Shown here one piece after another: positions 1 to 64,000 of a DNA stretch of 64,000 nucleotides. Source of the DNA: a virus; IMG/VR virus record IMGVR_UViG_3300022744_000001, positions 258,022 through 322,021 of that record. One strand, given 5' to 3'. The notes under the pieces were generated by a model, which saw nothing but the letters and a program-made list of their open reading frames with translations, ran no database searches and was not told where the DNA came from. The number at the start of each line of letters is the position of its first letter. The stretch's first letter is position 1. A program made the position numbers and the translations under genes.

Positions 1-194
1 CTTCTTGGTTTTGTTCCCCTCGAGCACATGCGGGTAAGCCTTCGGATGGTTGCACTTGACCAAAGTCCCGGGGTTGATCCGGGTGATTTCGGAAAAGAAC
101 TCCGTGAGCCCCACTCTTCGCTCTGCATGAATCAACGTGATCCCTGGAGAGGCAAAGCCTGCTCGAAAGGGGAGGCCAGGAATGCCGAACGGAA
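1..194 (-). CDS. hypothetical protein, partial; continues beyond the window start. The start codon is uncertain, with GTG/TTG candidates near 102-104, 123-125 and 192-194
   Basis: The minus-strand frame directly downstream of the nucleotidase stop stays open to the window edge. Its translation (…VGLTEFFSEITRINPGTLVKCNHPKAYPHVLEGNKTKK) has a protein-like composition. No ATG is present in this frame. Confidence 0.3.
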
Positions 195-749
195 TTATCG
201 GCACAGGTGATTGCTCACCTTGGCCAAAACCTCATCCCACGTGTGCACACGGCCCGAGTGATCGAGGTTGCGCGTGTTGGGGATGTGCCACAGCATGGCC
301 AGCTCGTTCGGGTGCCGCGCCTGCCAGTTGTTCACGTGCTCGGGTTTGTCATCCAAGAGGGCCCGACCATGAACTAGGTACTTCGCGCCCGTGTTCACGA
401 CACGCTTGGAAGGGATACCGAAGTGCTGCCACAACCACTGCGTTCGCTCATGCACCCAGGTCGGCGACCGGAAGGGGGTCGTCACGATGATGACGGTACC
501 CAGCTTGGACAGGTTCTCGATGAACTGCTGAGCCCCCTCAGCGGGTTTCAGCTTGGCCGCGAACCCCGGCTGCTCGATGATCTGGAAGACCTTCTTGCGC
601 TCCTCTTCCGAGAGCGTCCCGAAGATATCCCACTCGTTGAAATCATGTTGGGTGTAACTGCGGCCGGTTACCTCACTCATGATGTCGAGTGCAGGGGTTT
701 GGAAGTCGGCCAACACCTCATCTACGTCTACCAATAGCTCGTCATGCAT
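195..749 (-). CDS. 5'(3')-deoxyribonucleotidase-like HAD-family phosphatase (NT5C-like)
   Basis: A 184-aa ORF with an N-terminal HAD motif I, LLVDVDEVLADF (DxDxV). This matches the D-M-D-G-V-L-A-D-F signature of 5'(3')-deoxyribonucleotidases. The size is typical of the family. Confidence 0.6.
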   Translation of the reverse strand: MHDELLVDVDEVLADFQTPALDIMSEVTGRSYTQHDFNEWDIFGTLSEEERKKVFQIIEQPGFAAKLKPAEGAQQFIENLSKLGTVIIVTTPFRSPTWVHERTQWLWQHFGIPSKRVVNTGAKYLVHGRALLDDKPEHVNNWQARHPNELAMLWHIPNTRNLDHSGRVHTWDEVLAKVSNHLCR

Positions 750-796
750 GCCCCCTGGTACACCGCTGGGTACATGCTTACGGTGTAGCCCAAACC
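750..796. promoter_or_regulatory. divergent intergenic region between the minus-strand nucleotidase gene and the plus-strand small gene
   Basis: A 47-nt non-coding gap flanked by diverging start codons at 749 (-) and 797 (+). No consensus -35/-10 elements could be identified by eye. Confidence 0.25.
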
Positions 797-1093
797 ATGA
801 TCTACTCGTTCAAAGTAACATCTCTCCGAGAGGTGGACGTCCCCCAACACTTCATCACCATCGGAAAGGGACTAGACACATTCACCGTCCGAACGGATGA
901 TGTTGATGCGCTGAAGGATTTCCTGCTAAATGAAGGCGTCTCGATTCTCGAGTGCAATCAGATTGACGACCTCGAGCCCGTCGAGCCACAGCCCGAAGTG
1001 GCCAACTACCTTCAGGGAGGGTTGAATGAGCGACAATGTCTGCCCACACTGCAAACAAACCATACCTACGACACCCCAGACGACGGCAACTGA
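797..1093 (+). CDS. hypothetical small protein (99 aa)
   Basis: This is the internal ATG of track ORF 689..1093. Translation from it (MIYSFKVTSLREVDVPQHFITIGKGLDTFTVRTDDVDALKDFLLNEGVSILECNQIDDLEPVE…) is protein-like. The 36 residues upstream of it are Arg/His/Pro-rich junk. Confidence 0.4.
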   Translation: MIYSFKVTSLREVDVPQHFITIGKGLDTFTVRTDDVDALKDFLLNEGVSILECNQIDDLEPVEPQPEVANYLQGGLNERQCLPTLQTNHTYDTPDDGN

Positions 1094-1436
1094 CACTGTC
1101 TTCTTGGGGTCAAGAGCTACGCCTTGGAACGACGTCCGAACCGACGTTTTGGGTGCTCTCTTCAAGGACTCGGAGCTTCGCCCCATCGTCCTCATCGGCG
1201 CTGTGGCGCACCACTTGAAGTGCGGCCTCGTAGAAGCCGAAAAGATCTTGGAACGACTCCAGAAAGAGGGGGCCGTCCGCGAGGCCACTGCGGAGGAGAA
1301 AGCCAAAGTTGGAGCCACCTTCGGCTATGTGGCAACCACTCCCGCCCCAACCCAGCTAGCTACCGCGCTCGAGCACGCCAAGAAGGCCGCGGAAATGGCT
1401 ACTCTGGCCGCTCCGGTAGATAGCGCTCGTACGTAG
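1026..1436 (+). CDS. hypothetical protein with an N-terminal CxxC pair (CPHC); possible small zinc-binding or regulatory protein
   Basis: A 136-aa ORF with balanced composition and a C-terminal Ala/Glu/Lys-rich helical-looking region. It overlaps the end of the previous plus-strand ORF by about 68 nt in another frame. It converges with the minus-strand gene at 1399. Confidence 0.45.
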   Translation: MSDNVCPHCKQTIPTTPQTTATDTVFLGSRATPWNDVRTDVLGALFKDSELRPIVLIGAVAHHLKCGLVEAEKILERLQKEGAVREATAEEKAKVGATFGYVATTPAPTQLATALEHAKKAAEMATLAAPVDSART

Positions 1437-2205
1437 CGTCCATCAGGTCGCCACGGGCCCATTGAGCCGCCTGGCTATCGCGGCCGGGCTCCATCACGTC
1501 GAGCCCCTTCGAACGCAGGTAGTCTTCACACTTCTCGAGGGAGAACTCCTTCTCAAAGAAGCGGGAGATCACGAAGGTGCGTTTCGAGCGCTCTACCCAC
1601 ACAGGGTTGTCCACCACTTCCGGGGGCTTCCACCCGAACGGAACGGCACCCTGTTCGATTGGCCGGAGCTGGGCTTCCAGCTTCGGCCGCAGGTGGTCCA
1701 GAAGCTCGTCCAGGGCCTTGTCCACGTCGCGCTGAAAGTCGTCCTTGTTCAACTCGATGGACTTCTGGAGAGACTCCAGGGCCTCGTCCTCGAGCTTCCG
1801 CATGAAGGTCTCGACCTTCCGGAACTCCTCATGGGTTACCCGGTTGAGCTGCCCCTTGCGCTCGAGCCGCACGATGCGGGACGACTGAGAGCGGGAGCTG
1901 TCCTCGAACTTCTCGTTCCCGTCGGTCGCACGCCACATGACCAACCGTTGGCGGTCCGTGTCGTAGACCCAGAGATACTTCCACTTGTTGGAAACCGGGC
2001 CCCGGATGATGCGAGGGTCGTTCCCGAACTCCTCCTCAGCCAAGTCCCCCAAGTCCCCGCCGTCCGTGGAGAGCACGTACTTGCGCCCCGCGATCAGCAC
2101 GGTAGGGATCTTGGGCCCGCGGGGTCCGAGGGGCACAACCGGCCCCGCTACGTGCAAAGCCGCGACTCGAGCAATGAGGTCCAGGTCCGACATTACCCCA
2201 GGCAC
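1399..2205 (-). CDS. hypothetical protein (268 aa)
   Basis: A long ORF with protein-like composition. The RL-rich antisense ORF 1462..2634 is judged the artefact. Confidence 0.6.
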   Translation of the reverse strand: MPGVMSDLDLIARVAALHVAGPVVPLGPRGPKIPTVLIAGRKYVLSTDGGDLGDLAEEEFGNDPRIIRGPVSNKWKYLWVYDTDRQRLVMWRATDGNEKFEDSSRSQSSRIVRLERKGQLNRVTHEEFRKVETFMRKLEDEALESLQKSIELNKDDFQRDVDKALDELLDHLRPKLEAQLRPIEQGAVPFGWKPPEVVDNPVWVERSKRTFVISRFFEKEFSLEKCEDYLRSKGLDVMEPGRDSQAAQWARGDLMDATYERYLPERPE

Positions 2206-2217
2206 CTTACAAGTGAA

Positions 2218-2547
2218 TCAACCGCCAGATTTCAGCGCCTCGTACTTCTTCCGAGCCGCTGCCAGACGACCCATAGCATCCTCACGGGCGGTCGCCTCGT
2301 CGTCATAGATCCTGGTGTTCTCAACGAACACGGTGTTTGGCCGAAGAAGAGTTGCCCCGATGATGTAAGTCGCGAGGCCCTTGAAATCGTATGGGCCATC
2401 CTCAGAGAGACTGCCACAGAAATAGGTAAGCCTGTCCTCGTCGCTCGCGTACTCCTCCGAGCTGAAAAACTCAACAAGGTCGGCCGCATCCGACATATCC
2501 CGCACCAACCAGATCTTCTTGATTTCGGCCATAGCTCCTCGTCTCAA
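2218..2547 (-). CDS. hypothetical protein (109 aa)
   Basis: An ORF in the operon with tight spacing to its neighbours. Confidence 0.5.
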   Translation of the reverse strand: MRRGAMAEIKKIWLVRDMSDAADLVEFFSSEEYASDEDRLTYFCGSLSEDGPYDFKGLATYIIGATLLRPNTVFVENTRIYDDEATAREDAMGRLAAARKKYEALKSGG

Positions 2548-2579
2548 GAACGCCCCAACGGCCGAGAATCTATACCGGA

Positions 2580-3719
2580 TCAGTGCAGGGTCTCCACAAT
2601 CACCCCGGTCAAGGCTACCTCAGAAAGCCGATAAACCTTGAGTTTCGACCAGTTGAGGTACAGAGTTCCAGTCAAAAACGCCTCCAACGTCCATTTGTCA
2701 TGCACGTCGCGCCAGCGGGCCGAGTAGTCTTTGACCTCGAGCTTACCTGGGTCCCCGGGCAAGTGAACCACGATGCCGTCGGGGCCGTCCACCACAAGGG
2801 TGCGCCCGTGGACGTAGGGGGCTGAATCCGGAGAGGCCAGGTAGAATCCCTCCCCCTCCAAGGTCTCGACCTCTGCGGAGGCCCAGGGGGCGGCTTTGGT
2901 GAGGATGAGCGAGCCCAAGACTCGAGCCCACTGGGCAGTGATGACGGCCGACGACGCCGCGATCTGGTCGAAGTGCAGGTTCAGGGTGGTCCCGTCCTGC
3001 ACCCCTGAGCGAACTCGAGCGGTCACGTCTACCGGGAAGACCTCGTGACCAAGCTCCCCCAGCTCGGGGGCCCCAAAGGGGAACCGTCGGAAGAACTCCG
3101 CCGCCGACCCAGTAGCCCCCTCAATGAGCTTCGGGAGTCGGGCATAAAGCTCCGCAGCCAGCTCCCCACGACCACCCCTGGTCGCGAGCCTCGTCCTCTG
3201 GTGCACCAGCGGGGCTGGCATGCGGGAAGGAGCCCGGGAGAGCAGGGCGGACTTCACCTGCTTCTCCCGCTCACTTTCGTGCACATTGACAGCGAGGAGG
3301 CTGGCGATCTCTGGCTTCACCTTGGGCTCGGGCACCACCATGCGACCGGACTCGCGCGGCACCATCTCGGGCTGGTAGAAGTCCTCGGGGCCCAACTTCG
3401 CGAGCGCTCGCCCGGTATCGGGTGAGATCACCAGGATGCTGTTGTCCCCTCCGAGCTGCTCGTGCTCGTCGGCCAGGAACTGCACCACGTTGGCCAACAA
3501 CTCGGGCCCAGTGTCCTCGTTCAGGTAGGCCCGCAACCGCTCTTGCAAGAACGCCTGGTCAATCTGGCGAACCGTGAAGACCTCTTGCAGGTCCGACTTT
3601 TGCTGGATGAGGTAGCGGACCGACAGCAAAAGCTCCGTGTCAGGTTGGGCTTCGGAGACCACGGCAACCTGGAACTTGTGCTCGAGGTTGGAGTCCCCTG
3701 TTTTCACCAGATTGCTCAT
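2580..3719 (-). CDS. hypothetical protein (379 aa)
   Basis: A long ORF that sits 8 nt from the AAA ATPase gene. No motif was recognised. Confidence 0.6.
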   Translation of the reverse strand: MSNLVKTGDSNLEHKFQVAVVSEAQPDTELLLSVRYLIQQKSDLQEVFTVRQIDQAFLQERLRAYLNEDTGPELLANVVQFLADEHEQLGGDNSILVISPDTGRALAKLGPEDFYQPEMVPRESGRMVVPEPKVKPEIASLLAVNVHESEREKQVKSALLSRAPSRMPAPLVHQRTRLATRGGRGELAAELYARLPKLIEGATGSAAEFFRRFPFGAPELGELGHEVFPVDVTARVRSGVQDGTTLNLHFDQIAASSAVITAQWARVLGSLILTKAAPWASAEVETLEGEGFYLASPDSAPYVHGRTLVVDGPDGIVVHLPGDPGKLEVKDYSARWRDVHDKWTLEAFLTGTLYLNWSKLKVYRLSEVALTGVIVETLH

Positions 3720-3726
3720 GCCTGCC

Positions 3727-5304
3727 TCACTTGATCAACTTGAACTGCTCGGAACGACGATCCGAAGCAAGCCGCGCCCGGACCCCATCATCCACGCTGG
3801 GGTCGTACCCCACCCACTCGAGGATGGCCTTGATCTCGTCCCCCATAGTAGTGATGAGCCTCGGCTTGCGCTCGAGCTGCTGGAGCAAAATCTCCTCGTC
3901 CAACCCTTTCTTCTTGGAGTTGAAGGACTTCACCAGGGACGACTCCATCACCTGTTCAATCTCGCGACCAACGAGAGACACCGATTTCTCGGCCAGATGG
4001 GCAAGGTTGAACTTGCTCATGTCCTGCCTCATCCGCTTGCCGTGAATCTTGAGGATATCGATGCGGTCTTCCTCCGATGGCAGGTCGAAGAAAAAGCGCT
4101 CGTCGAGGCGGTTGACCATTTCCGCGGGCAGGTTTTTCAGGCTGTTGGCCGTCATCACGATGCTCACGGGGGCTTTGGACTCCTGTGTCCAAGTGGAGAG
4201 GATGCCAAGCAGGCGAGACGTTGTACCCGCGTCGCTCTGCGCCGAGGAGGCCGACCCAGACAAGCTCTTCTCCGCCTCATCGACCCACATGATGCAAGGG
4301 GCCACCGAATCCACGATGCGAAGGGCTCGGTATAGGTTGGCCTCGGATTCACCCAAGGCTGAGGTGCGGATGCGCCCCATCTCGAACTGAACCAGGGGTA
4401 GCCCCCACTCGTTGGCCAGCGCTTTTGAGCACAAGCTCTTGCCGCACCCATGCACCCCCACAAGCAGTACGCCCCGAGGCGGCTGCAACCCGAACTTCTG
4501 ACCCTCCTCGGTCCAACAGGCTTTGCGCTCCTGCGCCCATGCCTTGAACCGTTGCGCCCCACCCACGGAGGAGAACGAGATTCCCTCCGTGTTGACCAGG
4601 TGCACCAACTCGCTCTTGCGAATCTGTTGGCGCTTGTATCGAGCCACGAACTCGGGCTCGATGACTCGAACGTCTTGAGGGTGGTGTTTCATGCGCGAAG
4701 ACACCACGGACAAAGACATAGCCGACTCGATTTCATACGAGGTCAGACCAGCGAACAGCCTGGTGGGGTTTTCCGGCAACTCCGGGACCTTGAGTTTCGC
4801 CGCCAAATTCGTCACCGTAGTCATCAACTCTTCGGGCGAAATCTCAGTTTCGTCCACGACCTCGATGTACCGCTGGAGCTTCTCCGGGATGTTGCGGCGG
4901 TGGTTCACGAAGATGAGGCACTTGGTGGAGTTGATGTCCTGGTGTGCCTGGTAGAGGATGTTCAGAATGCGCCGCACCACGTGGGCGTCCTGAAACCAAC
5001 GGTCCGGGTCGAGGATGAGGTAGTGGTGCGCCTTGCCGTTTGGGACGTCGTTGTAGACCTTCATCAAGGCGTCGTTGATAGAAGCGATCTTCTGATCCGG
5101 AGCCGCAGGCTTCTTGGCCTTCCAGTCCTCCACCACTTCGGCGATGTTCTTTATCCCCGTCGTAGCGTTGTAGACCCACACCCTCTCTTCGTTCTTCTTC
5201 ATCTTCTCGTGAAAATTCACGACGAAGCGGTCCTCCTCGTCAACAATGACGTACAGAGCTTTGGTAAAAGCCCGGAGGTGAAGTGACATCTCTTGGCTCA
5301 GCAT
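3727..5304 (-). CDS. classic-clade AAA+ ATPase (525 aa) with an N-terminal domain of unknown function
   Basis: Walker A is PPRGVLLVGVHGCGKS and Walker B is IMWVDEAEKS. A second region of homology reads …VMTANSLKNLPAEMVNRLDERFFFDLP, matching the TNRPDxLDxAxxRxGRFD pattern. Confidence 0.8.
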   Translation of the reverse strand: MLSQEMSLHLRAFTKALYVIVDEEDRFVVNFHEKMKKNEERVWVYNATTGIKNIAEVVEDWKAKKPAAPDQKIASINDALMKVYNDVPNGKAHHYLILDPDRWFQDAHVVRRILNILYQAHQDINSTKCLIFVNHRRNIPEKLQRYIEVVDETEISPEELMTTVTNLAAKLKVPELPENPTRLFAGLTSYEIESAMSLSVVSSRMKHHPQDVRVIEPEFVARYKRQQIRKSELVHLVNTEGISFSSVGGAQRFKAWAQERKACWTEEGQKFGLQPPRGVLLVGVHGCGKSLCSKALANEWGLPLVQFEMGRIRTSALGESEANLYRALRIVDSVAPCIMWVDEAEKSLSGSASSAQSDAGTTSRLLGILSTWTQESKAPVSIVMTANSLKNLPAEMVNRLDERFFFDLPSEEDRIDILKIHGKRMRQDMSKFNLAHLAEKSVSLVGREIEQVMESSLVKSFNSKKKGLDEEILLQQLERKPRLITTMGDEIKAILEWVGYDPSVDDGVRARLASDRRSEQFKLIK

Positions 5305-5332
5305 CGCTTGGCTACCTCTCCTGAATCAAATA

Positions 5333-5376
5333 CACCGAAAAAGGAAAGGGCCCGTCATTGCTGACGAGCCCTTTCA
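5333..5376 (-). terminator. rho-independent terminator candidate downstream of gene 5396..5755
   Basis: Plus-strand gaaagggcccgtca-ttgc-tgacgagccctttc forms a 14-bp stem with one mismatch and a 4-nt loop. On the minus-strand RNA the hairpin is followed by uuuccuuuuucgg (a U-run). Coordinates are approximate to within 2 nt. Confidence 0.5.
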
Positions 5377-5395
5377 CAGACAAGCTGTGTGAGGA

Positions 5396-5755
5396 TCAGC
5401 CAGTCTGCCAAGTCAGCACAACGACCTTCTCGCCGTTCTCCTCAACGACGTCGCGGCCGATGATTTGCACGCCTTCTTTTTCCGACTCGCGGCGGTATTT
5501 CGCCTCGGCGTACCACTGGCGAAGAATGCTCACGTCGCTTTTGGTGACCTGATTGCCGGTCGTGTGGCGGACAGCATCCACGTCACCGCTGGAGACTTTG
5601 CCCGTGCGAAGATCGACGGTCGTTCCGTTGTAGATGCCGGTCTTGAGGGTGAAGACTTGCTGCGATTCGCTGAACTGAACCTTGTTGTTCCGCAGCGCAT
5701 CGATCAAGGCTTCGCGGTCGTTGATGCTGGTTTTGATGGTCAAACGATGGGACAT
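5396..5755 (-). CDS. hypothetical protein (119 aa)
   Basis: An ORF followed by the hairpin terminator. Confidence 0.55.
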   Translation of the reverse strand: MSHRLTIKTSINDREALIDALRNNKVQFSESQQVFTLKTGIYNGTTVDLRTGKVSSGDVDAVRHTTGNQVTKSDVSILRQWYAEAKYRRESEKEGVQIIGRDVVEENGEKVVVLTWQTG

Positions 5756-5785
5756 AGCGCTTTCCTTTTCCTCAACGACCTACGG

Positions 5786-5974
5786 TCAATCCCCGACGAC
5801 CTCGTGCTGGGTCGGGGTGCAGTCGGGAAGTTCCTCGTCCGAGAGGACCTCGCCGACTCGCTCCGATACCCGGTACGACTCGGAGCACAAATGGCGCCCC
5901 CGATTCGTCACTTCCGTGACGACCCGTCCATCCGGGTAAAACTTGGCAATGCCGGTCATCGGTCCTTCGCTCAT
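5786..5974 (-). CDS. hypothetical small protein (62 aa)
   Basis: The protein has balanced composition (MSEGPMTGIAKFYPDGRVVTEVTNRGRHLCSESYRV…). Its start overlaps the upstream gene's stop by 4 nt in an ATGA-type coupling. Confidence 0.4.
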   Translation of the reverse strand: MSEGPMTGIAKFYPDGRVVTEVTNRGRHLCSESYRVSERVGEVLSDEELPDCTPTQHEVVGD

Positions 5975-6603
5975 TTGGAATCTCCTTGGTTTGGTTTCGC
6001 AGCGGGTGTTCCCCCCTCTACACCGGTGCCCAGTTGAATCCGGGCTCCTCGTTTCACCAGCTTTTCATTGGAACCTACTGGGGCTGGAGCTTCCCAGGGA
6101 TCACGCGAAGCTGGTTTTGCTTCAGGGGTTGGCCCACCTCGCAACATGACCCCTTCTTGTCGAGGGGTATTGATGAGCACCACGTCCTGAGTCAGCGTTG
6201 TGCTCAGAATGCGAGGCGGGGGCGGTTCCGGCGGAAAGACCGCCAACGGAGCTTGGGCTTCATTGACTGGAGGGCGGATGTCTTCCGGAACCTGAACCGT
6301 GGTTGGCTTCAAATCCCGAGGGTCGTCCCAGCTGCCCTGTTTCCCAGGGGGCGGAGGCGTGAACATCTTGAACTGCTGCCCCTGGATTACCTGAAACCGA
6401 GGGTCGCTAGGGTCCATCCTGGGCACGTCTGTAAACAGCCGCTCCTCCCAGTGAAGGACTCGGTCGTCAAACTTGGTTTTCCTGTGGAGACTGCGGGTGC
6501 ATTCAGGCTGGTAGCACCGGAAACAATGTGTCTCCTGCAAGTGCTCGAGCGTTACCCCAGGGGTGAGGCAATCCTTAACGCAATCTCTACGGGCCATACC
6601 CAA
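5971..6603 (-). CDS. hypothetical protein with an N-terminal Cys cluster and a Pro-rich middle region (210 aa)
   Basis: The N-terminus reads CVKDC…HCFRCYQPEC, a possible zinc-binding region. It is followed by PPPPGK/PPEPPPP low-complexity segments. Confidence 0.5.
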   Translation of the reverse strand: MGMARRDCVKDCLTPGVTLEHLQETHCFRCYQPECTRSLHRKTKFDDRVLHWEERLFTDVPRMDPSDPRFQVIQGQQFKMFTPPPPGKQGSWDDPRDLKPTTVQVPEDIRPPVNEAQAPLAVFPPEPPPPRILSTTLTQDVVLINTPRQEGVMLRGGPTPEAKPASRDPWEAPAPVGSNEKLVKRGARIQLGTGVEGGTPAAKPNQGDSK

Positions 6604-6612
6604 GCCGCTCTA

Positions 6613-9426
6613 TCAAAGGTTCAGTTCACGGAGGCGGGCATTGAACATGCCCTCGTCCACCGTGAGCGGGATTTGGTCGGGGTCGATCAAGATCTCCCCC
6701 GTGGTGATGTGTTTGAGTCGAACCAGCTTCCCGCTTTCCTGGTTGTAGGCGTGATGAACGGCCTGCCAAACCTGGCTCACACTCTGTGTGCTTAGGTTCG
6801 CAATCCATGCTTCAAACACTGGGCGGTTGCTGGTTGTCGTTCGAGGGGCCGCTGGGGCCACGTACGCCTTTGCCTGAGCCGCTGGAGCGGGGGTAGAAGG
6901 CACTGGGGTGGCCGGGGGCGGCGGAGCCCCACCGTCGCTCGAGGAAGGCGGGGGCGGGGCCGCTGGAGGCGGAGTGTGCCCGTCCTTCTTCCAATCGGGT
7001 ACCAAGTAGGGCTCAAGAAAATCGGGCACCCTCTGGTAAACCCGGTCTCCCACGCGCATTTCGCTGCTCTTGAGGGGCTTGTCACCGGGCTTCTCCGGCT
7101 TGTGCTCCCCGTGAAGGATCTTGTGCAGGTCGTACTTGGCGTCCCAGCTCTTGTCGATGAGGGGCTCGGCAACCAAGGGCACCTTCCAAGCCTTGTCTCC
7201 TCGCGGAATACGGCCGGGGAAGGTCATCCACTCATCAACCACCGGGGCCACTTCCATGATGTGCTCGAGCTTGACCTCGAACACGATTTCATCGTGCACC
7301 GTAAGCATCATGCGAACGATGTCGTTCTGGTACCAACCGCGCTGGTAGAACGTCTTGTGGAGTTTCACCATGGCGATCTTCATGATGTCCGCACCAGAAC
7401 CCTGGATGGGATAGTTGATCGCAGCGCGCTCACCCCCGGCCTGGATGGCCTTCTCGGGGTTGTCGATTTCAGGGATCGGAATCCATCGACCAAAGGCGGT
7501 CCAAACGCCCTTCTCCATGTGGACGCGCTTCTTTTGCGTCGCAACCCACTTGGCGAATGTCGGCAGACTCTTGTCGAAGTTGCTCTTCCTTCGGGCGGCT
7601 TCGGTGGGGTTACACCCGGTGGCACGCATGATGGCCTGCTGACCACCACCGTACACGAGCGAGAAGTTGGCCATCTTGCCCGCTTGGCGCTCTTGTTTTG
7701 TAACGTCTTGCTTGTTGAAGAAAGCTCGAGCCGTGATGGAGTGCAAGTCGCCAGAGCCTTCCAGGAACTCCTTCTCCCAGATCGGCTCCTTCGACAGGTT
7801 GGTCACGATGCGCAGCTCTTCACCGGCAAAGTCCACCTTGAGAATCACATACCCAGGACGTGCGATGAACGCTCGACGAAGGGCCGTTGCCACCTTCGGC
7901 TTCTTCTCATCGTAGCCCGAGGGAATGCCGTGGATAGGCACACCACCATAACCGTGGTCGGGGTCGCCTGCGGGAGCGCTGAAGCGACCCGTAGCGGCAC
8001 CGACCTGCCGGAACTGGTAGCGAAGGTCCCCGTACTGGTCGCAGTTGTTCGCCATGCTCTTGAGGTAGGTGCCGACGACCTTCTCAACCTGCCGGAACTT
8101 GACGATGGTGACGAGAATGGGGTTGATGTTCGAGTTCTCCTCGACCAACTTTTCCAAGGTATCGGCGTCAGTCTTGTACTGACCCGACTTCTCATTCATC
8201 TGCGGTTTGGGCTCCATGTTGAGCCCGTTCGGGCTCGCGAAAAGGAACTCAGAGAGCTGCTTGGGCGACTGCGGGTCGAAGTCCCGGAACCCGTGCTGGG
8301 ACGCCAGGGCGACGATTTCAGCGCGATAGATGGCCGATTCCTTCTCGGCTTCCGCGAGCAAGTTGCGCACGTAGTCGATATCGATTCGGATGCGGTTACG
8401 CTCCATGATGCGCGTAACCTGTGTGACCTGCTTCTCGAGTCGGTAGGTCTGGTTGTACTTGGGGCTGGTGAGGATCTCCTGCATCTCGGGTTTGGTGCAG
8501 TGCAGGAACGTGCAAATTGAGTCACCGCCCCAATACCAACGGCACTCGTGAGGGTCCAGCTCGGGGAACGAAATCTTGCGCCCGGGAGCGAAGCATTCCT
8601 TCAGCTCAACCATCTCGTAAGGTACCGTCGAGCCATTCTCGATGACGGGCTTGCCCCTCTCGTCCATCACTTGAAGGTTGCGCTTGGACTTGTCCTTCAA
8701 ACCCAAGCTTTTGTCGCTCGAGAGTTTCGTGAAGTACATGAGCATCCCGTCCTCGAAGGACTCAGGATGCCACCAGTCGATGCCCGTGACGGGGTAGAGG
8801 AACTCCTGGTCAAACTTGGCGTGCCAGAAGTACAGCTTGACCTTGCCCGGAGTCTTGATGACAGGGCTACCAAGAGGGTCGTCGGCGAGGGCCGCGGGGT
8901 CGATCTCCGGTTGGGCCGCAAGGCAGAGACGTCGAATCTCCCGGCTCACCACGTCGAGGTCAACGTTCTTGGCCATCTCGGCGGTGTGCCGAATCGGAAT
9001 GTAGTAGCCGTCTCGACCATTTGGGCTGATGCAGTACCCCACGATTTTGTGCACGGTTTGGGGCACACGCACGGGGGGATTGGCCGGGTCCCAGAAGCAC
9101 TCGTACTTCCCGGTCAACGTCGCCGGGTCATGCCAGTAGATGCGATTGTCGAGGCCCTGGGTCTCGAGGTCGAGCGACGCCCTACCCGATGCAAGGCAGG
9201 CGTCAATCAACTGAACCAGCTGCTCCTCATTCTCGATCAGGATGAAGTTGTGATACTTCATCCACGGACGTTCCTTGATGTTCACGTCCTTTTCCGGAGT
9301 GACCCCCATCGACGCCATCATGGCCATCGGGTCGTCGTCGTCGGTCTCCATCGGGGGCAGAGATTGCGGCGCGGGCTGAGCCTCCTCTTGCAGTGGTGGC
9401 AGGTCGTCGTCTTCCATTTCAGACAC
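6613..9426 (-). CDS. family-A DNA polymerase (Pol I-like) with 3'-5' exonuclease domain and a C-terminal extension
   Basis: Exo motif I is LDLETQGLD. Motif B is RQAGKMANFSLVYGGGQQ and motif C is LTVHDEIVFEV. There is no 5'-3' exonuclease domain. About 190 aa follow the normal Pol-A C-terminus (…SWDAKYD), comprising a Pro-rich linker and a further domain of roughly 90 aa. Confidence 0.9.
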   Translation of the reverse strand: MSEMEDDDLPPLQEEAQPAPQSLPPMETDDDDPMAMMASMGVTPEKDVNIKERPWMKYHNFILIENEEQLVQLIDACLASGRASLDLETQGLDNRIYWHDPATLTGKYECFWDPANPPVRVPQTVHKIVGYCISPNGRDGYYIPIRHTAEMAKNVDLDVVSREIRRLCLAAQPEIDPAALADDPLGSPVIKTPGKVKLYFWHAKFDQEFLYPVTGIDWWHPESFEDGMLMYFTKLSSDKSLGLKDKSKRNLQVMDERGKPVIENGSTVPYEMVELKECFAPGRKISFPELDPHECRWYWGGDSICTFLHCTKPEMQEILTSPKYNQTYRLEKQVTQVTRIMERNRIRIDIDYVRNLLAEAEKESAIYRAEIVALASQHGFRDFDPQSPKQLSEFLFASPNGLNMEPKPQMNEKSGQYKTDADTLEKLVEENSNINPILVTIVKFRQVEKVVGTYLKSMANNCDQYGDLRYQFRQVGAATGRFSAPAGDPDHGYGGVPIHGIPSGYDEKKPKVATALRRAFIARPGYVILKVDFAGEELRIVTNLSKEPIWEKEFLEGSGDLHSITARAFFNKQDVTKQERQAGKMANFSLVYGGGQQAIMRATGCNPTEAARRKSNFDKSLPTFAKWVATQKKRVHMEKGVWTAFGRWIPIPEIDNPEKAIQAGGERAAINYPIQGSGADIMKIAMVKLHKTFYQRGWYQNDIVRMMLTVHDEIVFEVKLEHIMEVAPVVDEWMTFPGRIPRGDKAWKVPLVAEPLIDKSWDAKYDLHKILHGEHKPEKPGDKPLKSSEMRVGDRVYQRVPDFLEPYLVPDWKKDGHTPPPAAPPPPSSSDGGAPPPPATPVPSTPAPAAQAKAYVAPAAPRTTTSNRPVFEAWIANLSTQSVSQVWQAVHHAYNQESGKLVRLKHITTGEILIDPDQIPLTVDEGMFNARLRELNL

Positions 9427-9856
9427 TAGGTACCCCCTTATCTTGAACGAGCACGATATACACCCCCTCCTTCCAGAGTCTGATCAGGTCGGAGGCAAGT
9501 TTTCTAGCTTCTGGCTCTTCGATCCCTTCGGGTTCGAAGCAGACGCGTAAGATTTTTGACCTTGGTACGCAGTGTTTTGCGTCGTAAAGCGGGCAGGTAC
9601 CCCGCTGAAAGCAAACTGGGTGCGGTAGTTTCCTCAGCGCCCCATCGGGGGGAATCCCAAGCTGTTGCACGAGAGGTTTGGACCAGCGGTAAAGGGCATG
9701 GTCCATGTCCTCCTTGGAAACCACTGTGAGAAGCGAGGTGATCGGACTACCTTGGAGGGCTCGCCACTGGGGTTCCCAAACACCGTCTTTCGAGTAAATG
9801 AGGTACAGCTCGAGGTCCCCCATCTCGAGTGTCTTGATCTTGAGCCGTCTAGGCAC
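9419..9856 (-). CDS. hypothetical protein (145 aa)
   Basis: An ORF overlapping the Pol start by 8 nt. Confidence 0.5.
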   Translation of the reverse strand: MPRRLKIKTLEMGDLELYLIYSKDGVWEPQWRALQGSPITSLLTVVSKEDMDHALYRWSKPLVQQLGIPPDGALRKLPHPVCFQRGTCPLYDAKHCVPRSKILRVCFEPEGIEEPEARKLASDLIRLWKEGVYIVLVQDKGVPSV

Positions 9857-10505
9857 TGCGGATTTTCTCTCCGATTTTGTCCAGGATCAGCCTGGCCCGC
9901 TTCTCGGCGTCCTCTGGTGTAATGAGTTCCCGCTCGAGCGCGTGGTAAAGACTGTCGAGCAACTTGCCTATGGTCAGAAACCCACGCATGTCGAAACAGG
10001 GCTTGCCCTCTTTCAGGCGGTTCTCACAGACATGCAGGAGCTGGTAGACCTCGTCGAGCTTCTCTTCCTTGGCCTCGTCTACGCCGTCTTCGATGTAGTC
10101 GTATTCGGGAGCGTCCGGAGCAACAATGCCAAACGCCTTCTCGAGGCCGCGGAGAGCGACACCAAATTTCATGGTCTCGTCGCCGTGGAAGTTCTTCCAC
10201 AGGGACACGATGTCCCAGCGCTTCTGACACGTCCAACAGTAGACCCCAGAGGGGGACGAGCCTCCCTCTGGGTACACACGCGCGGAGGGCTTCTTATCGT
10301 CGCCGTGGAAGGGGCAGGAAATCTGCTCTTCCGAGGTTGAAGTGCCGCTCTTCAAGGAAACCCCGAAGTGCCGCAGGACGTCGTGAGCGGAGACCGCCGC
10401 CCGTAGGGTATCAAGCCTCTGCTTGTTCCAACGGGAGAAGGTCTCGTTCTTCTCCTTCTCCCGGACCGACTTCTCGTAGCCCTGGTCCCCTACTGAACGG
10501 CGCAT
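9849..10505 (-). CDS. CHC2-type zinc-finger protein (DnaG primase N-terminal-domain-like) lacking a TOPRIM domain
   Basis: The motif CPFHGDDKKPSARVY…CWTCQKRWD fits the zf-CHC2 signature CPFHxExTPSF…CFGCG of bacterial and phage primases. At 218 aa it is too short to contain a TOPRIM catalytic core. Confidence 0.6.
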   Translation of the reverse strand: MRRSVGDQGYEKSVREKEKNETFSRWNKQRLDTLRAAVSAHDVLRHFGVSLKSGTSTSEEQISCPFHGDDKKPSARVYPEGGSSPSGVYCWTCQKRWDIVSLWKNFHGDETMKFGVALRGLEKAFGIVAPDAPEYDYIEDGVDEAKEEKLDEVYQLLHVCENRLKEGKPCFDMRGFLTIGKLLDSLYHALERELITPEDAEKRARLILDKIGEKIRSA

Positions 10506-10515
10506 AGCCCCTCAC

Positions 10516-12012
10516 TTAGCCCAGGAAAAGCTCGTTGATTGCATCAGTGGCGGCTCGGAAGTCGTCCACGGTCATACCCTTGTCCGAAGACGTGGAGAGC
10601 GGGTCAAGGTTGCCCATACGACGGGTTTTCCAGTCGATGGTGCAGTTGAAGGGGGTGAACATGGGTCCATCACGACGCTTGAGGCAATCGAAGAACGGCG
10701 TGCCTTGTTTGCGAAACTCTTCGTTCAAGTAGGTGGTCGTGACAATGTCCGCCGAACGCTCGGCCTCGTTGGCGTAGCTGAGCGCGCGGAGCTTGTATCG
10801 CCCTTCCATCTTGTCCGCGTAGTCCTTACCATCGCGGTTGATCTGGAAGAGCATGAGCACAGGCACTTTCTCACCATGGTTGAACTGCAACGCCAACTTC
10901 TTCGCATCACGAAGAATCGAATTGAGTTCAATCGTGTAGTCTTTGCCGCGCTTGTGCTTCTTGGCTTCGACGAGACCACCATGGTCGATGACCAGGAGGT
11001 CGATTTGGTTCGAGTTGTGGGCGATCTCAGCCTGCACCCGAATGTCATCGATGGTGACGTCCGAGTCCGGACCCCACACTTCGAACGTCCCGTACTCCGG
11101 GTTCTTCGAGAAGTCGTCCGCCACCATGTTGAGGAACTTCTCCTCGTCCGGCGTAAGCTCGCCGTTCTTGACCTTCTCGTAGTCAAGCGGGGCGAATTTG
11201 GCAGGGTCGAGGCCGTTCAACTCAGCCCAGGCCCGGAAGCGGCCGTTCGAGCTGTGCATCACGTAAATCTGCTGGCGGATCTGCTCGTAGGGCATCTCCA
11301 AGGTCACGTAGAAAACGTTGCCTCGGTACCGTGTCACCAGGTTGTAAGCCCAGTTGAGCGCAAACGTGGTTTTCAGCTCGCCCGTGTAGGCCGCGTGAAG
11401 CCACATCTCACCTTTTTTGATGCCCTTGACGATCTTGTCGATGTTGTTGATGCCGCAGAACTTGCCCCAGGTGAGGTTTTTGTTCGCCTTGGCCGTCTGG
11501 TACTCGGCTTTGACCTCTTCGCCATCCTCGCGGATGTTGCCCTGGATGCGTGACGAGCTGTTCTGCACCAAGAGGCGGTGCACGCTCTGAACCACGTGCA
11601 TGACGCCGTCACGAAGGCCCTGCTTCTTTTCCTTCTCAATGATGAGGCCCTTGGAGATGATCTCCATGCCCTCTTTGAAAAGCTTGATGGCCCCGAACTT
11701 GTTCTGCTCCTCGAGCGTGGTCGAGAGCAGGTGCGCGAAGTTGGTGCGCACGTATGGCGTGACGCCATCGAGGTCTTTCAGCTTCTCGATCGCCTCTTGG
11801 TCCTTCTGGGCCTCAAAGTAGTCCACCAAGGTTTGCTTGGCAGGTACCTCGAGCCGCTGCTGGAAATACCGGACCGAGAAGTCGTAGATGCGCTTGTCGG
11901 GCGGGGCGTTCCACTCGATGCGCGAAGGGATCAGCTTCTGAAGGTTGGACACCAGCTCAGGCTGCTTGACGTCGCCGTAGTCAAGGATGCTGCGAAGAAT
12001 ACCCTTGCTCAT
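10516..12012 (-). CDS. DnaB-like replicative helicase (498 aa)
   Basis: The segment LTWGKFCGINNIDKIVKGIKKGEMWLHAAYTGELKTTFALNWAYN aligns to DnaB G..TGF..LD…G.L.IIAARPxMGKTAFAL. TLEMPYEQI matches the H1a SLEMS.EQL motif. LLVIDHGGLV is the Walker B and LMLFQINRD is the arginine-finger region. Confidence 0.8.
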   Translation of the reverse strand: MSKGILRSILDYGDVKQPELVSNLQKLIPSRIEWNAPPDKRIYDFSVRYFQQRLEVPAKQTLVDYFEAQKDQEAIEKLKDLDGVTPYVRTNFAHLLSTTLEEQNKFGAIKLFKEGMEIISKGLIIEKEKKQGLRDGVMHVVQSVHRLLVQNSSSRIQGNIREDGEEVKAEYQTAKANKNLTWGKFCGINNIDKIVKGIKKGEMWLHAAYTGELKTTFALNWAYNLVTRYRGNVFYVTLEMPYEQIRQQIYVMHSSNGRFRAWAELNGLDPAKFAPLDYEKVKNGELTPDEEKFLNMVADDFSKNPEYGTFEVWGPDSDVTIDDIRVQAEIAHNSNQIDLLVIDHGGLVEAKKHKRGKDYTIELNSILRDAKKLALQFNHGEKVPVLMLFQINRDGKDYADKMEGRYKLRALSYANEAERSADIVTTTYLNEEFRKQGTPFFDCLKRRDGPMFTPFNCTIDWKTRRMGNLDPLSTSSDKGMTVDDFRAATDAINELFLG

Positions 12013-12899
12013 ACGATGTCGTCCCTCGTGTCTTTCTTGCCCTTCTTGGACTTGTAGCGAGAGGGCTCGGAAACCTCATTGAGAACCGCATCGTGGACGG
12101 GAGCTTCCATCCTTGATTTGCGCGGGGGCGGCGGGGTGGACGGCGTATCTTCCTCCTCCTCATCCACAGCCAAGCCAGGTTCATGGCTGCTCTTGGGCGG
12201 CGGTACGTAGCTCTTCTTCTTGGTCAGGTTGATGGTCTTGAACCGGGCCGAGATGTAATCCGCCGTGTCCTCGGAATAGGCGAAAAGCCCCGGCCCCCAA
12301 AGCATGTCGGGCTCCGGGCTTTCCACGATCCAGGTCGGAAGCGACGCGGCTTGCCGGATCAGGAGGGCTTCTTTCAGGATGCCGGGCATCGCAACGTTCT
12401 TGTGCCCGAGAAACCCTAGCTTGATGATGACCAGGTCGAAGTCAGTCCCGATCAGGTCCGACAGGGAGTTGTAGACCGGAATCTCCTCTCGCTTCTTTTT
12501 GTTTTGCTTGTCGTAGGACTGCTTCCCCAGGTAGACCGTTCTGAGCTGCTCGTCCGTGACAATGTGTATGCGGTAGTTGAGGTCGGTCGAGTACAACTTC
12601 CACGTGAGCACGTACTTGAAGTGGGAGCACAGATCCGCCCACCAGCCTTTGATGAAAAGGTTGGATTTGGTCTCGTCTACCTCCGGTGGCTCCCCAGGCT
12701 CCGGCGGCACGTACAAGGGCGAGGAAGGAATCCCAGGGGCCGAGGCAATCTCGGTCCCCACCTTGAGCTTGAACATCTTGGCGAAGCCGCAATGGCATCG
12801 TACCCAGGTGTCGGTCTCTCCCTCGACTCCTGGTTTGGTCAAAATGCGGCCAGCTCCACCGCATTTTGAGCATACCTTCTCCTCTTGAGGCATCTGCAA
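12009..12899 (-). CDS. zinc-ribbon protein translationally coupled to the helicase gene; possible helicase loader or replication initiator (296 aa)
   Basis: The N-terminus reads CSKCGGAG…RCHCGF, a Cys4 ribbon. The C-terminus is acidic and Pro-rich. Its stop overlaps the DnaB-like start in an ATGA arrangement. The function is inferred from gene context only. Confidence 0.5.
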   Translation of the reverse strand: MQMPQEEKVCSKCGGAGRILTKPGVEGETDTWVRCHCGFAKMFKLKVGTEIASAPGIPSSPLYVPPEPGEPPEVDETKSNLFIKGWWADLCSHFKYVLTWKLYSTDLNYRIHIVTDEQLRTVYLGKQSYDKQNKKKREEIPVYNSLSDLIGTDFDLVIIKLGFLGHKNVAMPGILKEALLIRQAASLPTWIVESPEPDMLWGPGLFAYSEDTADYISARFKTINLTKKKSYVPPPKSSHEPGLAVDEEEEDTPSTPPPPRKSRMEAPVHDAVLNEVSEPSRYKSKKGKKDTRDDIV

Positions 12900-12931
12900 A
12901 CCCCCTCAGCGGAACCGTCTACACCGGGGGA

Positions 12932-14650
12932 TCACTTCTCTCGGAGGGCGAGCGCAAGTTCTCGGATTTCTCCTTCTGGTCGCTCGAACCTGAGAGCGCC
13001 TACCGCTGCCTCGCCAATGATTTGGTCGATCAGGCCCTTCTTGCGCCGCAGTTTTGCGATAACTTTGTGGTCGATAGACTCTCGAGCTTTCCCCTTCTTC
13101 CCGGGGCGCTCGGCCACCAGGTGGATCGCCAAAACCTTCTGATGAGGGGAGCCAATACGAATCATTCGCCCCAAAAGCTGTACGTAGTTGCCCCAAGACC
13201 ATGGCGTCTCGAGGAAGACCATTGCTCCGGCCATCTGGAGGTTGATGGCCTCGGACCCCGCGTCCGTGATGATGATGACCCGAGTCTTGCTCTTGGGGTC
13301 CTGGAACTCGTCCTGCGCCTTCTTGCGCTGTTCAGATTTCTCCGCCCCGGTGATGCGAACGCTCTTGATGTGCTCCTTGGCCAGAAGCTCCTGGAGCCGT
13401 CCCGCCCACGACTCGAACCGGGTGTAGAGGATGACCTTCTCGTCATCGAACTCCTCCGTGAGCAGGTCGATGAGTGCCGCTTCCTTGGCGCTCTTACCCT
13501 CGAAGGTATCTTTGTCAGTGACGTCGTCCCCCTCTTTGAACTTGAGCAGGTGGAGCGAGTTGCACACCTCTTGGGCGTAGATGAGGCCGGTGAGGTCCTT
13601 CGTCTCCTGGAAGTCCTTCAACTCGCCATCGCCCATGAGCATGAGACCCTCGAGCGCCTCTTCATACTTGCGGTCCTCCGCCGGGCTCAGCTCGCACAGG
13701 ATCTCGCGGGTGGTGAGGCTCGGAAGCTCGTCCGACACGACGTGCTTGGGCCGACCGTAGAAGAACGGGTCGATGGTGGAACGGAAGTGGGTCAGGTTCT
13801 TGTACCCGACCACGATGGGTACCTTGGCCCCGCCCTTCACTCGTTGCAGCTCCGTGACGCAGTAGTCGTCCATGAACCTCGTCTTGGACGAGAACGTCCC
13901 GGGCCGGATAACCTGGTAGATGCCAAAGCCCTCCATCAGGTTGTTCTTCAAGAGGGTCGCAGTAAGGCCCCAAACTCGCTGACTCCGCTGAGAAAGGAAC
14001 TTGCACGTTTGATGGGTCTTGGTGCTTGGGTTCTTGAACGCTGTGGCTTCATCGAAGACCACGAGTAGGTCCTTCATGTTCGCCGTAATGGTGTCGAGGA
14101 ACCCGCTGCCAAGAGCCCCCTGCGTGCCCTTCTTGGAACCCGCTGGGACTGCCTCTTTGGTCACTCCATGGTCCCAGTCGCGAACCATCGAGTGGTAGTT
14201 CACGACGAGCAGAGAGGGGGTCTTGGTCTTGGACCAAGTCTCGTAGGCTTGAAGCCGTGTCTTGAGCGACCCCGTTGCCACATGGACCGTGACGCCGGTC
14301 GAGAACTTGTCCACCTCAGCGGCCCACTGCCGAATCGCCGACTTCGGGCACACTACGAGTACCTTCAACGCTGGAGAGCGCTCCCAGAGATAGCACATGG
14401 CCCCAATCGCCTGGAGCGTCTTCCCGAGGCCCGTGCCGTCCCCGAGAATCATGCGGTTCATGGCCAGCAGGTGAAAAACACCTTGAACCTGATAATACCG
14501 CATCCGGAAAGGTTGAATGGAGCCGTCAATTGCGACGATCTCTTTGCGAAGCATGGGAGTCGGTCGTAACTCGACCGTTTTGCTATCTCGAACCTGCTTC
14601 AACTTCTCGTACGTGGCGAGGATCTTGGGGTCGTTCAGCGTGGTGAGCAT
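12932..14650 (-). CDS. SNF2/DEAD-like superfamily-2 helicase (572 aa)
   Basis: Motif I is ILGDGTGLGKTLQAIG. Motif II is VVFDEATAFKN, a DEAH-like box. The C-terminal helicase domain reads …TDAGSEAINLQMAGAMVFLETPWSWGNYVQLLGRMIRIGS. Confidence 0.8.
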   Translation of the reverse strand: MLTTLNDPKILATYEKLKQVRDSKTVELRPTPMLRKEIVAIDGSIQPFRMRYYQVQGVFHLLAMNRMILGDGTGLGKTLQAIGAMCYLWERSPALKVLVVCPKSAIRQWAAEVDKFSTGVTVHVATGSLKTRLQAYETWSKTKTPSLLVVNYHSMVRDWDHGVTKEAVPAGSKKGTQGALGSGFLDTITANMKDLLVVFDEATAFKNPSTKTHQTCKFLSQRSQRVWGLTATLLKNNLMEGFGIYQVIRPGTFSSKTRFMDDYCVTELQRVKGGAKVPIVVGYKNLTHFRSTIDPFFYGRPKHVVSDELPSLTTREILCELSPAEDRKYEEALEGLMLMGDGELKDFQETKDLTGLIYAQEVCNSLHLLKFKEGDDVTDKDTFEGKSAKEAALIDLLTEEFDDEKVILYTRFESWAGRLQELLAKEHIKSVRITGAEKSEQRKKAQDEFQDPKSKTRVIIITDAGSEAINLQMAGAMVFLETPWSWGNYVQLLGRMIRIGSPHQKVLAIHLVAERPGKKGKARESIDHKVIAKLRRKKGLIDQIIGEAAVGALRFERPEGEIRELALALREK

Positions 14651-14678
14651 CGACCCCTTTACACCACCTGGGTACGTG

Positions 14679-15284
14679 TCAGAACCCGAAGTAAAGACCC
14701 GCTTGAGGGTTTGACCTTAGTGTCCAGAACGAGAAGGCGTACCCAGCAAACGCCCCAAAGTTACGGGTAATGTCGTAACCTACCCCCAGACCCGCAGAAC
14801 GAAACCCTGTTGCCACGTTCACGTTGAGGTCTTTCCAGTAGAAGAATTCCCACAAGAGGCCGACGTCCACCGCATCCTGGGGGCTACGTTCAACCGCGTC
14901 GAGGAAAAGGAAGCTCCCAGCGAACTTGACGCGAAACCGAAAACCCCAAACGTCGGGGACCTTCTTGGCCACGATGACATTGAGGCGAGCTTCGGCATCC
15001 ACCGTGTAGTGGCACCACTTCATCCTCATGGTCAACGGATGAGGGGCCGCCCCCGAGTAGTAGACGCGGCCGTCCTCGTCCGTGGTGATCGTAAACGAAC
15101 CCATCTCGTAGGTGGGTACTTCGGTCTTGAGGCACTTGGCCTCTTCGGCCAACGTGATCAGGTCTTGAAGGTCTTGGTCCGCCACACAGGTACTGCCTGC
15201 CTCGCATTGAGCGAACCCCTGGAGCGGAGCGAGCACAAACGCGAACACTGAGAGCAGCAGAGCCTGGTACATGGGAGACCTCAC
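14679..15284 (-). CDS. secreted protein with a signal peptide and a C-terminal aromatic residue; candidate small outer-membrane beta-barrel (Lom/Ail-like)
   Basis: The N-terminus MRSPMYQALLLSVFAFVLAPLQGFA|QC is a signal-peptidase I type signal peptide. The mature part has alternating hydrophobic strands (GFRFRVKFAGSFLFL; LGVGYDITRNFGAFAGYAFSFW) and ends …GLYFGF. At about 180 aa the mature size fits an 8-strand OMP. Confidence 0.55.
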   Translation of the reverse strand: MRSPMYQALLLSVFAFVLAPLQGFAQCEAGSTCVADQDLQDLITLAEEAKCLKTEVPTYEMGSFTITTDEDGRVYYSGAAPHPLTMRMKWCHYTVDAEARLNVIVAKKVPDVWGFRFRVKFAGSFLFLDAVERSPQDAVDVGLLWEFFYWKDLNVNVATGFRSAGLGVGYDITRNFGAFAGYAFSFWTLRSNPQAGLYFGF

Positions 15285-15682
15285 TCGAAACGGCTTGCCA
15301 CGCGGAGCACCATGGAGGCTGTCTTGGTGCCTTCCTCGAGCTTGCCTTTGTTACTCTTGAACCACTTGGCCACCGAGCTGACCGCGGCCTCCAGGGATGG
15401 CGCTGTGGTGCGACGGATCTTCACGTCCCCTTTCGACACCGGTTTGACCTCGAACTTGTCCCCGCCTGCCGGAAGGATGATGAGCTGCACTGTGAAATGC
15501 GGCTTGTCATCCTGGTACTTCTCGAGGAACTGCCGTTTGGCGTACGCCTCTTCGTCCTCCCGCTCATACGTGACTTTGATGCCACGATGAGTGGTCGAGT
15601 TGTACTCGACTTTGATCAGGTTTCCGAAGAGTGGCTTGAGCTGCTGCTCGAGCGTGTGGGCGGCTTGGGTCAGGTCCATCAC
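15281..15682 (-). CDS. hypothetical protein (133 aa)
   Basis: An ORF coupled to both neighbours by 4-nt overlaps. Confidence 0.5.
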   Translation of the reverse strand: MMDLTQAAHTLEQQLKPLFGNLIKVEYNSTTHRGIKVTYEREDEEAYAKRQFLEKYQDDKPHFTVQLIILPAGGDKFEVKPVSKGDVKIRRTTAPSLEAAVSSVAKWFKSNKGKLEEGTKTASMVLRVASRFE

Positions 15683-16185
15683 TTCTTGTATTTCTTCAAG
15701 AGATCATCGATGCGCTGAGCCGAGACCTTGGAGTTGTCTGTGACCTTGGTTGTAGTCACTTCTGGCTTCACCACGACCTCTTGGGCTACCTCTTTGCTGG
15801 TAACCCCCACGGGAAGCTCCACTTCGATGGGCTTTTCGTTGGGTGGATCAATGACAATCTTGCTGTCGTCCGAAAACACCCCGGTCTTCTCGATGGGAAG
15901 CACCTCGGCCTGGGTTTGCCCCTTGGAATCAGGCTGCCCAATCTCAATGGGCTTGCCGTCAGGCGCAACACGGCCTTTGTCCACCGTGTTGGCCTTCTCA
16001 ATGGCCTTCGAAGGGTCATCCTCGGGCTTGCCCAGGAGCTTCCCCAAGAGGCCCCCAAACTTGGCCTTCTTGCCAGTCATGAGGGTGACCACGACCAAGA
16101 CAACGGCCAGAATCAGCCCCAGGTACTTCTTGGAGCCTTCCCAAAGCTGGAGGAGCTTGGCCTTGATCCAATCCCACATGGTCAA
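15679..16185 (-). CDS. type-II (N-in) single-pass membrane protein with a Lys/Pro/Glu-rich extended C-terminal domain; possible i-spanin-like or TonB-like periplasm-spanning protein
   Basis: The transmembrane segment is YLGLILAVVLVVVTLMTG. It is followed by a KKAKFGG…KPEDDP…PPNEKPIEVELP…KPEV low-complexity region. The call is made from topology only. Confidence 0.5.
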   Translation of the reverse strand: MTMWDWIKAKLLQLWEGSKKYLGLILAVVLVVVTLMTGKKAKFGGLLGKLLGKPEDDPSKAIEKANTVDKGRVAPDGKPIEIGQPDSKGQTQAEVLPIEKTGVFSDDSKIVIDPPNEKPIEVELPVGVTSKEVAQEVVVKPEVTTTKVTDNSKVSAQRIDDLLKKYKK

Positions 16186-16589
16186 TCCCCTGCCTTGGGC
16201 TCATCCGCTGGAGGCAGAGAGTCCAGCACCGGCGGCGGGATCGAAGGCGGGTCCGATGGCAACCCGGGGACAGGCTTCGACTTCAACCACGAGCGAACGC
16301 GGCCGTAAACCAACGCCGACAACATGCCGCAAACGGAGCCGAAAAGCATCCGGCCGCCCGCAGAGGTTCCCACCATCGCGGGCCACTCAAACGCCTTCAT
16401 GAAAAAGCCAAGGATCGTCCCGTTCGCAATGGGCCCAATCGGCAAGGCAATCTCAGCGTAGTAACGGTTGGTCCGGATTTTCGGCCAGACCGTCTCGAGT
16501 ACCCGCCGAATCACGTAGGTCATGGCATAGATGCCAAGACACAACATGAGCATTTGTGCGCTAAAGAACACCTCAAACAACTGATCCAT
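16182..16589 (-). CDS. small membrane protein with three predicted TM helices; possible holin
   Basis: Hydrophobic segments are LMLCLGIYAMTYVI, IALPIGPIANGTILGFFM and MLFGSVCGMLSALVYG. The C-terminus is Pro-rich. It is the first gene of a 4-gene coupled cluster. No endolysin was identified nearby. Confidence 0.5.
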   Translation of the reverse strand: MDQLFEVFFSAQMLMLCLGIYAMTYVIRRVLETVWPKIRTNRYYAEIALPIGPIANGTILGFFMKAFEWPAMVGTSAGGRMLFGSVCGMLSALVYGRVRSWLKSKPVPGLPSDPPSIPPPVLDSLPPADEPKAGD

Positions 16590-16639
16590 GGCGCCTCTCT
16601 TTGGTAAGAGCGCGCCAGTGATAGTTTACCGGTGGGAGA

Positions 16640-16945
16640 TCAGTCTTCGGAGACCGAAAGGGAGTCGGCCACTTCCACTGAGTGGTTCGTGCCTTGCCGT
16701 GGCGGCTCAGAGGGCGCTGGAGCGGGCTCCGGCTCAACCACCGGCGGCGGAGGCGGAAGAACCTCCCCCACCTTGAGCTGCTCCCACTTTGAGCACCAGA
16801 GAAGACGCTGGCGGAGGTCGTCCCGTTGCTGAGAGGTCAGGTGGGGATTCGACTGCAATTGCAGAAGATGCTTCCGAGCCTCAGCCGCGCCTTTGGCCCG
16901 GATTTCCGCTGGTACATCGTAAAGGGTCAGAACGCCACGCGCCAC
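16640..16945 (-). CDS. hypothetical protein with a PPPPPVVEPEPAPAP linker (101 aa)
   Basis: An ORF lying between the structural block and the membrane cluster. Confidence 0.4.
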   Translation of the reverse strand: MARGVLTLYDVPAEIRAKGAAEARKHLLQLQSNPHLTSQQRDDLRQRLLWCSKWEQLKVGEVLPPPPPVVEPEPAPAPSEPPRQGTNHSVEVADSLSVSED

Positions 16946-16963
16946 AAATCACCTCGGCTCAGG

Positions 16964-19900
16964 TCAGAAGGTTCGGTTGGCCACTGTGATCGTGTTCGGG
17001 TCCACATCATAGTGCACGTGGTTTGACACCAGGGGGTGACCCTCGATGCGGTACAAGTCCGCCGCCGCGTACCCTTCTCTCGTGCCATTCGTCCCGATAA
17101 TCACCTCGGAGGTGTACCCGTCGTTGCTGAGCCTGGAGGCGTTTGTGACCACGAGCATCATTAGCTCGTCGCCCGCACTGGCCTCGTTCGCCCCCACGTT
17201 GGTAACCGAGTTGCGCACCAGGAATGCCCGACCTGTGATCAAGTTCGTGTCGCGGCCCGTGCCCTCCTGGTGGTCGTACGTGGCATGCAGCTCGCCGCCC
17301 GGGTGGCTACCCGACCCAAGGAAGACCGAGCCACCGCGGTTCGTGCGGAAGTTGGTCAACAGAGCATAGTTGCCCGTCTCGCCATCCACATGCACCAGGG
17401 TGTCCCCAGGAACCCCAGGAGACCGTTCCGCCGTCTGAACCTCAACTTCTTCGTACTCGGCCGACGAGGCAACCAAGCTCGAGATGCTGGTTCCAGTACC
17501 AACCGAGTTGGTGTACCGGAACGGAGCCTTGTTCGTGTCGGAAAAACTTCCGCCATGGAACTGGTAGTCCTTCCAGAACGCACCCAGGGGGAGGCGCTCT
17601 GTGCACCCGAGATAGTCCTGGCTTACCTCACGGTCATTCGTGACCGACAGGGTCGAACTCAAGTGCCCCGGAAGGATGGGGGGCCGAGGAGCCACGCCCG
17701 AAGAAGGTGGGTAGTTAGTCAAATCTTCTCGGCCCACGTTGCGGAAGTCGTACTGGTTGACTTCGACGATGTCCCCGGAAAGGCGACCGGTGCCGAGAGT
17801 CGTCACGAATCCAATCGAAGCCAAAATCTCGAGTGGCTTCTGGTTTGGACGCGTGAGGTTCGTGAGGTCGATTTCGGACGATTGAACCTGGTAGGCCACC
17901 GAACTCGACAACGGGCCCGCGGAGTAGGGGATGTCCACGTAGCTCGTCTGGGAGCCCCAGGCGTCGCCCTGGTAAGGCGTACGGCTGTAGTTCACGAGAG
18001 CCGTGTCCGCCGCCGAAATGGGCGCCGGGATGATGGCCGACGGGCCTGCGATGAAATTGCTGAGGTTGGTCGCCCGGTTGCCCGTGTTGGCACCCGTGCC
18101 CGTAGGACGGTTCCGCGAAAGCACGAGGCGGAACGGCTTGCTGAGGTCGAACGCACCACGGTCGAAACCAAAGAGGCTGGCCTCGATGACATAGTGGGCC
18201 GACTCAAAGCTCGCGATCGGGGTCGGAGACTTGGTCAGGTCAAGAACGTCCGCATTGAGCACGAACGTCGAATCCCCGTCGTCGTCGATTTCGATCCAGA
18301 AGGTCGGGCCTTTGAAGTCCTGTCGGAGCAGGTTCTTCGCACCACCGCCACCGATGCTCGCACGAGTGGAAGGGTTGAAGGCCGAGCCATTGGTCTTGTA
18401 GTCGCTGGCCTCGTACACCGCGAAGAGGCGAGCGATACCATAAAAGGGCGGAAGCTCGAGGCCCTTGCGCCCCATGCCACGCTGGTCGGTGAAAAAGCGA
18501 AGGCCCGCAAAGGTGTTGCCACCGAACGAGAACGTCGCGTTGTACGTGGCTGGAGTGGTCGAAACGCCAGAGAAGTTACCCGTGGACAGCGCTGCATAGG
18601 ACAGCGTGCCGTTCACGTAGTTGATGTACTGGCGGTTGTGGTCCGGGTCGTTGAGGTTCGTGTTCAACCCCTCAAGCGACTGGAGCATGTAGTTGATGCC
18701 GTTGTGGAAGTTCGTCCCGTTCACAGGGAGGATCGGCACTCGCACTTCGCCCCAGCCAGGTACCAAATGGCGAGGCAACGTGACGTAGAAGTTCTTCCGG
18801 TTTGCATCGGAATCCGTGGTGCCACTGAAGAGGCCCAGCGGGTCCGTGGTTGTCCACTTCGACGTCGTCCCATCCAGCTTCTTGAGCGGCATGAGCGACT
18901 GTGTGTGGTGGATTCGATAGTCGATGCCCGTGGCCGTGGGGATGTTCCGGTCCACCGTGAACGTGGTTGCACCCACGGCACCCGTGATTCGGTACCTTCC
19001 AGCCGCAAGGCCCGTGTCGATGATGAGGGTGTCATCCGCTTGGACGTTGGCACCCGAGAAGTTCTGAGTGCTGTCCGTGAACGTCAGGGTCAGGTTGGAA
19101 ACGCCAGCCGTCCCCGTCGTCACAGGTGACGAGTAGGGATTGGCCGACGTGCCGTCCAAGGCGTGAACCTGGGTCGGGAACGACACGTGGCGGAAGGGGG
19201 ACAGGATAACGGTCTTCGACCCCACGTCCGCATAGGCTTCCGCCGTAACGGGGAGGAGATTCTTGTACTCGTTGTTCCGGTACTTCGACCAGAGGAGCGC
19301 CCAAGAGGTTCGGAGAGCAGGCAGGGGAGACGTGGAAATGTTCACGCCCGACTGCTGCACCATGAGCGTTGCACTGGGGTTATACAGCAGGATGTTGTGC
19401 AGAGCGTCCGGGCGACGGGACAAACCACGCCCACCGCCGTACTGCACGTGCATCGTGATGTAGACGTCCCGAGTAGACGGGAACGGAGAACCCACACCCT
19501 TGAACTTGATCGTAATGTCGTCGTTCGGTCCGGGATTGTTGGGGGTCACCTTGTAGCGGTGAGGCGGAAGAGGGGCTTCGTCGCCGTCCAAGCGAACTTC
19601 AATCGCACCACGACCCCTACGAATTACGTAGGAAACACTCGAGTCCGTGGGGAGGTTTTCATCCACATGAACTGAATCGTTTCCATTTACCGTGTCAATC
19701 AGATAGGAACCGGCAGCGGGTCCAGTGAAGATGACCAGAGTGTCCCCAGGAAGCACCGAACCCAAGTTGTTGGTGTCCGTGAAGGTCCGGGTGCCGTTGG
19801 TGCTACCCGTCGAGCCACTTGCAGGAGCCTCATTCAAGAACCGAACCTGGTCGCCATCAGCACCAGGGACCGTATTCTTGAACTGCGCAATGGCGACAGT

Positions 19901-21547
19901 GATTTCGTCGCCATTGCCGTCCCCAAGGGTGGACTCGGCGGTCCATTGACCCGGGGTAGTACCCGAGGGGGACGCCAAACTCGTCACCGTTGCGCCAATC
20001 GCCAAGGAGAAGTTCAGGTTCTGCACCTGAGCAAACCCGGGGGACTGCACTGCGGTTGCCGAGGGAGTGCAGATGACTTCGACCTTCTGCTGCACCGGAG
20101 CATCCGAATAGATCATGCGGATGTTGTCGGGAGCATCGATCTTCGTCACGCCCAGACCAGCCGCCGAAGCGCTGATACGGTCCTGGTACGCCACGAAGGT
20201 TCCCTGGGTGCTGCCACCGGAACGCTTCCAGTTCGCCCGGAGCTGCCCCTTGAGGAGCTTGTCCAGGTTCGACTGCAAAAGCGTGGCGTAGTTGAACCCG
20301 TTGGGATTCACAACGTGACGAAGGTCCAGGACGTCGGTCGCCGCAATCTGGTCTGCAAAGAGGCCGTCCGGGCGGCCGGACAACACCTTCACAGGGGCGC
20401 CCGCTGGGTGAGCCTCTGCCTTCGTCCCGTTGACTCCGCGACTCACACCACTCACGGTCGTCCCCGTGATGGCTTGGTACGTCATCAACTCGTCCCCAAT
20501 TTGGATGAGCACTGGGGAAGTAGGCGAAGCCGGGAGCGGAATGTCCGTAGCCGAAGCCAACGTAAACGTCGTGGCGGTCGAAGTCATGGACGACGCAATC
20601 GACGGGGTCGTCGAGAAGGTCCTGATGCCGGTACGGTCAGTCGCCGTGGGGTTGCGGTTGAAACCACCGTTCAAATTCTGGCTGGGGTCGGGAGACCAGG
20701 CCACCCCGTTGCGGCGGAAGACGACGCAAAGCGGGATTGCGTAGACATACCCATCCACCGTGCCGAGAGCGTTCTCCGTGCCGTCTCCAGCACGCCAGAG
20801 GCCCGCATCGCCAAGCTCCTGCCGCATGTTGGCGAAGGTGTACGACGTGGCTGACGAGGCCGCGCCCTGAGCCTTCACCGTGGTGGGGTCGAAGCCATCC
20901 GGATAGGTCGCGAGGCCAATGAGACCCTTCACGACACGGATGCGGTATTGAACCTGGACGCGCTGAGTGGTCTCAAACCCAATAGCCGGGTCCTGGATGT
21001 CGTCGCTGAGGTAGCTGTAGCCGCCCTCGACGTTGCCATAGCGGTAAATGGCCGAAGCCGACGGCTTGTTCAGCGTGCTCGGAGTCGAAGGCACGCGAGC
21101 CTGCCAAACCTCGAGAAACACGAAGTCGGAACGGAAATCGCCGCTGTTGGACGGGGGCGGGTCGAGCGTGATCTTGTTCGTCGTATCGACGTTGTTGGGC
21201 GAGCCCGGAGGAGTACCGGTCTTCGTACCCGTCACCGGGATGAGCCACCCGTTGACCACAGCCCACATGATCGAACGCTTCTCGCCACTGCGCTGACGGC
21301 CAAACTGAAGCCAATTGCTCCAGCTCGAGTCAGTGACGAAATCCTTCGAAGTGTTGACTTCGTTCCCCAACCACCCCGAGGGGGTGTTCCGCATGATGAA
21401 CTGCTGACGCCAATCGGTGTCGAGCTGCTGCATCAGGTTCAACTCAGCATCCGTAGGGGGCTTGCCCTGCTGCCAGATGACTTGAGTGAACTGAGCTTGC
21501 TTGGGGTCCAGGACGCGGCTCACGCCGCCGCCAAACTTGTCCGCCAT
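16964..21547 (-). CDS. giant virion structural protein P1 (1527 aa); its N-terminal ~350 aa are paralogous to the 867-aa protein at 31543..34146
   Basis: Shared blocks between the two proteins are MADKFGGGVSRVLDPKQAQF/MGQKNFGGAVSGYLDPTGRAF, DFVFLEVWQARV/DLLVLEVWRKL, TQRVQVQYRIRVV/TKRVQIQYRLRAV and GLWRAGDGTENALGTVDGYVYAIPL/GLWRAGDGDPSNALGTVDGYMYAIPL. The composition is Ser/Thr/Gly/Asn-rich and beta-type. Confidence 0.8.
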   Translation of the reverse strand: MADKFGGGVSRVLDPKQAQFTQVIWQQGKPPTDAELNLMQQLDTDWRQQFIMRNTPSGWLGNEVNTSKDFVTDSSWSNWLQFGRQRSGEKRSIMWAVVNGWLIPVTGTKTGTPPGSPNNVDTTNKITLDPPPSNSGDFRSDFVFLEVWQARVPSTPSTLNKPSASAIYRYGNVEGGYSYLSDDIQDPAIGFETTQRVQVQYRIRVVKGLIGLATYPDGFDPTTVKAQGAASSATSYTFANMRQELGDAGLWRAGDGTENALGTVDGYVYAIPLCVVFRRNGVAWSPDPSQNLNGGFNRNPTATDRTGIRTFSTTPSIASSMTSTATTFTLASATDIPLPASPTSPVLIQIGDELMTYQAITGTTVSGVSRGVNGTKAEAHPAGAPVKVLSGRPDGLFADQIAATDVLDLRHVVNPNGFNYATLLQSNLDKLLKGQLRANWKRSGGSTQGTFVAYQDRISASAAGLGVTKIDAPDNIRMIYSDAPVQQKVEVICTPSATAVQSPGFAQVQNLNFSLAIGATVTSLASPSGTTPGQWTAESTLGDGNGDEITVAIAQFKNTVPGADGDQVRFLNEAPASGSTGSTNGTRTFTDTNNLGSVLPGDTLVIFTGPAAGSYLIDTVNGNDSVHVDENLPTDSSVSYVIRRGRGAIEVRLDGDEAPLPPHRYKVTPNNPGPNDDITIKFKGVGSPFPSTRDVYITMHVQYGGGRGLSRRPDALHNILLYNPSATLMVQQSGVNISTSPLPALRTSWALLWSKYRNNEYKNLLPVTAEAYADVGSKTVILSPFRHVSFPTQVHALDGTSANPYSSPVTTGTAGVSNLTLTFTDSTQNFSGANVQADDTLIIDTGLAAGRYRITGAVGATTFTVDRNIPTATGIDYRIHHTQSLMPLKKLDGTTSKWTTTDPLGLFSGTTDSDANRKNFYVTLPRHLVPGWGEVRVPILPVNGTNFHNGINYMLQSLEGLNTNLNDPDHNRQYINYVNGTLSYAALSTGNFSGVSTTPATYNATFSFGGNTFAGLRFFTDQRGMGRKGLELPPFYGIARLFAVYEASDYKTNGSAFNPSTRASIGGGGAKNLLRQDFKGPTFWIEIDDDGDSTFVLNADVLDLTKSPTPIASFESAHYVIEASLFGFDRGAFDLSKPFRLVLSRNRPTGTGANTGNRATNLSNFIAGPSAIIPAPISAADTALVNYSRTPYQGDAWGSQTSYVDIPYSAGPLSSSVAYQVQSSEIDLTNLTRPNQKPLEILASIGFVTTLGTGRLSGDIVEVNQYDFRNVGREDLTNYPPSSGVAPRPPILPGHLSSTLSVTNDREVSQDYLGCTERLPLGAFWKDYQFHGGSFSDTNKAPFRYTNSVGTGTSISSLVASSAEYEEVEVQTAERSPGVPGDTLVHVDGETGNYALLTNFRTNRGGSVFLGSGSHPGGELHATYDHQEGTGRDTNLITGRAFLVRNSVTNVGANEASAGDELMMLVVTNASRLSNDGYTSEVIIGTNGTREGYAAADLYRIEGHPLVSNHVHYDVDPNTITVANRTF

Positions 21548-21594
21548 GGTCTTCTCCGATTCGATCCGTTCTTGCCGTCAATCGTGGTCGCGCA

Positions 21595-22248
21595 CTAAAA
21601 CAAAAGTGCCCAGGACCCGATGAAGACCCGACCACGTACGGTCACGTCAGTTACCCGCGTAAATCGAAGAATCACCTGGGTACCTTGAGAACCATTAGGG
21701 ATAGTTAAAAGTGCTTTGTCCGTTGCGGAGATGAAGTTAACTCCACCGTCAAAGCTGACTTCCGCAGTCACATCAACGTCCGGGGCCACTTCTCGGTAGG
21801 ACCGCTGAAAGGCTGAGGTGCGGGCATCCGAATCGACAACCTCGAAAAGCTCGTAGGTCAACGTCGCTTGAGCCGGGCCTGCACCAGGGCCGCCCCACGT
21901 GATCCCCAGCGGAACCGTCTCGAGCACCGGGACTTGGACGTCAGTGGGGTACAAAGCCACCGCCCCATTCTTGCCGACAAGCACGCCTGTGCTGTTCGCC
22001 AAGTTCACCCCGCTCTCATCGAGCATATCGTCGTAGGCAATCTGGGTGAAGAGGCCGTAGGTACCCAAAATCCCCGCGTACTTCTTTGTGATGAGGTCCG
22101 GGAGGTCCGTGGGGTTCTGCACGATCACGTCGTCAGGCACCCGAACCACGTAGTTTCCCGTGATCTGGGTTTGAGGGGGCACCCCAAGTGACGCCACTAC
22201 GTCATTGATTTCGTCGTTGTACTGGTTGATGAGGTAGTGAGTGCTCAC
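21595..22248 (-). CDS. virion structural protein (217 aa)
   Basis: An ORF in the structural operon. The upstream giant gene overlaps it by 4 nt. Confidence 0.6.
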   Translation of the reverse strand: MSTHYLINQYNDEINDVVASLGVPPQTQITGNYVVRVPDDVIVQNPTDLPDLITKKYAGILGTYGLFTQIAYDDMLDESGVNLANSTGVLVGKNGAVALYPTDVQVPVLETVPLGITWGGPGAGPAQATLTYELFEVVDSDARTSAFQRSYREVAPDVDVTAEVSFDGGVNFISATDKALLTIPNGSQGTQVILRFTRVTDVTVRGRVFIGSWALLF

Positions 22249-25200
22249 TTGTTCTCTCCCTTGAGGGGCTTCTGACCGTACCTGCCAGGCACCCCCGACC
22301 GCACATTCGTGATGCGGAGGAGGTTGACCTTACCCGCCGGAGTCGGATGGATGTGGTTTGCCTTGGGTGCCGGAAGAATCGTGTTGCCAACCGTCTCGTT
22401 GGGCATACCCACGATGGCCCCGCTGATCTGCCAGTACGGACGGCTCATGTGCCGCATACGCAGCGAGATGTCGCTGAAGCCTTCGAAGTCCACGTCTTCC
22501 ACAAACACCTGGTCGGCACTATCTACCAACACCGGGTGTGCGTTATGGCCGATGGTCCACACGAACACGTCCTCGCGGGGTACCGCGTGGAACCTGTGAC
22601 TGGTCGGGACCGCCACGGACACTTCACTCTGGTCCGTGCTGATCGTGATAGCCTTCGGGGCGCTAACGTCGCCGTCCACAACGTGGAAGATGAATTCGTT
22701 CGTGTAGGTTCCGTGCTTGATCGAAACCGTTGTGTTTCCCGTGGGCACCGGAGAAATCGAGCCCTTCAAGAAGCAGTGTTGAGTAGCGGGGGCGGTAACC
22801 ACCGAGCTGCCCGAGGAGGCACGATAGTACCCCGTAGTGGAACCAACCGACCCGACATAATCGATTTTGACGATGTCGTCGCGCTGGACTGAGCTGTACA
22901 ACTCCCCCACCGTAGTGAGGGCACTGATCACCATCCCGTCCAGATAGCCGGACGGCCAGCGAGAATCGCTTGATGTCAGCATGTACGAGCGGTTGCCGCT
23001 CGGGGGCGTCGAGTCCGTGTTATTCGTCGGAAGGCTGCCCGCCGAAGTAATACGGTTGTTCTCGAGGTAGGTCAGGTATCGAACACCCGTTTGAATCGGG
23101 GTCGTCAGGGCGGAGAAGCTCAAAACACGACCCGCACTGCCTGCCGTTGTCCAAGAACTCAACGAATCCAAGTCTACCAAGGTCTGCGAAATGGACTCAG
23201 CCTCAGTGCTCAAGAGCGTAGAAAGCTCGTCCGCGACCTGGAAGGCCACCGAGATAGTCCACTGAGCGGACACCGGATTCCATTTCGCGTGGGCTGCTCG
23301 AGCAACGTACTGGCTTGTGGAAGCCGAGTTGATCGATCCATAGCCCACACCAGGCTTGGAGCCGTAGAAGGACGAGGAGTTGCCCGAACCAATGGGGTTG
23401 GAGAGGGTGACCTCGTGGACGACTGAGAGGTTCAAGTCGATGAAGTTGACCAGGGCCGCGTAACTGCCACTGATGTTGTTCACCTTCGACATGCGCACCA
23501 TGGCAAAGTGGCTGCCATTGAACGAGATCGAGGCGATGTTGTAGGGGGTAGCCTCGGAGCTGAAATCGAAGGTTACCGTTTTGCGAAGCGTCCAGTTCGG
23601 GGTGACCACGTGTGCATGCGCAATGGTACCGAGGTCCGCCGAGTTCGCAGTGAAAATAACGAAGTCCCCACGGCTCTCCAGGTAGAAGAAGCCCAGGATG
23701 TTGTCGTCGCTGATCGCGCTAATCGTGGTGTCGAGGGAGCCAGCGGGCCGCACCAAAACACTCTGCTGCTTGAGCGTGCCCGAGGGGTTGAAGAACGCCA
23801 GGCTGGTATCCAGCACAGGCAGCGCCCCTTCTCCAGCCAGAATCATTCCGTACACGGTATACCCAATCGACGTGCTGTCCGCCGAAAGGTCCGCGCTCAG
23901 CTGAATCTGATTGGTGGCACCATTTACGGCGACAACCTTGTAGACGCCATTCATGTTCGAGAACTGGGGGTCGCCGAACACGGTACCCGAAGGGGGAGCA
24001 GTACGAACAATCTGGACTAGGTCACCCCTCTTCGCCAGAAGGTTCCCAGAAGCCGTCAGTTTACCATCGGAAGAGATGGTCCCAAGGTTCCCACCCCCGT
24101 TAATCCCACTGGAGTTGAACGCAGCGGCGTTGGCGATGTTGACGTTGGAGCGGAACCCATCCTTGGGGATCCGATACATGCTCAGGTACGGGCCGTACTT
24201 CGAAGCCACCACGAACTGAGTCCCATCCCAAAGAATACGGGGGGACGAGATCTGGTAGGCCGTCGTTAGGTGCGAGAGAACGTAGGTTGAAACGTTCACA
24301 TTGAGGGGCTCATTCAGGTAGCTCGAACTCACAAGTCCGATTGGACGAGTAGAGTTCAGGATGGTGATACCCAAAGTGCAACCAGAGTTGAGGTTCGCGT
24401 TGACACGAGGAACCCCGCCAACACGCCAGGCAACCGCGAGCTTTTCCCCAGACCAGCAAACCTCAAAGGTCAACGCGTCCTGGACCTGCGGGTTGTTGAG
24501 CACCACCTGCGAGCCATCTGGCTTCACAACCGTAGGCCCACCGATACCGAAATCGAGATCCGCGTACCCAACCAAGTTGATCCAGTCGTTCTGGTACTGG
24601 TTGAAGTTGTAGGTCTTGGCCCGTACGCCAGTAAGCTCTTCGCCTTCGGTGCGGTCGTCCACGCCGAGGTCAAAGAAATAGAGCCGGTTTTCCGCGGCGA
24701 TCACGCCAAGGAACTGACTGCCCGTCCAAACGACTCGACCCGTGTGTGCTGGGTGCGAGTAATCACTGAACCCAACCCCCGCACCACCGTTCTGGAAGCG
24801 CGAGCCGCGAGGCATGAGACCGTTTTGAACACGGAGGCGCTTGCGGATCGGGTTACGACCCTCGGCATCCGTAAAGACCGCGCACACCGAGGTGAACCAC
24901 GAGTCCACGAAACGAGGATCGGGGCTATCCACCTGCGAATAGAGCGGGTCACCACCCGAACCAGCGTAAGGGTTCGGGCCGTGGTTGATGTAGAAGCTCT
25001 GAACACCCCAGTGGATGAATGCGTTGCGGAATCCATCCGTGTCGAAGAAGTTGCTCGAGGCCCCGATGCCGCCATGACGAGTCAAAACGTGTTTACGCGT
25101 CTTCTCCGCGAAGTTCGTGACCGACGCTCCCGACTCAAGCGTCAAGCTCTTCAAGCCCGACTTCCAAGGGCCGAAAGTTTGGCGGAAGGCACGAAGCTGC

Positions 25201-28200
25201 TTGTTGAAGCTCCCGGAGAGGCCCCACTTCTCAAGGTCCACGGCGCAGTAGAAGTTGTCACCCCAAGCGATCGCCATGTAAGGCGCTTCGGACGGGGTTT
25301 GAACGGAGGTACCACGCTTCGGGGCGCCTACGCAGATGCCCTGGAAGCTGAGGTTCGCCGACAACCGATAGCCCTCTACCAGGTCGTTCCACTGGTTCGT
25401 GGTCAACCCAGAGATCGCATCGGTCACCACCGACCCGAACATATTGCGGTTCAGGACTTCCTGCTTGCGGTCGTAGATGGTGGACCCGCTCGAGTCCGAG
25501 TTCAAAGCATGAGTCGTGTAGGCGGTAGAGACGATCATCTCCCCGTCCACGGACACACGGAACCCAGGGGTCTTGAAACCCTTGGTCGTAGACGCGCCAC
25601 CGGAGAAAGCGCCGTCCGCAACCTGGTACTCAATCACCGAGCCAGAGATTGCGCCCGTGGGGGCTGCACTGAGGCGCACCACGTGCTCACTGAACACGCT
25701 CGAGATGCTGACCGTGTTCCCGTTGTTGGGGAAATAGATTCGCGTCCCAGAGTCCACCGTGATAGGCAGGAAGGCTCGAGTGGTCGCCGAGACCGACCCC
25801 ACACCGTCTTGCCCGAAGAGCATGTTCGGATCGATGAGGTAGTGGCTACCACTGAAGAAGAAATACGCCCCCGAGTAGGAGTGGTATGAGCAAGGGGTCG
25901 GGCTCACAACCACCCAGTCCTGACCGTTCCATGTGATGTCAGGAATCAACGAGGGGTACTCGTTGTAAACCGAGGAGCACTCCATGAAGTAGAGCAGCGG
26001 GGCGACCTCGTTGTAAGGGCGCCACGTGTTCGACTGCACGTTGCGATAGGGAACCATCGGGTCGCGACTACCCATAGAGCGCTCAAGCGTGTCGCGGTCC
26101 TGTGGGGTGAGAACGACCGTGCCGGTGTTCGGCGTGTAGTAAATGTCGAGGATGTTGAAGCTCGTACCGAGATGCTCACGGTAGGGCCACGGGTTCATGG
26201 ACCCGTGCGGGAAATCGAGGTAGGCGATGTTGAACCCGTTGTCCCAGTTCTCGACGTTCGAATTGCGGTGAGCCGCAGTCGTGTCGAAGTTCTGGTAAAC
26301 CGCCAACACCTTGCCGTTCGGGCCCTTGCTCAGGCGCACGAAGTCCGGCTCACGCTCCTGGTCGTAGTAAACCGAAGCGTCCGGTCGGAAGTTGGTCGTA
26401 TTGGCGTGGCCTGCAACAACTTTGGACGTCGTAGACGCACCGGTACCGCCATTGACAGTGCACGCCATGACCCAGCATAGCGGCGCAATGGCATAGGTGT
26501 AGCTCCCATTCGGGGGCACCGTCCCGTCGTCATAAACGACGGTCAGGTTGGCCGCACTTGAATCTATCACCACACCGTTCTTGCCGTTGGTTAGATCCAA
26601 GAAACGGCTGCCAATACGAACAGAAAGGCCAAGGGTGTCGCCGGTCCAGTTCGTAACTGCGGGGTCAGTCAATACCCCAGAGGCAATTGTAGCCCCAGAA
26701 CCCGTGACGATCTTATGCCGACGCACCGAGTAGGCGACAACGAACTCGTCATTGACCCCGGACCAAGCCACATCAGTAGACCCGATCAAAGACCGAACGA
26801 TAGAAGGGCTGGCGTTGTTCGGTGAGTTGGTCGTACGCTGCAAAGCCAGACTGACTGAACCAAACGAGAGATTGAGAGTGTAGACGTAGAGGTTCGGGGA
26901 AACCACGCCCCCCGCAAAGTTCACCGTTGCAATGACCGCGTAGTTGCCGTTGACCGCCACCGAAGGCGTAGTGGTCATGCCGTTGCCGGTGTTGGACACG
27001 GTATCGGTAAAACGAACCGAATACTGAGCGGTCTGAGTGTTGTACCCCAGAGACACATAACGAGTCACCGGGTACCCTGCCCCAGGGGTGGCATCCTCTA
27101 CCCAAACAACAACGTAGCCGCCGTGGTTCTCATCGAACGCAGCTCGAGGGTAGTGACCCGTCGTGTGGTGGGCAGACTGCAACCCCACCGAAGCTCGGGT
27201 AAAGAGGGGGAACGAAGTCCCTGTCATGGCCTTGAGGTCGATGCCCTTGTACGCGTTGTCGCTGTAGACCATCGAGCCGTCAGGACGCAACTCGTTGAAG
27301 TACACGATGTCGGCAGTCTCATCCGCAACGAAGATAGCCCAGACCCTGCGAATCGGATTCCAAACCACCTCATACCCTTCGACGGTATTCGAGGTGTTGG
27401 TGCCATTTGCGTACTGCCAGGTGTTGGGGATCGTCGTGGTTCCATTCCAAGTGGGGTCGTAAACACCCCATGGAGTGTTCGCGCCAAACTTGAACGCCCC
27501 AGAGGTCGTCCCCTTGACCTTGGTAGCCGCCCCCTCGCCCTCCACAGTCACTCCGGGAGGAACATAAACTGGGCTGTTCGCGATGAACCGGAACTCGCCG
27601 CGCTTGAGGTGCACAACGCCATTGCCGGTGAACGAAGCCGCTAACAGCGCGTCATTCAAATGAGCATAGGAGTCCACCCAAGTCTCAGTGGAAACGCTCC
27701 CTTGCACGGACAGGTAGTTGAAGTCTGCGGCCAACTCCCGCGGATTGTTCGAGGTGGAGACCGTGATCGACGTTTTCTCTTGGATGGGGGCTTTGGAGAA
27801 CTCGTTGCCGAACCGGTTGTCCCCGAAACTCACCATCTGCACCGCGTTTGTGCCACGGTAGATGCTGTAGTTGCCGCTCGGGTCCCAACCATCAACGAAA
27901 TCGTCGAGGTAGACCGTCGTCCCATCACTGGAGATGTCTACAACCAACCAAGTCAAACCGTTGCTGACAACCAAGTCGCCACGGCGCACACCCAGGTTCT
28001 TGTAGTTCAGGGTGCCTTCGTTGAAGTTGGTTGTCCCGTTGTCCGGAGCAGCGTTTCCGCTGTAAACCAACGTGCGGCCAATACGAATGCCGCGGAACGA
28101 GTCAGGCGACTCGAGGTTGATCTGACCGCCGAAATCCGTGTTTGTCGAGCCAGTGTTGGCCCGAACCATGAAATCATTGCCGTCGGTCGTGGCCCCAAGT

Positions 28201-29378
28201 ACCCACCCCGTCCCGTTGTAATGAACCTTCGCGGGGGTGAGGGTGCTGAACTCCGTGCTGTTCGGGACAAACAAACTGTCCGCACTGCGAGCGGTCAGGC
28301 TTTGGTCCACCGCGAAGAACACGGCGTAGAGCTGGAGTCGCCCAGTCGTAGTGCTCACGCCACCGTTGCCGCCGCTCGGCTTGATGTCATCGCCAGCTCG
28401 AGGAGCGACCGAGAAGCGGACGATGCCCGCCTTGTAGTCGATCGTCATGCGCTGGTCAGCCGCCGGGATCGTGCTGTCAATGACCGGGTTCAGAGTCGCA
28501 ATCGGCGAGGTGAGATCAGGTGCAGTGCCGCTCGCGTTGCTCTTGTAGAGCACAACGCGGTAGCCAAGGTGGTCGAGCGCAAGACGGGGCCCAGACGTGT
28601 TCGGAGGGCCGAATACGGCATCCGCACGGTCCACAGAAGAGTCCGCCCCAAAGAGCGGCGGGACGAGGTTGCGGACGCGGTCAGCGTTGATGGCATTGAG
28701 GGTGGGGCCCGCCTGCGTATGCAACGTCGAGCCGGGGACCACCATCATGAACGACTGCTCACGCCCCAGAGGGCCGGAGCCCGGGACCGCAAACAGCTGG
28801 ACCACATTGGGTCGGATGATTGTGTAGGGGTACCCCAGGGCATCCATGGTCAAAGCCGAGGATGCGTTGTTGACTCCAAGGGAGTTGGCCGCCACCGAAG
28901 TAATCGAAGCGACCTTGTACTCGTTCGCCCCCGAGCCACTGGGTCGATTGCGGATGATCAGGTAGTCCCCAACCTGAACCCCCGCCGCCACCATGTCTAC
29001 GGAGGTCCCCCACGTGATGCCGCCAGGAGAGGTAACTGCCCCATCTTCGGTTGTGACGTTGACAACCGTGCTAGGGCCGTACCACTGAACGGTCTCCGAA
29101 GGAACGTTATCCCTAGCGATCTGCGTAATGGTCAGAAGCCCAGTACCAGGGTAGACCGGGGGACGAATCGAATAGATGTCCCCCAAGTCGATGGTCGGCG
29201 CCGTGCTGTACGGCTCCGCATTGATCGACCCCACCCCCACCACGCCCTCCGGAGACAACCCGGAGTCGCCCACCGTGAGAGCCTTGCCGCCCGCAAAGAA
29301 ATCTGACTTGCGAAGCTGTTCCAGCTCCAAACGAGTCAGATTCGAGTAGGTACCTGTTGCGGAGTATGAGCCTGCCAT
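22245..29378 (-). CDS. giant virion protein (2377 aa), beta-rich; fibre, spike, decoration or injected-protein candidate; not a tape measure
   Basis: A single uninterrupted 7.1-kb ORF with Ser/Thr/Gly/Asn/Val-rich composition and no long Ala/Glu/Lys helical segments. All overlapping antisense ORFs are Arg-rich artefacts. Confidence 0.85.
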   Translation of the reverse strand: MAGSYSATGTYSNLTRLELEQLRKSDFFAGGKALTVGDSGLSPEGVVGVGSINAEPYSTAPTIDLGDIYSIRPPVYPGTGLLTITQIARDNVPSETVQWYGPSTVVNVTTEDGAVTSPGGITWGTSVDMVAAGVQVGDYLIIRNRPSGSGANEYKVASITSVAANSLGVNNASSALTMDALGYPYTIIRPNVVQLFAVPGSGPLGREQSFMMVVPGSTLHTQAGPTLNAINADRVRNLVPPLFGADSSVDRADAVFGPPNTSGPRLALDHLGYRVVLYKSNASGTAPDLTSPIATLNPVIDSTIPAADQRMTIDYKAGIVRFSVAPRAGDDIKPSGGNGGVSTTTGRLQLYAVFFAVDQSLTARSADSLFVPNSTEFSTLTPAKVHYNGTGWVLGATTDGNDFMVRANTGSTNTDFGGQINLESPDSFRGIRIGRTLVYSGNAAPDNGTTNFNEGTLNYKNLGVRRGDLVVSNGLTWLVVDISSDGTTVYLDDFVDGWDPSGNYSIYRGTNAVQMVSFGDNRFGNEFSKAPIQEKTSITVSTSNNPRELAADFNYLSVQGSVSTETWVDSYAHLNDALLAASFTGNGVVHLKRGEFRFIANSPVYVPPGVTVEGEGAATKVKGTTSGAFKFGANTPWGVYDPTWNGTTTIPNTWQYANGTNTSNTVEGYEVVWNPIRRVWAIFVADETADIVYFNELRPDGSMVYSDNAYKGIDLKAMTGTSFPLFTRASVGLQSAHHTTGHYPRAAFDENHGGYVVVWVEDATPGAGYPVTRYVSLGYNTQTAQYSVRFTDTVSNTGNGMTTTPSVAVNGNYAVIATVNFAGGVVSPNLYVYTLNLSFGSVSLALQRTTNSPNNASPSIVRSLIGSTDVAWSGVNDEFVVAYSVRRHKIVTGSGATIASGVLTDPAVTNWTGDTLGLSVRIGSRFLDLTNGKNGVVIDSSAANLTVVYDDGTVPPNGSYTYAIAPLCWVMACTVNGGTGASTTSKVVAGHANTTNFRPDASVYYDQEREPDFVRLSKGPNGKVLAVYQNFDTTAAHRNSNVENWDNGFNIAYLDFPHGSMNPWPYREHLGTSFNILDIYYTPNTGTVVLTPQDRDTLERSMGSRDPMVPYRNVQSNTWRPYNEVAPLLYFMECSSVYNEYPSLIPDITWNGQDWVVVSPTPCSYHSYSGAYFFFSGSHYLIDPNMLFGQDGVGSVSATTRAFLPITVDSGTRIYFPNNGNTVSISSVFSEHVVRLSAAPTGAISGSVIEYQVADGAFSGGASTTKGFKTPGFRVSVDGEMIVSTAYTTHALNSDSSGSTIYDRKQEVLNRNMFGSVVTDAISGLTTNQWNDLVEGYRLSANLSFQGICVGAPKRGTSVQTPSEAPYMAIAWGDNFYCAVDLEKWGLSGSFNKQLRAFRQTFGPWKSGLKSLTLESGASVTNFAEKTRKHVLTRHGGIGASSNFFDTDGFRNAFIHWGVQSFYINHGPNPYAGSGGDPLYSQVDSPDPRFVDSWFTSVCAVFTDAEGRNPIRKRLRVQNGLMPRGSRFQNGGAGVGFSDYSHPAHTGRVVWTGSQFLGVIAAENRLYFFDLGVDDRTEGEELTGVRAKTYNFNQYQNDWINLVGYADLDFGIGGPTVVKPDGSQVVLNNPQVQDALTFEVCWSGEKLAVAWRVGGVPRVNANLNSGCTLGITILNSTRPIGLVSSSYLNEPLNVNVSTYVLSHLTTAYQISSPRILWDGTQFVVASKYGPYLSMYRIPKDGFRSNVNIANAAAFNSSGINGGGNLGTISSDGKLTASGNLLAKRGDLVQIVRTAPPSGTVFGDPQFSNMNGVYKVVAVNGATNQIQLSADLSADSTSIGYTVYGMILAGEGALPVLDTSLAFFNPSGTLKQQSVLVRPAGSLDTTISAISDDNILGFFYLESRGDFVIFTANSADLGTIAHAHVVTPNWTLRKTVTFDFSSEATPYNIASISFNGSHFAMVRMSKVNNISGSYAALVNFIDLNLSVVHEVTLSNPIGSGNSSSFYGSKPGVGYGSINSASTSQYVARAAHAKWNPVSAQWTISVAFQVADELSTLLSTEAESISQTLVDLDSLSSWTTAGSAGRVLSFSALTTPIQTGVRYLTYLENNRITSAGSLPTNNTDSTPPSGNRSYMLTSSDSRWPSGYLDGMVISALTTVGELYSSVQRDDIVKIDYVGSVGSTTGYYRASSGSSVVTAPATQHCFLKGSISPVPTGNTTVSIKHGTYTNEFIFHVVDGDVSAPKAITISTDQSEVSVAVPTSHRFHAVPREDVFVWTIGHNAHPVLVDSADQVFVEDVDFEGFSDISLRMRHMSRPYWQISGAIVGMPNETVGNTILPAPKANHIHPTPAGKVNLLRITNVRSGVPGRYGQKPLKGENK

Positions 29379-29410
29379 TTGATTTCCCGTTCAGGTAGAA
29401 GAAGCCGTCG

Positions 29411-31540
29411 TCAGGGAGTCCATTCAACTTCGGTGACGCTTAGGTTCTGCCCTACTCCGTTTTTGATAAATGAAATTCTGACGAAAATCAGGAATTTCCC
29501 GGAGCCGTTGTTCGAAGTGAAAGAACCCGTGTCGTAAGCGTAGACGTCCCCAGAAATTCCGGTGCGGCATCCACGGAAGTCCGAACTCTTGTTCAGATCC
29601 GGCACACCATTCGCGCGACCAAGGTCAAGCCAGCCGGTCGCCCCGGGCACCTTGATCTGCACGATGGCTCCGCCAGGGTGGTCGGTGATTTCGTTGAGGT
29701 CGATGGCCGCATTGCCTGCGTCAAAAGCCGAGAAGGCCAACCCCGTGATACGAAGGTGTCCGGTGTTGCGCGCGATGCCCGTGTCGAAAGCACGGACCCA
29801 GCGACGCTTTGTGCTCGAGGCGTCCCCAGAAAGCACCGTGGCATAGTTTCGACCCGCATTTGCAGGGTAGATACTGGCCGCGGTGAAGTCGATGCTCGGG
29901 TAAACCAAGCGACCGCTGAGGACCTGCAACTCGTTCGAGGGGATCGAGACCGACGAGTTGAACGCGTTGCCGCCCGCCGGAAGGATGGGAGTAGTCGCCG
30001 ACGAAGCCGCGAACGTGTTGACGTGGCGATAGGTCTCGGACGTGAACGAGTCCAACGTGTCCGAGGCAACCCCAGTGAACTGGGTGTTGTAGAGATACTG
30101 CTCCGTGCTGACCGCATCGACGTTGGCTGCGAAAGCCCCGCGCCAACGAACCCTGACTTGAGCGAAGGGGTAGGTCGGAGCCGCACTCCCCGTCGCCACC
30201 GGGTGAGTCGAGTGCTGGAAACGAGCCACTGAGGTGAGTCCAGCTGGATTGACCAACGTGTAGGGCAACCCGCTGCTGTTATGGACGATGTGATTCCCAG
30301 AGTCGTCGTAAAGCTGGTACCCCGTTGTGCCTCCACTACCAAAATCGCCCATGAGAACTGCAACTGGAGTTCCGGCCGACTCGTACCCGACCGGTACGCT
30401 CGCTGAAGCCACGGTATTGGTGAGGTACGAATTCTCGAACAGGCTGCTGACCGTCGAGAGGATATTGATTTGCAGGTTGAACGAGTTGTAGTAGGCGATG
30501 CCGGACAGGTTTGAGGTGGTCAGCGTACCTGTGGGGCTCGTCGTGATCGTGGCGCCACTCGGGGGCGTCCCGCTCAAAGCGTCCACGAAAACGTTCAAGC
30601 GGTTGACGTTGTCGTAGTTCGTGCTGTCGGCAGGAGCCGCGCTGTAGCAGTTGGCCGCCACGAAAGTCAGCGCCGTGAGCGAGGCTGGCTGAATAGACGC
30701 CAGCGTGGTCGCGTAGGTCTCCTTCCAGTGCACCAGCAGGAACGAGCCGCTGTCGCCGCTCACCAGCGTCACGGACGTGCTGTACTTGGCAAGCTGATAG
30801 GCACTGAAATTCGTGCTGAAAGGGGTGTATTCGCTGCCAGGGTACGAGCTTGCATAGGGCAGACGATCGATGAGGCTGATCTTGTCCAGACCCGTATTGC
30901 TCGCCGTGTAATCGGTCTGGCCCGATGTCCGAGTAGCCTCAATGAAGGCCGACCCAGGAAGACCCGCCGGTGCGGGGTTAGGGCCAAGCCACAAGGCCGC
31001 CATCAACGTGGTCTGTCCCGCGTTGAAGAAATCCCCGTTCGTGGTTGAGTAAAGAGCGAGGACGCCGCGGTCAGCAGGGTAAATGGTGCCGCTGATGGTC
31101 TGAGTCCCTGCACTTGCCACAGGGGTCAGGTACTTCGTCACGATACCCACGCCAGACTTCGTGAAACCACCCTGAATGGCGGAAGAGCCCACCGTCATGG
31201 CGTTGCTCCACGACGGGAGACCAGAGTTCGGCACCGACCCATTGTTGAAGCCGATACGGTCAGGCTTGACGGGCAAAAGGTCTGAGAGCGTCGAGAGGGC
31301 GTCCATAACCGATTCCCCGTCATAGGGACCACCGGCCGAGGAGAGGAGCGGTTGGCCCGTTGTCGGGTTCACCGGGGGCATCCCAATGGACCCCGCCATG
31401 TGAGCGTCAACAGGGTCGCTGATGTGCGCCGAAAGTTCGCCACCCCCAAGAGGGAAAGCCAACGCCGAGGCCGGAACCTGCCCCGCGGCAAGCTTGCCTG
31501 GGCCGGGCTGAACTACGCTAGGGTTCTTGGACGAGGGCAT
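29411..31540 (-). CDS. virion structural protein (709 aa)
   Basis: A long ORF with beta-rich composition that directly follows the P2 paralog. Confidence 0.75.
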   Translation of the reverse strand: MPSSKNPSVVQPGPGKLAAGQVPASALAFPLGGGELSAHISDPVDAHMAGSIGMPPVNPTTGQPLLSSAGGPYDGESVMDALSTLSDLLPVKPDRIGFNNGSVPNSGLPSWSNAMTVGSSAIQGGFTKSGVGIVTKYLTPVASAGTQTISGTIYPADRGVLALYSTTNGDFFNAGQTTLMAALWLGPNPAPAGLPGSAFIEATRTSGQTDYTASNTGLDKISLIDRLPYASSYPGSEYTPFSTNFSAYQLAKYSTSVTLVSGDSGSFLLVHWKETYATTLASIQPASLTALTFVAANCYSAAPADSTNYDNVNRLNVFVDALSGTPPSGATITTSPTGTLTTSNLSGIAYYNSFNLQINILSTVSSLFENSYLTNTVASASVPVGYESAGTPVAVLMGDFGSGGTTGYQLYDDSGNHIVHNSSGLPYTLVNPAGLTSVARFQHSTHPVATGSAAPTYPFAQVRVRWRGAFAANVDAVSTEQYLYNTQFTGVASDTLDSFTSETYRHVNTFAASSATTPILPAGGNAFNSSVSIPSNELQVLSGRLVYPSIDFTAASIYPANAGRNYATVLSGDASSTKRRWVRAFDTGIARNTGHLRITGLAFSAFDAGNAAIDLNEITDHPGGAIVQIKVPGATGWLDLGRANGVPDLNKSSDFRGCRTGISGDVYAYDTGSFTSNNGSGKFLIFVRISFIKNGVGQNLSVTEVEWTP

Positions 31541-31542
31541 CT

Positions 31543-34146
31543 TCAGCTTCTCCGGTTGAGCAGGTTCCCAGCAACACGGAACACAGCCGCGACAGTTGTG
31601 TTGTTGGAGTTCAAGAACTTCACCGAGTTCTCAGCGTCGAAACTCGCCCAACGAATGAGCAGGACAAGATAAAGGGCACCCTTGGGCCCCAGAGTCGTGT
31701 CCGCAGTGCTCTCCATGAGCGTCGGGAGAACGACCTTGTGCACACGGTCGTCCGACAGATTTTGCCCGAAGGCGTTCGGGTTGTACCCCGCAGCCGCATT
31801 GGGGAAATAGGTGCGACCTTCAATGTCGATGTCCGAAGGGGACCGTGTGAAGGTGACTCCTTCCGGGTTCGGCACGTAGGGGATGTACGCCGGGACTTTG
31901 AGGAAACCCGTTGAGGCGTTGAACTCCGCAACGTAGATCTCCGGTGCGCCGTCCAGCTCGTGCTCACCAGACCAGGTGCCGCCATTCTTGATGATGCCGC
32001 CGGTTTGAACATATGCGAGAGGGTAAGGGTACCCTTCGCCCTGGGACGCCGACCCCGTTGTGATCGTGTAGAGGGAGGGGGAGATCCAGCGCGGCACGAA
32101 TGTGATGCTCGTCCCCAACACACTCGAGTGCACCGTTTGAGGCGCTCGAGTGCGGTAGTAGACGGTCATCTGGAAACCCGTCTGAGGATAGGGCCGCACA
32201 GCTTGGTACGTGACGCTGATGGTGGACCCAATGGCCGCAGCACTGACCAAGTTCAAATCACGGCCAGAAGAATCCACCGATGCTGGGGCTGGGTTGCCGT
32301 TCACCGTCACACCGACCAAGGTTTTCACACGTTCAGGCATGAGGTGGTGCCGAGCCGTGTGGGTCGAGTTGGAGATGAAGGAGTAGGTCAGATTGCCCGT
32401 CAGATACTGCATCTGAGCTTCACGATGAGTAGCATCGATAGCAAGCGTATCTGCACTGGCGAACGACACCGGAGCGGTATTGGGCAGAGCCCCAGGGTTG
32501 TTACCCGAAAAGCTCGCATTGCCGAAATCATCAGATGGGGTTTTGGCCAAACCACATCCAGGCGGGTACGCGATCAAAAGGTCCACATACATGGGCTCGG
32601 TCGTAAACCCTGACACCGGGGCAGCGCCAAGAGTGATCACGATGTTGCCAGGGGGGTAACTTCCAATCCCCGTGATGCTCTCAACCGGCCAGGGGGTCGT
32701 GGTCGTGGTGACATACAACATGCCGACTTCAGCGCTCTTCTGGCCAGCAGACGCGCCCTGCACCCATACCCGAGTCACATCAACGATGCGCGTACCACTC
32801 GGGGCTCGGCTCAAGAACCCAATCGCACCCGAGTAGGGGTACTGGGCGATCACCGAGGGGTTGATCGTAACCTGGGTGCCCGTCTGCCATGTCGAGGTGG
32901 AGACGTTCGGGTCACCAGGGGAGATGGTGAAGGTCATGACCTCGTAGATGGGCCGGTCGGAGAAGAACCGTCGAGTGCAGTCGAACTGCCCCAGGAACTC
33001 CGCCCCAGGCGTGTCCCCCGTAACGACGCCATCCCCAGGAAGCACGCCGATCTCGTCCGCCCAAAGGGGGGAGTGGCCGTTGACCCCGCCGCCAATGGGC
33101 GTCGTCGTCCACTCGGTCTTCAGGTTGTTATCGAGCAGGTACCCGAAGTTCTTCTCAGCGATCTCCTGGTAGGAAGACCACCCGGTGAGAGAGACCGCGC
33201 GACGAAGATCGGCAACGTCCTGAATCTGAAACACGTCCGCGTAGAAACCGTCAGGACGGGTAGTTGAGGGGTAGTTGCCGCCGCCGTTGTGGTTGGTATT
33301 GCGGTCGAACGCCGTCGAATTGCGGCGGAAGATCGCCACCAGCGGAATGGCGTACATATACCCGTCCACCGTGCCCAAGGCATTGGAGGGGTCGCCATCA
33401 CCAGCACGCCAAAGGCCGGGGTCACCGTTCGCACTCTGGTTCACGTACACGAACGAGGAAAGGTTCCCGTCTGGAGTCGTAGGCGTCGGAGGCACCGTGT
33501 TGGCCACCACTGCTGGGTCGTCAATGCCCGCAGGGTAGGTGAAAACGTCCACCCCATGAACGGCACGAAGTCGGTACTGGATCTGGACACGCTTGGTCGT
33601 CTCAGTTCCCACTGTGCCGTCCAAGATGTCGTCGTCGTAGTTCAACCCTAAACCCGTCGGTACCTTGACGTTACCGTTGCGCCAGATTTTCCCACCCGCA
33701 GTCTTGCCATCCGTTGAGGGGGCCGCGGAAAGCAGCTTGCGCCATACCTCGAGCACGAGAAGATCAGTACGCTTTGCTCCCGCCCCGGTAGGGGGTGCAT
33801 TGAACGTAACCCGATTCGAGGAAGCATGGTTCGTGCACTGCACGTCGATGATCCAGCCATTCACCAGAGCCCGAAGGTTGTTCGAGAGGATGAGCTGGTT
33901 CGCCGTCGTGGTGCTGGTGAAAATCGGGTCGATGGAGTCGCTGTTGTTCAGCGGGTCATCCGTAAACCACCCAGAGGCGCATGCCTTCCTGGCTAGCTCG
34001 AGCCCAAATAGTGAAGCGACCTCGTCCGACAGGTTGAGGTCTTTGTCGAGAACGGGTTTGCCAGCCTGGTAGACAGCTTGCTCAAACGCCCTTCCGGTTG
34101 GGTCGAGGTAGCCGCTAACTGCCCCTCCAAAGTTCTTCTGGCCCAT
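31543..34146 (-). CDS. virion structural protein P2 (867 aa), N-terminal paralog of P1
   Basis: See the evidence for P1. The C-terminal regions of P1 and P2 are unrelated. Confidence 0.8.
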   Translation of the reverse strand: MGQKNFGGAVSGYLDPTGRAFEQAVYQAGKPVLDKDLNLSDEVASLFGLELARKACASGWFTDDPLNNSDSIDPIFTSTTTANQLILSNNLRALVNGWIIDVQCTNHASSNRVTFNAPPTGAGAKRTDLLVLEVWRKLLSAAPSTDGKTAGGKIWRNGNVKVPTGLGLNYDDDILDGTVGTETTKRVQIQYRLRAVHGVDVFTYPAGIDDPAVVANTVPPTPTTPDGNLSSFVYVNQSANGDPGLWRAGDGDPSNALGTVDGYMYAIPLVAIFRRNSTAFDRNTNHNGGGNYPSTTRPDGFYADVFQIQDVADLRRAVSLTGWSSYQEIAEKNFGYLLDNNLKTEWTTTPIGGGVNGHSPLWADEIGVLPGDGVVTGDTPGAEFLGQFDCTRRFFSDRPIYEVMTFTISPGDPNVSTSTWQTGTQVTINPSVIAQYPYSGAIGFLSRAPSGTRIVDVTRVWVQGASAGQKSAEVGMLYVTTTTTPWPVESITGIGSYPPGNIVITLGAAPVSGFTTEPMYVDLLIAYPPGCGLAKTPSDDFGNASFSGNNPGALPNTAPVSFASADTLAIDATHREAQMQYLTGNLTYSFISNSTHTARHHLMPERVKTLVGVTVNGNPAPASVDSSGRDLNLVSAAAIGSTISVTYQAVRPYPQTGFQMTVYYRTRAPQTVHSSVLGTSITFVPRWISPSLYTITTGSASQGEGYPYPLAYVQTGGIIKNGGTWSGEHELDGAPEIYVAEFNASTGFLKVPAYIPYVPNPEGVTFTRSPSDIDIEGRTYFPNAAAGYNPNAFGQNLSDDRVHKVVLPTLMESTADTTLGPKGALYLVLLIRWASFDAENSVKFLNSNNTTVAAVFRVAGNLLNRRS

Positions 34147-34199
34147 CAGTGGATCTCCCCGATTGTTGCGAATCTCAAGCCATTACGCACGGACCCACC

Positions 34200-34844
34200 T
34201 CAGAAGGTTAGACGCCAAGTGATTTCCAACGTACTGGTGGCTGGCTTCGAGATCACGTTGAACGTGAGGTAGTTGATCAACGTCTCTTTGGTGGTGAGAT
34301 CCACCAGAGTGTTGTATGAGCCGTTGGGGGGCGTAACCGGGTTGCGCACGGAAAGGTTCGTAGAGATGTTGCCGCCGATGAGCCCCATCTCGACCAGCGG
34401 GCCCACGGCCTCTGATTCAGTGAACACCGTGGTGAAGTCCACGACGTTCGTCGGGATGCTCGTCGGGATGCCATCACCATCAATGAACTGAGTTGTCGAG
34501 AACGTCTTGCGGGTAAGCTCCGAGTAGAGCGCTCGTTGCGTGTTGGTCGGAGCGGGCGGAGACAGAGGGTTCCAGCCAACATCGCCGGTACCTACAGCCA
34601 ACACGAAAGCGCCCTTGGACGGCTCGGAGTTGTCCTTGACAAGGCGAGCAATCAGAATCGAAGCGTCTTTGACAATGAGGTTGCGCTTCTCCCAGCGCTG
34701 AGTTTCCCCACTTCGCACATCCTGCATCTTGAAGAAAACGTCGCCCCGAATTGCATAGGGGACCCTCTCTTCATACCGAGGCTTGAAGGCGCCGAAGAAC
34801 GCATTTGCGACGCGGGAAAAAACTTCACTCTTCCTCATATTCAT
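34200..34844 (-). CDS. virion structural protein (214 aa), possible tail or baseplate component
   Basis: A 214-aa ORF with beta-rich composition that ends …LEITWRLTF. No family could be assigned. Confidence 0.6.
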   Translation of the reverse strand: MNMRKSEVFSRVANAFFGAFKPRYEERVPYAIRGDVFFKMQDVRSGETQRWEKRNLIVKDASILIARLVKDNSEPSKGAFVLAVGTGDVGWNPLSPPAPTNTQRALYSELTRKTFSTTQFIDGDGIPTSIPTNVVDFTTVFTESEAVGPLVEMGLIGGNISTNLSVRNPVTPPNGSYNTLVDLTTKETLINYLTFNVISKPATSTLEITWRLTF

Positions 34845-34916
34845 CTGCTCCAGGTCCGGTCCGTGGAGGCCCGGACAAAGCCGAGCTTCAACGTGCCCGA
34901 GTCATAAGAGAAAACT

Positions 34917-36656
34917 TCAGGTGGACACGGTCAGCCCTACAGAGGCGGTCAACGTCTCGGACAAGTTGATGCCCATTTGTGTCACCACCGAATCGGACAA
35001 ACTGACCGAGTCGGAGATGTTGACCTGAACGACGTTTTCACCAGGGGTCAGGTCGAAGTTGTCGGTACGCGCAAGGGTTTCAGACAGGTTCGAAGCCATG
35101 CCATGTGACTGGGTTATGGCTTCTACCAACCCAAGAACCTCCGAGGGGTTCACGAAGTGCTGGGTATTGCCCGTTGTGGGCGACGGGAACGGGCTGAGAT
35201 TGTCCGCCGTGATGAAGTTGTAGGGCGGAGCTGCTGCGCCCGTAAAAAGGGTCCAGCCGGGGCTATTGAGAAGGGCGGCCCGAAGAGGCGGCCACACCTC
35301 GGTCAGGACCATAGTCGCGCCAATGTCGGACGCTGGCGATACTAGCTCGTCCTCTTTGATTGCGAGATTGTGCCTCGCCTCGCCGAGGCGGTAGAAGTTC
35401 GTAAACAACGAAGCGTTGTTTAGGGTCGAAGCACCGAAAGGCGAGAACGTGAACAACGCGACCGGGTCCACCGGCTTTGGGAACACGTAGCTATCATACG
35501 CCGTGGTGCAGGCATTAACCTCATCCACTTGGATCGAGGAGTTTGGGGCCCCGCCAGGTACCAACGAAGGCGAGAAGAACACCAGCCCTTGGGGCGATCC
35601 GAACAGCTCCGCAATGCCTGGGTCTATCGAGCCATTCGGCAGTTCAGGGAGTACCTGCAAGAACTCCCGTAGCTCGAACCGCTCGACAACTTGAGCCGAA
35701 ACGTTTGGCCGAGTATCCAAAACCGAGCGATAGCTGGCTTGGGACCGGAAAAGCATACTGCTGCTAGTCGAAACGTAGGTAACTTCCGAGCTATTGGAGG
35801 AGGCAACTGAAAGGTTCTCTACGAAGTCAGCGCGTTCCTCGAATGCCTGGCCAAACCAAGGCTCAGCGACCACAGAGAGGGTCTCATGCAGGTGGAACGT
35901 TTCAGCCACCTGCTCGAGCATGCCCTCACGGGCCCGAACCTCACGAGTGAAAGACGAGAAAGGGACCTTGGTGACGAGCGGACGCTGAATCCATACGACA
36001 AGGTCAGAGGAGGGGAGGACCAAGCGACCATCCGAGGTGCGCACCCCAGAGATCGTCACCCGGTACGAGACCGCAGACCGCATCCCCGAACCAAGACTCA
36101 AAACCACCCGCGTTGCATCGGAAGGATAGTTCGAACTTACCGCAACAACGGGGAGAGCCGACCCAGTAGAGACCTCGGTCACCGTGTAGCTGACAGGATC
36201 AAGCAACGACCCGTCTACCGACATTGGCTGCGAGAAAACGAGGTTGATGCCGTCAGGCCGAATTGCTTTCGCCTTGAACCCAAACTCCCCCTCAGCTGGG
36301 TATCCGGTGAGCTGGGCTGTGTCAGCTTCGGAGTCAACGCCAACCGCGTTTGTGTCCGTGACGAGATTCGCTACCTGAACCTCGTACAGAATGTAGTGCT
36401 GGAGCCCGGTGATGAGGCGGACCGAATTCGGGTCGTTGTCCGGTTGGACTTGAACCGTAGGCAACAACTCCTCGGGACCAACGGTACTGATGACGTAGTT
36501 GGCTGGGTTCGTCGTCTCAGGGTTCGAGAAATCCGGCGGGTTCGTGAATGTAACGACAACCGTGAACGAGTTGATCGCGGTCGCCCCGGTCACCTGGAAA
36601 AGAGGGAACCCACCACCGTAGTAACTTGAGCCGAACTCACCACTTCCGAAGGTCAT
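34917..36656 (-). CDS. virion structural protein (579 aa) with C-terminal short SETL-type repeats
   Basis: The N-terminus MTFGSGEFGSSYYGGG resembles the N-terminus of the next giant protein. The C-terminus reads …NLSETLARTD…VSLSDSVVTQMGINLSETLTASVGLTVST. Confidence 0.7.
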   Translation of the reverse strand: MTFGSGEFGSSYYGGGFPLFQVTGATAINSFTVVVTFTNPPDFSNPETTNPANYVISTVGPEELLPTVQVQPDNDPNSVRLITGLQHYILYEVQVANLVTDTNAVGVDSEADTAQLTGYPAEGEFGFKAKAIRPDGINLVFSQPMSVDGSLLDPVSYTVTEVSTGSALPVVAVSSNYPSDATRVVLSLGSGMRSAVSYRVTISGVRTSDGRLVLPSSDLVVWIQRPLVTKVPFSSFTREVRAREGMLEQVAETFHLHETLSVVAEPWFGQAFEERADFVENLSVASSNSSEVTYVSTSSSMLFRSQASYRSVLDTRPNVSAQVVERFELREFLQVLPELPNGSIDPGIAELFGSPQGLVFFSPSLVPGGAPNSSIQVDEVNACTTAYDSYVFPKPVDPVALFTFSPFGASTLNNASLFTNFYRLGEARHNLAIKEDELVSPASDIGATMVLTEVWPPLRAALLNSPGWTLFTGAAAPPYNFITADNLSPFPSPTTGNTQHFVNPSEVLGLVEAITQSHGMASNLSETLARTDNFDLTPGENVVQVNISDSVSLSDSVVTQMGINLSETLTASVGLTVST

Positions 36657-36666
36657 GGGTCACCTA

Positions 36667-39600
36667 TCAAGGGTCAATCAGGAAATCCACCGTGCCGTCT
36701 TCGATGTTCTTGACCAGCCGGTACGTGTGGTACAACCCGTCAAGGAAATCAAAGGAAACCGCGCCGACAACCATCTCTGTGGCGAGGTCCAGGAGGCGAA
36801 CTTCGCGCTCCCCCGAAGGCATAGACACGAAAGCCAAAGCAGCTGTGATTGTGCCAAAGGCACTGAACCCGAACCTCACCCCAGTATCCCCGGTACCTCC
36901 AGTCGAATCGTTGTTCACCCGAAGAGTGAACGAGACCTCGGTATTCAACCCGATAGGATCCGTGAGTGGCGTAGCGTTGCGGTAAATCGTGTTCCCCGAG
37001 GAAACGGAGTAGGTCAAAACCCCATTGAAGATGGAGCGACTGATGGCCCCAGGGGAGTCCGACTCAATGACCCAAGGAGAGCCAAACCCGGAATCAAACT
37101 CAGGGAGGGCATTCCCGGCATACGTGCCGCAAACCTCTTTGGTCCAGTTCAACTTGTGGGAGATCGGGTTTGACTCGTCCGAGAACGGAGCAATGAAGTC
37201 CGTGGAGCCCGTCGTCTGCTCAACCACCTGCAACGAGTTGTAGAGCACGTCGTCAGGGACGATGAGGCGGACCTCTGTGGAGGCGTCGTTCAACAGGAAC
37301 CCATCCCCGTTGAGCACGTCCTCTGGCCGGTTGAGGGCGGAAAGGAAATAGACCTGCGGGGTCGGACGACGAACCTCGTATGTCTGGGTGCTGGGGACGA
37401 GCGGAGTGCCCTCGTTGAGACGCGTGAACGCCACCACTGCCGGGTTTTCCACGTACTGCTCCCAGGGATAGGGCACCCCTGTGGAAGACGAAGAGAACTG
37501 CGTGTGGTTGTGCGTGACCGACGTATCGAGGTGCTCCGGAGAGGACATCACGTTGCGCTGGTTCAGCACCTGGTGGTGCGGGACAATCCGGTCTTTGGAG
37601 ACCGCGGCCGAGTTGGTTACCCCGTACCGAACGAAGTCCCAAGCAACCTGGGAAAGGTTCGTAGGGTCGAACGCGCCCCAAGCCACCGAGGGAAGGCCCC
37701 CACTGGCCTTGGCCGGGAAACCCAAGCTGCTAGCGGGCAACGTTGTGGCGCTGTAGTCCACCCGGATCAAAGGGATCGAGATAGCGTCGAGAAGCAGCGA
37801 AACCGACCCGCCGGGCTCCCGCACAAGACGGTACTTGTGGTTGGCGGTCCAGTCGGTTTGGAGCGGGATTCGGTACCCCACTTCGCTTGGAGCCGCAGGG
37901 AAGCTTGCCGTAATGGTCAACGTCGTAGCTGACACCGTGGCAACCGAATAAATGCCCTTGTTTGACCCCACGTCGATGACCAGGTCGTCTCCAGGAGAAA
38001 CTCCCGCTGCAACGAAGTTCGCCGTCAGGTCAGTGAACGAGTTACCCGCAATCTTCGCAGCCTGCCCGGATGCCTTGAGCGGCAAGTGGTAGCCGGTGAG
38101 CAGGTTCGAATCGAAGCCCTTCCAGATACCTACGTAGCGACGCACGCCCGTTGTGGGCTGACCCCGCCAGACGTTGACGTAGTGCCAAGAAACAACGCTC
38201 TTGGCGCCCGAGCTAGCGGAGGTTGAGGAGCCGAACGAGATGGTCGGGTTCCCCACGGACATATTGAACGAAGAGTAGGCGAACGTGCCGAGCAAAGAGC
38301 CATCAACGAACAAGCTGACCAGGTCACCCGAAGTGCTCTTGACCATGCGCACGATGTGCTCAGACCCGTCGAACCAGTTGAAGTCGAACTCCGAGGAGCC
38401 CCCCAGTAGGAAGCCGTCCGAATGGAAGGCCAGCCGCCGAGTCCCGCCCACCGTCTGGCGAGCCATGAGCCCGATAGCTCGAGTGCCGTCGAAGACGTCC
38501 ACGGTAGCTCCGCAGAAGTTCTCGAGCGCCCCATCCGAGGTGTAGGATTCAATCTTGAGTTTGAACTCAATGTAGTAGTCGTTGTTGACCGAAATGACTC
38601 GAGTATCTGCTGTCGGGGGCTCGAGGTCTTCGATCGCGTACACACGACCGTCTGAAATCGACGTGTCCTCGATGACGAGGGTTTGCCCGGACATCCTTCC
38701 CACCTGGCCGCCCAGAGCCGCCCAGGGGCTCGGAGAGGCATTCTCGGGAAGGGTTCGGCCTGCGTACCCAATCTTGGGTTGAGCCTTCGTCGGGAAGAAC
38801 GAAACCTGCACCAGCCGCGACCCGTCGTCCACCGCCAACGTGACCGCGTCCTGGGTCACCCCATGGGTGTAGGTGCGAAGCTGGAGCCCAAAGTCAACGA
38901 CCACATCCGAGGACGAAGCCAGGAGCGGTTCGATGCGGGTGAAACCCTTGAAGTCTCCCCCGAGGATGCCCGCGTCGGTCGTCGCCGCCGCACTTGTCGA
39001 ATCGAGCACCAGGGTGCTCCCCGAGATCGTCTCGTTCCCATGCGAACCCACCGGCGTCCATGGGGCCGCAGATTCTTCGGGGGCCTCGTCCCCTTCATAC
39101 GAGACGTAGATGGTGGGCGCCGTTTGCTGGGGGTTTGTGGGCAGTACCAGGTACCGCACGAAGTCCCAGGTGCTAACGTTCTTGGCCTCACGGCTCAGAG
39201 ACCCAAAGAATGCGCCCTGCACTTGGTCAAACGGGTCGTTGATTTCACTCAGGTAGGGCAGCTCATCCGAAGTTACCCGTAGGGTCTCCACTACGTCGCC
39301 ATCCACGTAGAAGCGGATGACCCCGTCCAAGTCCCGAAGAACGCGATAGGAGTGCAGCGTTGACCAGTCGAAGGTAGCCGCCAGCCCTGTCGAGCTTCCA
39401 CTCGAGAGCCCTCCTGTCCAAGAGGCCGCCACAGAGGGGTCGTTGCCTTGTCCCTTCTTCAAGAAGCCGACTTTGCGGACGCCACCCTCAACGAGAAAGC
39501 CCACCAGGGCCACCTTCTCGTCGTCGGACCAGCCCGCCGAGATACCCGTGAAAACCCCGTCTGGCGTCGAGCTGTTGATCAACATGCGCCACGTCATCGC

Positions 39601-42081
39601 AAAAACATGCGGGAACGTGAGGTCCACTGGGTGAACCCAAAAGAGGGGGTTCCCCGCAGGGTAGGGGCCGTCCGTGTTGTCCTGCATGACCAGGTTGCCC
39701 GCGACCACGGAAGCGAGCCCAAGCCCCTGACGAGTCCAAGGGTCCGCGTCAGCCTCCGGCAAGGTATCCGCCGCGTAGGAAACCGAGACCTCGTCGATGG
39801 GCCTCGAGAGGGGTGGGTAGGCAATCCGATGGATCGGGGTGTTCAAGAGCAACGAGTTCGGGTCGTTCAGCGCGACCGAGTAGGCTCGCTCGAAAGCCCG
39901 ATAGTGCAGCTCACGAAGCAGGGGCTGCTCCTGGTTCGCCTCCATGTCGTCGGGTTCAAACGTCGTGGGGGTGATCAGCACGTTGCGGTAGCGGTACGTG
40001 TGCTGAGTTGGGCCCTGCCGTCCCGCATCCGTAGTCCAGCCGTTGAGCTTGAACTCATGGGAATTCAAACGACGGATCTCAATCGTGGGGTCAGAAATCC
40101 ACGAGTAATCCACCTTGACGTCATCGGTGGGGCTCGGAGCCGAGGGCAAGACGATCTGCCCAAGAAGCCCGATGACCGAATCCGGAATGACAGGCACCCC
40201 GTTGACACGCACCACCACGTCGGACGGGTCGTCCGCGACTTCCCCCGTCCTTGGGTTGTACAAACGCCAGGTCAGAGACCCGTTGGAGGGATCGGGAAGG
40301 CGGAGGTTGGCCTCGAGCCGAAGTCGTGTTGCCGACAGAACCGAAGTGACCTTGTACGAGCCCCCGTTTACCGAAGTTCCGCCAAGCGTGAGGTACATGC
40401 CCACGTGATTGGAGTTGAACGCGCCCCCAGGGAGCAGAACCTCGTTCAGCGTGACAGCCCCGAAATACATCGTGGGGGTTGTTTGAATCGTCCCCCCAAC
40501 GCCGCTGAACAACGTGAGCGACGGTTTCGCGATAGGGCCCTTGTCCGTAAAGATGGAGCGGGTTGTGAGCGGCACAGAGGCCGTGAACGCCGCCTGGTTG
40601 AACAAGGGGTCCATCGGGTTGCCCGCGACGTCCTTGGGCGTCCCAAAGGCATTCACGGTCAACGTGTACGACCCAGCCCCAAACCCACTGGTCAACAAAG
40701 CCACCGTTCGCATGTCGATAGCTCGAACTTCGTGGATGTACACGGGGGTCGGGCCACTGATTGTGTACTCATCCGGGGACAGCAACGCATCGTCAATGCG
40801 CATGTCCTCGTTGAAGGTGACCGTGACCGTCCCGTTGTCCGGCAAAAACTGCACCGAGGCCGTCTGGGGCTTGGTCGAGTTCGCGACGTAAACGGTGCGG
40901 CCTGTGAAGTACCGGTTCACCGACTTTCGGCGGATGCCCTTGACCGTGACTTGGTACTGCCTGCCTCGAGTGCCCTCCGTGGTCTTCAGAACCACTTGCT
41001 TGATGGCCTGGGTCTGAGCCCAGTACAGATTCCCTGTGCCAGGAACGAACCCCGTACCAGGCACGTAGGTGCCGTTGGAAGGGTCCATCGTGACCAGGGG
41101 CTTGTCCGTGGTCAGCACGGTACCGCTGACACTCTCAATGCGGAAATACTCGCGACCGATGAACGAGCGTTGGTCCGGTTCGTCTGTGTCCAAGACGAAC
41201 AGGTAGCGACCCACGAACGTCGGGTCGAACGTGCCTGTGTATGTGTCGAACAGCCAGGACTTGTTATCGTCTAACTGCTGTGCAACCACCTGCCCCTGCG
41301 AGCCCGTTTGGTCCACGTTGAAAACCGGGGTGACCGATTCGATGAGGATCGGGACGCCCCCGTCAATGGGTTCAACCGAGTAGTTGAAGATGTCCGAAAC
41401 CCCGTCGAGACGAACCTCTTCTGGGAACTCGAGCAGCACCGTCGTATCGTCGAGACTTGTGCTGAGGAGAGTGCCGACCTGAACGCCCTCGAAAAGGGTC
41501 AGGGTCTCGGACGAAGCCAAGGCCATGCTGAACTGAACCGAGACATCCTCGGACAGGGTCAGTGTGTCTGATGCGTTCGCCACGAACGGAGAGATGCCCT
41601 CCACGATCGTCATTGTCTCAGAGAGCGTGATCGTGCCGCCAAGGTTGAGCGTCTCAGAAAGGGTCAACGTCTCGGTGCTGCTCACGCCCCCAGGGGCGAT
41701 GTTGAAGGTGTAGCTAACCGCCAAAAGCGTGCTGGAGAGGTCGAGCGCATTGAAGGCTACGGAGACCGCATTCCCGATGGTGAAGTCTGGGTGCGTCACG
41801 GTGATGAGCAAGTCGGAGGCGTTCTCGTCCACGAAAGTGATCGTGCCCGAGTAGGGCGCCACGAAGCCTGAGTCCCGAATGACCTGAATCCCATCGAAGG
41901 TCAGGTAGATGGTCCCAGGGTCGAACTCCGACGGGGCATTCAAACGGAGCGAGAACGATGTGTTGGGGGCAACCGCGGTAGCATTTGGGGCGGGGGTTGC
42001 ACTCACCAGGGTAATGCCGCCGGATTCGATCGCGGCACTACCCCAGGGGGTGGTTCCGTATGGTGTCTGCCCGAAGCTCAT
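36667..42081 (-). CDS. giant virion structural protein (1804 aa)
   Basis: The N-terminus is MSFGQTPYGTTPWGS. Residues ~130-200 carry LSETLxL repeats (TETLTLSETLNLGGTITLSETMTIVEG…SETLTLFEG). It is a single 5.4-kb ORF. Confidence 0.85.
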   Translation of the reverse strand: MSFGQTPYGTTPWGSAAIESGGITLVSATPAPNATAVAPNTSFSLRLNAPSEFDPGTIYLTFDGIQVIRDSGFVAPYSGTITFVDENASDLLITVTHPDFTIGNAVSVAFNALDLSSTLLAVSYTFNIAPGGVSSTETLTLSETLNLGGTITLSETMTIVEGISPFVANASDTLTLSEDVSVQFSMALASSETLTLFEGVQVGTLLSTSLDDTTVLLEFPEEVRLDGVSDIFNYSVEPIDGGVPILIESVTPVFNVDQTGSQGQVVAQQLDDNKSWLFDTYTGTFDPTFVGRYLFVLDTDEPDQRSFIGREYFRIESVSGTVLTTDKPLVTMDPSNGTYVPGTGFVPGTGNLYWAQTQAIKQVVLKTTEGTRGRQYQVTVKGIRRKSVNRYFTGRTVYVANSTKPQTASVQFLPDNGTVTVTFNEDMRIDDALLSPDEYTISGPTPVYIHEVRAIDMRTVALLTSGFGAGSYTLTVNAFGTPKDVAGNPMDPLFNQAAFTASVPLTTRSIFTDKGPIAKPSLTLFSGVGGTIQTTPTMYFGAVTLNEVLLPGGAFNSNHVGMYLTLGGTSVNGGSYKVTSVLSATRLRLEANLRLPDPSNGSLTWRLYNPRTGEVADDPSDVVVRVNGVPVIPDSVIGLLGQIVLPSAPSPTDDVKVDYSWISDPTIEIRRLNSHEFKLNGWTTDAGRQGPTQHTYRYRNVLITPTTFEPDDMEANQEQPLLRELHYRAFERAYSVALNDPNSLLLNTPIHRIAYPPLSRPIDEVSVSYAADTLPEADADPWTRQGLGLASVVAGNLVMQDNTDGPYPAGNPLFWVHPVDLTFPHVFAMTWRMLINSSTPDGVFTGISAGWSDDEKVALVGFLVEGGVRKVGFLKKGQGNDPSVAASWTGGLSSGSSTGLAATFDWSTLHSYRVLRDLDGVIRFYVDGDVVETLRVTSDELPYLSEINDPFDQVQGAFFGSLSREAKNVSTWDFVRYLVLPTNPQQTAPTIYVSYEGDEAPEESAAPWTPVGSHGNETISGSTLVLDSTSAAATTDAGILGGDFKGFTRIEPLLASSSDVVVDFGLQLRTYTHGVTQDAVTLAVDDGSRLVQVSFFPTKAQPKIGYAGRTLPENASPSPWAALGGQVGRMSGQTLVIEDTSISDGRVYAIEDLEPPTADTRVISVNNDYYIEFKLKIESYTSDGALENFCGATVDVFDGTRAIGLMARQTVGGTRRLAFHSDGFLLGGSSEFDFNWFDGSEHIVRMVKSTSGDLVSLFVDGSLLGTFAYSSFNMSVGNPTISFGSSTSASSGAKSVVSWHYVNVWRGQPTTGVRRYVGIWKGFDSNLLTGYHLPLKASGQAAKIAGNSFTDLTANFVAAGVSPGDDLVIDVGSNKGIYSVATVSATTLTITASFPAAPSEVGYRIPLQTDWTANHKYRLVREPGGSVSLLLDAISIPLIRVDYSATTLPASSLGFPAKASGGLPSVAWGAFDPTNLSQVAWDFVRYGVTNSAAVSKDRIVPHHQVLNQRNVMSSPEHLDTSVTHNHTQFSSSSTGVPYPWEQYVENPAVVAFTRLNEGTPLVPSTQTYEVRRPTPQVYFLSALNRPEDVLNGDGFLLNDASTEVRLIVPDDVLYNSLQVVEQTTGSTDFIAPFSDESNPISHKLNWTKEVCGTYAGNALPEFDSGFGSPWVIESDSPGAISRSIFNGVLTYSVSSGNTIYRNATPLTDPIGLNTEVSFTLRVNNDSTGGTGDTGVRFGFSAFGTITAALAFVSMPSGEREVRLLDLATEMVVGAVSFDFLDGLYHTYRLVKNIEDGTVDFLIDP

Positions 42082-42135
42082 GCCATTGCCTTGCCATTCA
42101 AGGAAAAGTAAACAGGCAAGCCATGAAGGAGCCCC

Positions 42136-42606
42136 TCAGAAGTTCCAGCTAGAAATGTCCTGCCCCACGCACGCATACAGCGAAGTGTTTACCCCGTAGA
42201 CCCCATACCCCACGCCACGGGGGTACTGAATACCGTCCGGGTCAGGAAACTCAGTCAACCAAGACACGAAGCGGTTTGCGGTGCTATCCCAGGCGTAATT
42301 CACAACGCTCTTGTCACGCACCCAAACCGAAGTTGCCCAGGTACCCCCGAGGGAAGCACCCTCCACGAGAGGGGTGCTGGGGAAACTGTAGTTACCGCCC
42401 GAGTAGTTGGCTCCCGCTAAAGGTAAATACGAAGCGATTGTGCCAACACTCTTGCCGGTCGAGGAGTACCAACCACCACTTGCAACAACAACTGAGGGGA
42501 CCGTGTACGAAATAACTCGAGACGCGCTCGCAAAGTTGCCGCCGCCAGCAGTAACCACAGAGGTTACTGCCCCAAGGCTCCTCGTGTTTGTGGTGAAATT
42601 GGCCAA
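42136..42606 (-). CDS. small fibre-associated protein A1 (156 aa), paralog of A2; candidate tail-fibre assembly chaperone
   Basis: MANFTTNTRSLGAVTSVVTAGGGNFASASR… aligns with A2's MANFTGNSRTLSTVGVIATASGGNFAGASR…. It sits directly downstream of B1. Confidence 0.6.
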   Translation of the reverse strand: MANFTTNTRSLGAVTSVVTAGGGNFASASRVISYTVPSVVVASGGWYSSTGKSVGTIASYLPLAGANYSGGNYSFPSTPLVEGASLGGTWATSVWVRDKSVVNYAWDSTANRFVSWLTEFPDPDGIQYPRGVGYGVYGVNTSLYACVGQDISSWNF

Positions 42607-42614
42607 GGGTCACC

Positions 42615-43583
42615 TTAGAGCGTCGGCGCGGTATTGTTCTCCCACGGCACAACATGAGTGGAATCCACCCAAGCATAAGCATCCGTAGTGAGATTGGCCG
42701 TATCCGGGTAGGCTCGAGAGAAATTGCCCCCAAAAGCTAGGCGCTGAAAGATGCCCTTGAACCCATAGTTGGTAGCGCCATCAACTTGAAGTCGAAAGAG
42801 GCCCGCGAACAGGTAATACTCCTCGTTGCTGTCAAACGGGTTCGGGGAAACACTCTGATTCGCCGCAGTAGGAGGGATTGGCCCAACGGTACCCGAAGCA
42901 GTCGAAGCGGTCCAATGCCAGTTGGTGAAGCTAGCCCCGCTAAGACCGTACTTTGACCAGGCGAAAGTGGAAGTGTTGATCGGAGACAAAACGGCGGAGG
43001 TGACAAGACCTGCGGTGAGGTTGATGAAAATGCCTACGGGGGACGTGTCCAAGGCGTTCGTGTTATTGAGGCCGTCAAAGAAAATCCGCGTACGCGGCGT
43101 ACCGGTCGTGTTGTCAGTAGTGAAGAAAAAGAATGAGTAGACGTTGGTACTCACAACATCACTGAAAGCGATGCTGTGGCACTTGTACGTGTTGTCCGTG
43201 TTGAAGAGCGCCACGCCAGTAGGGGCAGCATCGGTACCAGAGCCAAGGATCACGCCCTCATCAGTTGCTGAAGGAGTTTGAGTGATTCCAGGGGTACCGC
43301 CTGTGAACTTAGCGCTCTCGGAAAATTTGACGCGCCAAAGCAGGTTCGTAGTCGTTCGCTGGAAAGTGAACTCCCGCTGAGTCCCCGGATCTTGGATACG
43401 AAACCACGCGTTGGTCGCGGCCAAAGAGGTCGAGAGCGTGATCTGGTCTCCGGTCGAGTTGTAGGTGGTGCCATTCGAACTCGACTTGACGACCCAGCCC
43501 GCAGAAACCAGCAACTGCTTCAACGAGAAAATCGCAGCAGCCCCGGTCGCAGGAGTTTGATTGACCGAAGTAAACTTCGCCAT
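42615..43583 (-). CDS. fibre-like protein B1 (322 aa), paralog of B2 and B3
   Basis: The N-terminus MAKFTSVNQTPATGAAAIFSLKQ…TTYNSTGDQIT…NAWFRIQDPGTQREFTFQRTT…LWRVKFSESAKFTGGTP is conserved across B1, B2 and B3. The C-terminal two thirds diverge but end in VPWENNTA. Confidence 0.75.
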   Translation of the reverse strand: MAKFTSVNQTPATGAAAIFSLKQLLVSAGWVVKSSSNGTTYNSTGDQITLSTSLAATNAWFRIQDPGTQREFTFQRTTTNLLWRVKFSESAKFTGGTPGITQTPSATDEGVILGSGTDAAPTGVALFNTDNTYKCHSIAFSDVVSTNVYSFFFFTTDNTTGTPRTRIFFDGLNNTNALDTSPVGIFINLTAGLVTSAVLSPINTSTFAWSKYGLSGASFTNWHWTASTASGTVGPIPPTAANQSVSPNPFDSNEEYYLFAGLFRLQVDGATNYGFKGIFQRLAFGGNFSRAYPDTANLTTDAYAWVDSTHVVPWENNTAPTL

Positions 43584-43589
43584 GGTACC

Positions 43590-44558
43590 TCACATCTGCG
43601 CGGCGGTATTGTCTTCCCACGGCACCGCAAAATCCGTGGAAGTCAGCACGTAGGAATTGCTGGTAATACTTTCCGTGAACGGGTAGGACCTTGCAAAATT
43701 CGTCACGTAGGCCAGACGCTGGCAAAACCCCTTGAACATAAGATTGGTGTCTGTGCTCGCCCGGTACAACCCCACCAGTTTCAGCAGTAGCTCATTACCA
43801 CTGTAGATGTCCGGGCCAACACCGTTTCCTGCCGTAGTCGCTGGCACATAAGCCGTGCCGATGTTGGCAATCGCCCACACCTTCCAGTTAGTGAAGGCTG
43901 CGCCGCTGAGCCCGTACTTGTACCAACCCCAAACCCACGTAAGAACTGTACCAGACATGAGAGTGCCAGCACTGAAGGCACCCGAGGAGTTCACCAGGAA
44001 GATCCCTAGCGGAGAAACGTCGGCCGCGTTTACCGGTGACAAACCGTCCACGAAAAACCGGGTTCGAATGTTTCCGGAGTTCGGGTAGTCCGTGGTGAAG
44101 AAGAAGAACGAGTACACGTTGGTCGCTACCGCATCGCTGAAAGCGATCGCATGGCACCGATAGGTCGCATCCGTGTTGAAGAGAGCTGCACCAGTAGGGG
44201 AAGCATCGGTACCCGAACCGAAGATCACACCCTCGTCGGTCGCAGAAGGTACCTGGGTAACGCCAGGAGTGCCCCCTGTGAACTTGGACGACTCAGAGAA
44301 TTTGATCCGCCACAGCGTGTTGTTGGTCGTCCTCTGGAAAACAAACTCTCGCCGTGTCCCAGGGTCCTGAATGCGGAACCACGCGTTGGTCGCGGCCAGA
44401 GACGTTGTGCCTGTGATCTGGTCCCCGGTCGAGTTGTAGGTGGTACCATCACTCGAGGCTTTGACTGACCAGCTCGCGTTCACGAGCGTTTGCTTGAGGC
44501 GGTAAACCGCTTCGGCACCAGTCGCTGGAAGGTTGTTGACTGAGGTGAACTTAGCCAT
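43590..44558 (-). CDS. fibre-like protein B2 (322 aa)
   Basis: The N-terminus MAKFTSVNNLPATGAEAVYRLKQ… has the same architecture as B1 and B3. Confidence 0.75.
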   Translation of the reverse strand: MAKFTSVNNLPATGAEAVYRLKQTLVNASWSVKASSDGTTYNSTGDQITGTTSLAATNAWFRIQDPGTRREFVFQRTTNNTLWRIKFSESSKFTGGTPGVTQVPSATDEGVIFGSGTDASPTGAALFNTDATYRCHAIAFSDAVATNVYSFFFFTTDYPNSGNIRTRFFVDGLSPVNAADVSPLGIFLVNSSGAFSAGTLMSGTVLTWVWGWYKYGLSGAAFTNWKVWAIANIGTAYVPATTAGNGVGPDIYSGNELLLKLVGLYRASTDTNLMFKGFCQRLAYVTNFARSYPFTESITSNSYVLTSTDFAVPWEDNTAAQM

Positions 44559-44561
44559 AGG

Positions 44562-45035
44562 TCAGTTCCATCCCGTGCGGTCACGCCCCACGTAGGTATA
44601 GCCAGAAGTGTTTGTTCCAAACGCCCCATACCCAGAACCCGAGGGGTAGAACTGCCCCTGGGGATCAGGCTGCTGCGTCCTCCACGTAACGATTCGACCT
44701 GCAATCGAGTCCCATACCGAGTTGATGATAGACAGATTTCGCGAAGGCCAAACCGAAGTCTGATAGTTTCCGCTGTTCTTGGGACCCTCAATCAAAGGGG
44801 TAGCCGGAAAGCTGTGGTTGCTACCCGAGTAGTTAGCGCCCGCAAGAGCCACATAAATGGCAGTTGTGGCTGAAAGCGAACGAGGAGTGGTTGCATAAGT
44901 ACCGCCTGAAGCGGTCGCGATTATCCCAATCGTCGTTGGGATAGAACGAGAAGCTCCAGCGAAGTTGCCCCCAGAGGCGGTCGCGATTACCCCAACCGTC
45001 GAGAGAGTGCGACTATTGCCCGTGAAGTTCGCCAT
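44562..45035 (-). CDS. small fibre-associated protein A2 (157 aa), paralog of A1
   Basis: See A1. It sits directly downstream of B3. Confidence 0.6.
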   Translation of the reverse strand: MANFTGNSRTLSTVGVIATASGGNFAGASRSIPTTIGIIATASGGTYATTPRSLSATTAIYVALAGANYSGSNHSFPATPLIEGPKNSGNYQTSVWPSRNLSIINSVWDSIAGRIVTWRTQQPDPQGQFYPSGSGYGAFGTNTSGYTYVGRDRTGWN

Positions 45036-45046
45036 AAGGCTCTACC

Positions 45047-46030
45047 TCAGAGAATCGCCGCGGTACTGTTTTCCCACGGAATCACGAAAGTCGTGTTGAC
45101 CCAGACATAGGCATCCGTGGTCAGGTTCAACGTGTCCGGATAGGTTCGAGCCGAGTTCATGTTGAGAGCCATGCGCTGGCTGATGCCTTTGTAGTGCTGG
45201 GAGGTGTCCGTGCTATCCCGGAAAGCCCCGCAAATTTTGGCAACGTCCTCGTCCCCCGCGTAACCGTTCGGGGAAACGCTCACGCTGTAAGGAGGAACCG
45301 ATGTCGCCGCCGAAGAACCTGTCGCAGTGCGGGTGAGCCCAAACATACGATAAACGTTGAACGCCGCGCCGCTGAGCCCGTACTTGTACCAAGCCCTTAT
45401 GATGTTGAGGGTGATAGTGACATTGTGGACATCTGTAGACGTCAAAATCGCAGTCTTGTACGCCGCAACGATGAAAAGAGGGGAGGTGTCTTGTGCGTTA
45501 GAGCTGTGGACGCCCGAAACAAAGAAGTAGGTACGAGTCAAGCCCGTGGTGAAATCCGTAGTGAAGAAATAAACGTCGTAGACGTTGGTACTCACTACGT
45601 CGCTAAAACAGATAGCGTGGCTGCGATAGGTCGCATCCGTGTTGAACATCTGCGTACCGGTTGCGGTAGAGTCGGTACCAAGAGCCGACCCGAACAACAG
45701 GGCTTCGTCGGTCGCTGTCGGGGTCGTCGTCGCGTTCGGGGTGCCACCCGTGAACTTGGACGACTCGGAGAATTTCACACGCCAGAGCGTGTTGTCCGTG
45801 CCTCTCTGGAAGGTGAACTCACGTCGCGTCCCGGGGTCCTGGATACGGAACCAAGCTCGAGTGACGGCAAGAGAAGCAGCTGAGGAGATCTGGTCTCCCG
45901 TGCTGTTGTACGTAGTGCCATCTCCGCTCGACTTGACAACCCAACCCGCACTAACCATGCAGGTTTTGAGGCGGTAGATTGCATCCGCCCCTGTCGAGGG
46001 AACCTGGTTCACCAGAGTGATCTTCGCCAT
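45047..46030 (-). CDS. fibre-like protein B3 (327 aa)
   Basis: MAKITLVNQVPSTGADAIYRLKT… is paralogous to B1 and B2. A GAGGGG ribosome-binding site lies about 9-14 nt upstream. Confidence 0.75.
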   Translation of the reverse strand: MAKITLVNQVPSTGADAIYRLKTCMVSAGWVVKSSGDGTTYNSTGDQISSAASLAVTRAWFRIQDPGTRREFTFQRGTDNTLWRVKFSESSKFTGGTPNATTTPTATDEALLFGSALGTDSTATGTQMFNTDATYRSHAICFSDVVSTNVYDVYFFTTDFTTGLTRTYFFVSGVHSSNAQDTSPLFIVAAYKTAILTSTDVHNVTITLNIIRAWYKYGLSGAAFNVYRMFGLTRTATGSSAATSVPPYSVSVSPNGYAGDEDVAKICGAFRDSTDTSQHYKGISQRMALNMNSARTYPDTLNLTTDAYVWVNTTFVIPWENSTAAIL

Positions 46031-46086
46031 CGCAGCAACCCCTCAAAGCCTCGCAGACCCAACACAAAGCGCTGGGCATAAGGGGA

Positions 46087-48018
46087 TCACCCGATGCTGA
46101 AGCCCGTCCACAAAAGCGAGGCCATGGGGTTGGTCGTAGGAGAGGCGTCCAGATACACCCGAAGTTCGTAAACTCGAGCAGTGTTGAAAATCTGGTTGGT
46201 GTTCGTCCCTGGGCTCGCGGTTTGAGTCAAGGTCTGGTCAATCACGTTGTAGAGGTTGACGTTCGCGAACGGAATCACGACCTGGCTTCGCAGCACCGGA
46301 GCAAAGCTCGTCCCGCCTGGGCCAAGGTCATAGAGGCTCATCGTGAGGCTCGCCGAGCTGTCCGTGGTCGAGAACATCGCCACCATGCGGAGCTTGACCG
46401 TGGTTGTGCTGTAGAGGGTCGGGTCGAAGTAGAACCCACCCATCGATTGAGTTACACGAGCCAACGTGATGGTGCGCCCGGAGGCCGCCGTGAGCTGGAT
46501 ACCGGACAGGCCGCCCGTACCGCCCGGGATCGTCACCGTGATGGGGTTCGTCCCGCTTGCGGTGACGCCAGCCCCCACGAAGTTGATGGAGGTGACGCTC
46601 GAGGACAGAGCAGAGCCTTCATCCGAAACCGTGATAGCCGGGGTTGGGACGTTGACCGTGACCGCCGTGGTGCCAGAAGCCGTTACGCCGCCACCAGTGA
46701 AGTTGATGGAGGTGACGGCAGCCGAGAGGGTTGAGCCCTCATCCTGCACCGTCAGGGCACTACCAGCACTACCCGGGATCGTCACCGTCACTGACGAGGT
46801 GCCCGTCGCAGTGACCCCAGCACCGACGAAATCGATCGAGGTGACAGCAGCCGAGAGCGGAGTCCCTTCGTCCGAAACCGTGAGAGCGCTTCCCGTACTA
46901 CCAGGAATCGTGACGGTTACCGCAGACGTTCCTGTGGCGGTTACACCTGCCCCAACGAAGTTGAGCGAAGTAACTCCCGAGGTGAGGGTTGAGCCCTCAT
47001 CCTGGACAGTCAAGTTACTAGCAGGGATCGTCACCGTGACGTTCGAGGTGCCCGTGGCTGTTACGCCACCGCCTACGAAATTGAGAGTGGAGAGCGCTGT
47101 AGTGAGGTTCGAACCCTCGTCTTGAACCGTGACGCCGGGGACCGTGACCGTGACCGCTGTAGTCCCTGTGGAGGTGACTCCTGCCCCTACAAAGTTGAGC
47201 GACGTGACGGCCGTCGAAAGGGTTGAACCCTCATCCTGGACCGTCAGGGCACTCCCGGTGCTGCCAGGGATCGTGACCGTGACCGAAGAGGTACCCGTAG
47301 CAGTGACGCCCGCCCCCACAAAATTCAGCGACGAAACCGAACTCGAAAGGGTTGAACCCTCATCCTGTACCGTGATGGCTGGGGTCGGGATCGTCACTGT
47401 GACCGACGAAGTTCCCGTTGCGGTTACGCCACCCCCAACGAAGTTCATGGAGGTCACACTCGAGGAGAGCGTGGAACCTTCGTCCTGCACTGTCAGAGAA
47501 TTGCCCGGGATGTTGACCGTTACTGCCGAGGTTCCTGATGCAGTAACCCCCGCACCGGTAAAGTTCAGCGATGCGGCCCCCGACGTAAGCGTGACCCCCT
47601 CGTCCTGCACCGTGAGGGGGTTGCCCGGGACGTTGACGGTAACGGCTGTGGTACCTGATGCTGTAATGCCTGCGCCAGTGAAGTTCAGAGACGCAACGCC
47701 GGTAGAAAGCGTCGAGCCCTCGTCCTGCACCTCCAACCCGGGGATCGTGACCGTGACGGCTGTCGTACCGCTCGAGGCGACTCCTGCCCCCGTGAAATCG
47801 ATGGACGAGACCGAGTTGGAAAGGGTTGAACCCTCGTCCGAGACCGTGAGGGTGCTGGCCGGGACGTCCCAGACGTCGATGATGGTGTCGTCTACAAGAG
47901 GCCCGCCGAAAGGGGGAGGGTTCGGATACGCCGAGCCCGGAGAGGTCGAAACCCAGGTGACGTAAGTGGTGCCAGGGGCGCCGGAGTCCCTGGCTCGCTT
48001 CTTGTAGAAGAGGGTCAT
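46087..48018 (-). CDS. repeat-shaft fibre or spike protein R1 (643 aa): conserved N-terminal anchor, about 11 tandem repeats of ~35-42 aa, and a unique C-terminal tip
   Basis: The N-terminus MTLFYKKRARDSGAPGTTYVTWVSTSPGSAYPNPPPFGGPL…IDVWDV is shared with R2. The repeat unit is LTVQDEGSTLSxxVTSLNFVGAGVTATGTSxVTVTIPG(+/-GSTGSA). The C-terminal ~145 aa are unrelated to R2. Confidence 0.8.
   Translation of the reverse strand: MTLFYKKRARDSGAPGTTYVTWVSTSPGSAYPNPPPFGGPLVDDTIIDVWDVPASTLTVSDEGSTLSNSVSSIDFTGAGVASSGTTAVTVTIPGLEVQDEGSTLSTGVASLNFTGAGITASGTTAVTVNVPGNPLTVQDEGVTLTSGAASLNFTGAGVTASGTSAVTVNIPGNSLTVQDEGSTLSSSVTSMNFVGGGVTATGTSSVTVTIPTPAITVQDEGSTLSSSVSSLNFVGAGVTATGTSSVTVTIPGSTGSALTVQDEGSTLSTAVTSLNFVGAGVTSTGTTAVTVTVPGVTVQDEGSNLTTALSTLNFVGGGVTATGTSNVTVTIPASNLTVQDEGSTLTSGVTSLNFVGAGVTATGTSAVTVTIPGSTGSALTVSDEGTPLSAAVTSIDFVGAGVTATGTSSVTVTIPGSAGSALTVQDEGSTLSAAVTSINFTGGGVTASGTTAVTVNVPTPAITVSDEGSALSSSVTSINFVGAGVTASGTNPITVTIPGGTGGLSGIQLTAASGRTITLARVTQSMGGFYFDPTLYSTTTVKLRMVAMFSTTDSSASLTMSLYDLGPGGTSFAPVLRSQVVIPFANVNLYNVIDQTLTQTASPGTNTNQIFNTARVYELRVYLDASPTTNPMASLLWTGFSIG
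46524..47853 (-). repeat. imperfect tandem coding repeats of ~105-126 nt within R1
   Basis: Units such as gaagttgatggaggtgacg…cgtgaccgtgac recur about 11 times. The antisense ORFs 46466..47125 and 47129..47965 (VTPAPTKL repeats) are mirror artefacts. Confidence 0.7.
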
Positions 48019-48126
48019 GTCGAGTCTGCCTCAACCACGCAAAGCATAGGTCAAATATGGGTTCTCAGATTTGACTGCTGCCACTAAAACCAGGTGTGCC
48101 TTCCCCAGCACGAAACCATGAGTCGC

Positions 48127-48837
48127 CTAAGTCTGATCCAGTTTCCATTGCCAGTAGTTTGTATACGCCTGGATCTCGTCCTCGCCCCATTCCCTATCGT
48201 CGATGAAGGCGTCAAGGAAACCACCAGCCTGGAAGGCGGATAAGTTCGTGTTCTTGCCGAGCGTCATGGGGCTGGTTGCTGCGATGGAGTTCCCCAGTGA
48301 TGCGCCGTTCTTCCAACCGATTCGCGTGCCGTTGATGTACATCGCAGCGTAGTCAGCAACTGCCCCTCCGGTCTGCACAGTTTTCGACGAGATGCCTTGC
48401 CGAAACAAACAAATCGCCTTCGTGAACGAGTAGGAGGGTCCCGACACGCCCGTAGCGATCGCTGTGCCCAGGTTCACCCAAGCCCCCGCAGGCACAGATA
48501 GGTTAGCGTTCAGGTACCAGCCGCAGTTCGAGCCCGACCAGTTGGACATGGTCACTGAGCCCGAATAGAGAACGATGCCAGCTGTGGCCATCGGGATAGT
48601 CGAGGTGTTGAGCCACGACCAGTCGGCCGCACTGGCCCCCGCAATGGATTGGCTCGCACCGTCAAATGTCAGCACGGGCAGCCCAATACCTGTCGTGGTG
48701 GTAAGCGTGGCAGTGCCTGTCAAATTCTTGGGGATCCTGCCCATGTCAGTCAGCGTGCCGCCGCTGAATTTGTGCGGGCGAAACCAATTTCGAGGCTGCT
48801 TCCACAGATGATTTTGAAAGCGGGCAATGACAGGCAC
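48127..48837 (-). CDS. LamG-like (concanavalin-A-like lectin or glucanase fold) protein L1 (236 aa)
   Basis: The C-terminal motif LGKNTNLSAFQAGGFLDAFIDDREWGEDEIQAYTNYW matches the Laminin_G_3 end signature (G…F.G.IDEVRIYNRALSAEEI). An upstream LTFDGASQSI block is also present. Confidence 0.75.
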   Translation of the reverse strand: MPVIARFQNHLWKQPRNWFRPHKFSGGTLTDMGRIPKNLTGTATLTTTTGIGLPVLTFDGASQSIAGASAADWSWLNTSTIPMATAGIVLYSGSVTMSNWSGSNCGWYLNANLSVPAGAWVNLGTAIATGVSGPSYSFTKAICLFRQGISSKTVQTGGAVADYAAMYINGTRIGWKNGASLGNSIAATSPMTLGKNTNLSAFQAGGFLDAFIDDREWGEDEIQAYTNYWQWKLDQT

Positions 48838-48846
48838 GGTGCACCC

Positions 48847-49560
48847 CTAAATCTGGTCGAGCTTCCACTTCCAGTAGTTCGTGTATGCCTGGATTTCGTC
48901 CTCACCCCACTCACGATCGTCCACGAACAGGTCTAGGAACCCGCCAGCCACAAAGGCATTCGTACTGAGGTTTTTACCCACTTGGAATGGGATCGCCGGA
49001 TTGACCGCGCCAGCGGTCCAAGTGCCCGCAGCGCGGTGGCCCACACGAAGGCCGTTGACGTACGCGGCTCCGGTATCGAAACCTGTGCTTGGCGAAACTG
49101 ATGTCCTTGTTGGTGGCGCAACACGAAACACAACCACTTGCTTGCCTGCAACGTTGCAGCCGGAAGCGCCGCACCGATAGAGCAGCGTCCCCGACGTGGT
49201 CTGGATGGCAAGGTCGGTGCCCGTGCTGCCCCACGCCAATCCGAAGACACCTGCCGTACCTGCCCCGCCCCATGTTCCAGGTTGGATCGTTCCAGTGTAT
49301 ACGACCCCGCCCATGGTGAAGGGGCCGGTCTGCATGAAGAACCAGTCCGCCACGCTGGACGCAGCCAGATACTCGCTGGTGCCATTGAACGAGCAGCCCC
49401 ACCCGCCATTCGTTAACGTCAGAGTGGCCGAACCTGTGGTGAAGTTTTTGGGCGAACGCCCCGAGTCGAGATATGACCCAGCCGCCTGCATTCGCCCCGG
49501 ATTGTACCAATGAAGCGGCTGTTGCCACTGCTCATTCACGGCGCGCGCCAAGTAAGCCAT
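48847..49560 (-). CDS. LamG-like protein L2 (~238 aa from the internal Met MAYLARAVNEQW…)
   Basis: The motifs are CSFNGTSEYL and VGKNLSTNAFVAGGFLDLFVDDREWGEDEIQAYTNYW. The track ORF extends to 49623, but that N-terminal extension overlaps L3. The start is chosen at 49560, giving a TGATG overlap with the L3 stop. Confidence 0.7.
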   Translation of the reverse strand: MAYLARAVNEQWQQPLHWYNPGRMQAAGSYLDSGRSPKNFTTGSATLTLTNGGWGCSFNGTSEYLAASSVADWFFMQTGPFTMGGVVYTGTIQPGTWGGAGTAGVFGLAWGSTGTDLAIQTTSGTLLYRCGASGCNVAGKQVVVFRVAPPTRTSVSPSTGFDTGAAYVNGLRVGHRAAGTWTAGAVNPAIPFQVGKNLSTNAFVAGGFLDLFVDDREWGEDEIQAYTNYWKWKLDQI

Positions 49561-50261
49561 CAGATCAGCCCCAACTTGTAATGCCAAAACCGTGTGTAGG
49601 CATAAACCTCGTCGTCCATCCACTCACGATTGTCGAGGAAGAAGTCGAGAAAGGTTCCCGCCTGAAAGCCTGACTGTGTAGAAGTCTTGCCAATGATGAG
49701 GGGACCCGCGGGAGTGACTGAGTTTGTGGTCCACGTTGAGTTCTTGAAGCCATAACGCCACCCATTGAAATAGCCGAAGCCCCACTCAATCTGCACACCG
49801 CCGATCGATGTGTGCGAAGACAACCCGCACCTGAAAACATGAACGGCTTTCACCGCAGGCATCACCTGGTTCATTACTCGCCAGACCGCCGAACCCGCGT
49901 TGGACATGAGACAGTCGGCCGATGCCGACCCTGGACCTGCGTTTACGGAAATCCCAGTGTTGGTCACGGCTGTGCGCGTGCACGGCGACATGATGCCCGT
50001 GTAAACCACCAGGCCCATCGTCCACGATGTATTGTGCAAGTAGGTCCAGTCCGCAGCCGCAGCGGCTGACAGGGACTGGCTGGTGCCGTTGAACGAGCCG
50101 TAAAGCACACCATTGCTGGTCGTGGTGCTCATGGTGCCGGTTAGGTTCTTGGCCGTACCTGAGCCCGAATCGGACAGCGTGCCACCGCTGTAGTCCTGTG
50201 GGCGCCAGCGATGATCGACCGACCGAACGAACAAAGGCTCAGTGCGTTGAAGGCGCGGCAT
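49560..50261 (-). CDS. LamG-like protein L3 (233 aa)
   Basis: The motifs are GSFNGTSQSL and IGKTSTQSGFQAGTFLDFFLDNREWMDDEVYAYTRFW. The N-terminus MPRLQRTEPLFVRSVDHRWRPQDYSGGTL parallels that of L1. Confidence 0.75.
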   Translation of the reverse strand: MPRLQRTEPLFVRSVDHRWRPQDYSGGTLSDSGSGTAKNLTGTMSTTTSNGVLYGSFNGTSQSLSAAAAADWTYLHNTSWTMGLVVYTGIMSPCTRTAVTNTGISVNAGPGSASADCLMSNAGSAVWRVMNQVMPAVKAVHVFRCGLSSHTSIGGVQIEWGFGYFNGWRYGFKNSTWTTNSVTPAGPLIIGKTSTQSGFQAGTFLDFFLDNREWMDDEVYAYTRFWHYKLGLI

Positions 50262-50264
50262 TGG

Positions 50265-52253
50265 TTACCCCACCAGATGCCAGTTGGTACCATCTGCCAT
50301 GAAATATGCTGACTCGCCGTCAGAGATCATGACCCACGAGGACGAAGTCTTGCTCAACGGGGTGACGATATTCCCCGTAAAAGCCACGGTAACTTGGTAG
50401 CCATAAGCCGGACCCTCTATTTTGACCGCAATCTGTGCACCGTTTGTTGCTGTCGGCAAATTCACGGTAAGGTTGGCTGAGGCTGCAAAAGGGTCAACTC
50501 GTACGAAATCCCCCGCCGCTGCGTTGTAGGTAGCAGTTTTTACCGCAGTAAACGTGTACGGGTTACTGCTAACGCCCGGGATCGTCACCGTGACCGGGTT
50601 CGTCCCGCTTGCGGTGACGCCTGCACCGGTGAAATTGATCGTAGTGACACTCGAGGAAAGCGTGGACCCTTCGTCCTGAACCGTAATCACCGGGGTTGGG
50701 ACGTTGACCGTGACCGACGAGGTACCCGTCGCAGTCACACCGCCGCCAGTGAAGTTCAGCGAAGTGACCGCGCTCGAAAGGGTCGAACCCTCATCCTGAA
50801 CCGTCAACGAACTTCCAGGAACCGTAACCGTGATGTTCCCCGTTCCGCTCGCGGTAACACCACTGCCAACGAAGTTCAGCGAAGTGACGTTGGTTGAGAG
50901 TGTCGAACCCTCATCCTGAACCGTGATCGCGGGGCTTGGAATGGTGACCGTGACTGCCGTTGTCCCCGTAGCAGTGACGCCCCCTCCCACGAAGTCGATG
51001 GAGGTAACCGCAGCCGAAAGCGTGGAGCCTTCATCTTTGACAGTAAGAGCGCTCCCACCTCCAGGAATCGTGACCGTGACAGCAGAGGCACCTGTGGCTG
51101 TGACCCCTGCGCCAACGAAATCGATCGACGCGACTGTGGTTGAAAGCGGAGTGCCTTCATCTGAAACCGTGAGAGCTGTGGCGGGGATCGTCACCGTGAC
51201 CGACGGCCCACCGGTTGCCGTAACCCCAGCTCCGACGAAGTTGAGAGTGGTGGCAGCCGTAGTGAGGGTGGAACCCTCGTCCTGTACCGTCAACGAACTC
51301 CCGGGGACCGAGACCGTCACCGTTCCTGTCCCCGACGCCGTGACCCCCGCGCCGGTGAAGTTCAGGGTGGAGACGCTCGAGGAGAGCGTGGAACCCTCAT
51401 CCTGTACCGTGAGAGAGCTGCCCGGGACCGTCACCGTGACCGCTGTGGTACCCGTGGCCGTGACCCCTGCGCCCACGAAGTCGATCGAGGTCACCGCACT
51501 CGAGAGGGTGGAACCTTCGTCCTGAACCGTGATGGTGGGAGCTGGGACGTTGACCGTCACCGTCCCAGGGCCGCCGCTCGAGGTGACCCCCGCGCCGGTG
51601 AAGTTCAGGGTCGTCGCCGCGGTCGAAACCGGAGTCCCTTCATCCTGCACCGTGAGCCCAGGGACGTTGACCGTGACTGCCGTTGTCCCCGTCGCTGTAA
51701 TCCCTGCGCCGGTGAAATTGATCGATGTGGCGGCGCTCGAGAGCGTCGAGCCCTCATCCTGAATGGTCAGCCCAGCCGATTCGGCCGCATGCTCAACCGA
51801 GTAGTACCACTGGACGCCCGAGCCAAAGTCTCGAGCCACAGCGTGCACCACCGAGACCGCGTTGGCCGCCGGGTTGATCGTCACCGTGGGGTCAACAGGT
51901 ACCCAGTTCGAACCAAACGCCAGAGTCCGCCCGCCCGTGGCGTCCTGCTTGACCGCCACCCAGAGGAGCTTGGTCGCCGAGGAGTGGGTAGGATTCCCGA
52001 GCGTCCGGTTGCCCCCCAGCGTGACCTGGAAATGGTCGCCAAGCTCGAGGTCAATAGCGATGGTCGCAGCATCTGTCAGAGTGACGACGTCGCCAAACAC
52101 CTCCCACACATCGACAATCATCTCTTCCGAGAGAGGGCCGCCGAAGGGGGGACTAAAGGGGTATGCCAGGCTGGCAGAGGTCGTCACCCAGGTCACGTAG
52201 GCTGGGGTAACGGACCCTGTATCTCTAGCTCGTTTCTTGTAGTACCGAGCCAT
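50265..52253 (-). CDS. repeat-shaft fibre or spike protein R2 (662 aa), paralog of R1 with a ~105-aa insertion and a different C-terminal tip
   Basis: The N-terminus is MARYYKKRARDTGSVTPAYVTWVTTSASLAYPFSPPFGGPL…VDVWEV. About 12 repeats of the same LTVQDEGSTLSxAVTSxNFxGAGVTATGT…VTVxIPG unit follow. The C-terminal ~100 aa (…ISDGESAYFMADGTNWHLVG) are unique. Confidence 0.8.
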   Translation of the reverse strand: MARYYKKRARDTGSVTPAYVTWVTTSASLAYPFSPPFGGPLSEEMIVDVWEVFGDVVTLTDAATIAIDLELGDHFQVTLGGNRTLGNPTHSSATKLLWVAVKQDATGGRTLAFGSNWVPVDPTVTINPAANAVSVVHAVARDFGSGVQWYYSVEHAAESAGLTIQDEGSTLSSAATSINFTGAGITATGTTAVTVNVPGLTVQDEGTPVSTAATTLNFTGAGVTSSGGPGTVTVNVPAPTITVQDEGSTLSSAVTSIDFVGAGVTATGTTAVTVTVPGSSLTVQDEGSTLSSSVSTLNFTGAGVTASGTGTVTVSVPGSSLTVQDEGSTLTTAATTLNFVGAGVTATGGPSVTVTIPATALTVSDEGTPLSTTVASIDFVGAGVTATGASAVTVTIPGGGSALTVKDEGSTLSAAVTSIDFVGGGVTATGTTAVTVTIPSPAITVQDEGSTLSTNVTSLNFVGSGVTASGTGNITVTVPGSSLTVQDEGSTLSSAVTSLNFTGGGVTATGTSSVTVNVPTPVITVQDEGSTLSSSVTTINFTGAGVTASGTNPVTVTIPGVSSNPYTFTAVKTATYNAAAGDFVRVDPFAASANLTVNLPTATNGAQIAVKIEGPAYGYQVTVAFTGNIVTPLSKTSSSWVMISDGESAYFMADGTNWHLVG
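50567..51770 (-). repeat. imperfect tandem coding repeats within R2
   Basis: These have the same unit type as the R1 repeats. The antisense ORFs 50923..51525 and 51529..51762 are mirror artefacts. Confidence 0.7.
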
Positions 52254-52256
52254 TCT

Positions 52257-53435
52257 TCAACCCCACTGAATGACCAGCTTGGCACTCGTGCATGTCACCC
52301 GGTCCGTAGGGCCACCAGAAGACGTCATACGAAGAACAACCTCGTACTCCTTCTCCCCTGCGGGCAACGTGACAACCTCCTCGACAAGGGCCGGGACGTC
52401 AGAAGCCGTGGTGAGAGTGTTGCTGACGTATGCCCCGTCCGTGACGTTGTAGAGCCTCACCTCAGCAGTCTTCCCCGAGGTGGCTTCAATCAGCGCCCGA
52501 AAGGTGGTGATCGCCGTGGAAGGGAACTTCGAAGGGTTGACCGTGCCCGTGCCGATACGGGTAGAAATCGTCTGGTCAGTAGACCGGTTGCCCGCTACAA
52601 GCTCGAACTCCTCCGAAACCCTCTCCACGTTCGTGCCCAGAACGCTCGAGTTGGCCAGATACCAGGCTGTCCCGTTGGAGGCGAACTCGAGGTCGTACCG
52701 AACGTAGGAAACGCCTGTAGGGGGCGCCTGGAGCGTCAGAAGGGCCGTCCCGCCCACCCCGTTCTTGATCGTCAGTCCTCCGGCACCCGGTTGCAGCTCA
52801 ACCCAATACCGGAACGTCTTGCCCTCGCCCGGGGCCGGAGAAACCACCAGCTCCTCCGTGTAGAGCCCCGCACCGGTGAGGGTCAGCATCCGATACGGCT
52901 TGCTCGAGCCGTCCGTGACTTGAACCGTGACCGGGGAGCCCGACGTGTGGGCGACCGTTTGAATGTGCCCGACGTACCGCCCAACCTTTGCCTTGAGGAA
53001 CCGTAGATAGGCGTCAAGTTGGGAGTTCGTCGAGGCATTCGCCCGGCCAGCCCAGCCCGCTTTTTGGGCCGCAACCGACTGGTTGGTCATGTTGCCGGTC
53101 TGACCCGCCGAGGGGAGCGTGAGCCCATCCTCGTCCACCACACCGAAGAACTTGAAGTCCGTGGTGATCGTGGCGCCTTCAGTGCGGGTCAGCTTGATGA
53201 TGTAGGTACCATCAAGAGTAGGGGTCACCGTCGCCACCTGAGCGGTAGAGTTGGTAACGGTCGGAGCAGAGGACAAAGGCGCTGGCCATGACACGACCTC
53301 CCAGAGGTACGAGGTCGCCCCCGCACCCCCAGCATCGGTCATCGTGACAACCTGGTTCGCACTGAAGCCGAACACGGATTGCCCGTTGCCCCCAACGATT
53401 ACCCCTTGGGTAAACTGACAGGTCGCTACGGCCAT
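52257..53435 (-). CDS. virion structural protein (392 aa)
   Basis: A long ORF with beta-rich composition directly upstream of R2. Confidence 0.7.
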   Translation of the reverse strand: MAVATCQFTQGVIVGGNGQSVFGFSANQVVTMTDAGGAGATSYLWEVVSWPAPLSSAPTVTNSTAQVATVTPTLDGTYIIKLTRTEGATITTDFKFFGVVDEDGLTLPSAGQTGNMTNQSVAAQKAGWAGRANASTNSQLDAYLRFLKAKVGRYVGHIQTVAHTSGSPVTVQVTDGSSKPYRMLTLTGAGLYTEELVVSPAPGEGKTFRYWVELQPGAGGLTIKNGVGGTALLTLQAPPTGVSYVRYDLEFASNGTAWYLANSSVLGTNVERVSEEFELVAGNRSTDQTISTRIGTGTVNPSKFPSTAITTFRALIEATSGKTAEVRLYNVTDGAYVSNTLTTASDVPALVEEVVTLPAGEKEYEVVLRMTSSGGPTDRVTCTSAKLVIQWG

Positions 53436-53439
53436 GATT

Positions 53440-53958
53440 TCACGCCAAGGTGATCGAGAAGGTCACCGTCAAAGTGTCGTTGGTAAAGAGAGTACGCTGC
53501 GAGAACTGGATCTCGTGCGCCATCGTGCCTGCACTGGACAGGTCGAACAGGGCAGTCTTCTGCACACCCTGAGACGAAATGCCCGTATAGGTGAAGATCT
53601 TCTGAACGACCGTCTGGGTACCTGAGCCAGTCGGAAGAGTCACCGTGCCCAACGCACGGTCGAGCCCGTTACCGGTCAGCTCACTCGCCAAAGTCGTATC
53701 GCCCGCCGCAGGAGCCGCCGCATCGTTCGACAAAGCGATGTAGTTGAAACCGCCACCGAGGCCCGAGCGTTGACCCGCCGACCCGTAGATGTACGTGTGG
53801 ATCTGACGGCGCCCGGCATCCGTGACGATGTTCCACGACTCCTGCTCGTCGATCACCTTGAGAAGATAGAGGCCCGACTTCTCATCGAAGTCATAGGGCC
53901 TCTCGTGGCGAATGAAAGCCTTGGCCCGGGGCCCCTGCATCTGGATCGTCGGCAGCAT
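53440..53958 (-). CDS. virion structural protein (172 aa)
   Basis: An ORF in the operon with protein-like composition. Confidence 0.6.
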   Translation of the reverse strand: MLPTIQMQGPRAKAFIRHERPYDFDEKSGLYLLKVIDEQESWNIVTDAGRRQIHTYIYGSAGQRSGLGGGFNYIALSNDAAAPAAGDTTLASELTGNGLDRALGTVTLPTGSGTQTVVQKIFTYTGISSQGVQKTALFDLSSAGTMAHEIQFSQRTLFTNDTLTVTFSITLA

Positions 53959-53979
53959 GTACGGTTCCTCCTACTCTCT

Positions 53980-54792
53980 TCAAAAATCCATCGAATGATC
54001 TTCGGACACGACCGACTTGTTTTCCTTGACCCCCAGACGGTCTCTGTCTTTGAGCCCTCTTGGGTAAACTCGGAAGTCGTCGTACCAATAGTTGGCAAGT
54101 CTCCAACGCATTGCGTCGTTGACCTTCCCTGTCGTATCTGCATTCGGGGTGTATGTGTCTCGAAAGATGTACCGAATGCGGAAAAGCGTGTGCGCCGGTC
54201 TCAGGATGTCCAAAATGAGCCGGATATTCGAGTCCAGAGAGAACACCTCGGAGGGGAAGCCTCCGAGCGAGTCAATGTCGATCTGGAACCCGAACTGGTC
54301 AGAAATGTCGAGGCCAGAAGCCCCCGCACGCACGAGGAGGAAGTTCTCCGTGATGGTCACGTTGTTCGAAACGAACAGCTGCACGCCATCACGCATGCTC
54401 CCAGGTACCGAGCCCTGGAAATAGATGCGGATCACGTTGAGCAGGAACTGCTTGAACTCCTGGTCGTCGAACGTCGTGATCGGAAGCTTGCCGTTCAAGA
54501 AGACCAGGTACCCAATGATGCTGTAGAGGAACTCCGAGCGCGTGTTCTTGAAGTCCCCGTCCAGGCTCACGTCCTCAAGCGCCAGCTCGAGCTTGGAAAG
54601 CTCCACCGCCACAGCCTTCAACTCGTTCGTGTAGTTGGGGCCCTGGACCGTTGAGATGTAGTTCGAGGGAAGCAGGTTGAGGAGGTTCGTGAAAATCGAC
54701 TGCGCCCGCGTAGCAAGGCGGAGGTTGTATTCCTTGCCTTGCTGCTGGATCGTGTAGTTGAGTCGATTCGGGTCTTGAACAAGCCTCGGCAT
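53980..54792 (-). CDS. virion or baseplate-associated protein (270 aa)
   Basis: An ORF immediately downstream of the 1148-aa protein. No motif was recognised. Confidence 0.6.
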   Translation of the reverse strand: MPRLVQDPNRLNYTIQQQGKEYNLRLATRAQSIFTNLLNLLPSNYISTVQGPNYTNELKAVAVELSKLELALEDVSLDGDFKNTRSEFLYSIIGYLVFLNGKLPITTFDDQEFKQFLLNVIRIYFQGSVPGSMRDGVQLFVSNNVTITENFLLVRAGASGLDISDQFGFQIDIDSLGGFPSEVFSLDSNIRLILDILRPAHTLFRIRYIFRDTYTPNADTTGKVNDAMRWRLANYWYDDFRVYPRGLKDRDRLGVKENKSVVSEDHSMDF

Positions 54793-54800
54793 ACTTCACC

Positions 54801-57800
54801 TCAAGTGGCTGTCCTGAAAGTGATCGTGAAGTTGCCAAGCTCCACGAACTCGACACCCGAAGCGGAGACGTCCTTGGAGCCCGAGTCCCCACGAACCACG
54901 TACGAGACGGCATAGCCGTGGTTCCCCGGAAGGTCCGAAGAGGGCAGGGCAACTACAACGTGATTGGCAGTACGGCGAAGCAACTCAGCCTCCTGTGCAG
55001 CCGCTGTTGTGAACCCAGCAGCGAGCAACGTGGCCGAATCTGTGTACCCCGCAATGAGGGCCCCCGAAGACCCAATAATGTACGCCTGGTTAGATGCGCT
55101 TGCGACGAGTGCCAAAGTCGCAGACAAAGTCATAGCCTCGTCATCTTGGAACACGCCCTTGTGTTCCGTGGTGAGGCCGCCGCCATCAGTCGTTGGGGAT
55201 TGCAACGGAGCGGTGAGGATGAAAGCCAAGTTCCCGCCAATACCCAGCGAGGTCAGCTCAAGACTTGCCGAGGAGAGGCTCTCCCGGAGCTTACGGGAAC
55301 CATCCGCATAGGCCATGCGCGCGAAGGGGACGACCTGGAAATCGACCCCCGTTGTGGAGTCGATGGCATTGATCATGTCGCTCTGGGCAACACCCTGACC
55401 AATCGTGCGCTTGTTGAGTTCGAGGCTGGCATTTGACCGGATGGCCGGGTCAGCCTTGTCCCTGGTGGCGCCGGAGAGCAACTGGACCGTCGTCTCAATG
55501 TCGATGGAGTTGTTGATCGCCTGCTTGACGATGACATCCGCCGTTACGTGGCGACGAGAGTTGATCGTCCGCTGGAGCTGCTGAAGCAGGTCGTTGATCA
55601 CGTAAGTGACCGTGAAATTCTCATCATGGACGTAGTCCACAGAGACCGCTGCGCCGTTCACGATGTCCGAGGTGGCGGTACGAACAATACGCACAGGGGT
55701 CGTGGCAGTACCGTCGATGACCTGGTAATCCGGGTTCGTGGCATCAGGCCCGTCATACTCGATGGAGCGGTCGGCATTGAACACTCGAATGGTCTTGGTG
55801 TTGATGCCGATGCTGAGAAGGGGCTCCTCGATGAACCCAATCAGCGTATGCACTTCATCGTTCACCGTGATGGTTTCACCCGAGGGGATACCGCCCACTT
55901 GGTTGATGGAGAGGTAGTCGCTTGCAATGGTGCTTTCACCCTCGAGCAGCGGGTCCTCGGTCTTGTAGAGGTTGTACCCAAGCGACGTGTCCAAAGTGCC
56001 GGAAACTTCGCCCACAACCGAAACTACGCGTCGAACCGGCTGCAACGAGAACTTGAACTGGTTCACGACGCGGAACCGGTAGTCGGCCGTGACCACGTCA
56101 TCGATATTGGTCGCAACTTGACCTACGAGCGAGGGGTCAAGCTTGAACGTCTGGTAGTCGATGATCTGGGCGTTGGTCAGAAGGTAGTCCAAACCCTGAG
56201 TCACGTTTCGGACGCCAAGGCCCTGGCCCGAATTGTCGAGCAGCTCGACAATCGGGGTATTCACCGTGACGCGGCTGTCCTGAACCCGGAAGGTGAGGGT
56301 TGGTAGGTCGATGATCTGGCAGATGATGTCGCGCGCAATCTCGAACGTGAACGCGAACTTCTCCGAGACCTGACGTTCACGAAGACCCTGAACCCAGATA
56401 TCAACTTTGCCCCCGATGTGCTTGTGCCGAACCAGGTCGTAGTCGCGCATCATGAGGTCGTCGCCCGACTTCACGACCTTGGCTTTGATGACCCCTACCT
56501 GCTCGGCCGACGTCGAGGTGTAGCCACCCTCGGTACCCGTATCGACCGACACGAAGCCAAGGAGCGCTCGAGCAGCAAGGTCGGCATTCGACTCGCGGTC
56601 CGCACCAAAGACCGTGGCCTCCAGGTTCGTGACCAGAAGCCCCGTGACGCCTTGAGAGCTGGTAATCTGACCGGCTGGGCGGTTACCCACTTCGCCGAGG
56701 GTCTCCGCCACGATATCGACAGTGATTTCGTAACGCTTGCGGTCGAAGTTGTAGTAGGAATCCGCCTGGGCGGCGGACATGACGTAGGTGCCACCGACAC
56801 GGTAACGCACCGACGGGATGCCCAAAGAGCTATCCGCACTGGTGCTCACGATGGTGCCAGCGGGGATTGGAAGGTCGAAGGTCGGCCGAGACGTCGTGTA
56901 GAAGACCTCTTGCCCCACTGCCGGACGGCCAGGGAGGCGAGTCTTGTTCACGTTGGCAGCGAGCTTGTCAAAAGCCGAGTCGATGAGCGACTGAACCGCT
57001 GCGTCAGTCGAGTAGCCCAAGGCCGCCTTCAAAGCCGTCTTGTAGGCGCTGCTCGCGACCGGGTCCGATACCCCATCCCCGTTCGCATCATCGATTTGAA
57101 GCAGGGTCAGGAAGCTCTGGGCCCGGTGGATGAAGTCGAGCAGGAAGTAGAGACGCTCAGCTTCGGAAGAGAACGGGTCGATGGACACGTCGCGGGTAGT
57201 CGAGCCAGGGATGAGGCTGATCTCCTGGTCCACCCGCTGAATCGCCGCAACGTAATCGGTCAGAACCTGAAACTGGGTGCGGCCCGGAAGGTCCCTGATG
57301 GCCGTGTCGATGGTCAGAGGTGTCCCAAGCACTTCCTGAGAAAAGGCGCTCTCAACCTCCACCGAGGTGGCGCTGTCGAAGTAAACCCCCGTCACAACAT
57401 AGTAGAGAGGGTCCGTATCGGCCACCGAAGCGAACTGGTCGCTATTCAGGATGCCGGTACCTCCCGACCGATAGTGACGAAATCTCGCGTACTGGGTCAG
57501 GGTCCGCTCTTGAAGCGTCGAGGTGAAACGTAGGTCCCCCGAGTAGTCGGTGACCGTGTAGGTCTGGTCGAGGCGCGTCGAGATTTCATTCCCGAACACG
57601 TCCTCCTCGGTCACCTTGACCCGGATGACATTACCCGTCTCATTCCGTGTCCAAACGGTGGACTCATCCCCAATGTCTGACGTCGTTTCGTCGTAAACAC
57701 CCGAGGCCGACGTGATGAGATTCTCGTTCAGGAGAAAGTAGCCCGTGGTACCCGCGGGGGACGTCGAGGCGTAGACGTTGAACCCTTGGAAAATAGCCGT

Positions 57801-58247
57801 TTCTGTGGCCCCGTAAGCACCTTGCTCGATGGTTGCGGGGATAGCCGCCAGAATATCCACCGCATCTCGACGCCGCCGAACCTTGATGCCCGAGGGGATG
57901 TCCACCTGGGCCACGTCGCTCTGTCGGATTTTCGTGACCGAAACCAGAGCCGTTGCGCTGACCCCGCCAACGATATCGATGGTGCGCACCAAAATCGTGT
58001 TGAGGCCAGGCTCGAGGATCAACCCTTCCGTGTACGAACTCGGGTTCGGAATCGTGAACGCGGGCAGGTCGAAGCTCACCAGGGTAGGGTCAGAAACGAA
58101 CGCCCCGCCGTTGATCGAAACCTGGATATCCACTGCCGAGGTATCCGCGAGGCCCTCGATGAAGATCGAGCTGCGGTTCGTACTGAACACGAGGTTTTGG
58201 GTGTACCCCGATCCATCCCTGAGTTTAATCTGCGGTGCAGTGGCCAT
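54801..58247 (-). CDS. large virion protein (1148 aa). A baseplate-wedge (gp6/J-like) role is suggested only by size and by its position upstream of the fibre cassette
   Basis: A single 3.4-kb ORF. The functional assignment is positional inference and is not motif-based. Confidence 0.7.
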   Translation of the reverse strand: MATAPQIKLRDGSGYTQNLVFSTNRSSIFIEGLADTSAVDIQVSINGGAFVSDPTLVSFDLPAFTIPNPSSYTEGLILEPGLNTILVRTIDIVGGVSATALVSVTKIRQSDVAQVDIPSGIKVRRRRDAVDILAAIPATIEQGAYGATETAIFQGFNVYASTSPAGTTGYFLLNENLITSASGVYDETTSDIGDESTVWTRNETGNVIRVKVTEEDVFGNEISTRLDQTYTVTDYSGDLRFTSTLQERTLTQYARFRHYRSGGTGILNSDQFASVADTDPLYYVVTGVYFDSATSVEVESAFSQEVLGTPLTIDTAIRDLPGRTQFQVLTDYVAAIQRVDQEISLIPGSTTRDVSIDPFSSEAERLYFLLDFIHRAQSFLTLLQIDDANGDGVSDPVASSAYKTALKAALGYSTDAAVQSLIDSAFDKLAANVNKTRLPGRPAVGQEVFYTTSRPTFDLPIPAGTIVSTSADSSLGIPSVRYRVGGTYVMSAAQADSYYNFDRKRYEITVDIVAETLGEVGNRPAGQITSSQGVTGLLVTNLEATVFGADRESNADLAARALLGFVSVDTGTEGGYTSTSAEQVGVIKAKVVKSGDDLMMRDYDLVRHKHIGGKVDIWVQGLRERQVSEKFAFTFEIARDIICQIIDLPTLTFRVQDSRVTVNTPIVELLDNSGQGLGVRNVTQGLDYLLTNAQIIDYQTFKLDPSLVGQVATNIDDVVTADYRFRVVNQFKFSLQPVRRVVSVVGEVSGTLDTSLGYNLYKTEDPLLEGESTIASDYLSINQVGGIPSGETITVNDEVHTLIGFIEEPLLSIGINTKTIRVFNADRSIEYDGPDATNPDYQVIDGTATTPVRIVRTATSDIVNGAAVSVDYVHDENFTVTYVINDLLQQLQRTINSRRHVTADVIVKQAINNSIDIETTVQLLSGATRDKADPAIRSNASLELNKRTIGQGVAQSDMINAIDSTTGVDFQVVPFARMAYADGSRKLRESLSSASLELTSLGIGGNLAFILTAPLQSPTTDGGGLTTEHKGVFQDDEAMTLSATLALVASASNQAYIIGSSGALIAGYTDSATLLAAGFTTAAAQEAELLRRTANHVVVALPSSDLPGNHGYAVSYVVRGDSGSKDVSASGVEFVELGNFTITFRTAT

Positions 58248-58250
58248 GGG

Positions 58251-59387
58251 TCATCCAACCAACGTGTAGTTGTTGAGGCTCTGACGAAACACGCCCTGAG
58301 ATTGCGTGTTGCCGAGCAGATTTGTGGGCTGAGGGAGCTTCAGTCCTCGAGACAGCACGATGGGCTTGAAGCTGCGATTCTGAACCTCGATGTTCACGAA
58401 AATGACCGTCGGGTCCTGCTGGCTTTGCTCCAAGTTGACGCCAGTAAGACGAAACGGGTACTCCTCGTCGGACACGATTTGACCTACCGTTTCCTCCTGC
58501 TGGCGCTTGATGCTCTGCCAACGAGCGAAGGTCGAGTAGATGTCCGAGGTGATGGTGTTTTGAATGACGCCGGTGGCCGAGTTTTTGTTGCCAATGCGCT
58601 CGACAATCGTTGTGCCGTACCAGGGGTGGAAGGGGTTTGACCCTCGAGCTGTGTACGTGACCTTGAGCAGCTCTTGGATGAGCAGAGCTTCATCACGAGC
58701 TTCGCCAACGTTGCCGTCCACGCTGTAGCGCCAGTCGTTCTCGACCCCGAGGCCACCACACCGACGGCACTCCTCCCGCACCGTAGCGTAGGAGACTTCC
58801 ACGAAGTTGTCTCCCGCCTGCAAGGTGTCATCGAAGTACACGAAGCGCTTAGGGCGGTCCCCCAACGTGTTCGGAGCAACTACCAGGGTCCAACCCGGGA
58901 AAGCGTCCTTGCCACGGAAAACTCGATCCGTGGAGACGCCCAAGAGCGAAGCCATGGTGCTCGAGCCCAGGATCATGAAAGTTGCGTCCTGGCCCGCCAG
59001 GGAGGTTCGAATACCGATTCGGTTGCGGTCGGCGAAAAACACGAGACCTGGGAACCGCGCCGTGAGAGCATCTGCAAGCCGAGCTGGCTGCACCTGTGCT
59101 GCTTGGGGCAACGTGACCGTCAAGGGAGGATCCGTGTTCACCTTGATGGTCAGCGTATTGTTCGCCGAGGTGATGTTGAACGGACCTTCCTTGGTACCCG
59201 TCACCCGAGCTTGAACTTGTACCCCCGAAGAGGGTACATCGATCTGCCCGTTGAGCCGCACCACCACAGAGCCCGCCGAAGAGATAGGGCGAAGCGGGAT
59301 TGCGGTCTGGCGGTCGGATTGGACATAGAGGAACTCGTCAGCAACCCTGTGCTCACAGATCTGGTCAATCTGACGGTCATAACTCAT
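58251..59387 (-). CDS. virion or baseplate protein (378 aa)
   Basis: An ORF that contains CRRCGG. It is coupled to its neighbours. Confidence 0.65.
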   Translation of the reverse strand: MSYDRQIDQICEHRVADEFLYVQSDRQTAIPLRPISSAGSVVVRLNGQIDVPSSGVQVQARVTGTKEGPFNITSANNTLTIKVNTDPPLTVTLPQAAQVQPARLADALTARFPGLVFFADRNRIGIRTSLAGQDATFMILGSSTMASLLGVSTDRVFRGKDAFPGWTLVVAPNTLGDRPKRFVYFDDTLQAGDNFVEVSYATVREECRRCGGLGVENDWRYSVDGNVGEARDEALLIQELLKVTYTARGSNPFHPWYGTTIVERIGNKNSATGVIQNTITSDIYSTFARWQSIKRQQEETVGQIVSDEEYPFRLTGVNLEQSQQDPTVIFVNIEVQNRSFKPIVLSRGLKLPQPTNLLGNTQSQGVFRQSLNNYTLVG

Positions 59388-60136
59388 TGTCCACTGCCCT
59401 CCCCTACGACCACGTAGCCAGAGTTCGTGCGCTCCACCGAGACCCCGCTGGTCGGGGTTCTGCCACCAGGCTCGTACGAAGACATGGGGGCATAGATGAA
59501 CTTTCCGAACTCGTCCCGGCCTGCATCATCCGCAATGGCACGATAGGTCGGGTCAGTGAACAGCTGCTTCACAAAGGCAACCAAGTTCTCGAGCGACCCG
59601 TCCGCCTCAGCGGTACCGCGAATCGACGTCAACTTGGAGATTTCGTCCTGGAGCTGGTCCGAGTAATCCACCGTCCGGCGGATCTTGCGCTCAAGTCGTT
59701 CAAGGCGCTCGAGGTCGTCCGCTATCCATGCTTTGATGGTACGGACAGCATTCCCCGAGGGCCCATCAGAAAGGCCCGCCGCAGGAATGGGCTCACCGTT
59801 CGAAAGGATTTTCGAGTTGGCAAGCTCGTTACCCTTGGGGCGAGTGATTGCCTGCCCCATGGTTCGCATTTGAAGGTCGTAGAACGGGTCCCCGCCAAGG
59901 ACCTCATACGCCGCAATGAGCTGCCCGATATACGTGGTCGCAGCGCCCCCGCTGCCCGTCGTGTATGAAACTGGCTTGCCTGCCGTGTCGTAGGAGAACT
60001 GGAGAAACCCAACTCGCTGGTACTCCACAGACAAGTGCCGAATACGGGCATCAATCAACGGCAACCGGCTACGGGCATACGCCGCAAGCCGGTTGAACTG
60101 TGATGCGTTAAAAGTGCCCAGGTAGTCGAACGGCAT
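59384..60136 (-). CDS. virion structural protein (250 aa)
   Basis: An ORF with a 4-nt overlap with the downstream gene. Confidence 0.6.
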   Translation of the reverse strand: MPFDYLGTFNASQFNRLAAYARSRLPLIDARIRHLSVEYQRVGFLQFSYDTAGKPVSYTTGSGGAATTYIGQLIAAYEVLGGDPFYDLQMRTMGQAITRPKGNELANSKILSNGEPIPAAGLSDGPSGNAVRTIKAWIADDLERLERLERKIRRTVDYSDQLQDEISKLTSIRGTAEADGSLENLVAFVKQLFTDPTYRAIADDAGRDEFGKFIYAPMSSYEPGGRTPTSGVSVERTNSGYVVVGEGSGQ

Positions 60137-60157
60137 GACCCTACTTACTCCTGGGGT

Positions 60158-62296
60158 TTAGAAGATTAGGCTGAAGGCACTGACAAACGCTTGGACGTCG
60201 GTACCCACATAGGCCAGCCCAACTCCCGCAGAATAACCGCCAGGACCCGATGGCGGAGGCGTGCCGCCCGCCGTGTCGATAGCCTCAGTCCAACCGGGGA
60301 GGCCCTTGTCGGTCTCTGGGACGTTGAGGAAGTAGAAGCCCGCGGAGAATGAATCGAGGTAGTTCAAGATTTCGATCAGGAACTGGATGAACCGCTCGAG
60401 CGAGTCGATCTTTCGCACCACAAGGTCGATGAACGCTTTAAGCTCGTCCAGTGCCGACTTGAACCCATCAAGGAGGCCATTGATCTTGGCGATGAGTTCG
60501 TACAGGAACCGTCCTGTCCAAGGGATAATGTCTTGGAGCAGAGAGATGGAAACCCAGTCCGGAGAAGTGCCGCCGAGTGAGAACGCCCCGATGAACTGGA
60601 TCGCACGTTGAAGGTTGAGGCGAACCTCCGCGTTGTAATACGCGTAGTTGTTCGTCACATAAACCTGGGGCACATACTGCTGAGGGAAGTTGGTAGGCAG
60701 CGTGTTGTACTGGGCCACCAGCTCTTCCATGGTCGAGGGGGACTCAAGGAACCCCTTGGAGCCCACTGGGAATGGCAAAGCCGCCTTGTAGAGGTTGCGG
60801 TACGACGTGAGCCCTTCCCCGCTCTCGTACAGGGACATTGCTGTCGCCCGAGCGAGCTTGGCCGCGTACTGTTTCACGACGAAGAAGTTGTGGACGACGT
60901 TTGGGTAGTCGCCGGTCACCGGGTCAGCAGTCACGCTGGTAACCGAGCCATCGCTGGCGAAGGTCACGCCATTGGGGGAGCCATAGACGATTCGAGAATC
61001 GAATTGAATGGGGCCCGCGATGTTGGACATCGAGCCCTGCCCGATGAAATCCACCGGGGTTGACCCTGTATTGCGCCCCTCTTCGTCGAAGGTTGAGCCC
61101 CCCGGTAGCTCGAGGTGGAAGCCCAACGAGAAAGCCATTTTGAAGGTCTGCTCGAGGGTCTCAATGAGGTCGATGTCGGTCGGAATGGTGTCTGGGAACC
61201 GTGTCGTTACGATGGGACTAGGACGCCCCATGACCACCGGGTCATTTGCGTCCGTGCTGGGCCACTCCTGAGTGGCTTGCTTCGTCCTACCATCAACAAT
61301 CGGGTCCTTGAGGTTGAGGGTGGTACCCGAAACGTCAAGAGAGCCGCTAAAAGCACGAACCCGATAGGTGTAGGTCTTGCCTTTGTCAACGTTCTTGTCG
61401 AGGTACCTGAACTTGCCCAGTTGACCAACCAAATAGGCGGCCGTTGCGACACCGGAGTCGATTACGATGTAGTCCTCGAATTTCCGGAAGTAGTCCCCAG
61501 TGGGATCGCGCGCCTTTTCATTCCGCTTGATGGGCTTACCGCTCTGCCCTTCGAAGCTTGTCTCCACTTCTGTGGTAACAATCTCTGGGCCTTGAGGGTT
61601 GCTCGTGCGCTCGATGAGCCACTTGGGCGGGATGAACTCGCTCGAGATGGTAGCCACAAGATCCGTGAAGCCCGGGTCCGGCGGATACTGATTGGTGGCG
61701 AGCGTCCACTCCACTGCAATGCCTTCGATGGTCTGGCTGAACAAGTCAGCCACCCGAAGGATCGGGTCGTCCTTGGCGCCGATGGGGAACGCTTTGACGT
61801 TGGCAGGCGCCGTATACTGGGCCGACAACAGCTCCTTCCCAAAGAAGCGGCGAAGGATGTTGACGAGCCGAAGGAGACCAAATTGGGACTCCGAGTCCGC
61901 CACGATGAGGACGAAACCGCTCTTCGTCGAACCTGCCACCGGCTGAGGCCGGAACGGGTCTCGGCTGTCATACAGCGAAGACTTGAAGCGCTGGGTAAAT
62001 GCTTGGTACCCGCCCTTGAACCGATCGAAGTTCGGGTCTTGAGTCGGGTTGGGGAAGTCAAAGTACCCATAGAGGCCAGTGCGACGAAGGCTCTCAAACA
62101 GCTGCAACACGAGAGCCAGCAGCGCTTCAACCAACGCTCGAACCGGATTCCCGAAGTCCACCAAGAACAACGAGACCGTTTGAAGCAGGGTTTTGATGAT
62201 CTCGAGAAAAACTACGAGGGTCTCGAGCGACCCACGCACTTGCTCGAGCAAATCCTTGCCCGGAATCTGAATCTGTAGTGCTTCCCAGTCAGCCAT
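60158..62296 (-). CDS. virion structural protein (712 aa)
   Basis: A long ORF. Its N-terminal ~80 aa are hydrophobic or helical (LVVFLEIIKTLLQTVSLFLVDF) and a helical C-terminus follows (LDELKAFIDLVVRKIDSLERFIQFLIEIL). Confidence 0.7.
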   Translation of the reverse strand: MADWEALQIQIPGKDLLEQVRGSLETLVVFLEIIKTLLQTVSLFLVDFGNPVRALVEALLALVLQLFESLRRTGLYGYFDFPNPTQDPNFDRFKGGYQAFTQRFKSSLYDSRDPFRPQPVAGSTKSGFVLIVADSESQFGLLRLVNILRRFFGKELLSAQYTAPANVKAFPIGAKDDPILRVADLFSQTIEGIAVEWTLATNQYPPDPGFTDLVATISSEFIPPKWLIERTSNPQGPEIVTTEVETSFEGQSGKPIKRNEKARDPTGDYFRKFEDYIVIDSGVATAAYLVGQLGKFRYLDKNVDKGKTYTYRVRAFSGSLDVSGTTLNLKDPIVDGRTKQATQEWPSTDANDPVVMGRPSPIVTTRFPDTIPTDIDLIETLEQTFKMAFSLGFHLELPGGSTFDEEGRNTGSTPVDFIGQGSMSNIAGPIQFDSRIVYGSPNGVTFASDGSVTSVTADPVTGDYPNVVHNFFVVKQYAAKLARATAMSLYESGEGLTSYRNLYKAALPFPVGSKGFLESPSTMEELVAQYNTLPTNFPQQYVPQVYVTNNYAYYNAEVRLNLQRAIQFIGAFSLGGTSPDWVSISLLQDIIPWTGRFLYELIAKINGLLDGFKSALDELKAFIDLVVRKIDSLERFIQFLIEILNYLDSFSAGFYFLNVPETDKGLPGWTEAIDTAGGTPPPSGPGGYSAGVGLAYVGTDVQAFVSAFSLIF

Positions 62297-62300
62297 AGCT

Positions 62301-62471
62301 TCAGCTCCCGTAGGTCATTTTCTCCAGCTTTCGCCGAAGTAGCGCCACTTCCTTTTCAGAAGCTTGCTTGGCTAAATCCACTACCTTACGAAGCTCTCCT
62401 ACGATGTGGAATTGGTCCTTTCGGGTCCACTCAGCTCGAGGAGCTTCGTCCTTCTTTTCCTCGTCGCTCAT
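62301..62471 (-). CDS. small hypothetical protein (56 aa from the internal Met MSDEEKKDEAPRAEW…)
   Basis: The first 43 codons of track ORF 62301..62600 overlap the upstream gene and look like off-frame junk. The trimmed ORF starts 2 nt after the upstream stop. Confidence 0.4.
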   Translation of the reverse strand: MSDEEKKDEAPRAEWTRKDQFHIVGELRKVVDLAKQASEKEVALLRRKLEKMTYGS

Positions 62472-62473
62472 GG

Positions 62474-64000
62474 TCACTCCACCGCTAGAAGTTTGGTCAA
62501 CTGCTTCAACGTCTCGGCTTGGGCCTTGATGCGGTTGGCAACTGCCCGCTCCTGCTTCACCAGGATGCCCTTCTCCAGGTTGATGCGGGCGTCGATCCAC
62601 ACATACCGCTTGTCATAGAAGCGATCGCTAGAAGCCAACGCAGCCTCTACCTTCGAAATCGCACTAGGGATATAGGCTTTGCGCGCGTTAATTGTGGTCA
62701 CTCGAGCAGAGAAGTCCGAGCTTGTGTACCCACGAGCGAAGTAGGTCGAGTCCACAACGCCAGGGGGCACCCGTACCGGTACAGCACTCGACACGAGAGA
62801 CGCCCACGCCGTGCTCGAGCTGTAGAAGCTCACCGCGTTCGCCCTGACCTCGAACAGGTCCGAAAGCGTTTGCTCGGACGCAGCAAAAGACGAAACCACC
62901 CTGAAGGTCACTGAACCCGAACCTGGGAAAGCGTCGGTCACCTTCAAGGTTGTCGGCCCTGTGACTTCCTCGACCAGGTAGAAGCCCTGGTTCGATTGGG
63001 TCGGGGTTACATACACGAAGTCTCCAGGCAGAACGCCCGCGGCCATGAAGTCCACGCTCACGCCGGTAAGCGTTGTGCCACTCACGCTACCCGAAGCACT
63101 GCTCGGGGAAAGACGGTCAGTGAAAAGGGTCTCAAAGAAGTTGTCGATGGAGTTGACCTCGGAATCCGTGTTGTCTTGCAGGATGTCCAGCAAGCCCGCC
63201 GGTGCCGAGGGGAGGTCCCCCGTATCGCTGTAAGTGCTGAGCGAGTTGGAGATACGGTACGCGGCCAACGCCACCGGGTTAGAAAACGCCGCGGTCAACG
63301 TGATCTGGGTGGCAGAATCCACCGACTTCACCTGCCGACGCTCGAGCCGAGAAAGGTTGCCAACCTGGGTGAGAATCACCGTGTGCCCAGGTTTGACTCC
63401 CGCCGTGATATAGTTGGCAGTGGTGTCGGTGACCACGGCCCCCACAGCCGTCGTGAACGAGCCCGAGACCAAGTTTGCCGCCGCGGTCACGAGGAAGCTG
63501 AAACCCGTGTCTGGGGCTGAGGGGAACGCCACGTCCACATTCACGCTGTTCGCGGACACGGAGATGACACGACGAAAATCAGAGGCCCCATTCGACCCTG
63601 ACAACGTGCGCACGAGGTCGCCCACCTGCGGCACCGGGGAGGGGAACGAACCCGAGGCCAGCGTAATCACCGTGCCTGCCCCGTTGAGGTTTCCCGTCCC
63701 CACGAACGGGCTCACCGAGTTGGAGAGCAGAAGGCCGCTCGGCTGGATGTAGGTCAGCTCTGTCTCGAGGTAGCCCGGGGCGCCAAGCTCGCGCTCCGAG
63801 GTCGGGTTGATCAAGGGAAGCCGCTGGTCCCCATCGTCATCCAAAGGCTGGCCATCAAGGGCAGGGAACCGGTCCGGCGCCGTGAGCTGGTTGTTCAGGT
63901 AAAGTCCCGCCTCCAAAAGCTCGTTGGAGTCAGGGGCTTGAACCTGAAGCTCAGCGGGAACCGCCGGTACCGACCCGTCATAGGGCGGGTAGGGCTTCAC
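62474..64000 (-). CDS. virion structural protein, N-terminally truncated by the window edge (at least 508 aa)
   Basis: The ORF stays open to position 64000 and has Ser/Thr/Val-rich beta-type composition. Its C-terminus is helical (…RAVANRIKAQAETLKQLTKLLAVE). Confidence 0.7.
   Translation of the reverse strand: MKPYPPYDGSVPAVPAELQVQAPDSNELLEAGLYLNNQLTAPDRFPALDGQPLDDDGDQRLPLINPTSERELGAPGYLETELTYIQPSGLLLSNSVSPFVGTGNLNGAGTVITLASGSFPSPVPQVGDLVRTLSGSNGASDFRRVISVSANSVNVDVAFPSAPDTGFSFLVTAAANLVSGSFTTAVGAVVTDTTANYITAGVKPGHTVILTQVGNLSRLERRQVKSVDSATQITLTAAFSNPVALAAYRISNSLSTYSDTGDLPSAPAGLLDILQDNTDSEVNSIDNFFETLFTDRLSPSSASGSVSGTTLTGVSVDFMAAGVLPGDFVYVTPTQSNQGFYLVEEVTGPTTLKVTDAFPGSGSVTFRVVSSFAASEQTLSDLFEVRANAVSFYSSSTAWASLVSSAVPVRVPPGVVDSTYFARGYTSSDFSARVTTINARKAYIPSAISKVEAALASSDRFYDKRYVWIDARINLEKGILVKQERAVANRIKAQAETLKQLTKLLAVE

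Follow-up and report, generated by a model that had tools for sequence, protein, structure and literature searches.

We consider it likely that two genes, R1 and R2, in a 64,000-nucleotide stretch of viral DNA (the window), apparently from a huge myovirus-like phage, encode paralogous, probably trimeric tail fibres, that is, putative receptor-binding proteins, which are modular in build and carry exchangeable distal cassettes. The pair would occupy a host-recognition hot spot in the baseplate gene module, each fibre being a chain of three kinds of exchangeable module: an N-terminal plug, a repeat shaft and a tip. This fibre reading, with its differing tips, had been put forward in the original prediction, and it is supported by the position in the baseplate module, a break in synteny at the locus and the fibre-type domains fused to the same repeat in homologous proteins; a jelly-roll model of the R1 tip also fits.

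Genomic setting of R1 and R2

Re-translation recovered both genes on the minus strand with the predicted ends. R1 (46087..48018) encodes a 643-aa fibre-like protein consisting of the plug, 11 repeats and a jelly-roll tip, and R2 (50265..52253) a 662-aa protein consisting of the plug, a PF26209 domain, 10 repeats and a small tip; the assignments come from the open reading frames, repeat parsing and the paralogy of the two. Between them lie A1-A3 (48127..50261, minus strand), three tandem paralogues of 233, 258 and 236 aa. Downstream of R1 is a group of genes defined by paralogy (42136..46030, minus strand; B 327, c 157, B 322, B 322 and c 156 aa), for which no family match was found. The order in the variable stretch is thus R2-A-A-A-R1-B-c-B-B-c, with R1 and R2 each heading one gene cassette.

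The conserved upstream flank (52257..58247, minus strand), assigned with Pfam and PHROGs, comprises a Baseplate_J-like 1148-aa protein followed by 270-aa, 172-aa and 392-aa proteins. The Baseplate_J or baseplate wedge gene (54801-58247) is on the same strand as R1 and R2, which lie downstream of it; one strand is used throughout and the genes are tightly packed. The downstream flank is a gene for a conserved 1804-aa protein (36667..42081, minus strand), recognised by its similarity to contig L002. The window also encodes a DNA polymerase and helicases, and relatives of its baseplate protein are found in a 485-kb uncultured phage and in the 309-kb Tunturiibacter phage Tunturi_5. The source is most likely a huge, soil-type, myovirus-like phage.

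A break in synteny at the putative fibre genes

The stretch between the baseplate genes and the 1804-aa protein is hypervariable: in five syntenic relatives (L002, L004, L007, L034 and L035) it is filled with entirely different genes. In L002 the flanking genes are 60–87% identical to those of the window (67–87% for the upstream flank proteins), and the 1804-aa protein aligns along its whole length with an 1800-aa protein at 72% identity; homologues of it also occur in L007, L034 and L035. Between the 392-aa and 1800-aa genes of L002, four genes for proteins of 402, 406, 405 and 149 aa replace the whole R2-A-A-A-R1-B-c-B-B-c series, and the same break recurs in the other four relatives. The B and c genes were not found in L002, L004 or L007. 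A synteny break of this kind is typical of receptor-binding genes, and the locus has the further marks of that class, namely its location in a tail/baseplate module and the combination of a lineage-conserved, putative attachment part with a horizontally exchanged distal part.

A 52-residue putative plug at an unprecedented end

The N-termini of R1 and R2 share a motif of 52 residues (R1, 47863..48018; R2, 52098..52253; aa 1-52 on the minus strand in both). As predicted, the two copies are clearly related, with 31 of the first 56 residues identical and 59.6% identity over 52 aa by BLAST. A motif HMM (profile A6, an uncatalogued family) matched both over its full length, with 100.7 bits for R1 and 106.1 bits for R2. 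A profile search run exhaustively over 1.84 billion representatives returned 69 matches. What the original prediction missed in calling this an N-terminal anchor is that the motif forms the C-terminal end of all 64 other proteins carrying it in near-complete form, with at most 15 residues after it (0 in the L034 and L035 carriers). In R1 and R2, 591 and 610 residues follow, so these two depart from the C-terminal placement of the family and, among the near-complete carriers found, appear to be the only ones with the motif at the N-terminus. The R1 copy is 57–63% identical to the C-terminal 50 aa of the carriers P0170, P0192 and P0237, and the R2 copy 63–71% identical to the C-termini of the same proteins.

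The motif is the sole element of the variable stretch retained by all five relatives. There are exactly two copies in the window and exactly one in each relative, where it adjoins the same conserved gene. Its identity between window and relatives (53–71%) is comparable to that of core genes, and it diverges at about the rate of the baseplate genes. Many carriers are tiny, the part before the motif having a median length of ~52 aa, and P0263 totals just 54 aa; carriers of larger size consist of Laminin_G_3 lectin-like arrays. The motif adjoins, before or after, very different domains. Its conservation suggests that the plug, a lineage-specific part, most likely docks the protein that bears it onto a conserved baseplate or peripheral partner, although it could have another role, for example as a folding nucleus.

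A widespread repeat family forms the putative shaft

Behind the plug, and in R2 behind the PF26209 domain, are tandem repeats parsed on the anchoring pattern [LIV][TE][VI][QSK]DEG. The R1 shaft (46519..47850, minus strand; aa 57-~500) has 11 units at a spacing of 38-43 aa, and the R2 shaft (50571..51770, minus strand; aa 162-~561) has 10 at 38-42 aa; the tandem arrangement was correctly predicted, while the predicted figures of 11–12 repeats of 35–42 aa required correction. The 21 aligned units give the consensus LTVQDEGSTLSxxVTSLNFVGAGVTATGTxxVTVTIPG, in which 10 columns are invariant and mean column identity reaches 71%, a similarity well beyond chance. Tandem Repeats Finder detected the arrays at the DNA level with a period of 120/129 nt and 64–79% matches. 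As had been noted, the DNA repeats are imperfect and about as similar between genes as within them: mean unit identity is 0.68 within R1, 0.66 within R2 and 0.67 between the two, with a maximum of 0.81.

The unit gave only sub-threshold chance matches in Pfam-A (SecD_1st, 22.5 bits against a cutoff of 27), no match in PHROGs or NCBIfam, and none among PDB chains by phmmer or unit profile (best E = 1.4). The suspicion that it belongs to no named family is thus borne out for these four collections. No homologue of the repeat was detected by tblastn and blastn in 50,697 deposited phage genomes, a result to which low-complexity filtering may contribute. Among 8000 candidates scored, at least 881 metagenomic proteins matched the unit at E ≤ 0.001. 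All 120 matches listed hold 2-12 units between unrelated termini, and the Pfam domains of homologues, which fall outside the repeats, include C1q, collagen, Peptidase_S74, YadA, DUF2793 and DUF5907; one homologue is named ‘tail fiber domain-containing protein’. Judged by these matches, the ~40-aa unit represents a widespread, uncatalogued family, apparently always flanked by variable heads and tips. Single units also occur in bacterial and MAG (metagenome-assembled) genomes, inside large proteins whose role is not known.

An AlphaFold2 monomer model of seven R1 units was not confident (pLDDT 42), as would be expected for an obligate oligomer, of which it is weak evidence. The partner domains of homologues suggest that the oligomer is probably a trimer. 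As the shaft fold could not be modelled with AlphaFold2, we infer the rod from context; the 10-11 beta-rich units would serve as a spacer of adjustable length.

Tips, the R2 insertion and a mobile cassette

The C-terminal domains of R1 and R2 are unrelated, in agreement with the prediction: their local alignment score was 27, against 30.6 ± 5.6 for shuffled sequences. For the R1 tip (46090..46518, minus strand; ~143 aa, 143-146), structure prediction was successful, giving a confident all-beta jelly roll of ~9 strands that resembles C1q/TNF-like and CBM-like fibre knobs. Structural matches included birnavirus VP2, the TNF-like domain of Pgp3, carbohydrate-binding modules, lambda J, the KP1 gp12 short fibre and a cyanophage A4 fibre, all generic (TM ~0.5, 14–15% identity); the tip also matches collagen/C1q-type phage proteins. 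The same domain is recombined with the PF26209 domain in P0121-P0124 and lies inside P0076.

The R2 tip (50268..50570, minus strand; ~101 aa, 101-104) shares 81% identity with the last 96 aa of P0014, a fibre on the otherwise unrelated contig L001; R2 and P0014 have the tip in common but not their N-terminal parts. Downstream of P0014 lie three paralogues collinear with A1-A3 (47, 67 and 39% identity). The R2-type tip and A1-A3 form a conserved cassette that travels together. DNA identity between its two versions is only ~71%, so the exchange was old. An impression by eye that A1-A3 are Laminin_G_3 or ConA-like lectins was rejected: there was no Pfam match, no PDB match, and an hhalign probability of 0.3% for the A-family alignment against the LamG-rich P0264.

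The ~105-aa insertion predicted after the R2 motif spans aa ~57-161 (51771..52085, minus strand) and, having been left unnamed, can be assigned to a known domain. This segment gave >500 matches, nearly all with precomputed PF26209 annotation (best E = 2.8e-43, 68% identity), and we regard it as a Phage_phiTE_241_C domain on the strength of 63–68% identity to PF26209-bearing proteins rather than of a model score. In the other carriers inspected PF26209 lies near the C-terminus (at most ~14-20 aa from it in individual examples, and no more than 15 aa from it in 33 of 119 by BLAST coordinates), whereas R2 has it in the interior, flanked by the plug and the shaft.

Discussion

The proposed explanation is that R1 and R2 hold distal parts of different specificity on one attachment system. 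R1 would present a jelly-roll knob, and R2 a tip of ~100 aa, which passes from phage to phage along with the three small genes downstream of it, as well as its proximal Phage_phiTE_241_C domain; with two different tips, the phage would display two binding specificities. New specificities may arise by replacement of whole distal cassettes, the joins falling at or within the repeat shaft, and shaft length would alter by gain or loss of units, as seen in relatives though not recently in this genome. Three points count against the fibre model: the position of the plug is without precedent in its own family, the plug being C-terminal in all 64 other near-complete carriers of the motif; the R1 tip matches are generic; and the deposited phage genomes yielded no characterised fibre homologue.

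Multi-fibre systems with a shared anchor are already familiar; what is new here is the uncatalogued repeat family and the N-terminal position of the plug. In T4-type fibres (gp12, gp34, gp37) and other trimeric beta-structured phage fibres, the attachment domain is joined to the receptor-binding tip by a rod of tandem beta-rich units, each some tens of residues long. R1 and R2 would have the same layout, with no sequence relationship by phmmer or profile across all PDB chains. In the model of Latka et al. (2019; PMC6872550), which covers multi-RBP Klebsiella phages (the KP32, Menlow and PhiK64-1/RaK2 groups) and the E. coli phage G7C, a phage has several receptor-binding proteins that share an N-terminal anchor or ‘conserved peptide’, a short group-specific sequence, and differ in their distal parts, and the synteny of structural genes is interrupted by divergent, horizontally exchanged receptor-binding genes. 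The window resembles these systems in its synteny break, shared N-terminal part and variable distal parts. It differs in that its shared module is C-terminal in every other carrier found and in that its distal parts would be rods of repeats ending in small knobs, as opposed to depolymerase beta-helices; nothing like a T4gp10-like docking domain appeared in general Pfam and PHROGs scans of the R1/R2 neighbours. Relocation of an attachment module onto a fibre N-terminus has a precedent (PMC6872550). Unlike in that case, the window module has switched ends, from C- to N-terminal, and is duplicated onto two fibres, the donors being small proteins or lectin-like arrays.

A first alternative concerns the role of the plug. 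It is rather unlikely that the motif is a small oligomerisation or folding nucleus registering three chains, with a role like that of the C-terminal foldon of T4 fibritin, and that something else attaches the protein to the virion. The motif is indeed a terminal, self-contained mini-domain, as the 54-aa length of P0263 illustrates; its usual C-terminal placement is foldon-like, it stands before or after very different domains, and by eye its segment RDSG....YVTWV may loosely resemble RDGQAYVRKDGEWV of the foldon. Yet nothing requires a generic trimerisation unit to be the sole element kept in a variable stretch, or to stay single-copy in each relative beside the same conserved gene. With a median of only ~52 aa ahead of it, there is little to trimerise in many carriers, and neither R1 nor R2 had a PDB sequence match, fibritin included. 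Docking remains our preferred role for the plug. An extension of it, which we offer tentatively as the less probable outcome, is that the plug is a position-independent docker onto one conserved baseplate socket, accepting lectin arrays and small adaptors through their C-termini and classical fibres through their N-termini; the ~40-aa unit would then be a new trimeric fibre fold, with reach tuned through the number of copies, and the two together would amount to plug-and-play display of reversible polarity.

The original prediction also saw the repeats as a substrate for repeat-number change and tip swapping by homologous recombination. Both processes are real in the wider family, with very recent unit duplication among relatives: 13 near-identical homologue pairs differ by one or two units, three units of P0014 are 96–98% identical in DNA, and R2 and P0014 combine a common tip with different N-terminal parts. 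That the arrays are an active device here, with unequal crossing-over, frequent both inside each gene and from one to the other, changing shaft length and swapping tips in the present population, is nevertheless improbable. The two arrays of one unit do lie in direct orientation 4.2 kb apart, but at ~67% DNA identity, with longest exact matches of 25-29 nt, the repeats are old and make a poor substrate today. Where two units agree in a residue, the codon is also the same in a fraction of 0.41, against an expectation of 0.38 from codon usage alone; synonymous sites are thus saturated, and the units bear no mark of recent conversion or duplication; the age of the exchange with L001 points the same way. 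Least probable of all, and hard to credit, is that R1 and R2 are other surface or accessory proteins, such as decorative whiskers or adhesins for non-host material, near baseplate genes by chance. Their want of a characterised homologue in the PDB or in deposited phage genomes, and the single units in large bacterial and MAG proteins, would suit this; their place between baseplate genes at a receptor-binding-type break, and the tail-fibre type of the domains that accompany the unit in homologues, the Peptidase_S74 intramolecular chaperone among them, argue against it.

Phage host range is set by exchangeable receptor-binding proteins, the mounting rules of which have been worked out only in a few cultured groups. 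For an uncultured lineage of huge phages, the locus supplies three handles that can be tested. The 52-aa module appears to be enough to define the cargo that is mounted and to tolerate either end of it; if its docking role is borne out, it would be of use as a component in fibre engineering. The ~40-aa shaft unit, very widespread and without a family entry or structure, is a candidate new Pfam family and a structural target. The R2 tip with its three accessory genes offers a clear example of movement between unrelated phages.

Two modular proteins in a variable part of the baseplate module

R1 (46087-48018) and R2 (50265-52253) are paralogous, fibre-like proteins of 643 and 662 aa, lying within the variable stretch of a baseplate module and encoded, like all sizeable genes in the window, on the minus strand. 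Both ORFs are present as originally predicted, and parsing and alignment bear out the shared N-terminus, tandem units, unlike tips and R2 insertion described there. Unit starts were parsed on the anchor pattern [LIV][TE][VI][QSK]DEG, giving 11 units in R1 (aa 57 to ~500, spacing 38-43 aa) and 10 in R2 (aa 162 to ~561, spacing 38-42 aa); the repeat architecture thus stands, with the earlier counts of 11-12 corrected. The 21 units align to the consensus LTVQDEGSTLSxxVTSLNFVGAGVTATGTxxVTVTIPG with a mean column identity of 71% and ten invariant columns (D5, E6, G7, F19, G21, G23, G28, T33, V34 and P37), and Tandem Repeats Finder detects the DNA arrays with period lengths of 120 and 129 nt. R1 and R2 are 59.6% identical over their 52 N-terminal residues, and in R2 ~105 additional residues separate this motif from the first unit. 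The C-terminal domains (~143 aa in R1, ~101 aa in R2) are unrelated, their local alignment score falling below the shuffle mean.

Upstream of R2 lies a 1148-aa Baseplate_J/baseplate-wedge protein (Pfam E = 7.5e-16; phrog_6 E = 1.8e-27), followed by proteins of 270, 172 and 392 aa. A DNA polymerase and two helicases, one of them DnaB-like, are also encoded in the window. By tblastn against the deposited phage collection, the baseplate protein has only two matches, an uncultured phage of 485 kb (37% identity, 99% of the protein covered) and Tunturi_5, a 309-kb acidobacterial soil phage of Tunturiibacter. The window thus belongs to a huge phage genome.

Comparison with the syntenic contig L002 (55.9 kb) delimits the variable stretch. 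The Baseplate_J, 270-aa, 172-aa and 392-aa proteins are 85.5%, 87%, 83% and 67.5% identical, respectively, and the 1804-aa, 579-aa and 214-aa proteins are 72%, 60% and 83% identical. Between the 392-aa and ~1800-aa genes, L002 encodes proteins of 402, 406, 405 and 149 aa, whereas the window has the order R2-A-A-A-R1-B-c-B-B-c. Synteny breaks at the same place in four further relatives (L004, L007, L035 and the 110-kb IMG/VR contig L034), where the contents differ again. In well-studied phage groups, divergent genes that interrupt structural synteny are a signature for locating receptor-binding genes (PMC6872550). Megablast of the 12-kb region found no match in deposited phage genomes. L004 has an additional 256-aa gene (4380-5150), absent from the window, between the 172-aa and 392-aa baseplate genes; its faint HTH/NUMOD3 matches give it the appearance of a homing-endonuclease-type insertion.

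The window holds four paralogue sets: R1/R2, three A proteins (233, 258 and 236 aa) between R2 and R1, and three B (327, 322 and 322 aa) and two c proteins (157 and 156 aa) after R1. The B-c-B-B-c genes (42136-46030, minus strand) encode B paralogues that are mutually 53-60% identical and c paralogues that are 53% identical, with no match in Pfam, PHROGs or NCBIfam. They are not present in L002, L004 or L007; in L034 the protein carrying the 52-aa motif is followed by a stretch that weakly resembles B (28% identity). We considered whether the c proteins are diverged small motif-bearing proteins, which was ruled out (BLAST E = 3), and whether the B proteins are counterparts of the relatives' ~400-aa paralogues, which was also rejected.

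Promoter-like and terminator-like sites between 42 and 54 kb are no commoner than in shuffled sequence. Only one sizeable intergenic gap interrupts the fibre genes, a stretch of 108 nt (48019-48126) that separates A3 from R1. Its minus strand contains a hairpin resembling a terminator (48111-48096), which may mark a boundary between the R2 and R1 cassettes, such sites not being enriched over shuffles here. Elsewhere, a 1527-aa protein (16964-21547, minus strand) and an 867-aa protein (31543-34146, minus strand) form a second large-protein pair with a common N-terminal module, sharing ~300 residues (38% identity) before diverging; at aa 304-389 the former weakly matches PHROGs "tail protein / tail fiber" entries. 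The structural region also includes very large ORFs of 2377 aa (22245-29378) and 1804 aa (36667-42081), both on the minus strand.

The shaft unit is widespread and variable in copy number

A search with R1 returned 881 proteins at E ≤ 0.001 among 8000 candidates scored. In the 120 proteins listed, an HMM of the unit found 2-12 copies per protein, set between many unrelated N- and C-terminal parts. The unit is fused, among other domains, to C1q, collagen, Peptidase_S74, the YadA head, DUF2793 and Gly_rich_2, and one homologue is named "tail fiber domain-containing protein". In GTDB, with one genome per species, most proteins with the unit have one or two copies; the proteins are 330-1340 aa long and derive from very diverse MAGs, and collagen, S74 and DUF5907 again accompany the unit. 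The unit itself has no match in Pfam, PHROGs, NCBIfam or PDB, and the Pfam matches of its homologues fall outside the repeats. Searches of 50,697 deposited phage genomes (tblastn with R1 and with a less-biased homologue fragment, blastn with R1 DNA) found no unit, with the proviso that the low-complexity filter may hide matches. AlphaFold2 models were built for a shaft segment and the R1 tip. The seven-unit segment, modelled as a monomer from a 16-row alignment, reached a pLDDT of 42, unusable for a fold search; this low value fits an obligate oligomer and proves nothing.

Unit number clearly changes among relatives: 13 homologue pairs whose ends are nearly identical have unit counts one or two apart, P0004 and P0005 (663 and 620 aa), for example, having nine and eight, and in P0014 three units are 96-98% identical in DNA. 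The original prediction saw the repeats of R1 and R2 as a substrate for recombination; today they are at best a marginal one. Their DNA identity is ~67%, exact matches extend over no more than 25-29 nt, and identical residues use the same codon at a fraction of 0.41, against 0.38 expected from codon usage alone. The window units are old, their likeness maintained by selection on the protein.

A lineage-specific terminal motif

The 52-aa motif common to R1 and R2 is a lineage-specific module and the sole element of the variable stretch that the window shares with its relatives, in which it forms the C-terminal end of a protein. Carriers include P0192 (149 aa), P0237 (132 aa) and P0170 (150 aa), with 57-71% identity, the 1016-aa Laminin_G_3 array P0264 of L007, and small proteins of L034 and L035. 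Four of the five relatives have the motif gene immediately upstream of the ~1800-aa gene; in L034 one gene intervenes. A six-frame scan found one copy in each relative and two in the window, at the R1 and R2 N-termini, with no third. Neither Pfam nor PHROGs has an entry for the motif. A profile search of 1.84 billion representative proteins gave 69 matches, 64 of them near-complete, and in all 64 the motif is terminal, followed by at most four residues in 62 cases (maximum 15) and preceded by 2-963 (median ~52). The long carriers are lectin-like Laminin_G_3 arrays. Motif identity is 59-71% with L002/L004 (core genes 60-87%) and ~53% with L007 (core genes 37-67%), so that its divergence tracks that of core genes.

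The main rival account of these observations is that the motif is a foldon-like folding nucleus. We favour a docking plug, which would form an interface to a conserved virion component and accept cargo on either side, because the motif is kept across relatives and diverges as core genes do. The 1804-aa protein, which has only a sub-threshold Big_5 match, is a candidate partner of such a plug, since it occurs in all relatives, adjacent to or one gene from the motif gene. P0263 (54 aa) and P0259 (66 aa) consist of little besides the motif, which here makes up a complete mini-protein. In several variants "SAC...LPCGG" takes the place of "SG...PPFGG", giving a cysteine pair that could form a disulfide or bind metal.

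Tips and their cassettes

The unrelated tips of R1 and R2 are each recombined elsewhere, and one is linked to three accessory genes. The AlphaFold2 model of the last ~150 residues of R1 (pLDDT 80.8, pTM 0.76, ~9 strands) is confident and, in agreement with Foldseek, predicts a generic jelly-roll knob like those that fibre tips carry. This domain (40-48% identity) is the C-terminal half of P0121-P0124, whose N-terminal half is 63-68% identical to the R2 insertion, and it also lies mid-protein in the repeat-bearing P0076. A word-index search with the R1 tip alone gave no match, a limit of the index given that these five proteins carry the domain. The R2 insertion matches more than 500 proteins, nearly all bearing PF26209 (Phage_phiTE_241_C), a domain near the C-terminus in the carriers inspected; MAFFT full-length alignments misplaced PF26209 and tip fragments inside the repeats. 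No conserved cassette of R1 tip and B/c genes was found in contigs L031 or L033.

The R2 tip is 81% identical to that of P0014, an 851-aa fibre whose N-terminal 580 residues are quite different. Three A-family genes (12677-14675) come after P0014 on contig L001, in the same order as A1-A3 of the window (48127-50261, minus strand), with 47%, 67% and 39% identity, and the two contigs have no other gene in common. Tip and trio therefore move as one cassette; with a DNA identity of ~71%, the exchange is not recent. These tandem paralogues have no family or PDB match, and a LamG-like assignment was not supported. They may serve the R2-type tip as accessory or assembly proteins, or as distal binding proteins.

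The C-terminus of A1-A3 is strongly conserved (..FLDxFxD[DN]REWG[ED]DEIQAYTxYWxWKLDQI). As called mechanically, the A2 ORF (48847-49623, minus strand) has a GTG start and a 64-nt overlap with A1. Its 213-aa homologue in L001 starts where A2 has Met45 (MQAAGSY...), and the true start is therefore probably at 49491. L001 and L031, which encodes three consecutive PF26209 proteins, one with an R1-type tip, both come from JGI sample 3300049855, indicating that R1 and R2 modules co-occur in one community.

Proposed function

We propose that R1 and R2 are trimeric tail fibres, docked by the 52-aa module on a conserved partner. The shaft would determine reach, and the tips, perhaps with the PF26209 domain and A1-A3, would bind different receptors, giving the phage two specificities. 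This design matches the multi-RBP systems of Klebsiella phages and G7C, with their shared N-terminal anchors or conserved peptides, and KP36viruses, in which a docking domain has been relocated onto the fibre N-terminus (PMC6872550). Unlike in those systems, the shaft unit belongs to a very common family that is uncatalogued and has no assigned structure. The putative docking motif, C-terminal in all other carriers, is N-terminal only here, and in two copies, and a PF26209-like domain, of a kind found elsewhere near the C-terminus, adjoins the base of one fibre, R2. The interest of the locus lies in the plug and the unit, rather than in the recombination first suggested for it.

What the first reader, a model, noticed from the sequence alone, without database searches (positions are those of the whole stretch)
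48127..50261. Three LamG/concanavalin-A-like paralogs in tandem with 1-10-nt spacings
L1, L2 and L3 all end with the diagnostic G[GT]FLD.F.D[DN]REW..DE[IV].AYT.[YF]W block and have an FNGTS/FDGAS strand earlier. This is the Laminin_G_3 jelly-roll, often used for carbohydrate binding. Three co-linear copies with divergent loops sit between the two repeat-shaft genes. They may be alternative distal receptor-binding modules or lectin-type adhesins docking onto R1 or R2. L2's start overlaps L3's stop (TGATG), implying coupled expression.
Basis: partly seen in the sequence, partly recalled or inferred. Interest (0 to 1): 0.6.

Follow-up and report, generated by a model that had tools for sequence, protein, structure and literature searches.

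The report
Three tandem LamG-like phage fibre proteins
Three neighbouring genes in the tail-fibre region of a very large phage encode old, diverged copies of a lectin-type (LamG/concanavalin-A-like) beta-sandwich protein, most likely host-binding accessories of the fibre encoded just upstream: a new but fairly ordinary example of a known kind of phage protein.

Summary
Three co-directional minus-strand genes are paralogs (36-41% identity, BLASTP E 4e-41): L3 49560-50261, L2 48847-49560 and L1 48127-48837. They are packed behind fibre gene R2 with a 3-nt gap, a 1-nt TGATG overlap and a 9-nt gap.

The fold call is right, but the motif is not "diagnostic". Pfam, PHROGs and NCBIfam give no direct hit. 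Three other lines support a LamG-like jelly roll:
- An exhaustive profile search finds distant relatives, some passing Pfam's Laminin_G_3 threshold.
- hhalign against four of those gives 97.9% probability.

Function is inferred. In about three quarters of multi-domain relatives the domain ends a fibre-like protein, and one relative also carries an R2-type domain. A second phage contig shares only one cassette with this window: shaft repeats, R2's C-terminal domain (80% identical) and the same ordered trio.

Best reading: co-expressed lectin-type adhesins working with R2's tip, not alternatives and probably not with R1. This is a new member of a known kind, of modest interest.

The parts
49560..50261 (-). 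L3: first gene of the trio, 233 aa, stand-alone LamG-like jelly-roll protein
   Evidence: ORF and junctions. 54% identical to the positional orthologue X_a in L001. Hit by the family profile at 2.7e-61.
48847..49560 (-). L2: second gene, 237 aa from the ATG at 49560, which overlaps the L3 stop (TGATG)
   Evidence: Identical to database protein P0003. 69% identical to the positional orthologue X_b.
48127..48837 (-). L1: third gene, 236 aa, GTG start 9 nt after the L2 stop; the most divergent position of the trio
50265..50561 (-). C-terminal ~98-aa domain of fibre protein R2: proposed partner or docking platform of the trio, and part of the conserved cassette
   Evidence: 80% aa identity to the C-terminus of the 851-aa fibre in L001, although third codon positions are only 36% identical. 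No relative found in PDB sequences or in cultured phages.
50265..52253 (-). R2: 662-aa repeat-shaft tail-fibre protein immediately upstream (3-nt gap)
   Evidence: Ten ~40-aa repeats. Residues 51-117 match annotated fibre proteins of Synechococcus, Caulobacter and Prochlorococcus phages. Residues 51-135 match relative P0021.
46087..48018 (-). R1: 643-aa second repeat-shaft fibre, downstream neighbour; not part of the conserved cassette
   Evidence: 57% identical to R2 over the N-terminus and repeats, but with a different C-terminus. Separated from L1 by 108 nt. Absent after the trio in L001/L002.
48019..48126 (-). 108-nt intergenic gap after L1, with one weak terminator-like hairpin (48111..48096)
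   Evidence: Terminator-like sites in the scanned region are at chance level (7 found, 5.3 expected), so this only suggests a unit boundary.

Best explanation
L3, L2 and L1 are three anciently duplicated, stand-alone members of a divergent branch of the LamG / concanavalin-A-like lectin jelly-roll superfamily. They lie in the baseplate and tail-fibre module of what is probably a very large contractile-tailed phage (448-kb contig). They are transcribed and translated together with the upstream fibre gene R2, through tightly coupled junctions. They most likely act as lectin-type host-surface-binding subunits at the distal end of the R2 fibre. On this view the strongly conserved 98-aa C-terminal domain of R2, and the conserved C-terminal strand-plus-helix of each L protein (FLDxFxDDREW..DEI.AYT.YW), form the constant attachment interface. 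The hypervariable middle loops (L1 residues ~96-166) would carry binding specificity. What is shown: the gene structure, the paralogy, purifying selection, the fold and superfamily, the cassette shared with a second phage lineage, and fusion of the homologous domain to fibre C-termini in relatives. What is inferred: incorporation into the virion, docking on R2, and carbohydrate or receptor binding.
For: Genes and selection:
- The ORFs are intact, and the trio is kept in the same order with the same junction geometry in a second lineage.
- Synonymous sites are saturated (pS 0.7-0.98), while pN is only 0.10 in the C-terminal block. This indicates purifying selection, not recent gene conversion.

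Fold and superfamily:
- A profile of the trio family, searched against 1.84 billion representative proteins, gives 48 hits.
- 12 of the 25 trimmed remote domains hit Pfam Laminin_G_3 at E <= 0.1. Among ten scanned individually, four pass the gathering score (77, 50, 49 and 30 bits against 27.6).
- hhalign of the trio-only profile against those four domains gives 97.9% probability, E 3.3e-13.
- The profile hits the LamG-like domain of pappalysin-2 in PDB sequences at 1.3e-5.
- BFVD hits are phage 'ConA-like lectin/glucanase' proteins. Several are stand-alone proteins of 227-260 aa. The list also includes an S-PM2 virion structural protein and an Arthrobacter phage minor tail protein.

Tail context:
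- Baseplate_J / baseplate wedge protein at 54801..58247.
- R2 matches annotated fibre proteins.

Fusion (Rosetta-stone) evidence:
- In about 16 of 22 multi-domain relatives the domain ends within ~15 residues of the C-terminus of a fibre-like protein (collagen repeats, fibre repeats).
- P0021 (918 aa) has an R2-type domain (Smith-Waterman score 152, against 33 +/- 5 for shuffles) and a C-terminal L-type domain. It sits just after baseplate genes.

Cassette:
- Similarity between the window and L001 is limited to the shaft repeats, the R2 C-terminal domain (80% aa identity) and the trio.
- The trio follows an R2-type C-terminus in both lineages.
Against: - No direct hit to any curated family, so the superfamily link is remote.
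- The four Laminin_G_3 domains used for hhalign were themselves picked from hits of the family profile, so that test is not independent.
- The model's middle region (residues ~100-140) has low confidence, and TM-scores are only ~0.5-0.6.
- The L proteins have no recognisable adaptor or trimerisation module. Apart from ~15 N-terminal residues, the whole protein is the LamG domain, so how a free monomeric domain would attach to a trimeric fibre is unknown.
- There is no proteomic, structural or binding evidence.
- Only two lineages carry the trio, so the synteny argument rests on n = 2.
- Small genes just downstream of fibre genes are also the classic position of assembly chaperones.
- R2's own conserved C-terminal domain could be the receptor binder.
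Confidence: 0.55

Rival explanations
1. The L proteins are tail-fibre assembly chaperones or transient caps. On this view they are needed to fold or trimerise the R2 (and perhaps R1) C-terminus and are absent from, or only loosely kept on, mature virions.
For: They sit immediately downstream of a fibre gene and are translationally coupled to it, the classic position of Tfa/gp38-type genes. They co-vary as a cassette with the fibre's C-terminal domain.
Against: They show no similarity to any chaperone family in Pfam, PHROGs or NCBIfam. All fold matches are lectin or binding modules, and none is a known fibre chaperone. In relatives the homologous domain is a permanent C-terminal part of fibre proteins, and a structurally similar protein is built into the Pan3 virion. 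Three chaperones for one fibre would be unusual.
Confidence: 0.15
2. They are structural tail or baseplate-periphery proteins with a LamG fold and an architectural role (bracing or decoration), with no direct part in receptor recognition.
For: Trimmed L-like domains of some relatives match PHROGs annotated as 'baseplate wedge subunit' or 'virion structural protein'. The genes lie about 4.5 kb downstream of Baseplate_J.
Against: The pattern of a hypervariable middle and a constant C-terminal block, together with cassette-like exchange with a fibre tip, is more typical of host-range determinants than of scaffold parts. The PHROG annotations cover only 2-3 of 25 relatives and are themselves unverified.
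Confidence: 0.15
3. They are carbohydrate-active enzymes of the ConA-like glucanase or lyase type (depolymerases) that degrade host surface polysaccharide.
Confidence: 0.07
4. L3 is made partly as a read-through extension of R2. The R2 stop TAA and the L3 ATG are in frame and 3 nt apart, so read-through would recreate the fibre-LamG fusion seen in relatives.
For: The in-frame 3-nt spacing is conserved in both lineages, and fused architectures exist in relatives.
Against: By general knowledge, TAA is the least leaky stop codon. No read-through signal was examined or found. L3 has its own ATG with a G-rich Shine-Dalgarno-like stretch inside the last R2 codons, so the spacing is explained by translational coupling.
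Confidence: 0.03

Closest known systems
Pfam Laminin_G_3 (PF13385) / LamG-like jelly-roll domains of phage tail and 'virion structural' proteins (for example 'ConA-like lectin/glucanase superfamily' proteins of uncultured Caudovirales, LamG domain proteins of Arthrobacter and Synechococcus phages)
   Same: Same two-sheet jelly-roll fold. Co-linear motifs: F-[DN]-G-x-S near the start, ADW-x-F-L, N-G, and a final strand plus short helix that parallels the LamG_3 'ID-x-V-x-I-Y-x-R-A-L-S-x-x-E-I' ending. The size (~230 aa, stand-alone) matches several BFVD entries. The phage tail-module context is also shared.
   Different: The sequences are too divergent for the Pfam model to detect directly. The C-terminal block DDREWGEDEIQAYTNYW is clade-specific and unusually conserved. 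The proteins are present as a fixed ordered trio coupled to one fibre gene.
Cyanopodophage Pan3 tailspike gp15 (PDB 9vyh, 269 aa)
   Different: Only 14% identity and no sequence-level hit. Pan3 is a podophage, whereas this window has a contractile-tail baseplate gene. No paper on the entry could be found in the library, so its attachment mode could not be compared.
T2/T6-type gp38 adhesin on the gp37 long-fibre tip (and, more loosely, fibre/accessory pairs such as Mu S-U and lambda Stf-Tfa)
   Same: Works like it in genetic logic: small genes directly after the distal fibre gene, which travel together with the fibre's C-terminal end as an exchangeable host-range cassette. This comparison rests on general knowledge of those systems.
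   Different: No sequence or fold relationship. There are three paralogous accessory genes here instead of one, and their fold is a LamG lectin.
Lectin-like Hc-N domain of clostridial neurotoxins, the C-terminal lectin domain of trans-sialidases, and CBM40 sialic-acid-binding modules
   Different: Those are domains of large toxins or enzymes from cellular organisms. Identity is 8-14%, and no ligand-binding residues could be mapped.

Membership tests
Pfam Laminin_G_3 (PF13385) | Direct match to the family HMM at or above the gathering score (27.6 bits) | tested here: not met
   No Pfam hit for L1, L2 or L3 at E <= 1. L1 again gave none at E <= 0.1.
Pfam Laminin_G_3 (PF13385) | Homology to bona fide members shown by profile methods | tested here: met
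   The trio-only profile finds proteins whose matched region passes the Laminin_G_3 gathering score (77.3, 49.8, 49.2 and 30.0 bits). 12 of 25 remote trimmed domains hit it at E <= 0.1. hhalign gives 97.9% probability, E 3.3e-13. Caveat: the reference domains were selected from the profile's own hits.
Concanavalin A-like lectin/glucanase fold (LamG-like jelly roll) | Two-sheet antiparallel beta-sandwich superposable on known members | tested here: met
Phage receptor-binding protein / adhesin | Encoded in the tail-fibre or baseplate module | tested here: met
   The genes lie between two fibre genes, downstream of Baseplate_J.
Phage receptor-binding protein / adhesin | Present in the virion at the distal end of a fibre | not testable with these tools
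   Indirect evidence only: the homologous domain is C-terminal in fibre-like relatives. No multimer prediction was available and no proteomics exists.
Phage receptor-binding protein / adhesin | Binds a host surface receptor or glycan and determines host range | not testable with these tools
   The host is unknown, and no cultured relative was found.
Tail-fibre assembly chaperones (Tfa, gp38, gp57A-type) | Sequence or fold similarity to a known chaperone family | tested here: not met
   No Pfam, PHROGs or NCBIfam hit. No chaperone appears among the structural neighbours.
GH16-type ConA-like glucanases | Catalytic E-x-D-x-x-E motif on a central strand | tested here: not met

The most novel reading that the evidence does not exclude
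The fixed number three may not be accidental. L1, L2 and L3 could assemble 1:1:1 onto the three-fold symmetric tip of the trimeric R2 fibre. This would replace the three identical C-terminal LamG heads of the fused relatives with three different lectin heads, giving a symmetry-breaking heterotrimeric receptor-binding cap with three specificities per fibre. Points in favour: both lineages keep exactly three genes in the same order; translational coupling would favour equimolar synthesis; and the second shaft gene R1 is also followed by exactly three paralogous ~325-aa genes.
Probability: 0.1. Interest if true: 0.6.

Novelty: new member of a known kind. Interest (0 to 1): 0.3.

Why it matters
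If the inference is right, this cassette shows a host-recognition module split into a constant docking part and three separately evolving lectin subunits. The docking part would be R2's C-terminal domain plus the conserved C-terminal helix of each L protein. That would be useful for annotating the many unassigned small genes next to fibre genes in huge phages, and as a possible scaffold for host-range engineering. In practice it adds a sequence-divergent clade, invisible to Pfam and PHROGs, to the phage LamG-like proteins. It does not change current understanding of phage adsorption.

Tried and rejected
- Direct family scans of L1-L3 against Pfam, PHROGs and NCBIfam found nothing.
- tblastn of L1 and of the R2 C-terminal domain against 50,697 phage records found no match.
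- The word-indexed homology searches found only the two lineages.
- AlphaFold with the 5-sequence alignment failed (pLDDT 34). It worked only after remote domains were added.
- The trio-only profile against PDB sequences gave no hit.
- Scans for more cassettes, using either the trio or the R2 C-terminal domain as query, found none in viral, metagenome or genome contig collections.
- BLASTP of R2 against P0021 missed the shared domain. It was recovered by Smith-Waterman with a shuffle control.
- The PHROG scan of the neighbours of the closest stand-alone relative (L006) was uninformative.
- Literature searches for the Pan3 tailspike and for LamG-type phage receptor-binding proteins gave nothing usable.
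- The promoter/terminator scan was at chance level.
- Recent gene conversion was considered as the reason for the conserved C-terminal block and rejected, because synonymous sites are saturated there.
- Further L-like domains hidden in the giant ORFs of the window were considered and rejected. The profile finds only the three.

Full report
**Observation**

The window's minus strand carries three adjacent ORFs at exactly the reported place. L3 is 49560..50261 (233 aa), L2 is 48847..49560 (237 aa from the ATG that overlaps L3's stop as TGATG), and L1 is 48127..48837 (236 aa, GTG start 9 nt after L2's stop). The upstream fibre gene R2 (50265..52253) ends 3 nt before L3. The downstream fibre gene R1 (46087..48018) starts 108 nt after L1.

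The three proteins align over their full length at 36-41% identity, and L1 vs L3 gives BLASTP E = 4e-41. Divergence is concentrated in the middle: L1 residues 96-142 are 19% identical among the paralogs, while the last 36 residues are 66% identical.

**Are they real genes?**

The word-indexed search of 5.8 billion proteins returned only these proteins and those of one other lineage. That lineage is represented by a 48-kb JGI contig and a Logan contig (L001, L002). It has the same three genes in the same order, with the same junction geometry (3 nt, TGATG overlap, 8 nt).

Positional orthologues are 54% (L3), 69% (L2) and 38% (L1) identical. The first two are clear orthologue pairs, while the third position is no closer than paralogs are to each other. 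Synonymous sites are saturated in every comparison (pS 0.7-0.98). Non-synonymous divergence is only 0.10 in the C-terminal block of L1 vs L2. The triplication is therefore old and all copies are under purifying selection. The conserved block is not a product of recent gene conversion.

**Context**

The window looks like part of a very large phage, since the proteins map to a 448,224-bp contig.
- Nearly all long ORFs are on one strand.
- There is a family-A DNA polymerase, a DnaB-like helicase and an SNF2 helicase.
- A 1148-aa Baseplate_J / baseplate wedge protein lies at 54801..58247.
- R2 residues 51-117 match annotated fibre proteins of Synechococcus, Caulobacter and Prochlorococcus phages.
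- R1 and R2 each carry 10-11 repeats of ~40 aa.

The trio therefore sits in a tail-fibre module.

**Fold**

Direct scans fail. There is no Pfam, PHROGs or NCBIfam hit for any L protein, and no PDB sequence hit with the trio-only profile. The motif is therefore not 'diagnostic' in the sense of being recognised by the Laminin_G_3 model.

An exhaustive HMMER search with the trio-family profile against 1.84 billion representatives gave 48 hits at E <= 1e-3. Most cover nearly the whole domain. Further evidence followed from these relatives:
- After trimming to the matched region, 12 of 25 remote domains hit Pfam Laminin_G_3 at E <= 0.1. Among ten scanned individually, four pass the gathering score.
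- hhalign between the trio-only profile and those four domains gives 97.9% probability, E 3.3e-13. The caveat is that these references were chosen from the profile's own hits.
- The broadened profile hits the LamG-like domain of pappalysin-2 (1.3e-5), and weakly a LamG-type S-layer protein and a pentraxin.

AlphaFold with five sequences was useless (pLDDT 34). With a 30-sequence alignment it gave pLDDT 76.9 and pTM 0.78: a beta-sandwich followed by a C-terminal helix, with low confidence only in the variable middle.
- Foldseek ranks the Pan3 tailspike first (E 1.9e-7).
- BFVD returns phage 'ConA-like lectin/glucanase' and 'LamG' proteins, several of them stand-alone proteins of 227-260 aa, plus an S-PM2 virion structural protein and an Arthrobacter phage minor tail protein.

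The fold call stands.

**Function**

Nothing here tests function directly, so what follows is inference from anatomy.

1. Fusion evidence. Of about 22 multi-domain relatives, about 16 have the L-type domain within ~15 residues of the C-terminus. Their N-terminal parts are typical fibre material, such as collagen triple-helix repeats and serial fibre repeats. P0021 (918 aa) combines an R2-type proximal domain with a C-terminal L-type domain (Smith-Waterman 152, against 33 +/- 5 for shuffles). It sits right after sheath-initiator and Baseplate_J genes. P0015 is the last gene of a structural block.

2. Cassette evidence. tblastx and blastn between L001 and the whole window find similarity only from the shaft repeats through the R2 C-terminal domain and the trio. 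The flanking genes are unrelated. The R2 C-terminal 98 aa are 80% identical although third codon positions are only 36% identical. That is more conserved than any L protein. In L001 there is no R1-type gene after the trio.

3. Expression. The coupled junctions are conserved in both lineages, and a G-rich Shine-Dalgarno-like stretch precedes each start. This argues for co-expression with R2, not alternative use.

4. Conservation pattern. A constant C-terminal strand and helix combined with hypervariable central loops fits a shared docking surface plus variable binding loops.

Together these favour lectin-type adhesins that work with the R2 tip. I put this at about 0.55.

**Rivals**

- Assembly chaperones (0.15). 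The gene position fits, but no chaperone similarity exists and the domain is a permanent part of fibres in relatives.
- Purely architectural tail or baseplate proteins (0.15). A few relatives match PHROGs labelled baseplate wedge or virion structural protein.
- R2-L3 read-through fusion (0.03). The in-frame 3-nt spacing is conserved, but translational coupling explains it more simply.

**Comparison with known systems and novelty**

Stand-alone and fused LamG-like proteins are already widely annotated in phages, and at least one structurally similar protein is a solved tail appendage. This trio is a sequence-divergent, very rare clade of that kind. Only two lineages were found, even after extra scans of viral, metagenome and genome collections.

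What is mildly unusual is the fixed, ordered triplet tied to a conserved fibre tip. It is also notable that R1 is followed by three paralogous genes of its own. I classify the finding as a new member of a known kind, with interest 0.3. The most novel reading still open is a 1:1:1 heterotrimeric lectin cap on a trimeric fibre (probability about 0.1).

Noticed in passing
window 42136..46030 (-): There is a second tandem paralog array directly after R1. The three ~325-aa proteins (45047..46030, 43590..44558, 42615..43583) are 53-60% identical. They are interleaved with two ~157-aa paralogs (44562..45035, 42136..42606) that are 53% identical. None has a Pfam or PHROG hit. Each of the two shaft genes is thus followed by exactly three paralogous small genes.
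   Followed up: partly
window 50259..50267 (-) and L001 8578..8586: The R2 stop codon TAA and the L3 start ATG are in the same frame, 3 nt apart, in both lineages. Read-through would give a fibre-LamG fusion resembling the fused relatives. The spacing is more probably just translational-coupling geometry.
   Followed up: partly
window 50265..50561 (-): R2's 98-aa C-terminal domain (...ISDGESAYFMADGTNWHLVG) is 80% identical between two otherwise unrelated loci. It has no detectable relative in PDB sequences, cultured phages, or the viral and metagenome contig scans. Its fold was not predicted.
   Followed up: partly
window 51900..52100 (-), R2 residues ~51-135: A short N-proximal domain of R2 (TLTDA..LGGNRTL..QDATGGRTL.F) is shared with annotated fibre proteins of Synechococcus phages, Caulobacter phage S2B, cyanophage PSS2 and Streptomyces phage Kromp. 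It is also shared with metagenomic fibre P0021.
   Followed up: partly
window 53440..53958 (-) and 34200..34844 (-): Two proteins (172 aa and 214 aa) both match phrog_5417 (unknown function). This is another duplicated gene family within the tail region.
   Followed up: no
window 16964..42081 (-): A run of very large ORFs (1527, 2377, 709, 867, 579 and 1804 aa) has essentially no Pfam hits. The only one is a weak, sub-threshold Big_5 match in the 1804-aa protein. These are presumably giant tail or fibre proteins of this huge phage.
   Followed up: no
L006 (12,519 bp) and L007: The closest stand-alone remote relative (P0007, 246 aa) lies on a ~12.5-kb contig that appears circularly permuted between two samples. 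The contig carries an integrase and an HTH regulator, so it may be a very small temperate phage or satellite.
   Followed up: no
P0036 and P0042 (remote relatives): In two remote relatives the L-like LamG domain is fused to BNR/sialidase-type beta-propellers. This is the same lectin-plus-sialidase pairing as in trans-sialidases and in NanA/NanB-type enzymes.
   Followed up: no
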